NCBI GenBank assembly: GCA_047404135.1 | Contig: JBDOIT010000001.1 | Coordinates: forward strand, 21,055 to 85,054 | DNA: 64,000 bases | Direction of reading: 5' to 3' | Source: Rickettsiales bacterium | GTDB taxonomy: Bacteria; Pseudomonadota; Alphaproteobacteria; Rickettsiales; JABSSG01 | Shown here: positions 1-64,000 of the stretch, one piece after another | Layout of the letters: every line of letters starts with the position of its first letter | Position numbering within the stretch: the first letter of the stretch is position 1 | Position numbers and translations under genes: made by a program | Notes under the pieces: generated by a model | What the model saw: only the letters and a program-made list of their open reading frames with translations | Database searches by the model: none | What the model was told of the DNA's origin: nothing

Positions 1-618
1 TATATCCCAACGCCTATTGCCAACTCTCATAGCAGCATCAACCTTTCCAAAAATATCTTGCTCAACAGATATGATCTGTATTAGGTTTTGGGTATGTTTA
101 AATGCCTGTTCTCCTGTTACGATAATAAAGTCCATTAGGTTTTTGCTGTTGCGTATTCTCATCAAGCTATTATCTTTGTTTATAAAAAAGAAATTTTTTT
201 TATACTGCCAAATTGCAATAGGTTCTTTGTTTGTGATTTTAACTTTTATTTCAGAAGGAAGCTGACGTGAAATGCTTGCACTTTCAATGCAATCTATGGA
301 CTCAATATATTGCTGTATTTTTCTTATCGGTATCAGGAAAATAGATTCTGATTTATAGGAGTCAAATATATCTGCTTTTACAGCAGGGCAGTATACATTG
401 CTAGATTCGACACTAACGTTATTAATAAGAAATCCAAAGTGTGCACTGGCTTTATTGACATGAGAGTAGATAAAGTCATTTATTGACTCTCTATCATACA
501 TAAATAACTTTATCGCTATCAGCATTGAAAGCGAGATTACGATAAACATCATCTTCCTAGAAAGGTTTCTGAAGGAGCGTTTCTGTGAATAATTTTCTTT
601 ATTAACTTTCAAGCCCAT
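1..618 (-). CDS. ftsQ: Cell division protein FtsQ (3' end runs off the window)
   Basis: Not in the ORF track. Manual translation gives MGLKVNKE...MMFIVISLSMLIAIKLF (TM)...SISRQLPSEIKVKITNKEPIAIWQ...MRVGNRRWDI. Follows ddl as in the dcw cluster. Confidence 0.85.
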   Translation of the reverse strand, partial: MGLKVNKENYSQKRSFRNLSRKMMFIVISLSMLIAIKLFMYDRESINDFIYSHVNKASAHFGFLINNVSVESSNVYCPAVKADIFDSYKSESIFLIPIRKIQQYIESIDCIESASISRQLPSEIKVKITNKEPIAIWQYKKNFFFINKDNSLMRIRNSKNLMDFIIVTGEQAFKHTQNLIQIISVEQDIFGKVDAAMRVGNRRWDI

Positions 619-1567
619 CTTGTACTAAGCTATTTATAATATTTTGGTAACTAATGCCGTGGAATTGGCATATTTCTGGAACAATAGACAAGGGCGTCAT
701 GCCTGGATGTGTATTTATTTCTAAGATATATATGCCATCTTTACCCTTTGCCTCATCATAAAGAAACTCAACCCTATTTATGTTCTTAACGTTGATACAA
801 TTATGAGCTTTTTCAGACAATCTCATTATTTCAGCCTCTATTTCTTTGTCTATAGACACTGGCATAACGTGTTTTGCCATACCATCTTGGTATTTTGTTT
901 CGTAGTCATAGAATCTGTTCTTAAGAGGGATTACTTCAAGTAATCCAATGGCTTTGTTGTTTAGTACGGCAACTTGAATTTCTCGACCTTTTATATATTC
1001 CTGAGCTATTATTTTCTCACCATATAGCCATTCATATTTTGAAAAATCAAAGTTATCCTCTTCGAATATGACTTCAATTCCTAAGCTAGAGCCTTCTGAG
1101 ATAGGCTTGATAACATAAGGTCTGGGAATGGGGTCTCCTTCTATTTTATCATCTTTGGATATGATTTTGTATGCAGCTGTTTTTATTCCATTTTGTGCGA
1201 ATATTTCTAGAGAGATTTGTTTGTTTAAACCTATTGAAGAGGGTAGTACGCCAGAATGGGTATATTTTATGCCTAATATCTCTAGCAATCCAGGCAGACA
1301 ACCATCTTCCCCATATGTGCCATAAAGGCCATTAAATACAATATCAGGATTTATTTTTACTATTTGCTCAGCAAAGTCATGTCCCATATCTACAGGGGTA
1401 ACTTTGTACCCAAGATCTAATAAAGCTGATTTGAGTCCAGGTTTGGACATAAGGGAGACATCTCTTTCTGCGGACATTCCACCGTATATGAGAGCTACAT
1501 GAATATTACCATTGAGGGCTCTAGCTTTTGGTAGCAGCGTTTCTTCTACTATAGTTTTATGTCTCAT
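602..1567 (-). CDS. ddl: D-alanine--D-alanine ligase
   Basis: GGMSAERDVSL, GTYGEDG, EGSSLG, FYDYETKY and EINTHPGMT motifs. Confidence 0.97.
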   Translation of the reverse strand: MRHKTIVEETLLPKARALNGNIHVALIYGGMSAERDVSLMSKPGLKSALLDLGYKVTPVDMGHDFAEQIVKINPDIVFNGLYGTYGEDGCLPGLLEILGIKYTHSGVLPSSIGLNKQISLEIFAQNGIKTAAYKIISKDDKIEGDPIPRPYVIKPISEGSSLGIEVIFEEDNFDFSKYEWLYGEKIIAQEYIKGREIQVAVLNNKAIGLLEVIPLKNRFYDYETKYQDGMAKHVMPVSIDKEIEAEIMRLSEKAHNCINVKNINRVEFLYDEAKGKDGIYILEINTHPGMTPLSIVPEICQFHGISYQNIINSLVQDGLES

Positions 1568-2466
1568 TTAGTACCTATCCTTATTATTTCCCATTCTAAC
1601 TTGGTATTGAATTTTTCCAAAACTTTTTTTTGTATCAGGTCTCCTAAGTTTTCTATATCAGATGCTGTTGCGTCACCCGTGTTAATAAGGAAATTACAAT
1701 GCTTTTTAGATACTTGTGCTCCTCCAATCTTTGCGCCGCGCATTCCGGCTGCATCTATAAGTTCCCACGCTTTCTTACCGAGTGGGTTTTTGAATGTGGA
1801 TCCGCCAGTTCTTTCTTTTATAGGCTGGGTTGAAGATCTGTTTGATGTAATCTCTTTTAGTCTTGCTTTGACCTTTGATGCATCTTCATATTCCAATTCA
1901 AACATAGCTTTAGTAAATAAGAACTCAGATTTAATAGGGCAGTTTCGATATGAAAAGTTGAAATCAGATTTTTGCAGTAAGTGTATTTTTCCAGTTTTAC
2001 GGTGCACAGCTTCAACTGAGATAAGACGATCTGAAATTTCTGAGCCGTAGCAGCCTGCGTTAGTTGCGATTGCTCCTCCAATATTGCCAGGAATGCCAAC
2101 CAAGAATTCTAATCCAGATAAATTTTGTTCTGCTAGTAAATATGCTATATTGCTGTCGATATTTGCGGCACCAAGTGAGACAATATTATTATTGATTTCT
2201 AAATCTGTAAAGTTTTTGCCGAGCTTTATTACAACTCCTTTTACTCCCCTATCTCTCATTATAACATTTGAACTGAGACCTAGTATCTCGCAGGGAACTC
2301 TTTGGTCTTTCTGAAGAATGAAATTAGATAGGTCCTCTGTATTTTTTGGCTTAAAAAGTATTTCAGCGGGTCCTCCAACTCCAAACCATGCTGTTTTAAA
2401 AAGGTCTACATCGCGGCGGTATCGTCCCTCGACTTCGGGTAAGGACTCTTCAATGCTATTTGCCAT
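1564..2466 (-). CDS. murB: UDP-N-acetylenolpyruvoylglucosamine reductase
   Basis: GVGGPAE, GIPGNIGGA..NAG, TGGSTFKNP, KHCNFLIN and LEWEI motifs. Confidence 0.97.
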   Translation of the reverse strand: MANSIEESLPEVEGRYRRDVDLFKTAWFGVGGPAEILFKPKNTEDLSNFILQKDQRVPCEILGLSSNVIMRDRGVKGVVIKLGKNFTDLEINNNIVSLGAANIDSNIAYLLAEQNLSGLEFLVGIPGNIGGAIATNAGCYGSEISDRLISVEAVHRKTGKIHLLQKSDFNFSYRNCPIKSEFLFTKAMFELEYEDASKVKARLKEITSNRSSTQPIKERTGGSTFKNPLGKKAWELIDAAGMRGAKIGGAQVSKKHCNFLINTGDATASDIENLGDLIQKKVLEKFNTKLEWEIIRIGTK

Positions 2467-3886
2467 TTTGTTTTATTTTTTGAGGTAATTCATTTGCCCA
2501 TTTCGTAATATCACCGGCTCCAAGAAAGAGCAGAAGGTCATTTGTTTGGCAAGTTTTTTCTAAAATGTCTATAGCTTCTTCAGGGGATTTTAGAGGTGAC
2601 ACATTACCTTTAAATCCTTTGTCCTTAATAGCGCTTACCAGAGCATGCTTGTCTATTCCTTCAATTGGATCTTCTCCAGCAGAATACACATCTGCAATGA
2701 AGACATTATCTGCGCTTCTAAAAGATTCTGCGAAATCATCTAGAAAACTCTGCAAGCGCGAATATCTATGTGGTTGGAAGATGATATTGATTTTTCCAGA
2801 TGTATCCTTTACGGATTGCTGGGCGGTTTGCAAAGTTGCCTTTACCTCAGTTGGGTGGTGTGCGTAATCATCTATAATAGTAACTCCGTTATGCGTTGCG
2901 ATCTTTGTGAATCTTCTATTAACCCCTTGAAAGTCAGATAACCCTTGTGCAATTACTATCTTGTTGAACCCTAGATTTATTCCAATAGAAATGGCTGCAA
3001 GTGCATTCTGGATATTGTGCATTCCAGGAATATTAAGTATCACATTTTGAATTTCCTGATATTCCACGGAAAGTTTTTTAGAGATCTTTACGTCAAAAAT
3101 AGATCCACCAGAAGATGCTCTTATATTATGTGCGAAGACATCTGCATCTTCAGATTCCACGCCATATGTGATGATTTTTCTTTCTGCGATCTCAGCGCTG
3201 AGTTTTTGCACCTCATCATGATCTACACATAAAACGCCGAACCCATAAAAAGGAAGATTTCTAAGGAATGTTCGGAAGGATTCTTTTAGATTTTCATAAG
3301 ATCCATAGAAATCTAAATGCTCAGGATCAATGTTTGTGATAACCGCTATCTTAGATGGAATCTTAATAAATGTACCATCGGATTCATCTGCTTCAGCAAT
3401 CAGATATTCTCCTGTTCCAATATATGCATTTGTTCCTCTGTCATTTATAATGCCACCATTTATTACAGTAGGGTTCATTTTTGCTTTGTTGAAAAGTTCC
3501 GCAATAAGTGATGTTGTGGTGGTTTTTCCATGTGTGCCTGAAACGGCAATAGAGGTTTTGAATGACATCAATTCTCCAAGCATTTCGCTCCTTGAGATAA
3601 TGGGGATATCGTTTTCTTTGCAGTATATTATTTCTGGATTGGCATCATGAATTGCTGTAGATTTTACTAGCAAAGATACCCCTTTGGAGTTATCTGATTT
3701 GTGGTCTTCAAATATCTTGATTCCAAAGGATTCCAATCTTTTCGTATTACCGTTGCTTCCTAGATTAGAACCTTGTAACTTGTATCCCATGCTATGCAAT
3801 ACTTCAGCTATCCCGCTCATCCCAATGCCTCCAATTCCTATAAAGTGGATTAGAGAGTCTTTTGATAGTTGAGATAGTATGGACAT
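2456..3886 (-). CDS. murC: UDP-N-acetylmuramate--L-alanine ligase
   Basis: HFIGIGGIGMSG, GTHGKTTTT, EADESDG, DDYAHHPTE and FQPHRYSR motifs. Confidence 0.97.
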   Translation of the reverse strand: MSILSQLSKDSLIHFIGIGGIGMSGIAEVLHSMGYKLQGSNLGSNGNTKRLESFGIKIFEDHKSDNSKGVSLLVKSTAIHDANPEIIYCKENDIPIISRSEMLGELMSFKTSIAVSGTHGKTTTTSLIAELFNKAKMNPTVINGGIINDRGTNAYIGTGEYLIAEADESDGTFIKIPSKIAVITNIDPEHLDFYGSYENLKESFRTFLRNLPFYGFGVLCVDHDEVQKLSAEIAERKIITYGVESEDADVFAHNIRASSGGSIFDVKISKKLSVEYQEIQNVILNIPGMHNIQNALAAISIGINLGFNKIVIAQGLSDFQGVNRRFTKIATHNGVTIIDDYAHHPTEVKATLQTAQQSVKDTSGKINIIFQPHRYSRLQSFLDDFAESFRSADNVFIADVYSAGEDPIEGIDKHALVSAIKDKGFKGNVSPLKSPEEAIDILEKTCQTNDLLLFLGAGDITKWANELPQKIKQNGK

Positions 3887-4278
3887 TATTTTTCTATTAT
3901 TGCTATTGCGTTAGCATATTCTCGATCATCTGTAATAGATAGATGAATCGAATACTCACTAACATTTAATCTTTCTTTTATATATGAATCAAGTTTATCG
4001 TCTACATCGTAGAATGGTTTTCCAGTTTTGTCATTAGATATAGAGATGTTTTTTAATGTGACGTCTTTGTTAAAGCCGGTTCCTGTAGCTTTGGCAAAAG
4101 CTTCTTTTGCAGCAAATCTTTTTGCTAGATATTTTATTCTGCTACTAGCAGCTAAAGAATTAAATTTTTCTATCTCTTTATCGCTGAGCATCCTATTTAT
4201 AAAGTTTTCCTGATGTTTATCGAATATCTCTTCGATACGTGAAATCTTTACCAAGTCAGTTCCAATACCAATGATCAT
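3886..4278 (-). CDS. acpS: Holo-[acyl-carrier-protein] synthase
   Basis: GIGTDLV, RFAAKEAFAKA and GKP motifs. Confidence 0.95.
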   Translation of the reverse strand: MIIGIGTDLVKISRIEEIFDKHQENFINRMLSDKEIEKFNSLAASSRIKYLAKRFAAKEAFAKATGTGFNKDVTLKNISISNDKTGKPFYDVDDKLDSYIKERLNVSEYSIHLSITDDREYANAIAIIEK

Positions 4279-4339
4279 GTTTTGATTCTTAATAGAAATA
4301 AGCCCATAGTATATAGGAAGCTTGCTCTTCGCACAAGGT

Positions 4340-4360
4340 GGGGCTTTGTGGGTTAGCCCC
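4340..4360 (-). terminator. Putative hairpin terminator after the glycosyltransferase gene
   Basis: GGGGCT...AGCCCC inverted repeat. Confidence 0.4.
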
Positions 4361-4392
4361 GGTATAATTTAGAGTATATAGGTTTATGCTAG

Positions 4393-4542
4393 ACCCAGGT
4401 TAGTCCATCTGTTGAGTCGTAACCTATGATATGTTTTTCGACACCCAGGTTAGTCCATCTGTTGAGTCGTAACCTATGATATGTTTTTCGACACCCAGGT
4501 TAGTCCATCTGTTGAGTCGTAACCTATGATATGTTTTTCGAC
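4393..4542. repeat. Perfect 50-bp tandem repeat x3 overlapping the 3' end of the glycosyltransferase gene
   Basis: ACCCAGGTTAGTCCATCTGTTGAGTCGTAACCTATGATATGTTTTTCGAC at 4393, 4443 and 4493. Confidence 0.97.
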
Positions 4543-6069
4543 AGCACATATTTCGTGTTCTTGTAGATATTCCGAGAAATAAGAAAACTCTTTGAGGCGT
4601 GCTGCAATACGGTCCTGCATTGCTTCATCACAGAATGCTTTTGTAGCGTGCAGAAAAGGCTCAAAGTACTCAAGTTGGTCATCTTCTGTATCTTTAGCAT
4701 TTGCCTCTGTACTTTTGTAAGGATAAGGATATACAACATCTAGATTGTCACCTTCATGAGCTTTAGTAAAATAACTGTATCCAAATACATCAGCTGTTGC
4801 TTTATCTGTGAAGTCTTTTATAGATTCTTTATACAGTTCTTGCATAAGTGGAGATGGGTTTAGCAAGTTTTCTCTCACTAAATTCTGAGTCTCCTGAATA
4901 ACAGGGTGATTGGGCTTTGCTCCGAACATAAAATTATCTATAGAGAAGTGATATGCTTTTGGGTCAAACGTAGCTGTAAAGAAATCAAAGGTTTGAGATT
5001 CCATATTAGGAGCTTTTGCAAATTCGTAGTTTATATCCGCATAAAGCCCACCCATGTGGTTGACAATGTCATATCTTAGAGTGTCACTTGCTATCCCCCA
5101 GTGCTTTAAGTTGATTTCTTGTTCCACTATATCGTAATTTGATAAATGCTCTTTTATTTCAGACATTTCCCTGACTTCTATTCCGCTATTTATTAGTTTT
5201 TTAACAGAGGGACCAATCAGATCTTTGCTATTAGTCCAAAGAATATGAGCCCAGGATTCATTGTCTTCATCATTAAACAGATTTTTGTTTTTTATAGCAT
5301 TTCTTATGTCTTGTGCTCTGAGTTGTATAGGCTTATCAGGAGAGGTAAGCCATATATTGTGCAAGGTTTTTGGAATTTTAGTGTAGTTTCCTTCTTTTGA
5401 ATCTAGATTTCTATATTTGTAATCAAGCAATGATTCTGGGCTCATTGAAGGTTTTTGTGAATTTTCCCCTTGAGTATCAACTTGAGCATCAAGGAAAGCA
5501 TTAAATTCACTTTCTCCACCATCGCAATCATAACTAAAGCCCAGCTTGTCATGGATTAGGCTATGTACTGCAGTATTTGCAGTACGTATAAAAAAGTTTT
5601 GCTTCTCAGTATCTGTGAGATGATTAGAGATTGAGTGGCCAAATTTCGTTGATATTGTATTAAATAGTATTGTTGATAAATTTCCTTCTATTTCAGCTCT
5701 TTCTCCGCTTCTATCATAAGAAAGTAGTTCTTTTAAGAACAATGCTGCGTTTTTTGGTGTATCAATATGCTCATGTATCATGTCTAGCACTGGAAGTCTA
5801 AGATAGTTTGCTTTAAGGAGAACTTTGTCTATCATTTCTGTTCCAAAGGCCTGTAGCAGAAGATTTATTATGTCTCTAGATAAATCTTCAATATTTTTTT
5901 GCTTAAGGGGATCTGAGAATGTGATCAAATAAAGTGTTGGCAAATAATCAGATGCACCATCAGAATCAGTAATGTCCTGACCCTTTTTCCGGTATGTGTT
6001 TTCGGATATCTCCTTTTGTAGTTGATGTATTTTTAATAAAATTTTGTTATTTTTGTATTCCATGATCAT
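4474..6069 (-). CDS. Glycosyltransferase with a GT32 / TcdA-TcdB-like catalytic domain and an unknown N-terminal domain; putative effector
   Basis: IPKTLHNIWL, ASDTLRYDIV..MGGLYADIN, NFMFGAKPNHP and a C-terminal TW. Confidence 0.75.
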   Translation of the reverse strand: MIMEYKNNKILLKIHQLQKEISENTYRKKGQDITDSDGASDYLPTLYLITFSDPLKQKNIEDLSRDIINLLLQAFGTEMIDKVLLKANYLRLPVLDMIHEHIDTPKNAALFLKELLSYDRSGERAEIEGNLSTILFNTISTKFGHSISNHLTDTEKQNFFIRTANTAVHSLIHDKLGFSYDCDGGESEFNAFLDAQVDTQGENSQKPSMSPESLLDYKYRNLDSKEGNYTKIPKTLHNIWLTSPDKPIQLRAQDIRNAIKNKNLFNDEDNESWAHILWTNSKDLIGPSVKKLINSGIEVREMSEIKEHLSNYDIVEQEINLKHWGIASDTLRYDIVNHMGGLYADINYEFAKAPNMESQTFDFFTATFDPKAYHFSIDNFMFGAKPNHPVIQETQNLVRENLLNPSPLMQELYKESIKDFTDKATADVFGYSYFTKAHEGDNLDVVYPYPYKSTEANAKDTEDDQLEYFEPFLHATKAFCDEAMQDRIAARLKEFSYFSEYLQEHEICAVEKHIIGYDSTDGLTWVSKNIS

Positions 6070-6180
6070 TAAGCATTTTAATTAACAAATAGTAAGAATA
6101 CTTTAATACAAATAACTAGAATTGTAAAGCGCAATCTGAATCCTTTCTTGGGTTTGTAAAGTTGCAAGATGGGGCTTTGC

Positions 6181-7002
6181 TTAGCTTAAGCCTTCGTGTT
6201 CTCTGAGTTTATCATCTACTGCTTTGAGATGAAGTGATTTTAACAGCCTTAGAAGTTCCTGCCTCGCTGCTATGTGAGACATGCTAAGGGATAGCATGGG
6301 TTTGAGTTTTTTATGCTTAAGATCAAGTAAGGTAATTCCATATAAAAATAGCTCTTTAAAAATAACTCTTTCACCAAATCCGGAGGCAAGGCGACAACCC
6401 ACGCGTTTTGAGAGCTCTTGTACTACTTTTTCAATATTGCGTTTATTTTTAGAATATACTGCAGCAATGCGGCTTCTGACTACAATCCAATCTAAGGATT
6501 TTTCCGCTTCTTTTGCTCGATTGATTTTTTGTTCCCAGATCATTTGGCTGTAAATTCCTGGCCTGATAATTTTTAAGTCTTTTGCACTTACGTTGGCAAG
6601 AAGATCCAGATCAACAAAGCTATCATTTACTGGAGTTATAATTATATCTGCTTTGGAGTGGGCGAAAGAAGATAAGCTGTTGTTTACCCCTGGTGTATCT
6701 ATAATTATAAAATCAGCTTTTCTGTAATGTTCCTCTAGAATTTTTGATAACTGACCTTCCTCATCACCTTCATTTGGGTGGATCGCATAGTGGCGTGGCA
6801 AGGGTATGTCTAAGTTCAGATTTTCAATTGTGCTTACTCTGTTTTCTAAATATCTAGTCAGAGAGAGCTGGCGCACATCTGTGTCAATAGTGGTAACTTT
6901 GAATCCAAGATAGCATAGGGAGATAATCAGGTTCATGGCAGTAGTGGTTTTACCAGCCCCACCTTTTTCATTTCCAATTACTATAATTTTTGTGTCTGTC
7001 AT
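6181..7002 (-). CDS. mipZ: Division plane positioning ATPase MipZ (ParA family)
   Basis: GNEKGGAGKTT, RQLSLTRYLENR, TPVNDSFVDLDLL, PGIYSQMIWE, ERVIFKELF and SHIAARQE are MipZ-type motifs. Confidence 0.9.
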   Translation of the reverse strand: MTDTKIIVIGNEKGGAGKTTTAMNLIISLCYLGFKVTTIDTDVRQLSLTRYLENRVSTIENLNLDIPLPRHYAIHPNEGDEEGQLSKILEEHYRKADFIIIDTPGVNNSLSSFAHSKADIIITPVNDSFVDLDLLANVSAKDLKIIRPGIYSQMIWEQKINRAKEAEKSLDWIVVRSRIAAVYSKNKRNIEKVVQELSKRVGCRLASGFGERVIFKELFLYGITLLDLKHKKLKPMLSLSMSHIAARQELLRLLKSLHLKAVDDKLREHEGLS

Positions 7003-7003
7003 T

Positions 7004-7918
7004 TTATTTTTTCAGTCCAACTAAGTTGTCAGCAAATTCCTTTGGTGTGAATTGATCTAAATCTTCTATAGATTCCCCTACGCCAATGTGAGTGATTGGG
7101 ATATCGAATTTCTGACTTATGGCGACTACAATACCAGCTTTTGCTGACCCGTCCAGCTTAGTTATTACCAACCCATTCAAGTCTACGATATTCTTGAAGC
7201 TCTCGACTTGCAAAAGGGCGTTTTGTCCTGTTGTTGCATCTAAAACTAATACCCTATCATGCGGCGCATCTGCGTCTAACTTCTTCAAGACCTTCACTAT
7301 TTTTGCTAGCTCCTGCATAAGGTGGTCCTTGTTTGCTAATCTTCCAGCAGTATCCAAGAAAAGGATGTCGCTGCCATTTTTCTGAGCAGTAGCTAACGAT
7401 CTGTAGGCAACACTGGCTGGGTCTGCATTTTCTTTTCCGCATACGAATTCAGCTTTTGCTCTTGTTGCCCAGATTTTTAATTGCTCAACAGCAGCCGCTC
7501 TGAATGTATCACAAGCAGCAATAGTGACTTTCTTTCCTTCTTTTTGAAGTTTTGCTGCTAATTTTCCTATAGTAGTAGTCTTGCCGTTTCCATTCACGCC
7601 ACACATCATCACTACATGAGGTTTTGATTTTGTGTATGTGAGTTCACCTGCGGCCTTTTCTATCTGAGAGGCAATGATTTTAGACATCTCGGTTTTAATA
7701 GTATGATCATCCACCTCCTGATCAAATTTAGATTTAGATAAGTCTTTTATAATTTTTTGAGAAGATTCAATTCCAAGATCAGACATAATCAGTAACTCCT
7801 CAAGCCGATCTAGGGTATCTTGATCTAATTTCTTTTTTGTTACTATGCTTGCTATTCCATCTGAGATTTTCTCAGAAGTGTTCTTCAAACCATCTTTTAA
7901 TTTACTAAACCAACTCAT
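7004..7918 (-). CDS. ftsY: Signal recognition particle receptor FtsY
   Basis: GVNGNGKTTTIGK, DTFRAAA, DTAGR and TKLDGSAKAG motifs. Confidence 0.97.
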   Translation of the reverse strand: MSWFSKLKDGLKNTSEKISDGIASIVTKKKLDQDTLDRLEELLIMSDLGIESSQKIIKDLSKSKFDQEVDDHTIKTEMSKIIASQIEKAAGELTYTKSKPHVVMMCGVNGNGKTTTIGKLAAKLQKEGKKVTIAACDTFRAAAVEQLKIWATRAKAEFVCGKENADPASVAYRSLATAQKNGSDILFLDTAGRLANKDHLMQELAKIVKVLKKLDADAPHDRVLVLDATTGQNALLQVESFKNIVDLNGLVITKLDGSAKAGIVVAISQKFDIPITHIGVGESIEDLDQFTPKEFADNLVGLKK

Positions 7919-9180
7919 CAGGCAATTTGTCCTATAAGTTTACCATCAACATAACCGGAGATAAGAATGTCTACTATCTCATTATGTTTTATTTTATCAA
8001 TAATATGTATTTTTAGGAAATTTTCTGTCATTCCTATATTGTTTTTTTCAGTTAATACCAAAACTTTCTTGCCAATGTACGATTTACTGAACTCCTCTAG
8101 CTCTTTTTTTCCTTCTTCTATAAGGATTTTAGCTCGTCTTTTTCTGAGTCCACGCTCAACTTGAGGCATGCGGGCAGCAGGGGTGCCATCTCTTTCGGAG
8201 TAAGGGAAGACGTGTAGATATTGCAATTTTGCTTCTTGTACAAGCTTATGGCTGTTTGTAAACATCTCATCTGTTTCTGTAGGGAATCCGGCAATAATAT
8301 CTGCACCAAAGGCAGCATCTTTGCGGTGCTCCCGCACAAGATTGCAGAATTCAATAACTTGCTCTCGGTTATGACGACGCTTCATGCGTTTTAGAATCAT
8401 GTTATCTCCGGCCTGAAGACTTATATGAAAATGTGGCATTAGCCTTTTTTCGCTTAGTATCAATTTGAGTAGGGTGCTATCAATCTCAGCTACATCAATA
8501 GATGATAGTCTAAGTCTTTTGAGGTCAGGGAGAATGTTGAGCAACCTTTTCATCATCTCGCCAAGGGTTGGTTTTCCTGGAAGGTCTAATCCATAATCAG
8601 TTACGTCGACACCCGTCAGCACAATCTCCTTGTACCCTTTGGACAGCAGTAACTCTACTTGTGTTACGATTTTACCTACAGGGACACTACGGCTGTTACC
8701 TCTTCCATACGGTATTGTGCAGAACGTACATCTGTGGTTGCAGCCATTTTGTATTTGAACAAATGCCCTTGTTTTTTCTCCAAAAGACGTTACCAAATAG
8801 TTAGCTGTTTCTTTCACTTCCATTATATCACTTACGACAGTGCTTGGGGTATCTGAGTTTAGTTTATAGTTTTTGCTATCAAATTTCTCTGTGTTTCCTA
8901 GAACTAGATCTACTTCAGGTAGAGAAGAATATTTTTTTGGATCAATCTGTGCTGCGCAACCAGTGACAATGATTTTCTTGTCTGGATTCTCTTTGTGCGC
9001 TTTTTTTATAGCCTTTACAGCTTGCTTTTCAGCATCCTGAGTTACAGAGCAGGTATTAAACACAATTACATTTTTAGCATTAGCCTCAGATAGCGAAGAT
9101 TTAATCTGCTCGCTTTCGAAAATGTTTAATCTACACCCAAATGTTATTACTTTTTCCATGGTTTGTCTTTTAGATACCAA
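7918..9180 (-). CDS. mtaB: tRNA t6A methylthiotransferase (MiaB-like radical SAM)
   Basis: TFGCRLN, NTCSVT, CNHRCTFC and HVFPYSERDGTPAA motifs. Confidence 0.9.
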   Translation of the reverse strand: MVSKRQTMEKVITFGCRLNIFESEQIKSSLSEANAKNVIVFNTCSVTQDAEKQAVKAIKKAHKENPDKKIIVTGCAAQIDPKKYSSLPEVDLVLGNTEKFDSKNYKLNSDTPSTVVSDIMEVKETANYLVTSFGEKTRAFVQIQNGCNHRCTFCTIPYGRGNSRSVPVGKIVTQVELLLSKGYKEIVLTGVDVTDYGLDLPGKPTLGEMMKRLLNILPDLKRLRLSSIDVAEIDSTLLKLILSEKRLMPHFHISLQAGDNMILKRMKRRHNREQVIEFCNLVREHRKDAAFGADIIAGFPTETDEMFTNSHKLVQEAKLQYLHVFPYSERDGTPAARMPQVERGLRKRRAKILIEEGKKELEEFSKSYIGKKVLVLTEKNNIGMTENFLKIHIIDKIKHNEIVDILISGYVDGKLIGQIA

Positions 9181-9294
9181 GGTAATATACAGATTTTTCT
9201 TGATTTCTCCAGTGTTTACTGTTTGTTGATTTGTAGTAGATGTAATGTAGTCATCGACATATACAAGTCAAGATATACAGTTGGGCAAATACTC

Positions 9295-10488
9295 TTACAG
9301 TTCTTCGTGTGTTGTTATATCCCCGCTTTCTTCTATTTTTTTATCCTCAGTACTTATATATTCCAAGGTTGGTATGTATGCGTAATTAATACTTGCTGTT
9401 ACTAGTATACCCGCTGCACCTCCTATCACCGCTCCTAATGTAGGATTTGCATTAGAAGATCCTTCTTTTTGTATCATGTCAACAATGTATTCTATAGATT
9501 CTCCTATTAATCCATCAATTGGTTCAACGAATAGGGGGCTTAATACCAAAGACGTATTTAGGTTATCCTCTATTAGATGAGCTTTATTATATCCGAAGCC
9601 ATTCCATGATCCAGAGATTAGCCGTGATAAGGAAATAGATTTATCTGGATGCAAATAATCTACTGCAGCATATTTTGCTACACCAGATAGTGTATCTATA
9701 GAAGTATGGTATATCTCTGAGTCAGATGCAGGTTTTGCAATGGATGCTGCCATGCACTTTGTGAAGTGAGCAGCGGAAATAGATGCAACATTGAGATACG
9801 CAGCTTTTCCTACGCTTTTTGGGTTTTTATTTCCTTTTAGCCCAACCTCTACCCCATAGGTTATGGCAGCCATTACAGGGGCAGCTATAGTTATGCTCTG
9901 TGTAGTACAGATTTTGACATTCTCTACAAAAAGATCAGTGTTTACTATGGGGTCTATTGTAGGGTCATATTCTCCAAACGAAGTTCCCTCTAAGTACTCT
10001 ACGGCCTTGTTGTATATTGGGAATAAAGGGAAGCTAAGATAAACTCCTGCTTCTATCCCTTGGTAAATACCTTTTGAAGAGATGAAGTTACATGAGGTTT
10101 CTATGATAACAGGTGCGATATAAAATAGTAAATTCGCTGAAGAGGAATTTTCTGTTGCACTAGGTTTTAGATCGGCTTTGTGGTGGTAAGCAAGTGCATT
10201 TAAGATCCCCGATACGAATGAGGAGGGTGATGTGTTCATGACTTCCGTAGACATAATGGATGTTTTTGTTACTCCAGCGATAGTTGCACCCATATTTACA
10301 ATTGATTCACTATAACCGGAGGTATTTGTTGAGAATATCTTGGTGTATTCTATAATAGAGCAACTGACAAAATGCGCTAATACAGGTAGAAAGATAGGTT
10401 TAGCGTTGTCATTCAAGTGTTTGTAGGACGCTATAGGGGCGATCAGAGTGGTGCTCTGTATTCCACATTTCACTAATGGGTGTAACAT
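9295..10488 (-). CDS. Hypothetical protein with an apparent internal duplication; C-terminus SGDITTHEEL
   Basis: 397-aa ORF preceded by a good sigma70 promoter; no recognised family. Confidence 0.75.
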   Translation of the reverse strand: MLHPLVKCGIQSTTLIAPIASYKHLNDNAKPIFLPVLAHFVSCSIIEYTKIFSTNTSGYSESIVNMGATIAGVTKTSIMSTEVMNTSPSSFVSGILNALAYHHKADLKPSATENSSSANLLFYIAPVIIETSCNFISSKGIYQGIEAGVYLSFPLFPIYNKAVEYLEGTSFGEYDPTIDPIVNTDLFVENVKICTTQSITIAAPVMAAITYGVEVGLKGNKNPKSVGKAAYLNVASISAAHFTKCMAASIAKPASDSEIYHTSIDTLSGVAKYAAVDYLHPDKSISLSRLISGSWNGFGYNKAHLIEDNLNTSLVLSPLFVEPIDGLIGESIEYIVDMIQKEGSSNANPTLGAVIGGAAGILVTASINYAYIPTLEYISTEDKKIEESGDITTHEEL

Positions 10489-10534
10489 ATAGATATCTCT
10501 CAGCTAGGTTAACTGTTATTAATAATTCGAGGGC

Positions 10535-10563
10535 ATGATAGCATAAGTCACAGTGTCTTTCAA
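10535..10563 (-). promoter_or_regulatory. Sigma70 promoter TTGAAA-N17-TATCAT for 9295..10488
   Basis: Minus-strand -35 at 10563-10558 and -10 at 10540-10535. Confidence 0.6.
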
Positions 10564-10603
10564 CCGTTATTTTTAAGTCACAGTGTCTTTCAACCGTTAT
10601 TTT
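10544..10603. repeat. 30-bp tandem duplication x2 covering a -35 box
   Basis: TAAGTCACAGTGTCTTTCAACCGTTATTTT occurs twice. Confidence 0.95.
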
Positions 10604-10723
10604 ATAGCTCTTTTTAACCTACAGATTGTTTGACCAAGTTTATGTAAATAAAGATAAGTATGTTTGCCTACTGTAGATACTTTTTTGTGATGGTTTTTAT
10701 GAAAATTGTTGTTGGTAGGCAAA

Positions 10724-10755
10724 CAAAAAGGGTAGATAAAACTCTACCCTTTTTG
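10724..10755 (-). terminator. Rho-independent terminator
   Basis: CAAAAAGGGTAGA / TCTACCCTTTTTG perfect stem just after the stop at 10773. Confidence 0.8.
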
Positions 10756-10772
10756 TATAAAGATTGTTTTTG

Positions 10773-11492
10773 CTAGACTTCTTCTTCTGCCGCAGTTTCT
10801 CCATTTGTGTTTATTGCATCAATGCTCTCTTCTATGCTCTGAGCGGTTTCAGCGAGTGATTTAAAATGTTCTATTTTTGTATCCATTTTTGCGAGAACAG
10901 TTCGTAAGCCTGACGGTAGCCCAGTAAGATCTTCTGCTGTTAAATGGTCATCACTCTCATCAATTTTATCTAGTATACCTAGGATTTTTTTTGAATAAGT
11001 GATATTTTCAGCTTTTGCTATATCCAAAGCTTCTTTTAGGTGCTCTGTACTTTCAGCTGCTTTCTGTAAGTAGATAATTTTTTTATCCATAGATAAAATG
11101 CTTTTCTTTAGATGATCTGGGAATCCTTCTAGATCAGACTCTGTTACACTTTCTGCGTTATCCTTGACTATGTCAGTGATATAATAAAATTTTTCTAGCA
11201 ACTCTAACTTATCGTTTTTTGCGGTGTCTGCTATATTTTTAACGCTTTCTACTAGCTTTTTAGTTTTTGGAGGTAGTTCAGATATGATCTTATCTAAATC
11301 AGTTCCATATTTTTCTGCTAAGTCCTCATGTAGATCACAGATCTCTTCGATATGATCAGACGCTATGCCCGCGTATTTCATAAGCACATCTGCTTGTTTA
11401 GGAAAAACTTGCGCAAGAATGCTAATTCCTGCTATTAGTGTTGTCCCAATAACGGTTTTATATGCATTTGAAGTGTCAATAATTTTTGCCAT
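10773..11492 (-). CDS. Hypothetical helical protein with an N-terminal hydrophobic segment and two ~67-aa repeats
   Basis: Start MAKIID with AGAGGA SD; repeats VTESDLEGFPDHLK..SMDKKI / LTAEDLTGLPSGLR..KMDTKI. Confidence 0.8.
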   Translation of the reverse strand: MAKIIDTSNAYKTVIGTTLIAGISILAQVFPKQADVLMKYAGIASDHIEEICDLHEDLAEKYGTDLDKIISELPPKTKKLVESVKNIADTAKNDKLELLEKFYYITDIVKDNAESVTESDLEGFPDHLKKSILSMDKKIIYLQKAAESTEHLKEALDIAKAENITYSKKILGILDKIDESDDHLTAEDLTGLPSGLRTVLAKMDTKIEHFKSLAETAQSIEESIDAINTNGETAAEEEV

Positions 11493-11521
11493 CTTTCCTC
11501 TTATGATTAAGTTAAGAGTAC

Positions 11522-11555
11522 ATGGTATCACCTAACGGATTAAGAATAAGTTAAC
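11522..11555 (-). promoter_or_regulatory. CtrA box plus -10 element
   Basis: TTAA-GAATAAG-TTAAC at 11540-11555; minus-strand TACCAT 12 nt downstream. Confidence 0.7.
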
Positions 11556-11669
11556 ACAGTAAATATTTTGAAAAACGAGGATCCATACATAGCTACTCTA
11601 CTATATATTATTTCTAGGTTTATAACTAAAGAGTCAGATGATTTTTATATATTTCCCTACGAAATTATA

Positions 11670-12029
11670 CTACATATCTCCTCCGCTGTGGTTGTCACTA
11701 CCATGCTCACCCATCGCTTCTGTAGTAGAAGAAAAATGTAGAGCATGATAGCTTTCTAGATCAGAAATTCTTGCTTCAAATTCTTTAAGCTTAGAGTTTT
11801 CTTCTCTGCAGACTTTGAGTTCTACTGCTTCATCTGCTAGCATCTCTCTCCATACATCCTTGTCCTTTTGGCAGCCTTTTTGCATTTCTCTTACATCATC
11901 TAAGATATTTTCTGTTGGAGTTGGGTCAGATCGCAATTGTACGTAAGAGCCTACTAGTGTTGCCAAGACACCAGCTCCAGCTGCCGCTATACCCATATTC
12001 TTGCTTGTTAAATGTTCCTGTAAGCTCAT
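11670..12029 (-). CDS. Hypothetical protein with an N-terminal TM segment and coiled coil
   Basis: GAGAGG SD; GIAAAGAGVLATLVGSYV hydrophobic segment; ends AMGEHGSDNHSGGDM. Confidence 0.75.
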   Translation of the reverse strand: MSLQEHLTSKNMGIAAAGAGVLATLVGSYVQLRSDPTPTENILDDVREMQKGCQKDKDVWREMLADEAVELKVCREENSKLKEFEARISDLESYHALHFSSTTEAMGEHGSDNHSGGDM

Positions 12030-12059
12030 AAAGGCCTCTCTGATTCAAGTTAAAAATAC

Positions 12060-12092
12060 ATAGTATCAACAAAGAAGTTAATAATTAATTAA
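12060..12092 (-). promoter_or_regulatory. CtrA box plus -10 element
   Basis: GTTAA-TAATTAA-TTAA at 12077-12092; minus-strand TACTAT 12 nt downstream. Confidence 0.65.
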
Positions 12093-12279
12093 ATATAGAA
12101 TATTATAAAAAATATTATCAAGAAGTATCTTTTAGGTACAAAAATGCTCCAGCTACATGCAGATAGCTCTATAATACAGGGTTTGTTAAACCATGTATGT
12201 AGCAGTAAGAATATACTAAAGTGAATTAAGTTGACTTTGTACGCCCATCTATTACGCTCATATAGCATCATCATTTTAA

Positions 12280-13992
12280 ATGTTTTTTATGAAATCAGAA
12301 ACAGTTAGGCTATTTAAGAAATCTTGGAAATTTATCATTCCGTTCTGGAAATCAGAAGAGACGTATAAAGCAATCGGGATGTTGGCTTTAATTGTCTTGC
12401 TTGTTCTATGTAATATAGCTCTTTCTGTTCGTTTGGCTTATTGGAGTAAGGATTTTTATAATGCTTTAGAGAATAAAAGCTATGTGGATTTTATATATCA
12501 GATTAAGGTTTTCTTAGTATTGCTTTCTATTCTAATTCCTGTTGTGTTAACTCATATAGTTTTAACGGGGTTTTTGACATTCCGCTGGAGAGAATGGATG
12601 ACAAATAAATTTCTTAAAAATTGGACTGAGAATGATACCTATTACCATGTGATGCTTCATGTGGATAAAGTTGATAATCCAGATCAAAGAATAAGTCAGG
12701 ATATAAGTGTATTATGTACTCAGACGATAGGGTTATTCCTATCTTTTTTAAGAGAGATAGTGACGTTATTTTCTTTTGCATTTGTTCTATGGACGGTTTC
12801 TAGCAGTATCCCTTTAAAAATATTTGGGCATAGTTTTAATATCCAGGGGTATTTAGTGTGGGTTGCTTTTATATATTCTGTTTTTGGTACGGGGATTATT
12901 ATAAAAATTGGTAAGCCTTTGATTCAATTGGATTTTATGCAAGAGCATTATGAGGCAAATTTCCGTTATTCACTTATTAGATTGCAGGAAAAAAGAGAGG
13001 AGGTAGCTTTATTCCAGGGCACTCAGCCTGAGATCAAGAATCTACATGATGCTTTTGATTTTATTCGTAAAAATTATTATGATCTTATTAAGCGTAATGC
13101 TTATATCACTTTGTCTTTAAGTTGTTTTGGGAACCTTTCTCAGCTAATTCCTATTATTGCTGCAGCTCCTATGTATTTTGCTGGGATTGTAACTTTAGGT
13201 GTTGTGATGCAGGTATTAAGTTCATTTGAGAAGGTAAGAGATTCCTTCTCTGTAATTGCAAATAATTTTACTACAATTGCTTCTTGGCGTGCAGCAACGA
13301 AGCGCTTGTTGCAATTAGTTCAACATATGGAGTTGGCGGATCAAGATGTAGCAGATAGCCACATTAAATTCTCTAATAATAACAATAATATAAAATTCAC
13401 GAATCTGAGCTTAAAGAAGCCAAATAGCAGACCTATGTTGAAGGGGATAAATTTTTCTGTGGGAGAGCACGAAAGAATACTGCTTATGGGAAATAGTGGA
13501 GTGGGGAAAAGTACAATCGTACGTGCGATGAAAGGCTTGTGGACATACGGTAGTGGAAAGATAGAGCAGCCTGGTAATGTTTTCTATGTGCCTCAGCGTC
13601 CTTATATGCCGGTTGCCACATTGCATGATTCTTTGATTTATCCAATTTTACCGAGCAAATATAAAAGTGAAGATAGTCAACTTATAGAGTTGTTGGATTT
13701 GTTCAAGTTAAGCCACCTGACTGAACATCTAGGTGAAAGAAAAGACTGGAGCACTACGCTTTCTTTGGGTGAGCAGCAACGTATATCTTTTATTAGGATA
13801 TTGCTGAACAAGCCGAAATGGGTTGTGATGGATGAGCCGACATCATCTTTAAATAAGGATCTAGAAGAGATGTTATTTAATACTCTCCTGTCCAGAATTA
13901 AGGATATAACTATGCTAACTGTTGGGCATTCGGAAACATTGAAGAAGCATCACAAGAAGGTAATAGACGTAGAGAAATGGTCAGTCCTTTAG
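12280..13992 (+). CDS. ABC transporter with fused permease and ATPase (YddA / BacA-like, ABCD family)
   Basis: DNPDQRI, EANFRYSL, GNSGVGKST, PQRPYMP, LSLGEQQR and DEPTSSL motifs. Confidence 0.9.
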   Translation: MFFMKSETVRLFKKSWKFIIPFWKSEETYKAIGMLALIVLLVLCNIALSVRLAYWSKDFYNALENKSYVDFIYQIKVFLVLLSILIPVVLTHIVLTGFLTFRWREWMTNKFLKNWTENDTYYHVMLHVDKVDNPDQRISQDISVLCTQTIGLFLSFLREIVTLFSFAFVLWTVSSSIPLKIFGHSFNIQGYLVWVAFIYSVFGTGIIIKIGKPLIQLDFMQEHYEANFRYSLIRLQEKREEVALFQGTQPEIKNLHDAFDFIRKNYYDLIKRNAYITLSLSCFGNLSQLIPIIAAAPMYFAGIVTLGVVMQVLSSFEKVRDSFSVIANNFTTIASWRAATKRLLQLVQHMELADQDVADSHIKFSNNNNNIKFTNLSLKKPNSRPMLKGINFSVGEHERILLMGNSGVGKSTIVRAMKGLWTYGSGKIEQPGNVFYVPQRPYMPVATLHDSLIYPILPSKYKSEDSQLIELLDLFKLSHLTEHLGERKDWSTTLSLGEQQRISFIRILLNKPKWVVMDEPTSSLNKDLEEMLFNTLLSRIKDITMLTVGHSETLKKHHKKVIDVEKWSVL

Positions 13993-14216
13993 TTGCTGAG
14001 CTCAACAACCGTTTTTCCGTTTACAGATAACCCCACGCCATCTGCAAGTAAGTATCTTCCGTCCGGAAGCAACGTTGTTTTGCCTTTGCAGCTATAATAA
14101 GCCTTATCTTTTATGATATTAATTTTAGTTCCGTCAGGTAAGTAAACTACCTGATCTTGGAATGCATATGCAGAAAAATTGAGTAATAGTGAGGCAATAA
14201 TAAAAAATTTCTTCAT
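13989..14216 (-). CDS. Small exported protein with LPDG beta-hairpin repeats
   Basis: Signal peptide MKKFFIIASLLLNFSAYA; LPDGT / LPDGR / LADG repeats. Confidence 0.65.
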   Translation of the reverse strand: MKKFFIIASLLLNFSAYAFQDQVVYLPDGTKINIIKDKAYYSCKGKTTLLPDGRYLLADGVGLSVNGKTVVELSN

Positions 14217-14402
14217 GACTTCTATCGTGATGTTACGGGAAGTCAGTAGAGCATAATATTCCATTTTTTTCAACAAATTCTATCGAAGGTATGATATGTT
14301 GCATGTTTTTACAAAAGAAAATTTAAATTAATATAACATTGAAGTTTTGCTGATATCTGGATACGACAACTCCTAGAAAAGATGTATAATCTATAATTCT
14401 AG

Positions 14403-14594
14403 ATGATTAAATCGATACATATGATTGATGATAGAGTGGGAATAAGATTGATGCGCAACCCATTCACAGAGAAGCCATTTATAAAGTTCTATGACACAAA
14501 GCGTGTTGGTGGAGACATAATAAATAGTAAAGCAGTGAAAATATTGAAACTGCAACCCCTAAAAACTTCTACAAACACTTTTTCTTGTTTATAA
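14403..14594 (+). pseudogene. C-terminal fragment of an HK97-family / GTA-like major capsid protein
   Basis: IDDRVGIRLMRNPFTEKPFIKFYDTKRVGGDIINSKAVKILK resembles the RcGTA capsid end (LRDPFSAKPHVLFYATKRVGGDV..AIKLLK); the rest of the gene is absent. Confidence 0.75.
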
Positions 14595-14616
14595 TTTATA
14601 AAAAACAAGGATGTTT

Positions 14617-14916
14617 ATGGTAGAAAGAAAGAAAGCGGCAGTGAAGAAGCCTGTAGTTAAGAAAGCGGCAGTGAAGAAGCCTGTAGTTAAGAAAGCGGCA
14701 GTGAAGAAGCCTGTAGTTAAGAAAGCGGCACCTAAAAGAGCTAAATTTCCAAAAGCTATTCAAAAGGGAGTTGCGCATTCACCAAGGAAGCCTGATATTC
14801 CATCTAATATTTTGAACAAGGAGAATCACGAAAACATGGCTCATATTCAAGAAAATGAGAATAAACACGGATTCTTTAAAAAGGTAATGCATTTCTTTAT
14901 GGGGAAAGGCAAGTAG
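14617..14916 (+). CDS. Histone H1-like (Hc2-type) Lys/Ala/Val/Pro repeat protein
   Basis: (KKAAVKKPVV)x3; AAGGA SD; amphipathic C-terminus GFFKKVMHFF. Confidence 0.7.
   Translation: MVERKKAAVKKPVVKKAAVKKPVVKKAAVKKPVVKKAAPKRAKFPKAIQKGVAHSPRKPDIPSNILNKENHENMAHIQENENKHGFFKKVMHFFMGKGK
14629..14730 (+). repeat. 30-bp perfect coding tandem repeat x3.4
   Basis: AAGAAAGCGGCAGTGAAGAAGCCTGTAGTT repeated. Confidence 0.95.
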
Positions 14917-14925
14917 TTCAGCAAT

Positions 14926-14965
14926 ATAAAAGGCCTCCTTTCTGAATGAGAAGAGACCTTTTTAT
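14926..14965. terminator. Bidirectional terminator between convergent genes
   Basis: AAAAGGcCTC...GAGaCCTTTT imperfect stem with A/T tails. Confidence 0.6.
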
Positions 14966-14983
14966 ATGCAAGAATATTGGTGC

Positions 14984-15670
14984 TTAGTGTATTGTTGCAG
15001 TAGATTTGCATTCTACTCCATGTTTCTCAGATATCCCTGAAAGGAAAGACCATAATGCTTGAGCGGTTTCTTTTGCTGCTTCTAGCGCTTTCTTCTGATC
15101 TTTTTTGCTTAATCTATCTAGTAACTTCTCGCACTCTTCTCTGTGCCAGACATCTGCTTCTTCGTGAACATAAAAGAATTTTAGAGCTTTTGCACTGCTA
15201 ATTCCGTAAAAACTCTTTAAGCCATCAATTTTTGTTCTAGCGATTTCAGGCACTTGGTGTTCATAAGAATATATAGAAGCTAGTGCCTCCGGATAAGATG
15301 CCCTACAATTTTTGAAGAATGTATCTATTAGGCTGGATGTGTATGAATCAACAGATGACCTGTCTAACTCTTCATTTGTATTTCCCGCTTCTATTGCAAA
15401 GTTTTTCCATAGAGTAGGATGGTCAGTTCCGTTGTTTTCTTCGTCATTTAAGTTTTCCAAAAGAATTTTACGGTCTTCTATATTTTCACAAATAGAGTGA
15501 GCTGTACTAATATATCTCGGAAAAGCCTTTACATGGTGATAATATTGACAAGCGTAATCTTTGATCATTTCGTTTGTCAATCCTCCTTCATTCCATGTTT
15601 TATAGAATGGATGCTTTAGTAGGTTTAAAGGTTCTAGTTCTTTTTGGAGAAAAGTAGAAAAGCTTTGCAT
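14984..15670 (-). CDS. CADD-family heme-oxygenase-like diiron protein (pABA / folate; TenA-PqqC fold)
   Basis: LLKHPFY..W..G.L, QYYHHVKAFPRYIS, ENL.DEE...DHPTLW, YEHQVPEIARTKIDGL and FF.VHEEADVWH motifs; AAGGGG SD. Confidence 0.92.
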   Translation of the reverse strand: MQSFSTFLQKELEPLNLLKHPFYKTWNEGGLTNEMIKDYACQYYHHVKAFPRYISTAHSICENIEDRKILLENLNDEENNGTDHPTLWKNFAIEAGNTNEELDRSSVDSYTSSLIDTFFKNCRASYPEALASIYSYEHQVPEIARTKIDGLKSFYGISSAKALKFFYVHEEADVWHREECEKLLDRLSKKDQKKALEAAKETAQALWSFLSGISEKHGVECKSTATIH

Positions 15671-15768
15671 AGTCATACCCCTTTGGTTTGTTAAAAAATC
15701 TTTAAAAGATGATATTACTATGTAGAAAAAACACAAGATTTTTTTAGAATATGTTTTTATTAGTAGCA

Positions 15769-15800
15769 TTAAGATTTTGTTAACAAGAGGGTTCTAGTAT
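15769..15800 (+). promoter_or_regulatory. CtrA box plus -10 element
   Basis: TTAA-GATTTTG-TTAAC at 15769-15784; TAGTAT at 15795-15800. Confidence 0.7.
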
Positions 15801-15835
15801 TTTGTCTATCACATATCTCATAAGAAGGAAAAATT

Positions 15836-18800
15836 ATGTACAAAGGTCGCAAAAAATCTTCTGGAGGAGATTCCTCTGGCGTAGAAAGCCATGGTAATGA
15901 TTCAGGCGCTGATGGATCACTTTCTGGTGATGGTATATCTGTGAGCAGTACAGAGGGATCATCTGATGGCTCAGGGGGCGAGGATACTGATTCTACTAGT
16001 AGCTCAGAAGGTATATTGGGAGGTAGCGGTTCGTCTGATTCTGAGGATTCCGAAGATGAAATAGAGGAGGCATCTAGCCCTCTTCGTCATTCTTTAGGAA
16101 GCATTCAATTTGTCGTTTCAAATCCTAATCGTGAGATATTTGGCTCTCGATCCTGCATATTGAGCTTCATAAACATGGTGGCAGTTTCTTATATGCTGAA
16201 TGGAAATATGAGTGGTTTGGCGAGTTTTCTAACTTTTATTTCTAGTCTTGTTGGAATACATGTATTCAGAGCTCAAATTATGCCAAGGGTTCGTGAGTAT
16301 GTAATGAATCACCCAGATCTTCAAGTGTATATAGGACCAGTTGTTGGAGTGCATAGGAGGAATAGGGATTCGTTGGTTGGCCAGCTACGTGGCCCAACAG
16401 AGGTAAATATTGCTGCTATTACAATGAATTTACTGGTATCGGGTCTCTCTGGCTTTTTGACCGCTAGAAGTTTGGAGTTGGGATCTTTAAGCGGAGTAGG
16501 TGGTTCTGCGGTATATTATCATCTATTCAATAGGCTGATTGCTATGGTTGCGAGTTATATAGATAATGGATCTGATGAATTAAGGAATAGGATTATTAAT
16601 GCTCTTGCAATGTTTGGTTCAGAAATTAGAGATAGGGTCGGTATTCAAGCTGTATTAAGGTGGGTAAGAGATTCGATGCCTCGTTCTCAAGATCCTTTGC
16701 CATCAAGGACTGGGGAGGCTGTCAGGAGACAAGGCCTACAAGAAAGGGGCGCAGATATAGTTAGTGCTGTGGCAGGAGCTGTTGTGTTTTTTTCGAATAT
16801 CTCTGGGTCTGGTGTTCATTGGGCTGCAATACTTGGCTCTTTTGCATGGGGAGGAACCAGGTTGCCATTATTTGCTTATATGGGATTAATGAGAATGGCT
16901 CAGCAAGCTGAGATTCGCGCAAGATTCCTACGGGATGGTAATAATGATAGACTGGAATTAGCAAGGGCATTAGTTCTAGGTGGGTCTGCTACCTTCTTTC
17001 TGCCTGAAGAATTTTTGGCAACAATAGGAATACTCGGTGGTCGTCTATTAGGTATCATGAAATGGATACCATTAATACTCATATCAAAAGCCTTACCTTC
17101 CACTGGACAGAAAATGTTGTTATCTGTTATAGGCACTAATGTTGCTGCTTCGACAATCAATTTAGCATATGCAGTTGAGGCTATTTTAGATCCAAATGTC
17201 CCACCAGAAGATGTACTAAATCGTGTGCATGATAATAGCCCAGTTGGCAAATTAAAAAGAACGACTTTTTTTTCATTCTGGGTTTTTGTACTTTACGTAA
17301 TAATTGCGGCTACCACCGCTATTTTGTTTAAAAAATATGACGTTGTATCATCTACGGACTCGTTGAAGGCCCTATATACTGGTATTGTTATTTTTGGTGT
17401 TGTTTTTATGGTGATAATGACTTTAATCGCATATTCAAAGATAGATATTTGGGGTCAAAAAGCAGAAAATAATTGTTGTATAAGGCCATTACTAAAAAGT
17501 GCCTGTTTTCGTGGGTGGTGGGGGTATACTGGCGGAAGTGAAGGTCAAACTCCTGAGGAAAGGGAGGCAACAGCAGAAGCGCAAAGAAGGGAAGATGCCA
17601 TACTAGAAGAGGAGGCAAATATTGGAATGAGGGGCACCATAAGAAATAGAATAAGAAGACATCTTAGAGAAGCATCAGTTCCACCTGAATATCAGAATAG
17701 AACCATACCTTTGCAAGATGGAACAAATATGATTCTGACTCTTATAGGGGATGCAAATCACTTAAGTCCTAATACTGATTTTCTGAGATATAATGTGGAA
17801 TCCCCAGTACAAGATCCAACTACTTTGCATATAAGGGAAGTTAGGATCAGCACAAGGGCAAATAATAATTATACTTTGGAAATGAGTGATGGTAGAGCCA
17901 TAATTCGGGAGGGGGAAGACATCAGGATTATGGATAGAGATGGGAATGAGGAATATAATTCTGCAACAGAGCCAGCAGAAGGGCCACAACTAAATCTTCA
18001 AGATCTTGTAGGGAATTTAATGGGAGCTCCAGATTTATCTGTTCCAGAAGATACTCGTCCTGGTACGCCGGAGGTAGATGGAGTGTTTGTTCCTACTCCT
18101 ACTAGGAGAGAAAGTCCTCATGATGGGCCCCGAGATAATGGCAGTGTAGAAGATATCGATCTGGAGGAGATGTCCTGGGATGGAGAGGAAATTTTTAGAG
18201 AGACTCGAGTGTTGGAAGAGGAAAATGGCGATACCTTAGATGATATTACCCAGGCAACCACTGGATTGCTGGAAGAGGAGAATGACGCTACTGCATCTGA
18301 GCTAGGTGACGCAGAAGGTGAGGATAATCAATGGGTTGATATTGATGTTGATGCGGAATTCGCTTCTATGAATGATTATGCACCGCCCCCGGAGCAAGAG
18401 GGGCATGAGAATTCTGCTGAAGATAGTAATGGCGGTTGCTGTAGTGGTTTGTTTGGTATGCGTAAGAGACTTTCTAATATCAGAGCATCGGAAGCTGCGA
18501 CATATGAGGACCAACCGCCTTCTAGACAAATTACGATAAGTATATACGAAGATGAGGATGAGGATAATATGTTATTCGGTCTATCTACACCTTTGCTTGG
18601 AGAAAAAGGTGCAGATGATTCTTCGTTTCTTGGTGGCTCTCCAGGTGATAAAACAGATCAAGATAAGACTGGTGGGTCTGCAGAAAACCCAGCCCATAAA
18701 GACATCAAAAGTATGACCCCTTTTGCGTTGTATGAGCATTTTCAAGAAAATTCTCCTGAAACATTAGAAATTTTTCAACCTGCTTATGATTTTAACTTGA

Positions 18801-19186
18801 AGCTCGAGGGTGATGAGATGGAGTTACTTAAAAGAGATGATGATACTGAGGTGGGTGAAGTAAGGGCGCAGATGCGAGACACCATAGATGCAGAAATTAC
18901 AGTAAAGGATGTGCATGATTATGAAGGTGATGGGCCAATAAAACCGGAAAGGAAGAAGAGAGAAAAGGTGATAGATGGTTTTGATAAAGACTTTTTTAAA
19001 ACTGGGCCAATCAACCCGAAGAGATATGATTATTTTAACCATCTAGAGAGCCCCACTAAAGGGAGTCATATTGGAGATCCAGACGAGTGTAAATACGAGA
19101 TGTTTGGCTATTGTGCAGAGAATGTTGGCGAGCAGCTTATGGGAGCATTTTTACTCGCTCCTATGATGTTTGCTAGTTCTAAGTAA
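15836..19186 (+). CDS. Large hypothetical membrane protein with acidic disordered termini; putative effector
   Basis: 1116 aa; AAGGA SD; Ser/Gly/Asp-rich N-terminus, several hydrophobic helices and an acidic C-terminal half. Confidence 0.85.
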   Translation: MYKGRKKSSGGDSSGVESHGNDSGADGSLSGDGISVSSTEGSSDGSGGEDTDSTSSSEGILGGSGSSDSEDSEDEIEEASSPLRHSLGSIQFVVSNPNREIFGSRSCILSFINMVAVSYMLNGNMSGLASFLTFISSLVGIHVFRAQIMPRVREYVMNHPDLQVYIGPVVGVHRRNRDSLVGQLRGPTEVNIAAITMNLLVSGLSGFLTARSLELGSLSGVGGSAVYYHLFNRLIAMVASYIDNGSDELRNRIINALAMFGSEIRDRVGIQAVLRWVRDSMPRSQDPLPSRTGEAVRRQGLQERGADIVSAVAGAVVFFSNISGSGVHWAAILGSFAWGGTRLPLFAYMGLMRMAQQAEIRARFLRDGNNDRLELARALVLGGSATFFLPEEFLATIGILGGRLLGIMKWIPLILISKALPSTGQKMLLSVIGTNVAASTINLAYAVEAILDPNVPPEDVLNRVHDNSPVGKLKRTTFFSFWVFVLYVIIAATTAILFKKYDVVSSTDSLKALYTGIVIFGVVFMVIMTLIAYSKIDIWGQKAENNCCIRPLLKSACFRGWWGYTGGSEGQTPEEREATAEAQRREDAILEEEANIGMRGTIRNRIRRHLREASVPPEYQNRTIPLQDGTNMILTLIGDANHLSPNTDFLRYNVESPVQDPTTLHIREVRISTRANNNYTLEMSDGRAIIREGEDIRIMDRDGNEEYNSATEPAEGPQLNLQDLVGNLMGAPDLSVPEDTRPGTPEVDGVFVPTPTRRESPHDGPRDNGSVEDIDLEEMSWDGEEIFRETRVLEEENGDTLDDITQATTGLLEEENDATASELGDAEGEDNQWVDIDVDAEFASMNDYAPPPEQEGHENSAEDSNGGCCSGLFGMRKRLSNIRASEAATYEDQPPSRQITISIYEDEDEDNMLFGLSTPLLGEKGADDSSFLGGSPGDKTDQDKTGGSAENPAHKDIKSMTPFALYEHFQENSPETLEIFQPAYDFNLKLEGDEMELLKRDDDTEVGEVRAQMRDTIDAEITVKDVHDYEGDGPIKPERKKREKVIDGFDKDFFKTGPINPKRYDYFNHLESPTKGSHIGDPDECKYEMFGYCAENVGEQLMGAFLLAPMMFASSK

Positions 19187-19614
19187 ATAGAAAATATGAA
19201 ACAAAAATATTAATGGAGTGTTATAGTGCGCTATTTCCATTTTGTAATCCATATTACACTAAAAGATTTATGGAATGTTTAATTATGGTGTTGCGGTATT
19301 TAAGATTGGTAGAGATATCTTAATGCCGGTTAGAGAGTGTAATGGCAAAATAGTGACATTTGTATTCTCTGTTCCTGATGAAATTAAGGAAAGAACTCAA
19401 TTCATTATTTGATCTGGATGTAAAAAAATCATTATATGTTCTGATATATATAATGATTCTATGAATTTTTGAGGGGAGCCTCGCATTCCAGGGGTGAACG
19501 AAATTCATAAAGCATCCGGAACATTTCAATGAAATTTACTATCAAGTAAATTAATCTATTGAAAGAGGCAAAGAATTTTACTAGGATCCATTAAAATATA
19601 AATACTCAGGAAGG

Positions 19615-20097
19615 ATGTCTATTACGAAGTCAAAGAAATACTTTGGAGAAAAGCCACTTGAAGGTCCGACTCCTTTTGGCTCTAAATATAACGGCAAGAA
19701 AAAAGCAGAAGAATCCAGCAGGCCTGATAACAGGGGGGCTAATAGGAATAAAATCTATCCATCTCCCGAAGAGCTAGCTGAGTATGAAAGTATATGCAAA
19801 GGTTCTGCTTCGCAGATTATTGAGCTTTTAAACAAAGATCAAGCCCATCGTCAGAATCTATATGTTAAAAAGCATAAATCCAGAACTTTATCCGAGAGAA
19901 TAAAGACGTCTTTGGGAGCGATCTGTATTTTAGGCAATATATGCGCTGTAGTTTATCTAGCCATAGAAGGTCATTATGCTCCTTCTTCTATAGTTGCTAT
20001 TGCCTTGCTTCTTTCTGTAAAGTTATTTTATACAAATAAGCCTTCTTATAAGAAAACGAATACTGAGAAGAATAGATTTAGACAAAAGAAAACCTGA
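19615..20097 (+). CDS. DUF2335-like membrane protein
   Basis: YPSPEELAEYESICKGSASQII...QAHR followed by two TM helices. Confidence 0.7.
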   Translation: MSITKSKKYFGEKPLEGPTPFGSKYNGKKKAEESSRPDNRGANRNKIYPSPEELAEYESICKGSASQIIELLNKDQAHRQNLYVKKHKSRTLSERIKTSLGAICILGNICAVVYLAIEGHYAPSSIVAIALLLSVKLFYTNKPSYKKTNTEKNRFRQKKT

Positions 20098-20592
20098 TAC
20101 TTATTACATTAATCTACTAGTTCTAATGCGCACCCTACAGGTGGTATATCTTTCTATGCGTTGTATTGTTTGCCACCCGTGTAAGTCCTTGGCCTATTGA
20201 AGTATTGCCTTTTGCTTTAGAGTAGAATCGTGATATACAAAATTCGGAATGTTATAAATTTCATGAGCAGTGGGCGTAACTTAATTAAAAAACAACAAAG
20301 AAACAAGTTAAATCTTACTATAAGATATCTTGCGATTTTTCTAGGAGAGGGTTCAACGCTATTTATAGGTACTTTAAACGCATCAGTGAGGCCGGGATTG
20401 CATATTCTTTTTTGGATTTATACGCCAGAGTAAAATATTTTAATTTAAGATGTTACGCCATATTGATGATTTAAATATGATAACGCAGACCATGTGTGCA
20501 GAAGATGACAGGGGAAATATTTGTTGTAATAAGTAGCTTTTACTTCTGCCAAAGAGCTGCAAATAAGATGCTTTCTGTTAGAGTGAAGTGAG

Positions 20593-21519
20593 CTATAGCA
20601 CTACAAATTTAATCACTAGCGGTATATAAACAAACCCCGTTACGGTTGTGATTATTAGGGCGCTAGTAATTTTCTCTGGTTTGTTTTTTAAGATAGTTGC
20701 GATAACCAGGGAGTTTACTCCCATGGGTATAAAGGCCACAACCATCCATAATTGATGTATTTTACCTGTGTATATATGCAATATATTTTGGTCAATTAAT
20801 ACTAGAGCATATGTGAGCAAGGGCCATATAATAAAACGTGATAAGATACACATTCCTAGCAATTTAAAGTCAATTTCTAGCTTTTTTATATTAGACACAG
20901 AAAGTCCCACAACCATCATGCCTAATATTGAATACATGACAGAGATATTTTTTGTGAACACACCGATGGATTCTGGTATTTTTACTTGCATCTTGCTAAC
21001 AAGGACTGCAAGTATAAAGGAGTAAATAGAAGGTAATTTTAGAAGCTTGATTAAGCTTTCATATGGACTATATCTACCAGCAGCAGACATATAGAAACCA
21101 AGGGTGTTTTCATAGAATGCCATACCTACAACCATTAGGAAAAATATCACAAGCAATTCTTCTCCAAAAAATACATATATGATAGGGAGCATCATGTATC
21201 CTAAATTGCCTGTTCCAGCAGAAAAGGCCAGAAGGTTTTCTGTTCCATCATCCCATATTTTTCTGCCTATATAGAAGAAGAGCAAACACATTATGCAGCA
21301 AAGGAGAAAGAAGCATATAGGTATAGCAAGAAGTTTCCCACTTAATTCTACTACGGAAATATTATGAAATATTACTACGGGGTTTACTATATAGAAAAGC
21401 ATTTGTGTAATGCTTTGTTGTTGAATCTTTAGTACTCGACCAGAAATAAACCCCATTATTATATATATATATAGGGGAGTTGCGGTCTGACTCACTAAGT
21501 AGAATAAATTTTTATCCAT
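20593..21519 (-). CDS. AEC (auxin efflux carrier / malate permease) family transporter
   Basis: About 10 TM segments; GNLGYMMLP and LGMMVVG motifs. Confidence 0.85.
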   Translation of the reverse strand: MDKNLFYLVSQTATPLYIYIIMGFISGRVLKIQQQSITQMLFYIVNPVVIFHNISVVELSGKLLAIPICFFLLCCIMCLLFFYIGRKIWDDGTENLLAFSAGTGNLGYMMLPIIYVFFGEELLVIFFLMVVGMAFYENTLGFYMSAAGRYSPYESLIKLLKLPSIYSFILAVLVSKMQVKIPESIGVFTKNISVMYSILGMMVVGLSVSNIKKLEIDFKLLGMCILSRFIIWPLLTYALVLIDQNILHIYTGKIHQLWMVVAFIPMGVNSLVIATILKNKPEKITSALIITTVTGFVYIPLVIKFVVL

Positions 21520-21531
21520 CTTTTCACTAAA

Positions 21532-21563
21532 AAAGCCCGAGTATTAATAATAACACGGGCTTT
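21532..21563 (-). terminator. Terminator after rpsU
   Basis: AAAGCCCG...CGGGCTTT inverted repeat; T-run on the minus strand. Confidence 0.65.
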
Positions 21564-21594
21564 AGAATTTTTCAAATTAACCTGAGACTAAATA

Positions 21595-21795
21595 TTAATC
21601 TTCTTGGTATCTTTTACGATTCACTTTACGTCTTCTTCTGAAAGACTCGTCACTCTTTCTCTGTTTTTCTTCAGAGGAAGTTTCGTGGTAGCGCTTTAGT
21701 TTTATGACTCTAAAGACACCTTCACGTTGTAACTTTCTCTTAAGATTTTTTAGAGCTTGTTCTACGTTACTTGAAACGACGTTTACCTGTACCAG
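21595..21795 (-). CDS. rpsU: 30S ribosomal protein S21 (likely CTG start; in-frame TTG alternative at 21816)
   Basis: NVEQALKNLKRKLQREGVFR...RYHET.SEEK. Confidence 0.93.
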   Translation of the reverse strand: MVQVNVVSSNVEQALKNLKRKLQREGVFRVIKLKRYHETSSEEKQRKSDESFRRRRKVNRKRYQED

Positions 21796-21901
21796 TGTAA
21801 TTACCCCTTTTAGCAATTAAAGTTATTAAAAATATATACTTGAATTAAGTGAGACAAATATATACTGTTTTATTAGAAAATCAAACATTTTTATGTAAAA
21901 A

Positions 21902-22525
21902 ATGACTAAAAAAAAACTAGAGCAAGAATTCTTGAATTCTGTAAGAGAAGAAGCGGCATTTCTGGGCTTCTCAGATGAGATGTTATTTGCAGTTGAGGAG
22001 AAAATGAACCTCAAGAAGAATTACCACATATTACTATTTCCCGGAGGTATAAAGGAGTTAATATCATTGCTAGAAGCGGATCTAGATAAAGATATGTCAG
22101 AACAAATCTCAAGAATGTGTGCAAAAAGTGAGCTTAGGGTAAGAGATAAAATCAAAGAGTCTATCAAGATTCGCTTTAAAGGCAATAAAGACATACTCTC
22201 TCAGCTGAATAAATATTACTTTAATTTAAACAATTTTACTTTTGCTTATAAAAATTTCTGGAGGACAGTAGATCAAATATGGTACATCTCAGGAGACCAA
22301 TCTACTGATTTCAATCATTATAGCAAGAGGGGGTTGTTATTTTGTGTATATAAAGCTACATTCCTGCACTATGTTAATTCAGAAAATGATGAATTAACGT
22401 GGGATTTTCTAGATAAACGCATAGAAAATGTATTAAAAATTGGCAAAATAAAAAAATTTCCCAAAGAGACGATTCAAAAGATAAAGGAGAAGATTCCTTT
22501 TATAAGGTTAATAAATAGGAAATAA
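21902..22525 (+). CDS. COQ9-family protein (rpsU-divergently transcribed)
   Basis: LFPGG, VDQIWYISGDQSTDFNHYSKR and TWDFLDKRIENV motifs; divergent from rpsU. Confidence 0.9.
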   Translation: MTKKKLEQEFLNSVREEAAFLGFSDEMLFAVEEKMNLKKNYHILLFPGGIKELISLLEADLDKDMSEQISRMCAKSELRVRDKIKESIKIRFKGNKDILSQLNKYYFNLNNFTFAYKNFWRTVDQIWYISGDQSTDFNHYSKRGLLFCVYKATFLHYVNSENDELTWDFLDKRIENVLKIGKIKKFPKETIQKIKEKIPFIRLINRK

Positions 22526-25500
22526 TGAGCAAAAAATACTATCCTGATGTAGATTCAAATCCTGATTTTTCGAAGATCACTAAAAAGACATTAGATTTTT
22601 GGAAGAAAGAATCTGTGTTTCAAAGATCTATAGATAACCGCCCTAAAGAAAAAGATGGCAAAGATAACGAATTTATGTTCTTTGATGGGCCTCCATTCGC
22701 AAATGGTTTGCCGCATTTTGGTCATATTTTAACTGGCTTTGTAAAGGATATTATTGCGCGTTATCAAACTATAAAAGGCAAAAGGGTTGAAAGAAAATTT
22801 GGTTGGGACTGCCATGGTCTACCCGCAGAAATGGCTACTGAAAAAGAGATAGGCGTTGCGGGTCGCAAACAAATTGAAGATTACGGAGTTGCTAAGTTCA
22901 ATGACGTATGTAAGAAGTCAGTTTTGAAATATACATCGGAATGGGAAGATTATGTAACAAAACAGGCAAGATGGGTAGATTTTGAGAATTCATATAAAAC
23001 TATGGATCTACCTTATATGGAGTCTTCTATATGGGCATTCAAGAAGCTATATGAGAAAGGCTTGGTATATGAATCAAAGAGAGTGATGCCATATTCATGG
23101 GCATGTCAAACTCCCTTGTCCAATTTTGAAACAAGAATGGATGATTCTTATAGGCAAAGAGCAGATAAGGCAGTTACAGTAAAATTTAAATTGGCTAATG
23201 CACCAAAGGGATTGGATGCAGGTAAATACTATTTACTAGCATGGACAACAACTCCATGGACTCTTCCTTCAAACCTTGCGTTAGCAGTAGGAGAAGACCT
23301 AAGTTATTCTGCGATTCCTATTGGAGATAAGGAGTATGTTATATTATCTGTAGGGGCTTTATCAAAATATAAGAAGACATTGAAGCTAGATAATGATTTG
23401 TCAAAATACAGAACTATCGCAGGAAGCGAGTTAGTGGGATTAAAATATGAGCCGTTATTTGACTACTTTAAAGATCACAAGAATGCCTTTCAGGTAATGT
23501 CTGCTGCTTTTGTAGAAGATGGAGAAGGTACAAGCATTGTTCATATTGCTCCAGGTTTTGGTGAGGATGATCAGATGTTATGTTCTGAGCATGGACTCGA
23601 TCTTGTTTGTCCTGTGGATGAAGCTGGAAAATTTACTGATGAAGTTCACGATTTCTTCGGAATGCAGGTATTCGATGCAAATGAACCAATTATTATGAAG
23701 TTGAAAGAGGAGGGGAGGTGGCTGTTTACAGAACAATATCTGCATAACTATCCTCATTGTTGGCGCACAGATACTCCTTTGATTTATAAGGCGGTTTCTT
23801 CTTGGTATGTAAGAGTTACAGATATAAAGGAAGATTTGATTAAGAATAACCAAAAAATCAACTGGATACCAGGTCATATAAAGCAGGGGCTATTTGGTAA
23901 ATGGTTAGAAAATGTACGTGATTGGTCAATCAGTAGAAATAGATTCTGGGGTACTCCTATACCTATTTGGAGGTCTGACAACCCAAAATATCCTAGGATA
24001 GATGTGTATGGTTCTTTGGAGGAGCTTGAAGTGGATTTTGGCGTTAAGCTTGATGATTTACACAAGCCTTATATAGACCATCTAACCAGAGTGAATCCAG
24101 ATGATCCTACGGGTAAATCTGTGATGAGGCGTGTGTCAGATGTATTTGACTGTTGGTTTGATTCTGGTTCTATGCCTTATGCGCAACTTCACTACCCATT
24201 TGAAAATAAAGAAAAATTTGAGCGCCATACATCTGCGGATTTTATTGTTGAGTATACTGCTCAGACTAGAGGTTGGTTCTATACGCTGATGGTGTTATCT
24301 ACTGCATTGTTTGACAAACCAGCCTTCTTAAACTGCATTTGTCATGGTGTTATACTTGATGACAAAGGCAAAAAGCTATCCAAGCGTTTACAGAATTATA
24401 CGGATCCTAAAGATATTTTTGAAAAATATGGATCTGATGCTTTAAGATTTATGATGTCTTCTTCATCTGTGATGAGGGGGCAGGAGCTTCTTATAGATAA
24501 GGAGTGTAAGGCTATTACAGAAGTAACTCGCTTAGTGCTGAATCCTATCTGGAATTCATACAACTTCTTTACCCTATATGCAAATTCAGACTCTATAGAA
24601 GCTAAATTAATCAAAAACAGCACTAATTTGAATGATAAGTATATTTTATCTAAATTGAAAAACACTTTGAAGACCATTGATGAGTCGCTGGGTGCTTACA
24701 ATTTGCCTTCTGCATGCGATGCTGTGACTGACCTATTTGAGATTCTAAATAATTGGTATATCAGAAGGAATAGGGCTAGATTCTGGAAAAAAGAGAAGGA
24801 TCAAGATAAGCAAGAGGCTTATGATACAATCTATACTGTGCTCTACAATATGGTAATTGCTGCATCTCCTTTGCTTCCTATAATCACAGAAGAGATATTC
24901 CTGGGTCTATCCGGTAATAAAGCTAGTGTCCATCTATGCAATTACCCTAGTTATGAAAATCTTCTAGAAGATAAGGATCTTGTCTCTGAAACGGATAAAA
25001 TAAGAGAAATATGCACAGCGGCGTTAAGCATTAGAAATGCTTGCAACGTAAGGATACGCCAACCTTTGCGTTGTGTAACGCTTGTGGGCACAAACTTAAG
25101 CCAGTTGGTTAAGTATTTTGAGCTCATAAAAGATGAGGTGAATGTAAAAGATGTTAAGATTGTAAATGATGTAGAAAAATATGCTAAATATAATCTAAAA
25201 ATTCACTTTAAGGAGTTAAGTAAAAGGCTTGCTCGCAAAATGAAAGGAATTATCGCTGCTTCTAAGACGGGTGATTGGGAACTTGTGGATGGTATGATAC
25301 ATATCTGTGGAGAGATTTTAGAAAAAACAGAGTTTGAGCTAACCCTTACTTCAATCAATGAGAAGCCAAGTGTCTCACTAAACTCAGGGGATGTACTTGT
25401 TATGTTGGATATTGAGGTTACATCAAGGTTAGAGCTAGAAGGAATAGCTCGAGATTTTGTGAGGATTATACAGCAGGCACGTAAAACGGCGGATTTTAAT

Positions 25501-25698
25501 ATCTCTGATACGATTTCGGTGAGCATTGAAGCTTCCGGAAAGGTGAGGGTTGCTATAGAAGAATTTGAAGAATATATTAAAGACCAGACTCTTGCAGAGA
25601 GGATAGTCTATAATTTAGAAAAAAAAGATTCAGTTCTTGAGAAAACTCATGAGATTGCTGGACAAGAGATTAAAATGAGTTTGAATCGTGAGGAATAA
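22525..25698 (+). CDS. ileS: Isoleucine--tRNA ligase (type 2)
   Basis: DGPPFANGLPHFGH, GWDCHGLP, WTTTPWTLP, DWSISRNRFWGTPIP and KLSKR motifs. Confidence 0.98.
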   Translation: MSKKYYPDVDSNPDFSKITKKTLDFWKKESVFQRSIDNRPKEKDGKDNEFMFFDGPPFANGLPHFGHILTGFVKDIIARYQTIKGKRVERKFGWDCHGLPAEMATEKEIGVAGRKQIEDYGVAKFNDVCKKSVLKYTSEWEDYVTKQARWVDFENSYKTMDLPYMESSIWAFKKLYEKGLVYESKRVMPYSWACQTPLSNFETRMDDSYRQRADKAVTVKFKLANAPKGLDAGKYYLLAWTTTPWTLPSNLALAVGEDLSYSAIPIGDKEYVILSVGALSKYKKTLKLDNDLSKYRTIAGSELVGLKYEPLFDYFKDHKNAFQVMSAAFVEDGEGTSIVHIAPGFGEDDQMLCSEHGLDLVCPVDEAGKFTDEVHDFFGMQVFDANEPIIMKLKEEGRWLFTEQYLHNYPHCWRTDTPLIYKAVSSWYVRVTDIKEDLIKNNQKINWIPGHIKQGLFGKWLENVRDWSISRNRFWGTPIPIWRSDNPKYPRIDVYGSLEELEVDFGVKLDDLHKPYIDHLTRVNPDDPTGKSVMRRVSDVFDCWFDSGSMPYAQLHYPFENKEKFERHTSADFIVEYTAQTRGWFYTLMVLSTALFDKPAFLNCICHGVILDDKGKKLSKRLQNYTDPKDIFEKYGSDALRFMMSSSSVMRGQELLIDKECKAITEVTRLVLNPIWNSYNFFTLYANSDSIEAKLIKNSTNLNDKYILSKLKNTLKTIDESLGAYNLPSACDAVTDLFEILNNWYIRRNRARFWKKEKDQDKQEAYDTIYTVLYNMVIAASPLLPIITEEIFLGLSGNKASVHLCNYPSYENLLEDKDLVSETDKIREICTAALSIRNACNVRIRQPLRCVTLVGTNLSQLVKYFELIKDEVNVKDVKIVNDVEKYAKYNLKIHFKELSKRLARKMKGIIAASKTGDWELVDGMIHICGEILEKTEFELTLTSINEKPSVSLNSGDVLVMLDIEVTSRLELEGIARDFVRIIQQARKTADFNISDTISVSIEASGKVRVAIEEFEEYIKDQTLAERIVYNLEKKDSVLEKTHEIAGQEIKMSLNREE

Positions 25699-26623
25699 AA
25701 GAATAGCAGTAATAGGAGGTGGGCCATGGGGAGATGCCCTGGCTAGTGTGTTTGCCAGGTATTCTATTGATATTATTCAATTTTCAAGAGACGTCAACAA
25801 GAAGCCTATTGCTGTAAATATTAAAGTCACTAATGATTTTTCTGATTTAAAATGCCGAGACTACATATTAATGGTGGTTCCAGCTCAGAACACAAGGGAT
25901 TGCTGCGCTGAACTTAAAAAGCGCATTGGGAGTAAATTCTCTCTGATTATATGCTCCAAGGGGATTGAGGTAGAGACAGGAAAGCTATTAAGTGAGGTGG
26001 CTTCTGAATATTTTCCAAAAGAATCAGTTTCTATTTTATCGGGGCCAAATTTTGCAAAGGAAATCATTGATCAAAAGTCAGCAATGTCATCTATTGCTTC
26101 TTATAACACAGAGATTGCTGATCAGATTACCAGTGATCTGGATAATAAAATATTAAATCTATACCCTACAGATAAAATAGTGGCTGTTCAGATTTTTGGT
26201 GCATTAAAAAATGTTTTGGCAATTTTATGTGGATTTGCAAGGGGGCTTTCTTTTGGTGAAAACGAAATGTCTGCTTTGATTGTGAAGGGTGTTGGAGAAA
26301 TAGGGGGGATGGCAAGGGAGAGAGGTAATGTTGCGCCATCCCTTCTCTCTCCTGGGTGTATAGGAGATGTGATATTGACGTGTACAAGTAAAACTTCCCG
26401 TAATACTAGATATGGTATGAGCTTGGCCAATAAAACTCTCAAAAAACAATCGGGCGACGGTACAGCACAGATCAATATTGAGGGAGTAAAAACCATTATG
26501 GCATTGTCAAATCTAGATCTAGGCAACTATCCATTGCTTAATTTTGCAGTAGAGCTGCTAAGTAAAAAACACTCAAAAACCTCTTCTGTAGAAAGAAAAT
26601 TTAGAAATTTACTATTTAGTTAG
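25688..26623 (+). CDS. gpsA: NAD(P)H-dependent glycerol-3-phosphate dehydrogenase
   Basis: CSKGIE, LSGPNFAKE, GALKNVLAI and GDVILTCTS..SRN motifs. Confidence 0.93.
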   Translation: MRNKRIAVIGGGPWGDALASVFARYSIDIIQFSRDVNKKPIAVNIKVTNDFSDLKCRDYILMVVPAQNTRDCCAELKKRIGSKFSLIICSKGIEVETGKLLSEVASEYFPKESVSILSGPNFAKEIIDQKSAMSSIASYNTEIADQITSDLDNKILNLYPTDKIVAVQIFGALKNVLAILCGFARGLSFGENEMSALIVKGVGEIGGMARERGNVAPSLLSPGCIGDVILTCTSKTSRNTRYGMSLANKTLKKQSGDGTAQINIEGVKTIMALSNLDLGNYPLLNFAVELLSKKHSKTSSVERKFRNLLFS

Positions 26624-26696
26624 TATTTTATTAATTTTTTTGTCAGATAATTTTGATTATCGTGTGAAAGTAAGTATAGGGTTGGTAGTATTAAGT

Positions 26697-27080
26697 ATGG
26701 TTAAAAAAACGGTTTTGATAGCGGAAGATAATGAGCTTAACATGAAGTTGTTCAAGGATTTGTTGGAGATGAAAAACTTCAACACAATATGTATTGAAGA
26801 TGGTCATCAGGTTTTTGAGGAGGTTGAGCAGAAAAAACCGGATTTAATTTTGATGGATATAAGGCTGAACGATATATCTGGTTTGGATATTATCAAAAGA
26901 ATAAAAAGTATAGACGAATTAAAGCATATACCCATTATTGCTTTGACGGCATATGCAATGAAGTCAGATAAGAAGAAAATCCTAGACTCTGGATGTGAAA
27001 GTTATATGGCTAAGCCTATTTTTATAGATACTTTTTTTAAGGAAATTGAGAAATTTATATCTTTTAGCGTTTCTTCTTAG
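26697..27080 (+). CDS. divK: Single-domain response regulator DivK
   Basis: KTVLIAEDNELNMKLFKDLL, PDLILMDI, IPIIALTAYAMKSD and KP motifs. Confidence 0.85.
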   Translation: MVKKTVLIAEDNELNMKLFKDLLEMKNFNTICIEDGHQVFEEVEQKKPDLILMDIRLNDISGLDIIKRIKSIDELKHIPIIALTAYAMKSDKKKILDSGCESYMAKPIFIDTFFKEIEKFISFSVSS

Positions 27081-27361
27081 TGTTTTTACTGAAACTAATT
27101 TTTTAAATATTTAATGCTATCTGCATTTTATATGATTATAGATAGTCAAATAGACTATGCAAGTCAGTATTTAAACTACGCTTTTACCCAGCCTCAATTC
27201 AAGCCACGCACCAGGAAGTTATAGGGTGTATGTATTATCCTGTAGAGTCTTTTTTTAATGTTATTTTGTCTTAATCAGATAGATGGCTCTTAATGCCGTG
27301 CCTTCAATGACAACGCTAGTTGGTTTGATTCTATAAAAGCCCCGTGAGGGATGAAGTTTTA

Positions 27362-27390
27362 TTGACACTATCGTCTTTAAGTTCGACAAT
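27362..27390 (+). promoter_or_regulatory. Sigma70 promoter TTGACA-N17-GACAAT
   Basis: Lies 35 bp upstream of the virB6 start. Confidence 0.55.
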
Positions 27391-27424
27391 TATCCTATAT
27401 GTCAGGTTATATTAAATAATTTAG

Positions 27425-29797
27425 ATGAATTTCTTCAAGCGCCTTATATTGCTTTTTGTTACTATGCTTTCTTTTGTGTCATACGAAGCTGGTTTTGCTC
27501 GTAGTATTCATCACGGTTGTAGTATTAGTGGAGCAGACTACGGAGAATGCGGTAAAGCATCTGGCTTAGATCATGCCGGTTTAACAGTTGTACCGGATTT
27601 TAAGGATTCATATGTGTGCCGCAACGATTCCACGGGTTATCCATATAGGGTAGGTTTTTCTAATTCTTGTATGGTTCCGGCTGGTGATCATGATCCACTC
27701 GATACAACTTGTATAACAACTCCAAATTTAATAGGGGAGGTTGTAGACACCATTACTACGGTTGGTATTGCTGTGCAGATGAGGAAGAATTTCTGTAGCT
27801 TCAAAGCTGGTGGTATAAATATGGAGGGTGCTATGGTTAAGTCCACCATATTTAATCAGTGTAATATTGGAAGTGCTAAGCAGCAAATACAATGTCGTTC
27901 TGATGTTCTCAGGGGAGTTAAATCTGATGGTACTCATATGAAATCTTATGTAGATTTAAAGGATCATATTACAGGGGATCTCTGTCAGGCAATGCCTAAC
28001 TTAAACAAAGCAGCGGTAGACTCAGATGGAAAATATGTTTTTTACCAAGGTAAGCAGGTATTTTGTCCAATCATGCGTTGTAATATTCCTACGGATACAA
28101 TGATTTCTAAGTATTACGATAAGACTGGCCCTCGTACTGCCATAATGTCTGTTTTGGCGGCTGAAGTGTCAGGATTCATTGGTGCTGGAGCAGCTGCAAT
28201 AGCAAGTGCTCTTACTGGCGATTGTTCTGACTTGGTGGAGTTAGGTGATGGAGATACCACTGGTGTTGCGATGTGGAAAGCTGTTAGGCTGAAAGGGGTA
28301 TTTCAGGGAGATAAAGTATGTACGCAAATGTTATTTCCAACGGGCTACACAACTCTTGCATGTAAGCCAAGGGTGATTCCAAAAACCTATTATGCTCCTA
28401 CAGATAACTGTTATGTACTTAATTCGTCCTGTGTAAGTGGGGAGCATCATTCTAAGGGCTTCTTTCCTCTGACCGCAACATTGATTGAATGTATGAATGA
28501 TTTGGTTACTAGTATATTTAAAACACCAAAAGATTCTACATGTCCTCAGAATCCTTTGGCGTCTTTTCAAAATTCATTAAAGAACACGGTTAAAGTATTG
28601 CTTGTGCTTTATGTTATATTCTTTGGTATCCGAATTGCTATGGGTGGAGCGATGCCGAAAAAGGTTGAGTTTTTTGTATTTATTTTGAAGTTTGCATTAG
28701 TTGCATATTTTGCCGTTGGTGGAGTTGGAGATACTCATGAAACTGGACTTGAGCAAGCTTATGATGGCGCAATAGCAGCCATGCATTCTTTTTCTAACAT
28801 GGTTGCCGGTAATGATGATATGAGTGGAGACCCCGGGTCTGTGAGTTCTGGGCTATGTAGATATAATTTAGGTGAATATCAAGAGGGCTATGACTATCTG
28901 GCATTGTGGGATTCATTAGATTGCAGGATTGCTTTTTATTTGGGGTTTGCGAATCCGGTGGTTGGTAACAATGGGGGTGTAGGTATCTTGAATGCTGGTG
29001 TGTTTGGATTGATATTCCCACTAATGTTTGCATTTGCTATGCCGTTGTTAGTATTCATGTTGGCTTTTGCGGTATTGTTGTTATCCACCGTTGTGTATTT
29101 TACTCATGTATATGTGATTGCACTAGTTGCTGTATCTATCAGTGTGTTCCTTGGCCCTATATTTATACCTTTTGCTTTGTTCAAAAAAACAAAGGGATAT
29201 TTTGACAAATGGTTAGAGCTTACTATTGCTTATACGTTATATCCTGCGGTTATTACGGCTTTTATCGCTATTATGGTTACTACCTATGATACTGTGATAT
29301 ATAAAGATTGTAGCTTTGAGGGGCACACCAGCGGCTATCAGACGGCATATTGGACATTTAGTCAGCCTATATCGAATGAATGTAAGGAGAGCTTAGGTTA
29401 TATGATGTCTCAGCTTACATCTGGTAGCTCCACAGAAGTTGTAGATGTTGGTAAATTATTTTACTTTAACAGGGTAAAGCATGAGAGCCAGATCTTTGTT
29501 GATTTGCTTGAGCAGTTGATGATTTGTGTATTCTTCATGTTCCTATTCTACTATTTTTCACAGCAGCTTTCTGGTTTTGCTGCTGATCTATCTAAGGCTA
29601 CGAATATAGGGAAACAAGCTATAGGGCCTACAGCTGTGGCAGATAAGGCTATGGCTGCCCTTAAAGGAAAGGATAAGGATGATAAAAAGGATGATAAAAA
29701 GGATGATAAAAAGGGCGGCAAAAAAGGTATCTCTGTATCAGGTAAAGGATCTAAAGAAGCAAAACGGAAGGGTATCAGCGTCTCTAAGGATAAGTAG
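27425..29797 (+). CDS. virB6: Type IV secretion VirB6 / TrbL family protein (rvhB6-like)
   Basis: Signal peptide and Cys-rich N-extension; LVLYVIFFG..., LWDSLDCRIAFY and LGPIFIPFALFKKTKGYFDKWL motifs. Confidence 0.88.
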   Translation: MNFFKRLILLFVTMLSFVSYEAGFARSIHHGCSISGADYGECGKASGLDHAGLTVVPDFKDSYVCRNDSTGYPYRVGFSNSCMVPAGDHDPLDTTCITTPNLIGEVVDTITTVGIAVQMRKNFCSFKAGGINMEGAMVKSTIFNQCNIGSAKQQIQCRSDVLRGVKSDGTHMKSYVDLKDHITGDLCQAMPNLNKAAVDSDGKYVFYQGKQVFCPIMRCNIPTDTMISKYYDKTGPRTAIMSVLAAEVSGFIGAGAAAIASALTGDCSDLVELGDGDTTGVAMWKAVRLKGVFQGDKVCTQMLFPTGYTTLACKPRVIPKTYYAPTDNCYVLNSSCVSGEHHSKGFFPLTATLIECMNDLVTSIFKTPKDSTCPQNPLASFQNSLKNTVKVLLVLYVIFFGIRIAMGGAMPKKVEFFVFILKFALVAYFAVGGVGDTHETGLEQAYDGAIAAMHSFSNMVAGNDDMSGDPGSVSSGLCRYNLGEYQEGYDYLALWDSLDCRIAFYLGFANPVVGNNGGVGILNAGVFGLIFPLMFAFAMPLLVFMLAFAVLLLSTVVYFTHVYVIALVAVSISVFLGPIFIPFALFKKTKGYFDKWLELTIAYTLYPAVITAFIAIMVTTYDTVIYKDCSFEGHTSGYQTAYWTFSQPISNECKESLGYMMSQLTSGSSTEVVDVGKLFYFNRVKHESQIFVDLLEQLMICVFFMFLFYYFSQQLSGFAADLSKATNIGKQAIGPTAVADKAMAALKGKDKDDKKDDKKDDKKGGKKGISVSGKGSKEAKRKGISVSKDK
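29675..29714 (+). repeat. 12-bp coding repeat x3 (KDDK) in the VirB6 tail
   Basis: AAGGATGATAAA x3. Confidence 0.9.
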
Positions 29798-29844
29798 TTA
29801 CGGCTTGAATTGAGATCGATTTTTTTTATTTCAGGAGAAGAAAA

Positions 29845-29979
29845 ACGAATATAAACAATTGGTTGTGCAAATAAAATAGCAGAAAAGGAGGTTCGCCATC
29901 CAGATTTGATATTGCTTGGGGCAGAAAAACAGAAGGTCTAACTGAAAGTGACTTTATTCTTGCGGCAAAAATCGAATAA
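29845..29979 (+). pseudogene. Pterin-4a-carbinolamine dehydratase (PhhB/PCD) remnant
   Basis: ANKIAEKEVRHPDL, then IAWG in another frame, then EGLTESDFILAAKIE*; frameshifted and internally deleted. Confidence 0.6.
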
Positions 29980-30178
29980 GAAAGTATGTTATACTAAAGG
30001 CAAATCTTTGGTAATATCTACTCAATTACACTAGAGGAATTTTAAGATACTTCTCTGAAATCTTGGAGGTGTTTTTTTATTAGCTCAACAAAACTCCATT
30101 CTTTTTATGATCTAACTCCATAAAAGCTCATTTAAATGAGGTGCCTTTATCCCTTGATCCCTATATTATCCACATATT

Positions 30179-30206
30179 AGTTTCCATAATATATATTATG
30201 GTGTAA
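30179..30206 (-). other. dif site (XerC/XerD chromosome dimer resolution)
   Basis: Minus strand TTACACCATAA-TATATA-TTATGGAAACT fits the dif consensus CATAA-N6-TTATG; intergenic and near the apparent skew switch. Confidence 0.8.
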
Positions 30207-30354
30207 CTATGTGTATATATAAGTGTATAACTAGAATTTGCTATTACCCTGCTCTTTATTACTTATATGCTTTTGGTAAAAAGATGTTCTTTATTGAGGT
30301 TTGCAAATGAATGAGATAAAGTTATTTGAAGATCGTATTTTCAAATTTTTTTAT

Positions 30355-31539
30355 ATGAACTCAAGATCTAACAATAAAAAGCTAATATACATACTCATAC
30401 CATTTGTTCTATCTCTTGGTATGGCTCTAGACATATATTTACCGTCTATTCCAAGTATCTCAACTTCCCTTGCAACCTCTATAAGTATGGTTCAATGGAC
30501 TATGAGCGGTTTCTTTTTGTGCTTTGGTATAGGTCAGCTACTTGTGGGGCCCATAAGTGACTATATAGGAAGAAAGAAAACAATATTCTGGAGCCTAGTT
30601 CTATATATCTCTGGATCTGCAATATCTGCCTTAGCGCCTAATATAGAAACATTGATCTTTGCTCGTTTAGTGCAGGCTTTTGGGGCTGCGGGAACTCAAG
30701 TATCTGCGTTTAGTATAGCAAAAGACTCTGTGAGAGACAAGAAAACTTCTGAGCAAGTATTTACTTATTTAAAAGGCTCCATGGGCTTTGCTCCAATTGT
30801 TGCACCAATTATAGGTTCTTTCTTAGAGCATCACTTCAACTGGCGCGCACCTTTCTTTGTATTAGCTGTATTCGGCGCTTTTTTGATGGGGCTGAATTAC
30901 CGCAGTATAGAAGAGTCTTTGGCAGAAGAAGATAGAACCAAATTAAGCTTTGGATCTATTGCTTCTTACTTTCAAATGGCTAAAGAAATTAGGTTTATGT
31001 CTCTAGCTATATGCTTAGTGTCATCACAGGTTGTGTTGTTTTCTTTCTTTTCTCTTTCTCCTCATATAGTGATATCAACTCTTGGCTATGACGAAAGGTT
31101 TTTTGCCATTTGCTTTGGTGCAAATGCATTAACCTACTCAACGACAAGCCTAATCAGCGCAAGAGTGCTGAATCATATCGGCGCACTATCATGTATAAAA
31201 ATAGGCGGAATCATGATATTTTTTGCTGGGATATTATTATTATGCTTTCTTGAATATCATGGTCTCACTATTATAACATTACTGGCCCCTACTTTACTTG
31301 CTAGCTCAGGCACTTCCTTTATTATTGGACCTGCTACATCTTTGGCTGTGGATGCATATAAAAAAATCACAGCAACTGCTACGGCATTTTTAGGTAGCTT
31401 AGAGGCGGTTATTGCTGCTTCTGTAGGTAATGTAGCTGTGGCAGTATCAGGGTTTGATGGCAAGACTTTTGCTTGTATAGTGACAATCTCCGGGATTTCT
31501 ATTTTGCTCTCTCAGAGATTTGCTAGCCCACTGAAATGA
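30355..31539 (+). CDS. Bcr/CflA-family MFS efflux transporter
   Basis: DIYLPSIP, GQLLVGPISDYIGRK, ARLVQAFG, APIIG and WRAPF motifs. Confidence 0.9.
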   Translation: MNSRSNNKKLIYILIPFVLSLGMALDIYLPSIPSISTSLATSISMVQWTMSGFFLCFGIGQLLVGPISDYIGRKKTIFWSLVLYISGSAISALAPNIETLIFARLVQAFGAAGTQVSAFSIAKDSVRDKKTSEQVFTYLKGSMGFAPIVAPIIGSFLEHHFNWRAPFFVLAVFGAFLMGLNYRSIEESLAEEDRTKLSFGSIASYFQMAKEIRFMSLAICLVSSQVVLFSFFSLSPHIVISTLGYDERFFAICFGANALTYSTTSLISARVLNHIGALSCIKIGGIMIFFAGILLLCFLEYHGLTIITLLAPTLLASSGTSFIIGPATSLAVDAYKKITATATAFLGSLEAVIAASVGNVAVAVSGFDGKTFACIVTISGISILLSQRFASPLK

Positions 31540-31601
31540 AACTGTGGCTTTTGATGGTATTGGCTGCAACATTAGGTAGAGAGAAGATTTTATATATCAA
31601 A

Positions 31602-32762
31602 TCACATATTATCACAAGAAATTTCACCTACCATCTCTATATCATAGCTAATTGAGGCCTCCATATCGCTGTCAATTTTCTCAAAGAATTCAATGTGACC
31701 CTGAGTACCTTTTTTCTTGCAGTTATCGAAGTATCTACCAAGTGAGTCTTGAGTAAATTCTGCTTTAAACACCTCGGCAATAGATTTATCAAAATGATCT
31801 CCACTGACATTGCTTTTACTGCTCTGTAGTTTGCTGAGATTTTTCATTGAAACGCAGAGCTTGTGAATATTTTCACTAGTAGAACCAGACTTTGCCAGCT
31901 CTAGACTCTTGCTAAGTAGATCGTACCCACCCTTCAACCTTTCAATTAGAAGATCATCTGAGACTATTATCTCCTCAGAGAAACCAAGTTTACATACAGC
32001 CTTCTTACTAGAATCTTCTTCTGTACCCGATATTGCTAAGGTCGCTTTAGCTATCACTTTATCTGCTGCCTCTTTAGCTGCTAGTGCTTTATCTGCTGCC
32101 TCTTTAGCTGCTGCTATCGCTTTATCTGCTGCCTCTTTAGCTGCTGCTAGCACTTTATCTGCTGCTTCTATAGCTGCTGCTTCTTTATATGCTACCGCTT
32201 TAGCTAGCGCTTTAGCTGCTGCTTCTTTAGCTGCTGCTGCTTTAGCTGCTGATACCGCTTTAGCTGCTGCTTCTTTATATGCTACCGCTTTAGCTGCTGA
32301 CAGCTCTTTAGCTGCTGTTTCTTTATCTGATACCGCTTTAGCTGCTGCCGCTTTAGCTGCTGCTTCTTTATCTAGCGCTTTAGCTGCTGCTAGCGCTTTA
32401 GCTGTTGCCTCTTTAGCTGCTGCCGCTTTAGCTGCTGCTTCTATGGCTGCTGCCGCTTTAGCTGCTGCTTCTTTATCTAGCGCTTTAGCTTCTGCTTCTA
32501 TGGCTGCTGCTTCTTTATCTAGCGCTTTAGCTTCTGCTTCTATGGCTGCTGCCGCTTTATCTGCAATTAACTGATTAACCTCAGATTCTACTAAAGAACC
32601 TTTAGCAAGATCAGATGGGATTTTGTCTACAAGATCGAGGTTCTCTTGAATTGCCTCCTTGAATGCTTTTAAGGCCTTTTCGTTATTCCCAGCTACTTTT
32701 AAGGCTGTTTTTACTTCTCCTCCAGCCAAACGCTCTTGTGCTCTACGCTTTAATATTGACAT
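31602..32762 (-). CDS. Hypothetical Ala/Lys/Glu-rich helical repeat protein
   Basis: AAGGA SD; ~175 aa of KEAAAKA-type repeats; ends EMVGEISCDNM. Confidence 0.8.
   Translation of the reverse strand: MSILKRRAQERLAGGEVKTALKVAGNNEKALKAFKEAIQENLDLVDKIPSDLAKGSLVESEVNQLIADKAAAAIEAEAKALDKEAAAIEAEAKALDKEAAAKAAAAIEAAAKAAAAKEATAKALAAAKALDKEAAAKAAAAKAVSDKETAAKELSAAKAVAYKEAAAKAVSAAKAAAAKEAAAKALAKAVAYKEAAAIEAADKVLAAAKEAADKAIAAAKEAADKALAAKEAADKVIAKATLAISGTEEDSSKKAVCKLGFSEEIIVSDDLLIERLKGGYDLLSKSLELAKSGSTSENIHKLCVSMKNLSKLQSSKSNVSGDHFDKSIAEVFKAEFTQDSLGRYFDNCKKKGTQGHIEFFEKIDSDMEASISYDIEMVGEISCDNM
32040..32565. repeat. Degenerate GCT/TTTAGCT coding repeat array including a 42-bp duplication
   Basis: GCTGCTGCTTCTTTATCTAGCGCTTTAGCTTCTGCTTCTATG x2 at 32461-32544 plus many shorter units. 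Confidence 0.85.
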
Positions 32763-32816
32763 TTTTTATCCTTAATTTTAAATTGAAATTTTCTATTTTT
32801 ATAAAATATGCTCACA

Positions 32817-33497
32817 TTAGAGCAAAATCCTTATTCCGGTTGTAATAGTATGCGCTTTAATACTGCCCTTCAACGGACCAGTCGTAGTATCAAGTCTCTT
32901 AGTAGAGTATTTACCTAAATTAAAGTAGCTATACTGAACTGCATCCCAAGTAACGTTTTCACTAATTTTATACGCAAGACCAGCGCCAACATTCCACGCC
33001 AAAGAACCCTTAGAAGAACCTTCATACACTGAAGGAGTAGCGGTACCATCGCTTGAGTATACTCCTGCCGCACTTGCTTTGTTTTTAGCGTAACCAATAC
33101 CGGAAGTCACATAAGGATTAAGTTTTTCTCCAAAATTATTGAAATCGTAGTATAGATTAGCAAAAAAGGCCTTAGAATTAACTTTATGCGTTACAAAATC
33201 CCCAGAACCATCACTTAAATCAGCGCTGTACTTAGAATCACCGAAATGCATATATTTCAGCTCTGTTCTGAAATTTTTATTTAACTTATAACCGACACCC
33301 ATACCAAAAACACTTGCTTTTGTTGGATTTTTTTCATTCACGTAATCACCTCCATAGTTTGGCTTAGTTTTACTCGTAGCCTGACCGTAACTACCAGAAA
33401 TATAAAATCTACTAGAAGAAGCATTTTCATCAGCTTGAGACTGAAGAGAAAAGGCGGACACAACAACAATTATAGCACTTGATATACTTTTATTCAT
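32817..33497 (-). CDS. Outer-membrane 8-stranded beta-barrel protein (OmpA-TM / opacity-like)
   Basis: Signal peptide; GVGYK...FRTEL, NLYYDF, PYVTSGIGY and AWNVGAG motifs. Confidence 0.88.
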   Translation of the reverse strand: MNKSISSAIIVVVSAFSLQSQADENASSSRFYISGSYGQATSKTKPNYGGDYVNEKNPTKASVFGMGVGYKLNKNFRTELKYMHFGDSKYSADLSDGSGDFVTHKVNSKAFFANLYYDFNNFGEKLNPYVTSGIGYAKNKASAAGVYSSDGTATPSVYEGSSKGSLAWNVGAGLAYKISENVTWDAVQYSYFNLGKYSTKRLDTTTGPLKGSIKAHTITTGIRILL

Positions 33498-33547
33498 TCA
33501 TATTACGCGATTAGGTTAATATTTATTAATATTTTGGAGGTGGAGGT

Positions 33548-33576
33548 ATAGTAGCGTAAAATGCAGTGTTTGTCAA
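33548..33576 (-). promoter_or_regulatory. Sigma70 promoter TTGACA-N17-TACTAT
   Basis: Near-consensus promoter about 50 bp upstream of the OMP start. Confidence 0.7.
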
Positions 33577-33659
33577 CTTGCAATTCTGATAATGCCTTGC
33601 AACCTTTAGCGCTTGGGTTAATTTTTATTAAAGCTTAGAGAGCGCGATATCATCAATCG

Positions 33660-37452
<3,793 letters not shown>

Positions 37453-37523
37453 CTATCCATGATACAATTAATAAACATAAAAGCCTAGCTTATAGGCTTT
37501 TTCTAGAAACTAAATCGTATAAA

Positions 37524-39062
37524 ATGCTAAACCAAATTTTTGCCACAAAGTATCGACCAAAAAACTTTAGTGAACTCAAAGGACAAGATGTATTAGTCAA
37601 GATTCTAAGCAATGCTATCTCCAAATCCAAGATTGCAAATGCTTATATTGTAACTGGAATCAGAGGAGTAGGCAAGACAACTACAGCAAGGATTATAGCA
37701 AAAACAATAAATTGCGAAAATAAAATACTAGAAGGGAACATCCCAGTGCCGTGTGAAAAATGCAATAACTGTCTATCTACCAACAACTTTAACCATCCGG
37801 ATGTAATGGAGATAGATGCCGCCAGTAAAACTGGCGTGAATGACATAAGGGAGATTATTGAAAACTCTAAATATAAAGCCTCTTTAGGACAATATAAGAT
37901 ATATATAGTCGATGAAGTCCATATGCTTTCCAATAGCGCCTTTAACGCACTATTGAAAACACTTGAAGAACCTCCGGATAATATCTTATTTATATTTGCT
38001 ACAACAGAAATACAAAAAGTTCCTGCAACTATTATTTCACGTTGCCAGAGATTTGACTTACTTAGAATATCTTCACAAAAACTTTCTGACCATCTAGAGA
38101 AAATTTCTACCACAGAAGGTATTAAATTCAAAAAAACAGGATTAGATCTTATAGCAAAATTCAGCGAAGGCTCAGCAAGAGACGCTTTATCCTTATTAGA
38201 AACAGTAAATATATATAAAGATGAAAACCAAGATCTTGATGAGTCAATGGTAAATGAAGTTCTTGGAGTTCCTAAGCTACAATCTATATACGAGCTTCTA
38301 AGTAACATAATAGATGGAAAAGCTGATCTAGCTATAAAAAGCTTTCATAGTCTAAATAGGAATGGAAGCAGCGTATCCTTGATTCTTGAAGAGCTACTAC
38401 AACTATGCAATAAAGTAAGTAAATCTATTGTCATTGAAAAATTCATAGAGGACAGCGCTTTATTTGATCATGAAAAACCTTTACTGCAAGGCCTGAGGGA
38501 AAAAGCAGACATAACCTCTGTCGCAAATATATGGAAATTACTTTTAAATGGCCTTACAGAGCTAAAAAGCTCAAACCACCCTCTATATGTATTTGAGATG
38601 ATATTGATTAGAGTGTGCCATTTATCAAACATACCAAAACTCAGTGAGGTAATAAAAAGCATACCACACAAGAAAGATACACCCTACCCGGCACCCACAG
38701 ATCAGTCAGCAAAGAAACTACAAACCTTTAAAGAGGCTGTGGATTTGTTCTATATAAACAAAGAACTCATTCTATATAAATATCTTTCCGACTCTATAGC
38801 AATAACGGAGTATAGCCATGGAATAATCAAGGCTTCAACTAATACGAAACTACCAAGTGATTTTACTCAGCAAATACTCGCTCTACTTAACAAATGGACA
38901 AATGAAAAATGGGTTTTCGAGCTGTCTTCTAATACAGCTACAGAGAACAAAACGCTCAAAGATCAGGAACTTGATAAAATTAAGGATAACGATATAGTCA
39001 AAGCAATAAATAGTTCATTTCCTGGTGCGGTGATTAAATCTATATCAAAAACAAAAAACTAG
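37524..39062 (+). CDS. dnaX: DNA polymerase III subunit gamma/tau
   Basis: KYRP, GIRGVGKTT, DEVHMLS..AFNALLKTLEEPP and SRCQRF motifs. Confidence 0.97.
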   Translation: MLNQIFATKYRPKNFSELKGQDVLVKILSNAISKSKIANAYIVTGIRGVGKTTTARIIAKTINCENKILEGNIPVPCEKCNNCLSTNNFNHPDVMEIDAASKTGVNDIREIIENSKYKASLGQYKIYIVDEVHMLSNSAFNALLKTLEEPPDNILFIFATTEIQKVPATIISRCQRFDLLRISSQKLSDHLEKISTTEGIKFKKTGLDLIAKFSEGSARDALSLLETVNIYKDENQDLDESMVNEVLGVPKLQSIYELLSNIIDGKADLAIKSFHSLNRNGSSVSLILEELLQLCNKVSKSIVIEKFIEDSALFDHEKPLLQGLREKADITSVANIWKLLLNGLTELKSSNHPLYVFEMILIRVCHLSNIPKLSEVIKSIPHKKDTPYPAPTDQSAKKLQTFKEAVDLFYINKELILYKYLSDSIAITEYSHGIIKASTNTKLPSDFTQQILALLNKWTNEKWVFELSSNTATENKTLKDQELDKIKDNDIVKAINSSFPGAVIKSISKTKN

Positions 39063-39075
39063 AAGGATAAAGAAT

Positions 39076-39396
39076 ATGGTTAATATGAATCAAATTATGA
39101 AGCAAGCCCAAGCTATGCAACAAAAGATGGCAGAGTTAGAAGCAGAAAAAGAACACAAAGAGTTCACGGGAACATCTGGTGGAGAAATGGTAAAAGTAAA
39201 ACTCTCCGGAAAAGGAGAAGTAAAATCTGTAAAGCTTGACAAAAGCATAGTAGATCAAGAAGAAGTAGAGATGCTAGAGGATCTCATCACAGCAGCATTC
39301 AATGAAGCCAAGAAAAAATTAGACGAAGACTCCCAAGGTTCAATGTCTGACATGATGGGTGGGATAAAAATGCCTCCGGGGTTCAAGGGATTTTAA
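39076..39396 (+). CDS. ybaB: YbaB/EbfC nucleoid-associated protein
   Basis: MKQAQAMQ, GTSGGEMV and EMLEDLI motifs; lies between dnaX and recR. Confidence 0.95.
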   Translation: MVNMNQIMKQAQAMQQKMAELEAEKEHKEFTGTSGGEMVKVKLSGKGEVKSVKLDKSIVDQEEVEMLEDLITAAFNEAKKKLDEDSQGSMSDMMGGIKMPPGFKGF

Positions 39397-39397
39397 T

Positions 39398-39991
39398 ATG
39401 AGCCACAACAAGATTGATAGGTTAATCTATACCTTTTCAAAGCTTCCTGGAATAGGGAATCGTAATGCCAAAAGGATTGTTCTTCATATAATAAACAACA
39501 AAGATCGCCTTATGGCACCAATGGCAGAAGCTCTTTTTGATGCCTCAGAAGCCATACAAAAATGTAGAATATGCAACAATATAGATGAAAGTGAAGTCTG
39601 CTCTATATGCATAGGCGAGAAGCGCGATAAGAAAACTATTTGCGTAGTTGAATCTATAATAGATCTATGGGCCCTAGAAAATGCCAATTTTTATCAAGGG
39701 CTGTACCATGTTCTTGGAGGAACCCTGTCTTCATCAGAAAACAAAGGCCCTACAGACCTTGGCATAGAGACTCTTTCAGATAGGATTGAAAAAAACGAAA
39801 TAAAAGAGCTCATTATTGCCACAAATGCCACAATGGAAGGACAGACCACTGCATTTTTTATCACAGAGAAATTTAGAGAAAAAAATATCAAAATAACACG
39901 ATTTGCCCACGGCATACCTATAGGAGGAGAATTAGACTATTTAGATGAAGTTACCATAAGCACTGCTTTTGGATCACGCCAACGCTTCTAA
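39398..39991 (+). CDS. recR: Recombination mediator RecR
   Basis: LPGIG, C4 Zn finger, YHVLGG, EGQTTA and GIPIGGELDYLD motifs. Confidence 0.97.
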   Translation: MSHNKIDRLIYTFSKLPGIGNRNAKRIVLHIINNKDRLMAPMAEALFDASEAIQKCRICNNIDESEVCSICIGEKRDKKTICVVESIIDLWALENANFYQGLYHVLGGTLSSSENKGPTDLGIETLSDRIEKNEIKELIIATNATMEGQTTAFFITEKFREKNIKITRFAHGIPIGGELDYLDEVTISTAFGSRQRF

Positions 39992-40024
39992 AACAAATAA
40001 ATTTCATTTTTTTTTATTTATAAT

Positions 40025-40053
40025 TTGAAAAAGAAAGAAAGTTCATGTACGAT
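40025..40053 (+). promoter_or_regulatory. Sigma70 promoter TTGAAA-N17-TACGAT
   Basis: Upstream of the ankyrin gene. Confidence 0.5.
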
Positions 40054-40093
40054 TTCGTGATTATTTTGTAACAACCTGCAACATCTATTGGAT

Positions 40094-40774
40094 ATGAGAA
40101 AACGTAGAATCGCTACAGCTCAAGAGACATTAGCCGCAACACCAATTCACACCTTTGTACTAGAAAACAACCTAAAAAAGCTCGCTGAATCTATAGAAAA
40201 TTCCCCAGATTTAATTAATATTAGAGATGAGAACTATAGCACAGCTTTAGATTTAGCTATTTCTAACGCACGTTTTGATGCAGCGAACCTACTGCTAAAC
40301 GACGGCAGATCAGATCCCAACATATGTAACAGAGAAGGTTTGACACCCTTCCATGTATTGGTAAAAAACATAGATCAGTTCATCAAAGATGGAGTGAAGC
40401 ATGAAAATATTGTTGCAATGTCAAAAGAACTTATTAATCATAAAACTGATCTTACGAATCAAGATCGTCGCGGAAATACAGTAATAAACTTCATCGCACA
40501 AAAAGCAAAATCCAATACTCCAAGCACAAAAACATACACAAGAATAGGTGTCACGATACTTTCTAGAGATGATTATGCTGTAGAAACTGTAAAAATCAGA
40601 AACAACATGGGAAAAACCCCCACTGATTACCTAGCAAGAAATGGTAACCTAGTGTTGCGCGATGCAGTATTCAACTGTGACTCTATCAAACAGAGAGAAG
40701 ATCATATCTCAAAGATTGTGGCGGAAACTGAAAGAGCTATCAAAAAAGCTTCTCTAGAAAATATAGAAGCTTAA
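40094..40774 (+). CDS. Ankyrin repeat protein
   Basis: TPIH, STALDLA, GLTPFH, GNTVIN and GKTPTDY ankyrin-like units. Confidence 0.85.
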   Translation: MRKRRIATAQETLAATPIHTFVLENNLKKLAESIENSPDLINIRDENYSTALDLAISNARFDAANLLLNDGRSDPNICNREGLTPFHVLVKNIDQFIKDGVKHENIVAMSKELINHKTDLTNQDRRGNTVINFIAQKAKSNTPSTKTYTRIGVTILSRDDYAVETVKIRNNMGKTPTDYLARNGNLVLRDAVFNCDSIKQREDHISKIVAETERAIKKASLENIEA

Positions 40775-40894
40775 TTGCCCACCCTAAAACTTCCCATTGA
40801 TGGTATGAATTCTAACGAGGGTTTCCCATATTCTCCGAGTTCAGAAACTTCGTAGAAACCTCGGCTCTTCCACGATGAATAGCACAAAAATAAA

Positions 40895-43090
40895 TCAAGC
40901 TTTTGTCTTTTGAACTTCCTCTAGTTCACCAGTAGAAGAATCAAAGTTATAATTGAACTTTAGAACCCCGTCATCTTGTCCATCTTTATAATGCAGCATA
41001 TTGGAAAATATTTTGCCCTTCCTTATATCAAAATTACCCCTAGTAATGATAATTTCTTTGCTTTGCCCCCCTTCAAGATTTATCTTCAATAACTTACCAT
41101 CCTTACATCTAACTGCCATATGTCCAACCATATTCTTGTCTAAAGATTCAGAGGTACGACCTTTAGACTCCACATACCCCTTTATGCCACACACTCCTTC
41201 TGCGCCACTAAACACCTTATCTTGAAAACCACTTCGAGACCAAACCTCAGATAAAGGTATATTATCAGCACGGAAAGAAACATTATATCTTAAGCCCCCT
41301 TTTTTGCTTACCTTTCCGAAAAGATCTATTATGGTTCCAAAAATCTTTGCTTTGCACCCCTTAAACTCCACATTGTTATGCTCAAATCTCACATCACATT
41401 TAGCCCATTGAAAATCTTTGTAATCCATATTATTTATCTCTATCTCTCCCCCTCCCTTCAGCTTCTCGAATTCAAATTTATCTAAAGAGTTCACCCGATT
41501 ATTCAAATAGCTTACATTGCGTAGTAGCAATATTTCTTCTAATAACCCATGAAAATCACTTACCTTTACATTTTTCCCTTTGAAGTTACTATTAAACGTT
41601 CCTGCTTGTGGGTCTATCTTCATGCTCCCATATATCCCTCCATTCAGACACCTAATGTCGCTCAAAGACACCAACTCCTGCATATTAGAATACCTAAAAT
41701 GCATACCCACTTTATCTTTAGAATCCTTTTGTATTTTCATATCCAAACCCAACGTCCCACGGTCACCATATTGAGAAAATCTATCTCCGTATTTCTTTGC
41801 AAAGGATGAAGCCAACTGAAAATAATCCACATCTTGATTCGCAGAAATATCAGCAATCACAGTATCATTACTATTATTCAAACTGACATATCTGAAATTC
41901 TCAGACGCCATCTCTCCTTTTCCTTCCTTCAACTTCAGATCTCTGATAGAAAAAACAGCAGGAGTGATAGAAAGACTCCCAGAGGCGGATATAGGGTTAG
42001 AAGATTTCTCTTCTCTGAGATCAAAGATTTTAGCAAAGATTTTATAAGGGATATTTTTAATATCAAATTTACCATCATATCGAGGGTATAAATATTTATT
42101 AGAAACTCTTCCATTTGTGTGGAAATAAGATCTTTCAGAAGATTTGAACTTTAAATCTTTAATGGTAATTTCGTTACCCTTATCGCTCTCCAAGTCAATC
42201 ACCACATCTTTTAATTCCTCCCCCTCGTACGATACCTCCTGTATCTTGGTAGATAGCTTGATATTAAATTTGGCAATCTGCGTCAGAATATCATTCCAAG
42301 TCAGAACATCATTCCTACTAAAATTATATTCACTAAAGAATTTATCAAAATTACCACCTTTATGCGAAGAAACAATTTCTATAACAGGATAAGGAGAAGA
42401 AGGTTTAGAGTTATCAATCAATATTTTCATATCAATTACAGCGCCATGTAGTATGAGATTAGATACCTCAACCTTATCTTTCAAATGCTTGTAACTTCCT
42501 TTTAAAGAAAATTTTCCTCCTCCAAATCTCAAGCTACTTATTCCCATTTCCTTAAATGCCTCTTCTATGGACGACTCTAAAGTGAACGTCCCAAAAAGTG
42601 GCTGGTCGATTTCATCTATGTTAGGATTGTGTATTGTTTCTAATATTAACGTGTAATTTGGATCTGTCAGCTTGATGCTATATTTTAAATTATTCCTTTC
42701 TGTTAGAGAGCAATAACCTTTCACTTTGCGCCCAGATAAATCTGAGCCATTAAAGTCCAACCTTTCTTTATCGAAATTGTATTTCAACTCTATGATCATA
42801 TTCTTTGCATCAAAAGGTGAGTATCTACTCCAACTTCCCATATCTACAGAAGAATCATAAAGAAATACAATCTCTGAAGATTTACTGATGAGCAAGTCAT
42901 ATATTATAGTATTCTGATCTTTATCAGCTTCAGAAATCAATGTCGGAACAGGGAATAGTTGCAATGTTGACTTTCTTATAGAGTTTGCACTAGAATTACC
43001 AGCTGCATTCTCAGAATAATGGTGAGTTGAATAGAAAAAGAACCCCAAGGAAAAAATTAATGCTATAAAAAGTATTGATCTTATTCTCAC
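40895..43090 (-). CDS. AsmA-like outer-membrane biogenesis protein (divergent)
   Basis: N-terminal TM, LQLFPVPTL, beta-rich body and a C-terminal G.VESKG.T..L.KNMVG segment. Confidence 0.55.
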   Translation of the reverse strand: MRIRSILFIALIFSLGFFFYSTHHYSENAAGNSSANSIRKSTLQLFPVPTLISEADKDQNTIIYDLLISKSSEIVFLYDSSVDMGSWSRYSPFDAKNMIIELKYNFDKERLDFNGSDLSGRKVKGYCSLTERNNLKYSIKLTDPNYTLILETIHNPNIDEIDQPLFGTFTLESSIEEAFKEMGISSLRFGGGKFSLKGSYKHLKDKVEVSNLILHGAVIDMKILIDNSKPSSPYPVIEIVSSHKGGNFDKFFSEYNFSRNDVLTWNDILTQIAKFNIKLSTKIQEVSYEGEELKDVVIDLESDKGNEITIKDLKFKSSERSYFHTNGRVSNKYLYPRYDGKFDIKNIPYKIFAKIFDLREEKSSNPISASGSLSITPAVFSIRDLKLKEGKGEMASENFRYVSLNNSNDTVIADISANQDVDYFQLASSFAKKYGDRFSQYGDRGTLGLDMKIQKDSKDKVGMHFRYSNMQELVSLSDIRCLNGGIYGSMKIDPQAGTFNSNFKGKNVKVSDFHGLLEEILLLRNVSYLNNRVNSLDKFEFEKLKGGGEIEINNMDYKDFQWAKCDVRFEHNNVEFKGCKAKIFGTIIDLFGKVSKKGGLRYNVSFRADNIPLSEVWSRSGFQDKVFSGAEGVCGIKGYVESKGRTSESLDKNMVGHMAVRCKDGKLLKINLEGGQSKEIIITRGNFDIRKGKIFSNMLHYKDGQDDGVLKFNYNFDSSTGELEEVQKTKA

Positions 43091-43143
43091 TGAAGTTCTA
43101 CGAAACTAATTTAAAGAAGTAACAATAGCAAAAAATCTAAAAA

Positions 43144-43644
43144 ATGGATAGAGAAAAACTAGTTAAAATTGGGAAAATAATATCAGCACATGGGGTTAGG
43201 GGTTTAGTAAAAATAAAATCCTATGCAGAGAAAGCCTCTGACCTATCTAAATATGGAAAAATATATAATAGCTCAGGGAATATAATTGAGTTGAAAATTA
43301 AATCTGTCAACAAAGACATACTAATTGGAAGTATAGAGGATATAAATTCTGTAGAAGAAGCTGAGCCAATGTTAAAAACCGATCTATACATTTACCGCAC
43401 TGCTTTGCCGCAACTAAAAGAGGATGACTTCTATGTGCAAGATTTATCTGGAATGAATGTAACAGATGATAAAAATAATCATATAGGAAATATATTAGAT
43501 GTACAAAATTTTGGATCCGGGGACCTTTTGGAAATACATTTCTTAAAAGACAACAAATCTGAATATATACCTTTTACCAAAAAATACTTCCCAACCGTAG
43601 ATCTTGTAAGAAGAATTATAATCATGAGAAATAAACTACTTTAG
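43144..43644 (+). CDS. rimM: 16S rRNA processing protein RimM
   Basis: IGKIISAHGVRG, DDFYVQDL.G, NFGSGDLLEI and IPF motifs. Confidence 0.96.
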   Translation: MDREKLVKIGKIISAHGVRGLVKIKSYAEKASDLSKYGKIYNSSGNIIELKIKSVNKDILIGSIEDINSVEEAEPMLKTDLYIYRTALPQLKEDDFYVQDLSGMNVTDDKNNHIGNILDVQNFGSGDLLEIHFLKDNKSEYIPFTKKYFPTVDLVRRIIIMRNKLL

Positions 43645-44108
43645 TTGGCAGATTTATGAAGATAGTAAAACACATGCACGATCTGAAGGATATAATGCAG
43701 AGGTAGGTATATTATAGTATGCAGAGCAATTAAATTCAGAGATTGAAAAAGCGGCATATTATTTAGCTACTATGTCAGACGCGCTAGAATTTTGTGTATT
43801 TGTGTATCAGAACTAATTGGTAGCCCTAGTGATGCAATGTATCAAGCAGAGATAGCTCCCCCCTAAGATGTCAGCTCGGGAGCATAAATATACTACATGA
43901 TAGAGAAGTTGATGCGCATTACTCCGACCTAATGCGACTGGTCATACTGAATGGTCAAAATCTTTTGCTTCCAACTATAGACACAGCCGTTGTCTTCAGA
44001 GCGTTAGTTGTAGGTATTGTTATAAGATTAGTTATCCAAGCATTGCTAAAAATAAATTTATTTTATCTTGATTTAATGAATGATGAATCTATAATCACCC
44101 CCTTAACA

Positions 44109-44183
44109 GGCCCCTTCGTCTAGCGGTTAGGACATCACCCTTTCACGGTGGAAACACGGGTTCGATTCCCGTAGGGGTCACCA
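44109..44183 (+). tRNA. tRNA-Glu (TTC)
   Basis: GGCCCCT/AGGGGTC acceptor stem, CTTTCAC anticodon loop, GGTTCGATTCC T arm and encoded CCA. Confidence 0.97.
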
Positions 44184-44198
44184 GCTTTATTTGCTAGC

Positions 44199-44921
44199 GT
44201 GACACAGCCATTAAAAAATAAAATCGCAATTATCTTTGGCTCCACTGGAGGCCTTGGCAGCGCAATAGCACATAAATATATAGATAATGGCGCGCATATT
44301 ATTTCTGTAGGTCGAGATCTAAAGAAACTTGAAAAGCTAGATGACTATGCAATGGGCAAAGATACTAGCACTACAATAGTTCAAATAGATTTCACAGACT
44401 TAACAAAACTCCAAAATTTAGCACAAGAAATAAAAAATAGATTTGGCAGTATAGATATCCTGGTTTCTACCATAGGAGCAATAGGTGAAGTCAGCCCATT
44501 AGCTCATTATGATGAGAAGGTTTGGGATAAAATTATTGATATAAACTTGAATGCAAATTGGAAAATACTTAAATCAATGCACCCTCTACTAATAGAATCA
44601 CAGAATGCCGTGGCTTTATTTGCTACTGGGGATATGAGTAAAACTCATAAAGCTTATTGGGGCGCATACGCGGTCTCCAAAGCGGCTTTAAAAGAAATGG
44701 TCACAATATATTCCGAAGAATCAAACGTCAGAATAAATCTTGTAGAGCCCGAGCCTAGCTATACTAAATTTATAGCCAAAGCCTTTCCAGGAAAAACAGA
44801 GGGTGATTTTAAAAAACCTTCAGAAGTCAGCGAAATTTTTGTGACAAGCGCTATCAGAAGTAATATAATTAGTGGGGATACTATATCCTATGAGTTAACA
44901 ACTTCTGAATCAGATGCATAA
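44199..44921 (+). CDS. SDR family oxidoreductase (YciK-like)
   Basis: GSTGGLG and AYWGAYAVSKAA (YxxxK) motifs. Confidence 0.9.
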   Translation: MTQPLKNKIAIIFGSTGGLGSAIAHKYIDNGAHIISVGRDLKKLEKLDDYAMGKDTSTTIVQIDFTDLTKLQNLAQEIKNRFGSIDILVSTIGAIGEVSPLAHYDEKVWDKIIDINLNANWKILKSMHPLLIESQNAVALFATGDMSKTHKAYWGAYAVSKAALKEMVTIYSEESNVRINLVEPEPSYTKFIAKAFPGKTEGDFKKPSEVSEIFVTSAIRSNIISGDTISYELTTSESDA

Positions 44922-45078
44922 AAAAGAAATATTTTCAGATGATATGACAGTAAAGTGCGGAGGGTTTTATTCTGAATCAAATCACCCTAATGTGTATTTA
45001 AAAATGAGTGAGTCTACTCCTCAATCTGCTATATGCCCATATTGTAATATAAAATATATTATGAGGGATAGAGTATAA
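44914..45078 (+). CDS. zf-CHCC zinc-finger protein (NDUFS6-like), 54 aa
   Basis: Below the ORF-track cutoff. [17 protein letters not shown]...NHPNVYL...[10 protein letters not shown]; stop overlaps the parC ATG (TAATG). Confidence 0.85.
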
Positions 45079-47264
45079 TGTCTGAAAGCGAAGGCACCAT
45101 AGAGTCAATCAACTTCATAGAAGCCCTTGAAGAAAGATATCTGAGCTATGCTCTCTCTACCATCATGTCCAGATCACTACCTGATGTTCGAGATGGTCTG
45201 AAGCCAGTGCATAGAAGGATCTTATACTCTATGATGCTTTTAAAATTAGACCCACATCATGCTTATAAAAAATGTGCCAGAATAGTTGGTGATGTAATAG
45301 GTAAATTCCACCCTCATGGTGATTCTGCCATCTACTCAACATTAGTGCGTCTTGCTCAAGATTTTTCTGTAAGATACCCGCTGATAGATGGGCAAGGTAA
45401 CTTTGGGTCTATAGATGGAGACTCCCCTGCTGCTATGCGTTATACAGAATCTAGGCTTACCAATGTTGCAGTAGAACTACTCAAGGATATAGATAAAGAT
45501 ACAATAGATTTTAAAGACACATACGATTCTCAAGATAAAGAGCCAGTATTACTGCCCGCTTCTTTCCCAAACATCTTAGCCAATGGATCTGAGGGAATCG
45601 CAGTTGGAATGGCAACTAACACTCCTCCTCATAATCTAGATGAGATATGTGGAGCCCTACACCATATAATAAAACACCCAGAAGCTAGTATCAAATCCTT
45701 GATGAAATATATCAAAGGACCAGATTTCCCCACTGGAGGTCTTTTAATAGAATCAGAAGAAGATATATTAAAATCTTACTCCACTGGTCGAGGATCTTTC
45801 AGAATTCGATCAAAATGGGAAAAAGAAGATTTACAACGAGGACAATATGTAATTGTTGTAACAGAAATCCCATACCAAGTCTCCAAGGCTAGATTGATAG
45901 AGAAAATAGTAGACCTATATAAAAACAAAAAACTTCCACTCCTTGGCAATATCAGGGATGAATCTGCGGAAGATATCAGAATTGTACTAGAACCAAAATC
46001 AAGAGATGTAAACCCAGAGATGCTCATGGAATCTATATTCAAAACAACAGAGTTTGAAACAAGATTCTCTATGAATATGAATGTATTGACCTCTGACTCT
46101 ATACCAAAAGTAATGAATCTAAAGGAAATCTTGGATGAATTCCTTGAATTTAGACAAGAAGTAACACTAAGAAGAACAAAACACAGATTGAACAAAGTTG
46201 ATCACAGGCTTGAAGTATTAGAGGGTTTCCTGATTGTTTACCTAAACCTAGATGAAGTAATAACAATCATTAGAACTGAAGATGATCCAAAACTCACCTT
46301 AATAAAGATGTTTGCACTTACTGAGATCCAAGTCGAATCAATTTTAAATATAAGGCTGAGATCACTTAGAAAGCTAGAAGAGGAAGAAATCCGCAAAGAA
46401 CATTCCTCATTAAAACAAGAGCAAAAATCTTTAAAAGCACTAATCGCAAGCAAAGATCTTAGATGGAAATTGATTTCAGATGAGATCAATGAAATAAAAA
46501 CCAGGTATGGAAAGAAAGTCAAACTCGGCAAAAGAAAGACACAAATATTGCACTATATAGAAAAAGTTGATGTTCAGGCTCCAGAAGCTTTTATAGAAAA
46601 GGAGAAAATTACCATATTCTGCTCTAACAAAGGGTGGATTAAGGCATTAAAGGGACACTCCCTAGACAAGAAAATTAATTATAAAGATGGAGACAAGGCA
46701 AGGTTCACAATAGAAGCAACAACATTAGATAAACTTCTGTTTTTTACAAATGACGGTAGAGTGTTTACACTTGGATGCAATAAATTTCCGCGTGATAAAT
46801 CAGAAAGTGCTCCTATCAAATTCTTTTTAGATACAGGAGATTCAAATTTAACTCATCTGGATCTATACAAGAAAGATGTAAAATATTTATTAGCATCAAC
46901 ACAGGGAAGAGGATTCATCACACATGCCAATGATTTACTTGCTCAAACAAAATCAGGGAAAAATGTAATGAATTTAGATGAGAAGGACTCGCTCAAGATA
47001 GTTGAAGAAGTGACAGAAAAGCATTTAGCTGTTATGGGAAGCAACGAAAAAGTTCTTGTGTTTGCTATCTCTGAACTTCCTGAGATGAAGCGAGGGAAAG
47101 GCGTGATACTGCAAAAATACAAAGATACCAACAAATTGCACGCAGCGAAGACTATAAGCATCGAAGAGATGGGAGCTCAAAATATTGGTGGACGACGCGT
47201 AACTACAAAAACATTAGAGAGATCTATAGGAAAACGCGCAAGCGTTGGAATAAACTACAAATAG
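45078..47264 (+). CDS. parC: DNA topoisomerase IV subunit A
   Basis: [47 protein letters not shown] and MKRGKGV motifs. Confidence 0.95.
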
Positions 47265-47732
47265 TTATTTAGATTCTTTTGAAATCTTATCCAAGACACC
47301 ATTCACAAAAGAAACTTCAGAGTCATTAAAGAAAGAAGAGGCTATCTTGACATACTCCTTAATGGCCACTTTAAAGGGTGTGTCGAAATATTTGAGCTCT
47401 GCTATAGCACAACGCAGCAAGGACAACATCAGCATGTTCATACGCTCAATAGCAGAGCTATTGCTTGCAGAGCCCTCTATTGCTTCATCAATTTCACCCA
47501 ATTTTGATATTGCAGCTTGAAGGAGCTTCTCAACAAATTTTTTATTAGGCTTTTCACCTTCAATAGAACATTCCCTCAGCAATTCTTTGTCTTTGTGGTT
47601 CGCTAATTGCGCATCCAAATGATCTTCAAAATTCTCTAAAGCATACAGATCTTTTCCTCCGCTAGTTTCAAGGGAATATAAAATTTGGACCCCCGCGAGC
47701 CTAGATGATGTGTTTTTGTAAATTTTACTCAT
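47265..47732 (-). CDS. nusB: Transcription antitermination factor NusB
   Basis: SRLAGVQILY, LLRCAIAEL, TPFKVAIKEYV and FVNGVLD motifs; the upstream ORF extension is spurious. Confidence 0.9.
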   Translation of the reverse strand: MSKIYKNTSSRLAGVQILYSLETSGGKDLYALENFEDHLDAQLANHKDKELLRECSIEGEKPNKKFVEKLLQAAISKLGEIDEAIEGSASNSSAIERMNMLMLSLLRCAIAELKYFDTPFKVAIKEYVKIASSFFNDSEVSFVNGVLDKISKESK

Positions 47733-47823
47733 ACCTAGAACTAATTTTATATAAAATATATAATAGTTTATTGTAATAACATAAAACGCGTTTAAAATTA
47801 TTAGAGAAACACTGATAAAAATA

Positions 47824-48318
47824 ATGAATCTAAAATACTTAAAAGCGCCTTTATATCCAGCCATTATAAAGATTTTTCTTTCTTTAGCTATGATTTTATC
47901 ATCAAACATGGCTTCATTTGCATCAACAAAAATCACTCCACCCACTTCAGACACTGTATCTGGAGTTAAAAACAGCGCAAATCTTTTAGGAAAACATATG
48001 TCCAATAATTCACAGGATCACCATTACAAAGAGATTACAGAGTCTGAATTACAACGAATTATAGATAATTTTCCGGAGCAAGATAAAACTGCACTGGCAA
48101 AAATAAAAGAAAATATTGCTGGATGGCCAGATGAAATTTTTGCAGAAGTAAGGAATTACAATCAATTTCTTATGGAAGCAAATAAACAAGCCCAGAGTAG
48201 ATATAGAAAATTAAGTCCATCAGCAAAACAGGCGCTGCAAACAGAAGAAGCTATGAAGAAAACCATCTCCCCAAACACAATCTCTGTTCTATCCGAAATA
48301 CATATTGAGAGTGATTAG
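47824..48318 (+). CDS. Hypothetical exported protein
   Basis: Signal-peptide-like segment ending ASFA, then a helical domain. Confidence 0.65.
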   Translation: MNLKYLKAPLYPAIIKIFLSLAMILSSNMASFASTKITPPTSDTVSGVKNSANLLGKHMSNNSQDHHYKEITESELQRIIDNFPEQDKTALAKIKENIAGWPDEIFAEVRNYNQFLMEANKQAQSRYRKLSPSAKQALQTEEAMKKTISPNTISVLSEIHIESD

Positions 48319-48322
48319 CCAA

Positions 48323-49861
48323 TTATCTATCTTGAGGAATATTACCTTCGAACAACTCAATCGTATACTTGCTATACAGACCAGAGATAAAGCTCTGCAT
48401 AACAGTGTCATCCATAAATTTTGACAATTGCATCTTAGTATCTTTAAATAACTTCTTAGAGGTATCTTGAGCGTTTTTTATTGATTTCAGCTTTGCAAAT
48501 GCAAAGTCATGATTTTTTGTAGGAAACACAGAAGATAGGTCCTCTACATTCTCTAGATTAAATATTTCTACTAAAATCTCTGGAGATATTCCAAACTGCG
48601 CCTTATCCTGTTCAGGCCGCGTTAACTTCACTGCATTGATGTCATAATCATTAAAGCTAGATGATTTTTTTAACACCGCATTCTTTATGAGATACGCATG
48701 CTTTTTCTGCTCTGCAAGAACTCTCTCTTGCTTCATCTCATAAGAGATCTCCTTCCTCACCTCTTCTATAGGTTTTGCCTGTGAAGGCTTAAGAGAGATG
48801 GTGTTCACGATATAATATTCTTTTCCTGCATCATCTTGCACTACCTCAGAAGAGACCCCCTCTTCCAGAGCGAAGGCTTCTTCTATAAGCTTCCTGCTAT
48901 TAGGCAATCTGCCTGATAGAGACTTTTTTGAAATACCAGAAATCTTCACATATTTTAATCCATATTGCTTTGCAACCCTCTCAAGAGCATTTCCCTCTGC
49001 TATAGAGTCTTCAATATCCTTGATAGATTCAAACATTACTTGCTCTAGTGTGTTCTGGACCAAGCCATTGTACGCATCCCCTCTATCAGAGCCCGATTTA
49101 AATTCCATTGAAGAAAGCTGTTGGTTTATCTGGTCCGTTGAAATATTAGCTATACTACGGAAAAACTCTGGTTTTATCGCGATATATTCTATATCCCTTG
49201 TTTCGGGGTTTGTGAATCTATTCTTATTACCATTATAATACAAATTCACCTCCTCATCTGAAACCCTAATGTCATTCAATGGCAGTCTTTTAACAAGGTA
49301 TAAATCCACATGTCTTTCTTGGTTATTATATATATTGAGCTGCTGAACAATTTTGTCAGGAACATCAAAACCTCTCATGATTTTGCTCAAAAAACGCATT
49401 CCTATCGTATCTTTAATATGACGTACAAAATCCTTTTCTTTTACTCCACTGGAACTGAGAGCTCTGTAAAAAATATCCTTATCAAATACAGATTTTTTAT
49501 TATGGAAGTTTGAGTTTTGGATAATCTCGCTTATCACAAGATCGTCACTAATATACATACCAAGATCTTTCAATTCTAATGCAATAAGCCTATCTTTAAT
49601 CAACTCATTTAAAGTTAACTGGTTTAAATTTACATTTGAAAGGTCGATCCCTGGGTGCGTATTTAGCAAAGAATTTGCTATATTCTTTCTACCACGAACA
49701 AATTCCGCAGTTGATACAGCCACTTTTCCATCTATTGAAACAATCGTATCTTTAGGAGTTCTGAGGCCTTGCATACCTGCTACTGCAAATATAGCAATCA
49801 ATGTTCCAAGCAAAATCTTGCTTAGCAGGCCTCCTGAAAACTTACTGAGTTTACTGAGCAT
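48323..49861 (-). CDS. PpiD-like SurA N-terminal domain chaperone
   Basis: N-terminal TM; LGMYISDD, F..K.VFD, YY..NKNRF..PETR motifs. Confidence 0.8.
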   Translation of the reverse strand: MLSKLSKFSGGLLSKILLGTLIAIFAVAGMQGLRTPKDTIVSIDGKVAVSTAEFVRGRKNIANSLLNTHPGIDLSNVNLNQLTLNELIKDRLIALELKDLGMYISDDLVISEIIQNSNFHNKKSVFDKDIFYRALSSSGVKEKDFVRHIKDTIGMRFLSKIMRGFDVPDKIVQQLNIYNNQERHVDLYLVKRLPLNDIRVSDEEVNLYYNGNKNRFTNPETRDIEYIAIKPEFFRSIANISTDQINQQLSSMEFKSGSDRGDAYNGLVQNTLEQVMFESIKDIEDSIAEGNALERVAKQYGLKYVKISGISKKSLSGRLPNSRKLIEEAFALEEGVSSEVVQDDAGKEYYIVNTISLKPSQAKPIEEVRKEISYEMKQERVLAEQKKHAYLIKNAVLKKSSSFNDYDINAVKLTRPEQDKAQFGISPEILVEIFNLENVEDLSSVFPTKNHDFAFAKLKSIKNAQDTSKKLFKDTKMQLSKFMDDTVMQSFISGLYSKYTIELFEGNIPQDR

Positions 49862-49867
49862 AACGAA

Positions 49868-50323
49868 CTAGAACCAACTTTTGATTTTTTTCCAAGCACT
49901 ATCTTTCCTTTTCTTGTCTAGTTCCAGTTGCCGTTTCTCTTCTTTTATTCCTTCTTTCTTTAAAACCTCCCTAATATCAGAGCGTTTATTATACTTTGTA
50001 AATTTACTAGAGAATTTTTTATCCCCATCACTCATAGATCCAGAAGGAGCGTTCTTGGATGCATCTTTCTTAGTCTTGTTTACAGGAACGCTTTCTTTCT
50101 TTTTTGTGAATGTGACTTCTAAATCTTCTTTCTTAGCTTGTGTATTGTCACCTGGAGGGTTCAACTCAAAGCTAGGAGGCACAGAAAGAGGGGGGCTCTT
50201 TAATACAGTATACTCATCTGGAGTTTTTCTTGTAATACCAAGGTTTCTTTTGGTTTCATTATCACATGAGGCAATAAACAAAGATGCCAGTATTAAAGGT
50301 AATGATATTAAAATTCTTTTCAT
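49868..50323 (-). CDS. DUF3035 lipoprotein
   Basis: Lipobox IASC; PDEYTV...PPLSVPPSFEL.PP; follows lspA. Confidence 0.85.
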   Translation of the reverse strand: MKRILISLPLILASLFIASCDNETKRNLGITRKTPDEYTVLKSPPLSVPPSFELNPPGDNTQAKKEDLEVTFTKKKESVPVNKTKKDASKNAPSGSMSDGDKKFSSKFTKYNKRSDIREVLKKEGIKEEKRQLELDKKRKDSAWKKIKSWF

Positions 50324-50808
50324 AAACTCTTCTCCTGATTTTTAGTACAAAGAGAGCAATATAAAAATATAAATGCTCCCACACAAATAAAACTGTCTGC
50401 CATATTAAAAGCAGGCCAATGGTAGTTCGAAATATGGAAGTCAATAAAGTCAAAGACGCCTCCAAACCTGGCTCTATCGAGCATATTACCAATAGCCCCA
50501 CCAATAATCAAGCTATACGAAACGGAGTATAGAGCACTATCCTCTTTAAACAATAAAAAGATTAAGGCAAGAGTAATTAGCATTGATAATCCTAGAAATA
50601 GAAAATTGCTATATTCAAAACTAGAGAACATTCCAAAAGACACCCCCTTATTCCACACATGCACAAGGTTGAACACAGCATTAACCTCTACCCCCCCATA
50701 CAATGGATGTACTAGGTCCATGAAGTATAGCTTTGTGACCTGATCAAAAAAAATCAACAAGACTATAGATAATGTGTATATCTTTTTATTTTTGAGCTCT
50801 TTATGCAT
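50320..50808 (-). CDS. lspA: Lipoprotein signal peptidase
   Basis: DQVTK, WNKGVSFG, GGAIGNMLDR, DFID and WPAFNMADSFI motifs. Confidence 0.97.
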   Translation of the reverse strand: MHKELKNKKIYTLSIVLLIFFDQVTKLYFMDLVHPLYGGVEVNAVFNLVHVWNKGVSFGMFSSFEYSNFLFLGLSMLITLALIFLLFKEDSALYSVSYSLIIGGAIGNMLDRARFGGVFDFIDFHISNYHWPAFNMADSFICVGAFIFLYCSLCTKNQEKSL

Positions 50809-51730
50809 TTAAACTTTCAAAATATTGCTGAGCTTTAATTTTATCCTTAGAACTCTGAGAAGCAATATCTTTTATAGAAGAATATAATTTTTGCCCCCTA
50901 ATATATTGGTGCAGCATAATTTTAACATTTTTTCCTATAACATTATCATGGAAATTTAATATATGCATCTTTAACGATGGAATGCCTTCTTTATCAGATT
51001 CTATGCTAGTAAATCCATAATATTTACAATTATCCCCTTCTATATAGATGCTTGCAGTATATGAGCCTACTTTTGGCAGCAACCTTCTCTCATATTGTAA
51101 GTTTATTGTGGGAAAACCTATTTTATTACCCACCTTACTTCCATCCACTACATGGCCGGATATAAAATAGTGATGCCCCAACATTTTTGATGCTTGTTCT
51201 ATATCCCCCTTCAGCAAGCATTTTCTCACAGCTGAAGAAGAGACAGCGGAGCCATTATCAAATTTTAACATTGGAGATATAGTGAATTCAAAAGAATACT
51301 CCTTAGCAGCATCCTGAATTACAGAGAAATCTACATCTGCATTATGTCCAAAATAAAAATTTTCTCCTACAAACAAATATTTGAATTTAAGATATTTAAC
51401 TATTTCTGATATAAAGATCCTTGGTAATTTTTTATAAAACTCACTATCAAACTTTTGAAGGAAAACGAAATCTACCCCCACCTCTTCAAGCATTTCTAGC
51501 TTATCACGCATATGTGTAAGCGCGATACATCCCTCCGATGCGCTCAAAAACTCTCTAGGATGCGGATCAAATGTCATTACATTAAACTTTATGCACTTAC
51601 TATCCGCGATTTCTTTCGCTTTTTTTAAGAGGTATTTATGACCTAAATGCAAAGAATCAAAATTACCTATTGCAAGTACTCCGCCTCTAGCAATCTCAGG
51701 GCAGTATTTGCAATCCCTTATAACCCTCAT
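50801..51730 (-). CDS. ribF: Riboflavin biosynthesis protein RibF (FAD synthetase; kinase domain degenerate)
   Basis: GNFDSLHLGH, TFDPHP, VSSSAVR and GFPTINL motifs. Confidence 0.9.
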   Translation of the reverse strand: MRVIRDCKYCPEIARGGVLAIGNFDSLHLGHKYLLKKAKEIADSKCIKFNVMTFDPHPREFLSASEGCIALTHMRDKLEMLEEVGVDFVFLQKFDSEFYKKLPRIFISEIVKYLKFKYLFVGENFYFGHNADVDFSVIQDAAKEYSFEFTISPMLKFDNGSAVSSSAVRKCLLKGDIEQASKMLGHHYFISGHVVDGSKVGNKIGFPTINLQYERRLLPKVGSYTASIYIEGDNCKYYGFTSIESDKEGIPSLKMHILNFHDNVIGKNVKIMLHQYIRGQKLYSSIKDIASQSSKDKIKAQQYFESLNA

Positions 51731-52099
51731 AAGCAACTGTAAGTTTTTTTGACAATAATATTAATACCACCCCCAAAAAAAATAATCAAGCATATCGGGT
51801 TTGCTCCACAGAAAAACAAGAGAAGCTTCTGCATTTATGGTTAATTCCACTTATATTACAATATATCGTCAAGCTGACACTTCAAATATTGGCATATCTT
51901 TGTAAAGTTAAAAACCTAATCGCCTTAGCCTTGGCCTTTTTTAGTATGGGTAAATTTTATCCTGTAATCCCAATAAAAGTTTATTATTTTTTCGATAAAA
52001 AAGATGTGTTTATATTTTTTATTACTAGCAGCATATGTCATACATAAACAAAAACACTTGCTCACAGATGTTTTTGGTAATATATATGGATCTTCATTT

Positions 52100-52186
52100 G
52101 CCCCTGTGGCGGAATTGGTAGACGCGGCAGACTCAAAATCTGCTGTCCTCCGGGACTTACCTGTTCGAGTCAGGTCAGGGGCACCA
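52100..52186 (+). tRNA. tRNA-Leu (CAA)
   Basis: GCCCCTG/CAGGGGC acceptor stem, CTCAAAA loop, long variable arm and encoded CCA. Confidence 0.97.
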
Positions 52187-53010
52187 CCGCATTAGGTCCA
52201 TACTCAATCACACAAAACTTGCTAGCGATATAAAGCCTTGCGGCTGCTAATAACTACAGGATTTTCTCCTAATTTGTGAGTGATTGCGTTTGGTTTTTTT
52301 AAAAATCTTGTTAACGCAAATACTACATTACCAAGATGCGCTTTAGGGTAGTCAGTTTTATTTTTCATATAAAATAAATAAGTTATCCCTATATACCAAT
52401 ATAATTTTAAATCGTAAATAAATCATTAATTTTATGATGTTTTTCTCCTTAATTTATAGATAGCCTTAGAAAGTCTTATTTGTATAAACATTTCCATCAA
52501 AGAGCTGACCTCACTTAATGTATACACAAAGAAGACACCTTTCTGTAAACGACCTCCTAGAGATAGTAACTTCTTTGAGGAAAGAAGAGAAAGTATCATG
52601 TATGTATATATAAATAACCAAATCATATTTCCTCCCACTGCGTTTATTAAATCCAGGATATCAAGACACCACTACTGTATAGACCTTATAGAATCTTCAT
52701 TAATTATATGGTTTTTAGTAAAAGCACCTGGTTTATAACAATTACTTATCTTGCATCTAAGATGTTTGAGCCCATATCTAGCGCGATGCAAGATAATTAG
52801 ATTGGCCGAAAGATTATAATCTTTCTAAATAATGTTATGCCTTAGACATAAATCTCATGGAGATAATGCCAGACCAAGACTGCATTTCTCTCTTAGCTCT
52901 CTGGCGATTGGTGAACAATGAGATTCTATAGTCACAGAATAACTGCGCGACCTTAATTGCTTTTTATTAAGGTTTCTTGAAAAAGATGCGTTTACACAAC
53001 ATTTGATGCG

Positions 53011-53793
53011 CTAAATATATATATTGCAAGATACTGGGATATGATCAGACGGAGAATCCTTACCACGCATTTGATGATCCATCTCAGAATCCTTCAATTT
53101 ATCTGCAGCCTCAGGGGACAAAAGCAGATGATCGATGCGCAAACCTTGGTTTTTATTCCATGCCCCCCTTCTATAGTCCCACCAGCTAAACTTCTGATTG
53201 TTAGGGTTTGTCATGCGGTAAGCGTCATACATACCGAGTGCAACTAAGGACCTAAGCTTCTTTCTTGCCTGAATATCAAAGAGTACAGTATCTGTAGTAT
53301 CCTCTACAGAATAAGTATCTATCTCTTCAGGTGCAACGTTAAAGTCACCCCCAATAACCAGAACTTCCTCGAACTCAAGCAACCCTGCCAAATGTTCCTT
53401 TAGAGAATCATAGAATTTCAGTTTATCTTGGAATTTATTAGAATCTAAACTATCCCCATTAGGAACATACACAGAAGCTACACGCACAGCCCCACCAGCA
53501 ACACTAATCACACCCTCAATATATCGTGCATGCTCTGGAAGAGGAGTATTAGGAAGGTCGGTATTAATATCATCAATAGGATGCAAGCTTAAAATAGCCA
53601 CACCATTAAAGGTTTTCTGACCATGAGTCGCGATATTATAACCCAAATCTTCAAACTCTTCTCTTGGGAAAAACTCATCCAAGCATTTTGTTTCCTGCAG
53701 AAGCAATACGTCTGGTTTATTTGCTTTTACCCATTCCAAAACAAGAGGCTTCCTCGTTCTAACGGAGTTTACATTCCAAGTAACAATTTTCAT
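53011..53793 (-). CDS. xth: Exodeoxyribonuclease III
   Basis: TWNVNS, LQETK, YVPNG, GDFNVAP, FSWWDYR and SDHIPV motifs. Confidence 0.96.
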   Translation of the reverse strand: MKIVTWNVNSVRTRKPLVLEWVKANKPDVLLLQETKCLDEFFPREEFEDLGYNIATHGQKTFNGVAILSLHPIDDINTDLPNTPLPEHARYIEGVISVAGGAVRVASVYVPNGDSLDSNKFQDKLKFYDSLKEHLAGLLEFEEVLVIGGDFNVAPEEIDTYSVEDTTDTVLFDIQARKKLRSLVALGMYDAYRMTNPNNQKFSWWDYRRGAWNKNQGLRIDHLLLSPEAADKLKDSEMDHQMRGKDSPSDHIPVSCNIYI

Positions 53794-53800
53794 ATAATAA

Positions 53801-54313
53801 CTATTTTAGAGTCTCCAAAAACGCCACCACGTCGGCAGCATCCTGAGGTTTTCTATACCCCGCAAAAGCCATCTTAGTTCCAGGGAGATACTTTCTAGGA
53901 CCATGAACAAACTTCAATAACTCCTCTGCATTCCAACTTCCACCTTTTGTGGCAAGTGCTTTTGAATACGAAAAATCATCTTTATGTGCTCTTTTTGCTC
54001 CTACTATTCCCCATAGATTTGGACCTACTTTATTCTTTCCACCAGAGTTAAAAGTATGACAGATTGCACATCTTTTGATATCCGCCTTACCTCTCGAAGC
54101 ATCAGCATTTGACATCAATGTAGCAATATCCAGAACTTCTGTCTTCTGTTTAACTGGACCTGCCTGGATATTCTCATGAACCTGAATTTGGTACCCCCTC
54201 TTGAATTCTTTATTTGGCTGATAAAGAATATCAGCAACATTGCTTACTATCATCACTGCTATACCTGATACAAGAACAGAGGCAGCTATTTTGTTGAATT
54301 CAAACCCATCCAT
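53801..54313 (-). CDS. cycM: Membrane-anchored cytochrome c (CycM-like)
   Basis: MDGFEFNK plus TM, CAICH, VGPNLWGI and PGTKMAFAG motifs. Confidence 0.9.
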   Translation of the reverse strand: MDGFEFNKIAASVLVSGIAVMIVSNVADILYQPNKEFKRGYQIQVHENIQAGPVKQKTEVLDIATLMSNADASRGKADIKRCAICHTFNSGGKNKVGPNLWGIVGAKRAHKDDFSYSKALATKGGSWNAEELLKFVHGPRKYLPGTKMAFAGYRKPQDAADVVAFLETLK

Positions 54314-54388
54314 TTGGTATAAAAAATTGAATCAGTGAGGTTACTTGATATTAAAGATTTTTCACATATCGTCAATAAAACTTATAGA

Positions 54389-55786
54389 TTATTTTATCCT
54401 CATTCTACAAACTCCATTGCCATACTTCTTGCACTCCTTACGCTTTCTAGCCGAAATCTCCTTAGCAGCTTCGTAAATTATGTAATCATATTTTGTAAGC
54501 TTGTCTAACTCACGATCGATTTCTGGGGTAATAGGTTCTCTTTTTATGGCCCGCTTTTCCTTTTCTACATTTTGTCCCAAGGAATTTTCTTTTTTTATTA
54601 TCCTTGGACGAGTAGTGTAATAAAAATCACAAAGTTCGTTAAAGTCTTCTTCATAACTTTCCATGAAACCAATAAAATCAAAGCTCTCAAGATAGCCAAG
54701 GGCTTCCTTTATATCTAAAGAAGAAAAATTATCCTCATACACAGACCCCCTATTGATTAAATATTTAATATATGCATTGTTAATTTTCATAGAATGAACC
54801 TGCACATTTTCTTTCATGGTGGGCTCTTTCTTCTTGCTAAGGTACTCTAATAAACTGGGCTCCTTCTCCTCCTTATTAAAATGTGAATTTACCTTCATAA
54901 AATAATAACTGGATAGCACGCGGTCCTTTGGATCTCTAAAAAAAATAAATTTAGAGGTATCTTTTACCCTAAGCTTTTTATAATCAAACCTAGTCAAATG
55001 TGTTTGGACATAAGGTTTGAGCCAATCTTTCGTTGCTAGACGTAAATAATGATCAAATTGATCCAAGCCAATTATTGACTCAGTATAATGTTTTGCCATT
55101 TGAATAGCTATCCCAGACCCCCCAGTTTTTGGTATGTGCATAAAATGAATTATCTCTTTATTCTCCACAATTCTCTTTCTTTGATTTGCTAGAAAGGATT
55201 CTTCTCCAGGCCTCATTACATAAATAGGGTATCTAACTAACAAACCGATGCTACCACTTTTAAAATAGATTCGATCTCTGTCCATAACGCGGGCTTTATT
55301 AGGGTAAGAAATAAGAGCACATACAATAACAAATACTACACCTAGCCAAGAATTCTTTCTAATTTTAAAGTTATAGCAAAAAACCAACAGAGCAGACAAT
55401 CCCCACACAATCCAACTCGCCATGAGAACCCTGTTGAAAACAAAATTTTCATGCGGAAAAACAAAAACACCTTCTATTTTATAAGTTGCGAAAGTCAAAG
55501 CAAAGAAACCTAAAGAAATAATCCATTGGCATAAAATTGACCTGGAATACTTTTTTCCAAATGACAAACAAAAACCACCTATAAGGAAATCACAAGCACA
55601 CAACAAAAGTAAATGCTTAAGAAAACTAACAGTAACACTTTTGAAAGGTTCCGTGTAAGAAACAAAAAAATCAAAAAAGAAAAAATAAAGGACGGCAGAC
55701 TTTAATACAGTAATCAGAATAGTGCTGCCAAATAGAATTGTACTTTTCTTAAAACTGACTTTTCCAAAAAAATCTTTGGTACTCAC
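54389..55786 (-). CDS. Multi-TM protein fused to a sulfotransferase family 2 domain
   Basis: About 5 TM segments, then FMHIPKTGGS (5'-PSB) and FFRDPKDRVLSSYYF (3'-PB). Confidence 0.8.
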   Translation of the reverse strand: MSTKDFFGKVSFKKSTILFGSTILITVLKSAVLYFFFFDFFVSYTEPFKSVTVSFLKHLLLLCACDFLIGGFCLSFGKKYSRSILCQWIISLGFFALTFATYKIEGVFVFPHENFVFNRVLMASWIVWGLSALLVFCYNFKIRKNSWLGVVFVIVCALISYPNKARVMDRDRIYFKSGSIGLLVRYPIYVMRPGEESFLANQRKRIVENKEIIHFMHIPKTGGSGIAIQMAKHYTESIIGLDQFDHYLRLATKDWLKPYVQTHLTRFDYKKLRVKDTSKFIFFRDPKDRVLSSYYFMKVNSHFNKEEKEPSLLEYLSKKKEPTMKENVQVHSMKINNAYIKYLINRGSVYEDNFSSLDIKEALGYLESFDFIGFMESYEEDFNELCDFYYTTRPRIIKKENSLGQNVEKEKRAIKREPITPEIDRELDKLTKYDYIIYEAAKEISARKRKECKKYGNGVCRMRIK

Positions 55787-55853
55787 ATCAAAACCCTTGC
55801 TCTTTATACAAAACCCTTTTATTTTCCTTGGAATATTAAGGTGTTATAAGAAA

Positions 55854-56144
55854 ATGTCAATAAGCAGAGAAACTGTTCTGAAAACTGCGAAACTTGCGCG
55901 GCTGAATATCAAGGAAGACCAAGTTGCAAGGTATGCAGAAGAACTCTCAAAGATTATAGATGTTGTGGATTCACTTCAAGAGGCAAACACAGATGGCATT
56001 GAGCCCTTAGTAAATGTAAACGAATCTGAAATTACTATGCGTAAAGATAATATTACAGACGGTTATTCCACAGAAAAAATACTAAAAAATGCTCCGAAGG
56101 AAAAATTTGAATATTTCATAGTGCCCAAGGTAATCGAGCAATGA
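55854..56144 (+). CDS. gatC: Asp/Glu-tRNA amidotransferase subunit C
   Basis: AKLARL, TDGIEPL, NAP and YFIVPKVIE motifs. Confidence 0.95.
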   Translation: MSISRETVLKTAKLARLNIKEDQVARYAEELSKIIDVVDSLQEANTDGIEPLVNVNESEITMRKDNITDGYSTEKILKNAPKEKFEYFIVPKVIEQ

Positions 56145-57619
56145 CAAAATTAACTTCTCTTTCAATCAAGCAGGCTCTAGAAGGACTTAAAAACAAACAA
56201 TTCTCATGTATAGAGCTTGCTGAAGAACATATCGCAGCTATGGAAAAACATCATGGCATGAATCTCTTCATCACTGAAACCTCAGATATGGCAAGAAACC
56301 AAGCTCATGAATCTGACAAAAAATATTCTGCTGGTAGAGAAGGAAACCTAGAAGGAATCCCTTTGGCAATAAAAGATATTTTCTGCACAACTGGTGTAAA
56401 AACAACAAACGCATCAAATATATTAAATGATTTCGTGCCACAATATGAATCCACAGTTACAGAAAAATTATTCTCTGAGGGCGCTGTAATGCTAGGAAAA
56501 GCTAATATGGATGAGTTCGCAATGGGTTCGGCAAATACATACAGCCATTTCGGCCCAGCAATAAACCCATGGAAAGAAACAGGTAGCAACGAAAGATTCG
56601 TCCCTGGAGGTTCCTCTGGTGCATCTGCAGCTGCCGTTGCTGCAAAAATTGCGATGGGGGCCACAGGAACAGACACAGGTGGGTCAGTCAGACAACCAGC
56701 TTCTTTCTGTGGTGTCGTTGGATTCAAACCCTCTTATGGAAGATGCTCTAGATATGGAATCATCTCATTTTCAAGTTCCCTTGACCAGGCAGGTGTCTTC
56801 GGAAGAGATGTTGAAGATACAGCATTATTAGCATTACAGACCATGGGGTATGACCCAAAAGATTCAACTTCAAGCGACACTCAATTACCGGACCTATCTT
56901 CCTCTATGAAAAAAGACTTAAAAGGCATGAAGATAGGAATACCCAAGGAATATTACTGCGATGGATTAGATAAAGAAACCGAAAAACTATGGGCCGACTC
57001 CATAGAAATACTCAAAAAAGAAGGTGCTAAGATAAAAGAAATAAGCCTACCCCATACTAAATATGGTATTGCAGCATATTATGTTATAGCCCCAGCTGAA
57101 GCTTCTTCTAATTATTCTAGATATGATGGTGTTCGTTACGGACTCAGAGAATTCAAGGAAGGGATGTCATTGGATGAAATGTATTCTGCCACACGAACAA
57201 AAGGGTTTGGACAGGAAGTGCAAAAAAGAATAATGATAGGAACATATGTGCTATCTTCCGCATATTACGATGACTATTTCCTTAAAGCTCAAAAAGTGCG
57301 CAGGTTGCTTGCAAACGACTTTGTAAATGCATTTAAGGATGTAGATGCGATTATAACTCCTACTGCTCCTACCCCAGCATTCTCACTAGATAATAAGGAT
57401 CAATTGGACCCTATCGCACTATATTTAAATGACTTATTCACAATCCCCGCAAGTATGGCTGGGTTACCTGCGATATCTATTCCAGGAAGATTAAATTCAA
57501 AAGGAATGCCTCTTGGAATACAGATCATAGGCAATAGATTTGATGAAGAATCAGTATTCACAACAGCAAAAACTTTAGAAAGATGCTTTGAGTTCAAGGC
57601 TTCTCCTGAGGGGTTTTAG
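56141..57619 (+). CDS. gatA: Asp/Glu-tRNA amidotransferase subunit A
   Basis: [19 protein letters not shown] and [12 protein letters not shown] motifs. Confidence 0.97.
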
Positions 57620-57620
57620 T

Positions 57621-59057
57621 ATGAAAAAATCAGAATGGGAAGTAGTTATCGGTCTAGAAATTCATGCACAGGTATCCTCTAACAGCAAATTATTCTCAGG
57701 TGCATCTGCAGAATATGGAGGATCCCAAAATAACCATGTATCTCTTGTTGATGCCGCAATGCCCGGTATGCTACCTGTGTTGAATGCATTCTGTGTTGAA
57801 CAAGCAGTAAAAACTGGGCTGGGAATCAACGGAAGCGTACAAAATTTTTCTGCTTTCGATAGAAAAAACTATTTTTATGCAGACCTTCCACAAGGATATC
57901 AGATATCCCAATTCTACCACCCTATCGTTGAAGGTGGGTATATAGACATAGAAACTGAAGATAAAAATCCGAAGAGAGTGAACATCACCAGAATACACCT
58001 AGAACAAGATGCTGGTAAGAGTATACACGACCAAAGCCCGACAGAAAGCTATATAGATCTAAACAGATGCGGTGTTGCATTAATGGAAATTGTCACAGAC
58101 CCAGATATACGATCATCTTTCGAAGCATCGGAATTCTTAAAAAAAATCCGTAGCACCCTAAGATACCTTGAAACGTGCGATGGTAACATGGATAAAGGAT
58201 CCATGAGATGCGATGCCAATGTATCCATAAAAAAACCAGGAGACAAACTTGGAACAAGGTGTGAGATCAAAAATCTAAACTCCATTAAAAATGTTACAAA
58301 AGCAATCGAGTACGAAATCGAGAGACAAATCAGCATTGTAGAAAGTGGTGGAACAATAGATCAAGAAACCAGGTTATTTAACACAGATACCGGAGAAACA
58401 AAAACAATGCGATCAAAAGAAGATGCCCAAGACTACAGATACTTCCCAGATCCAGATCTTCTTCCTATTAGGCTTTCTGATGAATATATAAATCAAGTAA
58501 GAGTTACACTGCCAGAGCTACCCAATCAAAAGAAAGAGAGATACATTAATGACCTTGGTCTTACCCCATATGATGCTGGAGTAATATCAGAAGATAAAGA
58601 AATAGCTAGTTACTTCGAGGAAATACTAAAATCTGCAGGAGATGCAAAGCTTGCATCTAGTTGGCTAACCGTAGAATTATTCGGTAGGTTAAACAAAAAC
58701 TCCATCTCTTTCAGCGAGTGCAAGGTATCTCCATATAAGATGTCAGAACTTCTATCCTTAATAGAAGACAACACAATCTCTAGGAAAATAGCAAAAGAGG
58801 TATTTGATATCATGTTTGAAAAAGGAGCAAGCCCAGCTCAAATTGTAGAAGAAAAAGGCCTAAAGCAAATAGTTGATACAGATACAATCGAATCTGTAAT
58901 AGACGAAGTACTAAAAGCAAACTCAGATAAAGTAGCAGAATATAAATCCGGGAAAGATAAATTATTCGGATTCTTCGTAGGGCAAGCAATGAAAAAATCT
59001 GGAGGCAAAATAAACCCTCAGAATCTAAACGAGTTACTAGCGCAGAAACTGCAATAA
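57621..59057 (+). CDS. gatB: Asp/Glu-tRNA amidotransferase subunit B
   Basis: [26 protein letters not shown] and [10 protein letters not shown] motifs. Confidence 0.97.
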
Positions 59058-59248
59058 CCTAACGGAATAACTAGATTTTACGCTCCTTTGTGACATATCT
59101 GCAACAGCTTGCGACTAAACTTAAAATCACCCCTTAATTCTACTAATCCCTTGTCATATAAGGAATGTAGCGCACTCGTGCGTCATATTTCAATTATGTA
59201 TACCACCCCAAAATATATACTTATATGCGTTAACCCAAGTCTTTTTTC

Positions 59249-59277
59249 TTGACTGCCGTTAATAACTCAGTTACAAC
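59249..59277 (+). promoter_or_regulatory. Sigma70 promoter TTGACT-N17-TACAAC
   Basis: About 60 bp upstream of the OMP start. Confidence 0.45.
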
Positions 59278-59336
59278 CCCCTTCACTCGCGCAATTTAAC
59301 GCGTTAATTTTGTTTAATTTAATATAGGAAAAAACA

Positions 59337-59927
59337 ATGAAAAAAGTACTAGTATGTGCATCATTAATTGCTCTTTCTGCTTCAGCTTTTGCTTCAGACA
59401 CTAGTTCTAGTGTTTACTTAAGAGGTGATGTAGCAGCTTCTAAAGCAAATACAGCTGAGAAAACTTCAACAGGAGAGTCACGCAATCTTGATTGGCACAA
59501 ACCTGTTTACAGCGCTGGTGTTGGTTACAAATTTGATAATAATTTCAGAGCAGACGTTAACGCTCAGCTAAGAAATTCTTCAAAGAAAAATGTTACCGCA
59601 GAATACAAAAGTAAAACTGTTTTCCTAAACGGTTACTACGATTTTGACTCTAGTTCAATCTTCACACCTTATGTAACAGTTGGTGCTGGTTATACTCAGA
59701 ACACAATGGATAAACTTGCTACTGGAACAGAAAGTGTAAAAAGCAAAAACTTTGTTTACAATGCTGGTTTTGGTTCTAAAATTAACGTTGCTAAAGATGT
59801 TGACCTAGACTTAGGTTACAGATTTGTTGGTCTTGGAAAATTCAAATCCAAGAACGCTTCTGGAATCACAACTACTACAAAGACACACGCACAGGAACTA
59901 AGTGCCGGTGTGATCTTTAGCTTCTAA
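59337..59927 (+). CDS. Outer-membrane beta-barrel protein (OmpA-TM-like), likely highly expressed
   Basis: Signal peptide, GVGYKF..NFRADV, NGYYDF, PYVTVGAGY and terminal Phe; same family as 32817..33497. Confidence 0.9.
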   Translation: MKKVLVCASLIALSASAFASDTSSSVYLRGDVAASKANTAEKTSTGESRNLDWHKPVYSAGVGYKFDNNFRADVNAQLRNSSKKNVTAEYKSKTVFLNGYYDFDSSSIFTPYVTVGAGYTQNTMDKLATGTESVKSKNFVYNAGFGSKINVAKDVDLDLGYRFVGLGKFKSKNASGITTTTKTHAQELSAGVIFSF

Positions 59928-59948
59928 TCATTATTGATTTGAACTTAT

Positions 59949-59983
59949 GAAGAAAAAGGCTGAGTTTTCTTGGCCTTTTTTTC
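59949..59983. terminator. Bidirectional Rho-independent terminator
   Basis: AAAAAGGC...GCCTTTTTTT. Confidence 0.8.
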
Positions 59984-59991
59984 ACTAAAAA

Positions 59992-60282
59992 TTACTGAGT
60001 CTTTTTACAGTCGTATGATGGCAGGTCCCCTTTTTGATCTCCTAGTATACCTCTAGTCTCCACTAAATCTATTAAAATTTCTAAATCATGAGCAGCAAGA
60101 GTACCTGAATAACCTCCTCCTGCAAAACAACTCCATACCTGCTGAAAAAAACCCACCACAAAATCACTAGTAGAAGCGCAGGGCTCATTTACAGGAGGGA
60201 CAACAGAATCATCTACACCAGCATCACCATACTCACTAACAACATTACCACCATCATTATCTTTCTGCTCTTTCTTTTTCAT
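59992..60282 (-). CDS. Small hypothetical protein
   Basis: 96 aa ending at the terminator; contains ILGD near the C-terminus. Confidence 0.55.
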   Translation of the reverse strand: MKKKEQKDNDGGNVVSEYGDAGVDDSVVPPVNEPCASTSDFVVGFFQQVWSCFAGGGYSGTLAAHDLEILIDLVETRGILGDQKGDLPSYDCKKTQ

Positions 60283-60403
60283 AGAGTTTTTTTAGTAATT
60301 GAAAAGCTCACCCACTTTAAAGTCAACTATATTTTTACCTCTCGCTATTTCAGATTGGTATACTATACTAAACCACACAAATTACTGTGTTGTTTTTATT
60401 CAA

Positions 60404-60925
60404 ATGAGGTACAATAACAAAAATTTAGCACTGTCTCTTGCGATGCTCTTGGTCGGGATGATTCTCCTATCGTATGCATCCGTCCCTCTTTATAGTCTAT
60501 TCTGCAAAGTAACAGGATATGGTGGAACCGTAAAAAAAACAAAGCGTGTTGCAACACACAAAGGAACAAAAAAAATAAGAGTAAGATTTGATTCCAATGT
60601 TCATACAGATCTACCTTGGTCGTTCAAACCAGAACAAAAGTCTGTGGAATTAATTACCGGAGAAAACACATTGGTTTTCTATTCTGCTACAAATAATACT
60701 AATCAACCATCTATCGGCACAGCTGTATACAATGTGACCCCCCATAAAGCAGGAGTATATTTTAATAAAATCCAGTGTTTCTGCTTCGAAGAGCAGTTGC
60801 TAGAACCAAAACAACATGCTATGATGCCTGTATCTTTTTTCATAGACCCTGAGATAGAAAGAGACAAAGAGTTACAGGGCCTTAAGGAAATTACTCTTTC
60901 ATATACTTTTTATAAGATAGAATAA
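60404..60925 (+). CDS. ctaG: Cytochrome c oxidase assembly protein CtaG/Cox11
   Basis: YASVPLYSLFCKVTGYGG, YFNKIQCFCFEEQ and MPVSFFIDP motifs. Confidence 0.96.
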   Translation: MRYNNKNLALSLAMLLVGMILLSYASVPLYSLFCKVTGYGGTVKKTKRVATHKGTKKIRVRFDSNVHTDLPWSFKPEQKSVELITGENTLVFYSATNNTNQPSIGTAVYNVTPHKAGVYFNKIQCFCFEEQLLEPKQHAMMPVSFFIDPEIERDKELQGLKEITLSYTFYKIE

Positions 60926-61011
60926 AATTTTGTAATATTTTGTAATAAAACGTTATTTGATAAATAAGATAAAAAACCTTACTATTAATTACTATTAATG
61001 CTTTAGGTTGT

Positions 61012-61872
61012 ATGCAGCAAAAAACCGTAAAACATTCCGTAAGTTGTTTTGGTGTAGGAATCCATTCTGGAAAGCCTGCCTCTCTTACTATATACCCCGC
61101 ACCTGAGAATTCAGGTATTATATTCGTAAGAACAGATATCAAAAATCAACCAAATAGAGTAAAAGCACAATATAACTACGTCTCAAAAACAATTCTTGGT
61201 ACAACAATCTCAAACGAATCAGGAGTTGAAATTTCAATTATTGAGCATTTAATGGCAGCGTTATGGGGATGCAAGATAGATAATGCGCTTATAGAGCTAG
61301 ATGGACCAGAAATACCTATCATGGATGGTAGCTCTGAATCATTTGTGTTCATGGCAGAGTGTGCTGGTGTAAAAATACAAAATGCAACGAGAGAGTATAT
61401 AGAGATAACAAAGAAAATCAGAATAGAATATAACGACTCTTTTATAGAATTACTTCCTTCTGAATGTTTTTCTGCAGACACCACAATAGATTTCAAAGAC
61501 AGCATCATCTCAAAGCAAACTTATTCTTTTTCTGAGAAAGACAGCTCTTTTAAATATTCTCTTTCAAGAGCCAGAACTTTTGGAAACCAAGAAGACGCTG
61601 AATTACTAAAGAAACAAGGCCTAGCACAAGGTGCATCTATCGAAAATGCGGTTGTTATAAAAGACAACAAAATTCTGAACAAAGACGGACTACGATACAA
61701 AGATGAATTTGTCCGACATAAACTGTTAGATTTAATAGGCGACTTGTATTTAGCGGGCGCTCCTATTAAGGGACACATTAAAAGCCACAAGCCTGGACAC
61801 AAGATAAACAATAAAGCTCTCCATGCGTTATTTAGCGACCCTAGCTCCTACAAGCTCATTAAAGCCTCTTAG
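61012..61872 (+). CDS. lpxC: UDP-3-O-acyl-N-acetylglucosamine deacetylase
   Basis: GVGIHSG, IEHLMAAL, PIMDGSS, ARTFG and EFVRHKLLDLIGDL motifs. Confidence 0.97.
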   Translation: MQQKTVKHSVSCFGVGIHSGKPASLTIYPAPENSGIIFVRTDIKNQPNRVKAQYNYVSKTILGTTISNESGVEISIIEHLMAALWGCKIDNALIELDGPEIPIMDGSSESFVFMAECAGVKIQNATREYIEITKKIRIEYNDSFIELLPSECFSADTTIDFKDSIISKQTYSFSEKDSSFKYSLSRARTFGNQEDAELLKKQGLAQGASIENAVVIKDNKILNKDGLRYKDEFVRHKLLDLIGDLYLAGAPIKGHIKSHKPGHKINNKALHALFSDPSSYKLIKAS

Positions 61873-62251
61873 ACTCCCCCCATATACAATCTCTAGATTT
61901 TTCTCTAATTATTAGCTATTGAACTCCAACTACAAGCTCATTAAAAACTATCTTATATACCCTACAAAACAACAACGTCTTTAAGATTATTAAGATACAT
62001 TAGTAAATGCCTGATCCTTTGTACTGCCTTGTGCACAAGCCGTCCCGATAGAGCTTTGTGCGCCCTTCTTGCAACATTTGACCAGTAATTTTATTAATAA
62101 GACTTATGATACTAAGAAAAAAATGATCTCTTCAACAATACGACATGTTACAATTAACAATTGAGAACACAGCTCCAAACAAATACTCATTGGCAAACCA
62201 AAGCCTAAGAGTAGTTGTGCCTTTTTTAATGATTAGTGATGAGGCAAATCA

Positions 62252-62794
62252 ATGAAAATAGTAAAAACAACCACATCTTTATATAACCCAGAAACAGGAT
62301 CAGAATGCAACCACATAACAACAGATGGATTTTTTTGCGTCCAAGAGAACAGGTATAGCTATGTAGCTCCAGCAATGATATTCCTAGGATTTGCTCTCGT
62401 GGAGAAATACATTGTCAATGACGTTACAAAGCATGGAAAAACAATTGCACAATCTGTTACATTTGGATTTCTTGCAGTAGACTCCGTATCTAATTTTCTC
62501 TTTCCTAAAAAAGAAGAACTAAACCTCCCTCTTTCTGAAAGATATTCAGAAATTGTAAAGAATAGCACTCACTACGCTACTATTAATGAATTAAATGATC
62601 TCAGAGCACAGTTTAAAGCATTTTCTAAAGAATGCGAGAGTAGCCATGGATTCAAACCAGCTCCTCCTCCCGCTTTCACTGCTCTATACGCCTCTAAAGA
62701 TCACGTATTCATACCTCCTGATTTCGCTACTCTAGATGATGCACACTATAGCAACACCACTACTCCCCTTATAGGAGAAGAGATGTCCTCTTGA
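62252..62794 (+). CDS. Hypothetical protein with two hydrophobic segments; ends PLIGEEMSS
   Basis: GAGG SD; 180-aa ORF. Confidence 0.75.
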   Translation: MKIVKTTTSLYNPETGSECNHITTDGFFCVQENRYSYVAPAMIFLGFALVEKYIVNDVTKHGKTIAQSVTFGFLAVDSVSNFLFPKKEELNLPLSERYSEIVKNSTHYATINELNDLRAQFKAFSKECESSHGFKPAPPPAFTALYASKDHVFIPPDFATLDDAHYSNTTTPLIGEEMSS

Positions 62795-62835
62795 GTAAAT
62801 CATGCATAATATATGGGTGTATAATACAAGCAAAG

Positions 62836-62854
62836 GGTCTCTTAAACAGAGACC
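62836..62854. terminator. Hairpin between convergent genes
   Basis: GGTCTCT-TAAAC-AGAGACC. Confidence 0.55.
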
Positions 62855-62856
62855 TC

Positions 62857-63498
62857 TTATCTTTTCTTATATGAATTCTTGATTTTCTCAAGGAGGTCTA
62901 TTTTTTCTTCTTTACGAGAGTCCGTATACGCCTCTTGAATGTTTTGAGCAGCTTTCATCTCAAGCTTCTTTGTCTCTCTTTTAGTCAAATGGTCTCTACC
63001 AAGAATGGTAATTCCTACTCTTCTTGCCATCGCCCCTATATCACCTACAGAAGACTCCCCTTCTCCCCCTGCAATCACAGAAACTAAATGCCCTTCTTCA
63101 TATTCCAGAATATCGTATATATCTTCTATTACCTTATTGTTATTATCAACTCTATTAATCAATATAATTGCATCTAAGCCAGCTCTAGGAGTTAGCTCTA
63201 TAAGTCCGTTTTTCATTTTTCTGTACTCAAGCTTACTGCCGGATACCCTATAAAGGTAAATCCCTTCTTTGTCAGGATGCTCTACAGGGTCAATCTCCTT
63301 AAAGTGGTCCATTTTTATATATTCATAGATCTCTTTGTTAATATCATCTCTTCTATCACAACCCATAGACGATATAACGCGATTCACTTCTGTGATCTTG
63401 GCATCTTCATCATTAAACAATTCAGCGCGACAACCTTTCTGCTTAGCAACATATTCAAGTAAAAATTTTACTTTAACTGTAGAAAATACAATAATCAT
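62857..63498 (-). CDS. Hypothetical protein
   Basis: 213 aa; ATGA overlap with the upstream gene. Confidence 0.7.
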   Translation of the reverse strand: MIIVFSTVKVKFLLEYVAKQKGCRAELFNDEDAKITEVNRVISSMGCDRRDDINKEIYEYIKMDHFKEIDPVEHPDKEGIYLYRVSGSKLEYRKMKNGLIELTPRAGLDAIILINRVDNNNKVIEDIYDILEYEEGHLVSVIAGGEGESSVGDIGAMARRVGITILGRDHLTKRETKKLEMKAAQNIQEAYTDSRKEEKIDLLEKIKNSYKKR

Positions 63499-63968
63499 AT
63501 ATCTTTCCCTTGTTTATTTTCAACCTTTGTGACAGGTGTTGAGTCAGGGGAAAAACTTTTGCCTTTCCTTGTTTGTTCTATTTCAGACCCTATTATCTTT
63601 GGAATATTACCCAGTTTTCTATTGCGCTGATCCGCCTCTTTTCTCGTAGATTTTTCTTGCACTTTAGCTGGATGAAGCTTCTTCTCAAGCATTTCTTCTC
63701 TCTCCTCCTGCGCTGTAACTGCTACAGCACTATCCCTTGACCTGTGCTCCTTTTTTTCTGCCTCTTCTGCTCTTCTTAAGACTAGACTTTTCTCCAATCC
63801 CTTAAGACGTTCAGCAATAGATGCTTTCTGCTCAGTTTCTGCAGATGCTTTCTCTTGCTCAGCTTTGTAGTAGCTCAGCACCTCTGCAATCTCATTAGCT
63901 CTCTCATCAGCCATTCTTAACGCTTCCTTGATAGAATCCCCCTCCACTGCTGCAGATTTAACATCCAT
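63495..63968 (-). CDS. Hypothetical charged coiled-coil protein
   Basis: 157 aa, Glu/Lys-rich; ends SFSPDSTPVTKVENKQGKDI. Confidence 0.7.
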   Translation of the reverse strand: MDVKSAAVEGDSIKEALRMADERANEIAEVLSYYKAEQEKASAETEQKASIAERLKGLEKSLVLRRAEEAEKKEHRSRDSAVAVTAQEEREEMLEKKLHPAKVQEKSTRKEADQRNRKLGNIPKIIGSEIEQTRKGKSFSPDSTPVTKVENKQGKDI

Positions 63969-64000
63969 TTTTAGTTGTTCATTTTCCGTTAATAGACTCA

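Follow-up and report, generated by a model that had tools for sequence, protein, structure and literature searches.

Predicted CtrA-class promoters ahead of lineage-restricted genes in a reduced Rickettsiales-like genome

Three short repeats upstream of genes in an uncultured marine Rickettsiales-like intracellular bacterium raise the question of whether they are promoter elements and, if so, which protein reads them and what kind of gene they serve. The genome is reduced (~0.97 Mb) and encodes ATP/ADP translocases; the window analysed here is a 64,000-nucleotide stretch of it. The original prediction was that three perfect CtrA boxes, each at a fixed distance from a -10 hexamer, form a reusable cassette that times secreted, effector-like proteins with a common C-terminal motif to a developmental stage. 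Part of this interpretation stands, namely that predicted CtrA promoters precede family-less genes; the cassette and the common motif are not supported.

Boxes, hexamers and genes in the window

The features needed for the argument are these (positions in the window):

11540-11554, minus strand: candidate CtrA box 1, a perfect TTAA-N7-TTAA, TTAACTTATTCTTAA on the gene strand
11522-11527, minus strand: predicted -10 hexamer TACCAT, 12 nt downstream of box 1
10773-11492, minus strand: gene 10773, encoding an acidic protein of 239 aa (net charge -19) whose single N-terminal hydrophobic segment spans aa 13-31
12078-12092, minus strand: candidate CtrA box 2, perfect, TTAATTAATTATTAA on the gene strand, then C
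12060-12065, minus strand: predicted -10 hexamer TACTAT, 12 nt downstream of box 2
11670-12029, minus strand: gene 11670, encoding an acidic protein of 119 aa with one N-terminal hydrophobic segment (aa 12-30)
15769-15783, plus strand: candidate CtrA box 3, perfect, TTAAGATTTTGTTAA, then C
15795-15800, plus strand: predicted -10 hexamer TAGTAT, 11 nt downstream of box 3
15836-19186, plus strand: gene 15836, encoding a protein of 1116 aa in which no fewer than 6 hydrophobic segments lie within aa 126-531
15691-15705, no strand assigned: a fourth perfect box; the CADD start codon is 15 nt away, and on the plus strand TACTAT follows after a gap of 10 nt
14984-15676, minus strand: CADD-family (PqqC/TenA-like) gene, divergent from 15836

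The three boxes, their gaps and the three downstream genes are thus where they were predicted to be, with the true ATG of gene 10773 at 11492, not 11493. MipZ (6181-7002) and a single-domain receiver protein resembling DivK (26640-27080), which the original prediction had also placed in the window, are present. A purine-rich ribosome-binding site is found at the ATG of each of the three genes, and the predicted transcripts would begin ~23-29 nt ahead of each ATG. A consensus scan revealed no sigma-70 -35 hexamer at any of the three sites, as expected if the promoters are activator-dependent.

The sites themselves were therefore read correctly, and only the accompanying claim that the window holds no other perfect intergenic box was wrong: the fourth box shares its intergenic region with box 3. 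Its function is doubtful, and it has no counterpart in the same-genus relative G001. Toward the CADD gene, box 3 has no canonical gap, the nearest TANNNT being 17 nt off.

In an alternative view of all the boxes, to which the unconserved fourth one lends weight, TTAA pairs and TANNNT would fall together by accident in A+T-rich intergenic DNA and have no regulatory role. Both motifs are common in DNA of 36% G+C, and the window has no excess of boxes over chance; the 4 perfect boxes found fall below the 7.24 +/- 2.54 expected, and 94 of 100 shuffles had at least 4. All 4 are intergenic. The case for significance accordingly comes only from this placement and from genome-wide controls, not from the window count.

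Box, gap and regulator across the genome and in relatives

The genome-wide scan proposed earlier, for the box followed after 11 or 12 nt by TANNNT, placed this composite site above its spacer controls. In non-coding DNA, TTAA-N7-TTAA occurs 45 times versus 11-29 times (mean 19.0) for the 15 remaining spacings in the range N0-N15 (Poisson P = 3e-7), while coding DNA has no N7 excess (21). An order-3 Markov model of the non-coding segments gave 13.7 +/- 3.9 against 42 observed, and 0 of 200 simulations reached 42. Boxes with one mismatch are mostly background (N7 45, other spacers 15-39), a point on the side of coincidence. TANNNT, a loose criterion in DNA of this composition, follows N7 boxes 13 times at 11 nt and 9 times at 12 nt, and 2-5 times at each gap of 5-10 and 13-16 nt; there are secondary peaks at 17 nt (11 sites) and 19 nt (9 sites). 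A spacing of 11 or 12 nt ahead of a predicted -10 hexamer holds throughout the genome.

Sites with box, gap and hexamer together number 22 for N7 and 2-11 for spacers N3-N6 and N8-N11. Sixteen of the 22 sites lie 10-136 nt upstream of a same-strand ORF start, in a gene set that is a crude longest-ORF call with some approximate start-codon distances. Within 150 nt before an ORF there are 15 composites with N7, 1 with N5, 7 with N6, 1 with N8 and 2 with N9. The N6 control is thus not empty, and its 7 positioned sites precede housekeeping genes.

Relatives provide a further comparison. The G001 orthologue of 15836, with 31% protein identity, has TTAACAACCTATTAA, an 11-nt gap and TACCAT, 48 nt ahead of its ATG; this counterpart of box 3 (L012 5301-5315) keeps both its position and its gap to the -10 hexamer. 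In the G001 orthologues of two further composite-site genes, the perfect box is retained and a -10 hexamer follows it after 11 nt. All 3 G001 orthologous promoters examined preserve both box and gap, within flanking DNA that has diverged. In other genera, 1 of 2 orthologous promoters keeps the site: that of G007, from a different genus, combines a perfect box with a -10 hexamer 11 nt further on, and that of G005 does not keep the site. Two metagenome scans gave no orthologous promoters for boxes 1 and 2. Across the family, counts of composites with N7 and N8 favour N7 clearly in five genomes (G000 22/4, G001 29/11, G007 50/16, G003 29/16, G005 51/28) and weakly in three (G010 67/54, G009 46/34, G006 50/38); N7 is not higher in G002 (48/75, the N8 excess being due to a repeat), G008 (52/57) and G004 (38/37). 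The histone-H1-like HC2 gene of G001 has a composite site, and the HC2-like gene of G000 is without a box.

Coincidence would have to account for an excess confined to one spacing in non-coding DNA, a gap that peaks at 11-12 nt, correct placement and orientation before ORFs, and survival of box and gap in orthologous promoters. It is very improbable.

If the sites are real promoter elements, their reader could still be a protein other than CtrA, either another OmpR-type regulator or the polymerase itself, for which the box might be an unusual -35 or UP-like element. OmpR-type response regulators commonly bind tandem or inverted half-sites ~10-11 bp apart, the genome encodes 4 proteins with a Trans_reg_C domain, and the sequence itself does not identify the binding protein. 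One of the four is CtrA (NCBIfam NF045991, 397.6 bits against a cut-off of 350), as the original prediction required, which leaves three other OmpR-type candidates; we know of no link between any of these and TTAA-N7-TTAA. The content of the predicted regulon also speaks for CtrA. Composite sites precede mraZ, a lytic transglycosylase (SLT) gene and a porin gene, and the regulon includes an M23 peptidase and outer-membrane proteins. CtrA regulons elsewhere in the alphaproteobacteria contain mraZ at the head of the division cluster, lytic transglycosylase, M23 peptidase and outer-membrane proteins. TTAA-N7-TTAA is described as the specific CtrA box, conserved across alphaproteobacteria including rickettsial lineages (PMC2877005, PMC6847485), and rickettsial CtrA has been implicated in a growth-phase transition (PMC6847485). 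Rickettsia prowazekii ctrA is reported to complement Caulobacter (PMC2877005), arguing that the binding site is conserved. Another reader is accordingly improbable, if less so than coincidence.

The boxes are very probably promoter elements of the CtrA type, located at the -35 position, and the three sites as a whole can be taken with reasonable confidence as predicted activator-dependent CtrA-class promoters. CtrA would bind as a dimer to the two TTAA half-sites, which are separated by one turn of the helix, and a box lying across the -35 position, 11-12 nt from TANNNT, would recruit the housekeeping RNA polymerase. We infer such binding, with activation rather than repression as its effect, and likewise any timing or secretion. 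The three sites would belong to ~15-22 such promoters in the genome, and this set of ~20 predicted CtrA promoters would drive mostly genes without assigned function.

Genes behind the boxes and the duplicated leader

The fuller claim of the original prediction was that a portable CtrA cassette times secreted effectors with a common C-terminal signal to an infectious stage. Several features of the genome agree with it. An rvh-type type IV secretion system is present (two VirB4, VirD4, VirB6, VirB8-11), and one perfect box lies 53 nt upstream of virB3 and another ahead of an ABC gene for type I secretion. The genes behind composite sites are mostly lineage-specific and without known family, others encoding ankyrin-repeat and pentapeptide-repeat proteins, and family-less proteins are enriched there (9/16 vs 15/134, P = 9e-5). 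Basic 'KG...R' tails are found in 8/16 composite-site genes vs 20/895 (P = 3e-9) by a criterion set post hoc, after the data had been seen, and in 0/15 box-less family-less ORFs. The proteins are not paralogues of each other. Positively charged C-termini are reported to predict Anaplasma type IV substrates (PMC6414681), and CtrA is reported to peak when reticulate cells turn into dense-cored ones in Ehrlichia (PMC6847485). The composite site at the G001 HC2 gene points the same way; the box-less gene of G000 points the other.

The proteins of the window itself fit this picture poorly, being, as far as their sequences tell, acidic, membrane-anchored and lineage-restricted. The 10773 protein matches no Pfam or NCBIfam family; its only homologues are 4 metagenomic proteins (60-84% identity), and none was found among 40 relatives searched. 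The 11670 protein likewise has no family, and no homologue among the same number of relatives. In the 15836 protein, acidic low-complexity ends flank the hydrophobic part (net charge -70), and the family is small, with 9 representatives among 1.84 billion proteins. The common C-terminal motif, left undefined when it was proposed, was not detected across the three C-termini (..GETAAEEEV, ..NHSGGDM, ..PMMFASSK). Net charge over the last 20 residues is -7 (10773), -4 (11670) and 0 (15836), so that none shows the positive C-terminal charge by which type IV substrates are predicted, though proteins of other box genes do. No eukaryote-like domain or other effector hallmark was found in the window proteins, which have no family or Atlas match. 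The label 'effector-like' is unsupported for proteins that are acidic, membrane-anchored and without a basic C-terminus.

The cassette fares no better. The first two promoter/leader regions are indeed homologous, as predicted, with 77% identity over ~120 aligned nt that begin upstream of the box and extend as far as the ribosome-binding site:

11493-11600, minus strand: promoter/leader of 10773, a paralogous copy of 12030-12137
12030-12137, minus strand: promoter/leader of 11670, which forms the other copy of the duplicated module

A 22-nt core of these promoters occurs at exactly 2 places in the window (0.01 expected), and no third copy with fewer than 4 mismatches is found in the whole genome. 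The extended homology is limited to two adjacent genes, the other promoters having just box and spacing in common, and is thus a local, tandem duplication, from which the near-identical promoters and leaders stem. In both copies the TTAA half-sites and TAC(C/T)AT are preserved, whereas the N7 spacers, like the coding sequences, are too different to be aligned, a sign of constraint on the two promoters.

Also counting against timed effectors, the housekeeping genes mraZ, porin and SLT have the same promoter type, and two of their products pass the loose tail criterion, itself post hoc; the organism, moreover, has no known developmental forms. Timed delivery of effectors is thus unlikely, although it is a better prospect than either a different reader or coincidence. 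CtrA-class promoters driving mostly family-less genes remain the preferred reading.

Comparison with known systems

CtrA controls the gene transfer agent (GTA) of Rhodobacter capsulatus, and the locus studied here is a decayed GTA or phage-head cluster, of which the window retains remains of a capsid gene at 14403-14594. In G001, genes for capsid, protease and portal still surround the same ABC transporter. No box precedes the G001 head genes, the only boxes there being at 4124, 5301 and 8260.

In Caulobacter, CtrA boxes overlap the -35 position at class II flagellar and ccrM promoters. The sites described here resemble those of Caulobacter crescentus in that the box takes the place of a sigma-70 -35 hexamer, the ctrA genes are orthologous and the predicted targets include division and envelope genes. 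The half-site and 7-nt spacer are identical to those of Caulobacter crescentus CtrA-activated promoters (box as given in PMC6847485). Unlike Caulobacter crescentus, the present organism is reduced and intracellular, and its predicted targets are mostly lineage-specific and family-less rather than flagellar, pilus or chemotaxis genes.

The rickettsial CtrA of Ehrlichia chaffeensis likewise has a small regulon preceded by TTAA-type sites (Cheng et al. 2011, Mol Microbiol 82:1217). The Ehrlichia targets are reported to be ompA/pal, bolA, surE and ctrA, not candidate effectors. Ehrlichia chaffeensis CtrA has been tied to the late-stage transition to a resistant infectious form (PMC6847485), whereas the present organism is not known to have a developmental cycle.

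A different parallel can be drawn from Legionella and Coxiella, whose OmpR-family regulator PmrA binds a tandem TTAA-containing site just upstream of the -10 hexamer, before Dot/Icm effector genes. There, too, a regulator box at a fixed distance from the -10 hexamer marks many unrelated host-interaction genes. The two cases are unlike in bacterial class, regulator and half-site spacing, and N6-spaced control sites here precede housekeeping genes. As with PmrA, the box and its fixed gap could serve to discover host-interaction genes.

CtrA-type boxes in the window

Four perfect copies of the box TTAA-N7-TTAA are present in the window, at 11540, 12078, 15691 and 15769, and all four are intergenic. 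As originally predicted, three of them are followed on the gene strand by a short, nearly constant gap and a -10 hexamer, and each of the genes behind them has a purine-rich ribosome-binding site before its ATG:

Gene 10773: start at 11492, 239 aa; box at 11540, 12-nt gap, TACCAT
Gene 11670: start at 12029, 119 aa; box at 12078, 12-nt gap, TACTAT
Gene 15836: start at 15836, 1116 aa; box at 15769, 11-nt gap, TAGTAT

The accompanying claim that there were no other perfect intergenic boxes was mistaken, since the fourth (15691-15705) shares its intergenic region with the third. It is 15 nt from the start codon of the CADD gene (PqqC/TenA-like; 14984..15676, minus strand), which is divergent from 15836; on the plus strand it is followed by 10 nt and TACTAT, 130 nt before the 15836 ATG. 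No counterpart of this box was found in the intergenic region of the same-genus relative G001. The number of boxes in the window is unremarkable, with 4 observed versus 7.24 +/- 2.54 in dinucleotide shuffles and at least four in 94 of 100 shuffles. The mipZ and divK genes had also been placed in the window, and MipZ (6181-7002) and a single-domain receiver protein (26640-27080) were indeed found there.

Directly after the 10773 stop codon, at ~10722-10757, a G+C stem (GGGTAG/CTACCC) with A and T runs on either side can be seen by eye; it looks like a bidirectional terminator, and it is absent from the list returned by a consensus scan of the window. Between 11670 and the 10773 promoter nothing like a terminator was seen, and so read-through from 11670 towards 10773 is possible. 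Among the contigs from four marine DNA runs, which are short pieces at low depth, X3 (11940-12094) spans the 11670 promoter with 13 differences, box 2 being too near the contig end for its differences to be listed, and 4 nt are missing from X4 at 15750, upstream of box 3.

The window corresponds to C1:21055-85054 in a draft genome of 965,549 bp (15 contigs, ~36% G+C, 94.9% complete). This genome encodes two TLC ATP/ADP translocases along with VirB8-B11, VirB6, two VirB4 and one VirD4, and this VirB/VirD4 set is an rvh-type type IV system typical of Rickettsiales. Based on the translocases and rvh genes, on the DNA runs containing the organism (only marine metagenomes among those listed) and on the CADD gene, whose nearest named relatives are Rickettsia and Jidaibacter records at ~50% identity, the organism is treated as an uncultured, marine, Rickettsiales-like intracellular bacterium.

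Spacing, position and conservation of the boxes

The significance of the box is best judged across the whole genome. Genes were called crudely, as the longest ORFs of at least 70 aa with greedy choice (911 ORFs), and "non-coding" DNA was taken as everything outside these ORFs plus the first 90 nt of each (175 kb). The counts of TTAA-Nx-TTAA in this non-coding DNA, for x from 0 to 15, are 29, 12, 24, 11, 17, 18, 27, 45, 20, 14, 16, 16, 22, 13, 21 and 25, so that N7 stands apart (45 versus a mean of 19.0; z = 4.7, Poisson P = 3e-7). When the non-coding segments were simulated with an order-3 Markov model, 200 runs gave 13.7 +/- 3.9 boxes (maximum 26), versus 42 observed when only boxes lying wholly within such segments are counted. 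Coding DNA contains 21 N7 boxes, and the sole pattern there is a three-base periodicity. For boxes with one mismatch the background dominates (N7 gives 45, other spacers 15-39), and for this reason perfect boxes alone are informative.

The distance from box to TANNNT has its main peak at 11-12 nt, with 13 sites at 11 nt and 9 at 12 nt. Distances of 5-10 and 13-16 nt have 2-5 sites each, and secondary peaks of 11 and 9 sites stand at 17 and 19 nt, respectively. The genome-wide scan of the proposed composite site, a box followed after 11 or 12 nt by TANNNT, bore out the expected spacing: there are 22 sites for N7 versus 4, 6, 2 and 11 for N3-N6 and 4, 7, 8 and 11 for N8-N11. Sixteen of the 22 lie 10-136 nt upstream of a same-strand ORF start, and when sites are restricted to at most 150 nt before an ORF the count is 15 for N7 versus 1, 7, 1 and 2 for N5, N6, N8 and N9. 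The raised N6 control invited a PmrA-like reading, which was rejected: the seven N6 sites precede housekeeping genes, for example that for ATP synthase subunit c.

An excess of N7 over N8 composite sites is clear in this genome (22 versus 4) and in relatives G001 (29 versus 11), G007 (50 versus 16), G003 (29 versus 16) and G005 (51 versus 28); it is weak in G010, G009 and G006, and there is none in G008 (52 versus 57), G004 (38 versus 37) or G002 (48 versus 75, repeat-inflated). The G002 control count is raised by a dispersed repeat containing TTAATATCAAGTTTAAAAATTCGCAAATATCGT, present in dozens of copies over many contigs.

Individual promoters can also be followed between species. Among 40 other genomes, 15836 has one detectable relative, in G001 (31% identity over residues 229-616), which is likewise divergent from CADD. 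The intergenic region there (locus L012 on contig C40) contains a perfect box at 5301-5315, reading on the gene strand TTAACAACCTATTAA, then 11 nt and TACCAT, 48 nt before the ATG; the remaining spacer differs. For a 200-aa orphan at C6 20718, orthologues are present in G001 (53% identity) and in G007, of another genus (40%), each behind a perfect box that is followed after 11 nt by TAGAAT or TAGCAT; no perfect box precedes the G005 orthologue. The G001 orthologue of a 201-aa glycine-zipper protein (C4 281) has a box, an 11-nt gap and TAAGAT. The architecture is thus kept in all three of the G001 orthologous promoters examined.

The regulator itself is encoded in the genome, as had been presumed. 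Of four ORFs with a Trans_reg_C domain, one (on C6) scores 397.6 bits against the CtrA equivalog NF045991 (cut-off 350). Its motif GTVLTKEM appears to have a valine at the position that corresponds to T168 in Caulobacter CtrA. Valine in place of T168 in the CtrA DNA-binding domain is described as a rickettsial signature (PMC6847485), and rickettsial ctrA is reported to be functionally interchangeable with the Caulobacter gene (PMC2877005). Upstream of ctrA (locus L002, ~2300-2345) there is a single one-mismatch box, TTATTAAATTGTTAA, at ~150 nt from the ATG, along with a TTAAC half-site beside TATACT; autoregulation is possible from these elements, and not evident.

A gap of 11-12 nt would put the -35 position inside the N7 spacer, between the two half-sites, and a consensus scan found no sigma-70 -35 element in the three window promoters. 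The geometry would be that of an activator bound over -35, in agreement with what is described for the CtrA box (PMC6847485). Because of this geometry, the absent -35, the match to the CtrA box and the interchangeability of rickettsial ctrA, the three sites are quite probably CtrA-activated promoters. Activation by CtrA as opposed to repression, the timing of its action and any export of the products are matters of inference in this genome.

The paired promoters and the window proteins

The original prediction went further, and proposed a reusable CtrA promoter cassette that times secreted proteins to a developmental stage. Its CtrA-promoter core is well supported in silico, but the cassette reduces to a local duplication, and for these three genes its effector and developmental parts are speculative. 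The promoter/leader regions of 10773 and 11670 are homologous, as had been noticed, with 77% identity over ~120 nt, a stretch that begins upstream of the box and reaches the ribosome-binding site, and the two proteins do not align. However, the extended module has just two copies genome-wide: the 22-nt promoter core occurs only in these two adjacent places, and all other genomic matches have at least four mismatches. As judged from the sequence, the likeness stems from a tandem duplication at this locus and does not point to a module that moves or is reused. The duplicates have both TTAA half-sites and TAC(C/T)AT in common and differ in the N7 spacer, which fits constraint on the kept elements. 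Other promoters have only the box and its spacing in common, apart from some shared spacer sequence in the ankyrin and mraZ promoters.

The three window proteins have no match in Pfam or NCBIfam. Those of 10773 and 11670 (net charges -19 and -10) have one N-terminal hydrophobic segment apiece and an acidic region after it; in that of 15836 (net charge -70), acidic low-complexity ends enclose at least six hydrophobic segments (aa 126-531). No orthologues of 10773 or 11670 were found in the 40 relatives searched. For 10773 there are four metagenomic homologues (60-84% identity); a protein atlas search gave no usable match, and metagenome contigs gave no DNA match either with the homologue alignment or with the 22-nt promoter module. 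The tail ..TNGET..E.V of this protein (10773-10800) is kept in four of five homologues. The 15836 family has nine representatives among 1.84 billion proteins, the closest of which keeps the hydrophobic C-terminal end, and a related-locus search of genome contigs with 15836 gave no match. Orthologues of the neighbouring orphan 9295 and of L030 were not found, in G001 and in four genomes, respectively.

All three proteins had been credited with a C-terminal motif; when their C-termini were compared, nothing evident in common was seen. Under a post hoc definition, five ORFs genome-wide have TGE[TA] among their last 25 residues (~2.3 expected overall), three of them behind boxes. Acidic endings such as [DE][LVMFI], again a post hoc definition, mark 17 ORFs, three with boxes; in both cases the numbers are too small to bear a conclusion. 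The genes 10773, 11670 and 15836 probably share their regulation with cell division and envelope genes.

The window locus is a decayed GTA/phage-head cluster. In G001 (L012, 8285-12811), capsid, prohead protease and portal genes surround an SbmA/BacA-like ABC transporter. The corresponding features of the window are:

14403-14594: 63-aa remnant of the capsid C-terminus, all that is kept
9295, 10773 and 11670: orphans in the expected place of the portal gene
14611-14916: histone-H1-like lysine/alanine-repeat protein (Pfam HC2, 33.8 bits, below the cut-off of 40), with TATAAT and without a box

The G001 orthologue of the HC2-like gene (L012 7827-8274) has a composite site upstream, consisting of TTAATAAGTGATTAA, an 11-nt gap and TAAATT.

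Composite-site genes and their C-terminal tails

The 16 positioned composite sites precede the three window genes, the genes for a pentapeptide-repeat protein, a DUF2660 protein, an SLT lytic transglycosylase, an ankyrin-repeat protein, a porin, MraZ and a glycine-zipper protein, and six further family-less ORFs. Family-less products account for 9 of the 16, versus 15 of 134 comparison ORFs (Fisher P = 9e-5). These 134 are what remains of 143 ORFs, 54 of the window and 89 of five 20-kb regions placed at random, once nine box-associated ones are removed. Other perfect boxes precede genes for a type I secretion ABC protein, two more ankyrin proteins, an M23 peptidase, a receiver-only regulator and virB3. 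The two secretion-related boxes are both without the canonical 11/12-nt gap:

C4 80476: box 53 nt upstream of virB3 (80127-80423, minus strand), the head of the virB3-virB4 genes
C2 77670: box 42 nt upstream of a PrtD/HlyB-like ABC exporter gene (77726-79477) with an HlyD-like neighbour

Many composite-site proteins end in a basic, KG-containing stretch (for example ..SSKGKVINNR, ..KQKGRGR and ..KKGDKEKVHR). A rule set post hoc after viewing the tails, which requires KG among the final 15 residues and a net charge of +3 or more, selects 8 of the 16 composite-site genes versus 20 of 895 other ORFs (P = 3e-9, post hoc) and 0 of 15 family-less ORFs that have no box. A rule on charge alone (+5 or more over the final 20 residues) selects 6 of 16 versus 59 of 895 (P = 5e-4). 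The KG-tail rule is loose and not specific, because MraZ and the porin pass it too, and all three window proteins fail it. The G001 and G007 orthologues of box genes are likewise basic-tailed. Paralogy was considered as the source of the link between tail and box, and was rejected when blastp of 19 box-associated proteins against the 911 ORFs revealed no similarity among box genes beyond ankyrin repeats. Positively charged C-termini have been used to nominate type IV substrates in Anaplasma (PMC6414681).

Small, unrelated KG-tailed proteins behind composite sites include those at C2 147186-148103, C4 56997-57506 and C6 20718-21320, and KG-type basic ends also occur in the window VirB6 (27425-29797) and the HC2-like protein. 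Several ORFs (C2 67712-69634, C6 47364-48641, C6 69435-70838 and window 9295-10488) have HDEL, TDEL or HEEL as their last residues, reminiscent of ER-retrieval signals in eukaryotes; endings in DEL number three, versus ~0.3 by a rough hand estimate from amino-acid frequencies.

The apparent genome-wide tie between this promoter type and family-less, basic-tailed proteins is a worthwhile lead. A broader and distinctly doubtful proposal is that CtrA might have been recruited in this lineage as a master switch of host interaction, with one promoter type (box, 11-nt gap, -10) driving type IV and type I secretion genes together with unrelated, fast-evolving proteins. The basic KG...R tails would then serve as an rvh export signal, and the acidic, membrane-anchored window proteins would form a second co-expressed class at the surface or host membrane. 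If this is true, promoter motif and tail together would give a two-feature effector predictor for uncultured Rickettsiales.

The literature found consists of reviews and genome papers that treat CtrA and effectors separately (PMC7397232, PMC4251998, PMC7789307, PMC13584714); the passages covered from these four sources contain no report of CtrA boxes before effector genes. If the association is borne out, the promoter motif would allow cheap nomination of host-interaction genes in symbionts that cannot be grown, and secretion would be linked to the cell cycle or growth phase in Rickettsiales. CtrA boxes and regulons are textbook knowledge in free-living alphaproteobacteria and have been described for Ehrlichia, and so promoters of this type are not themselves new. 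What this uncultured, reduced genome adds is a clean picture, in which one cross-species promoter architecture singles out ~16 genes, over half of them family-less and half with a similar basic C-terminal tail even though their sequences are unrelated.
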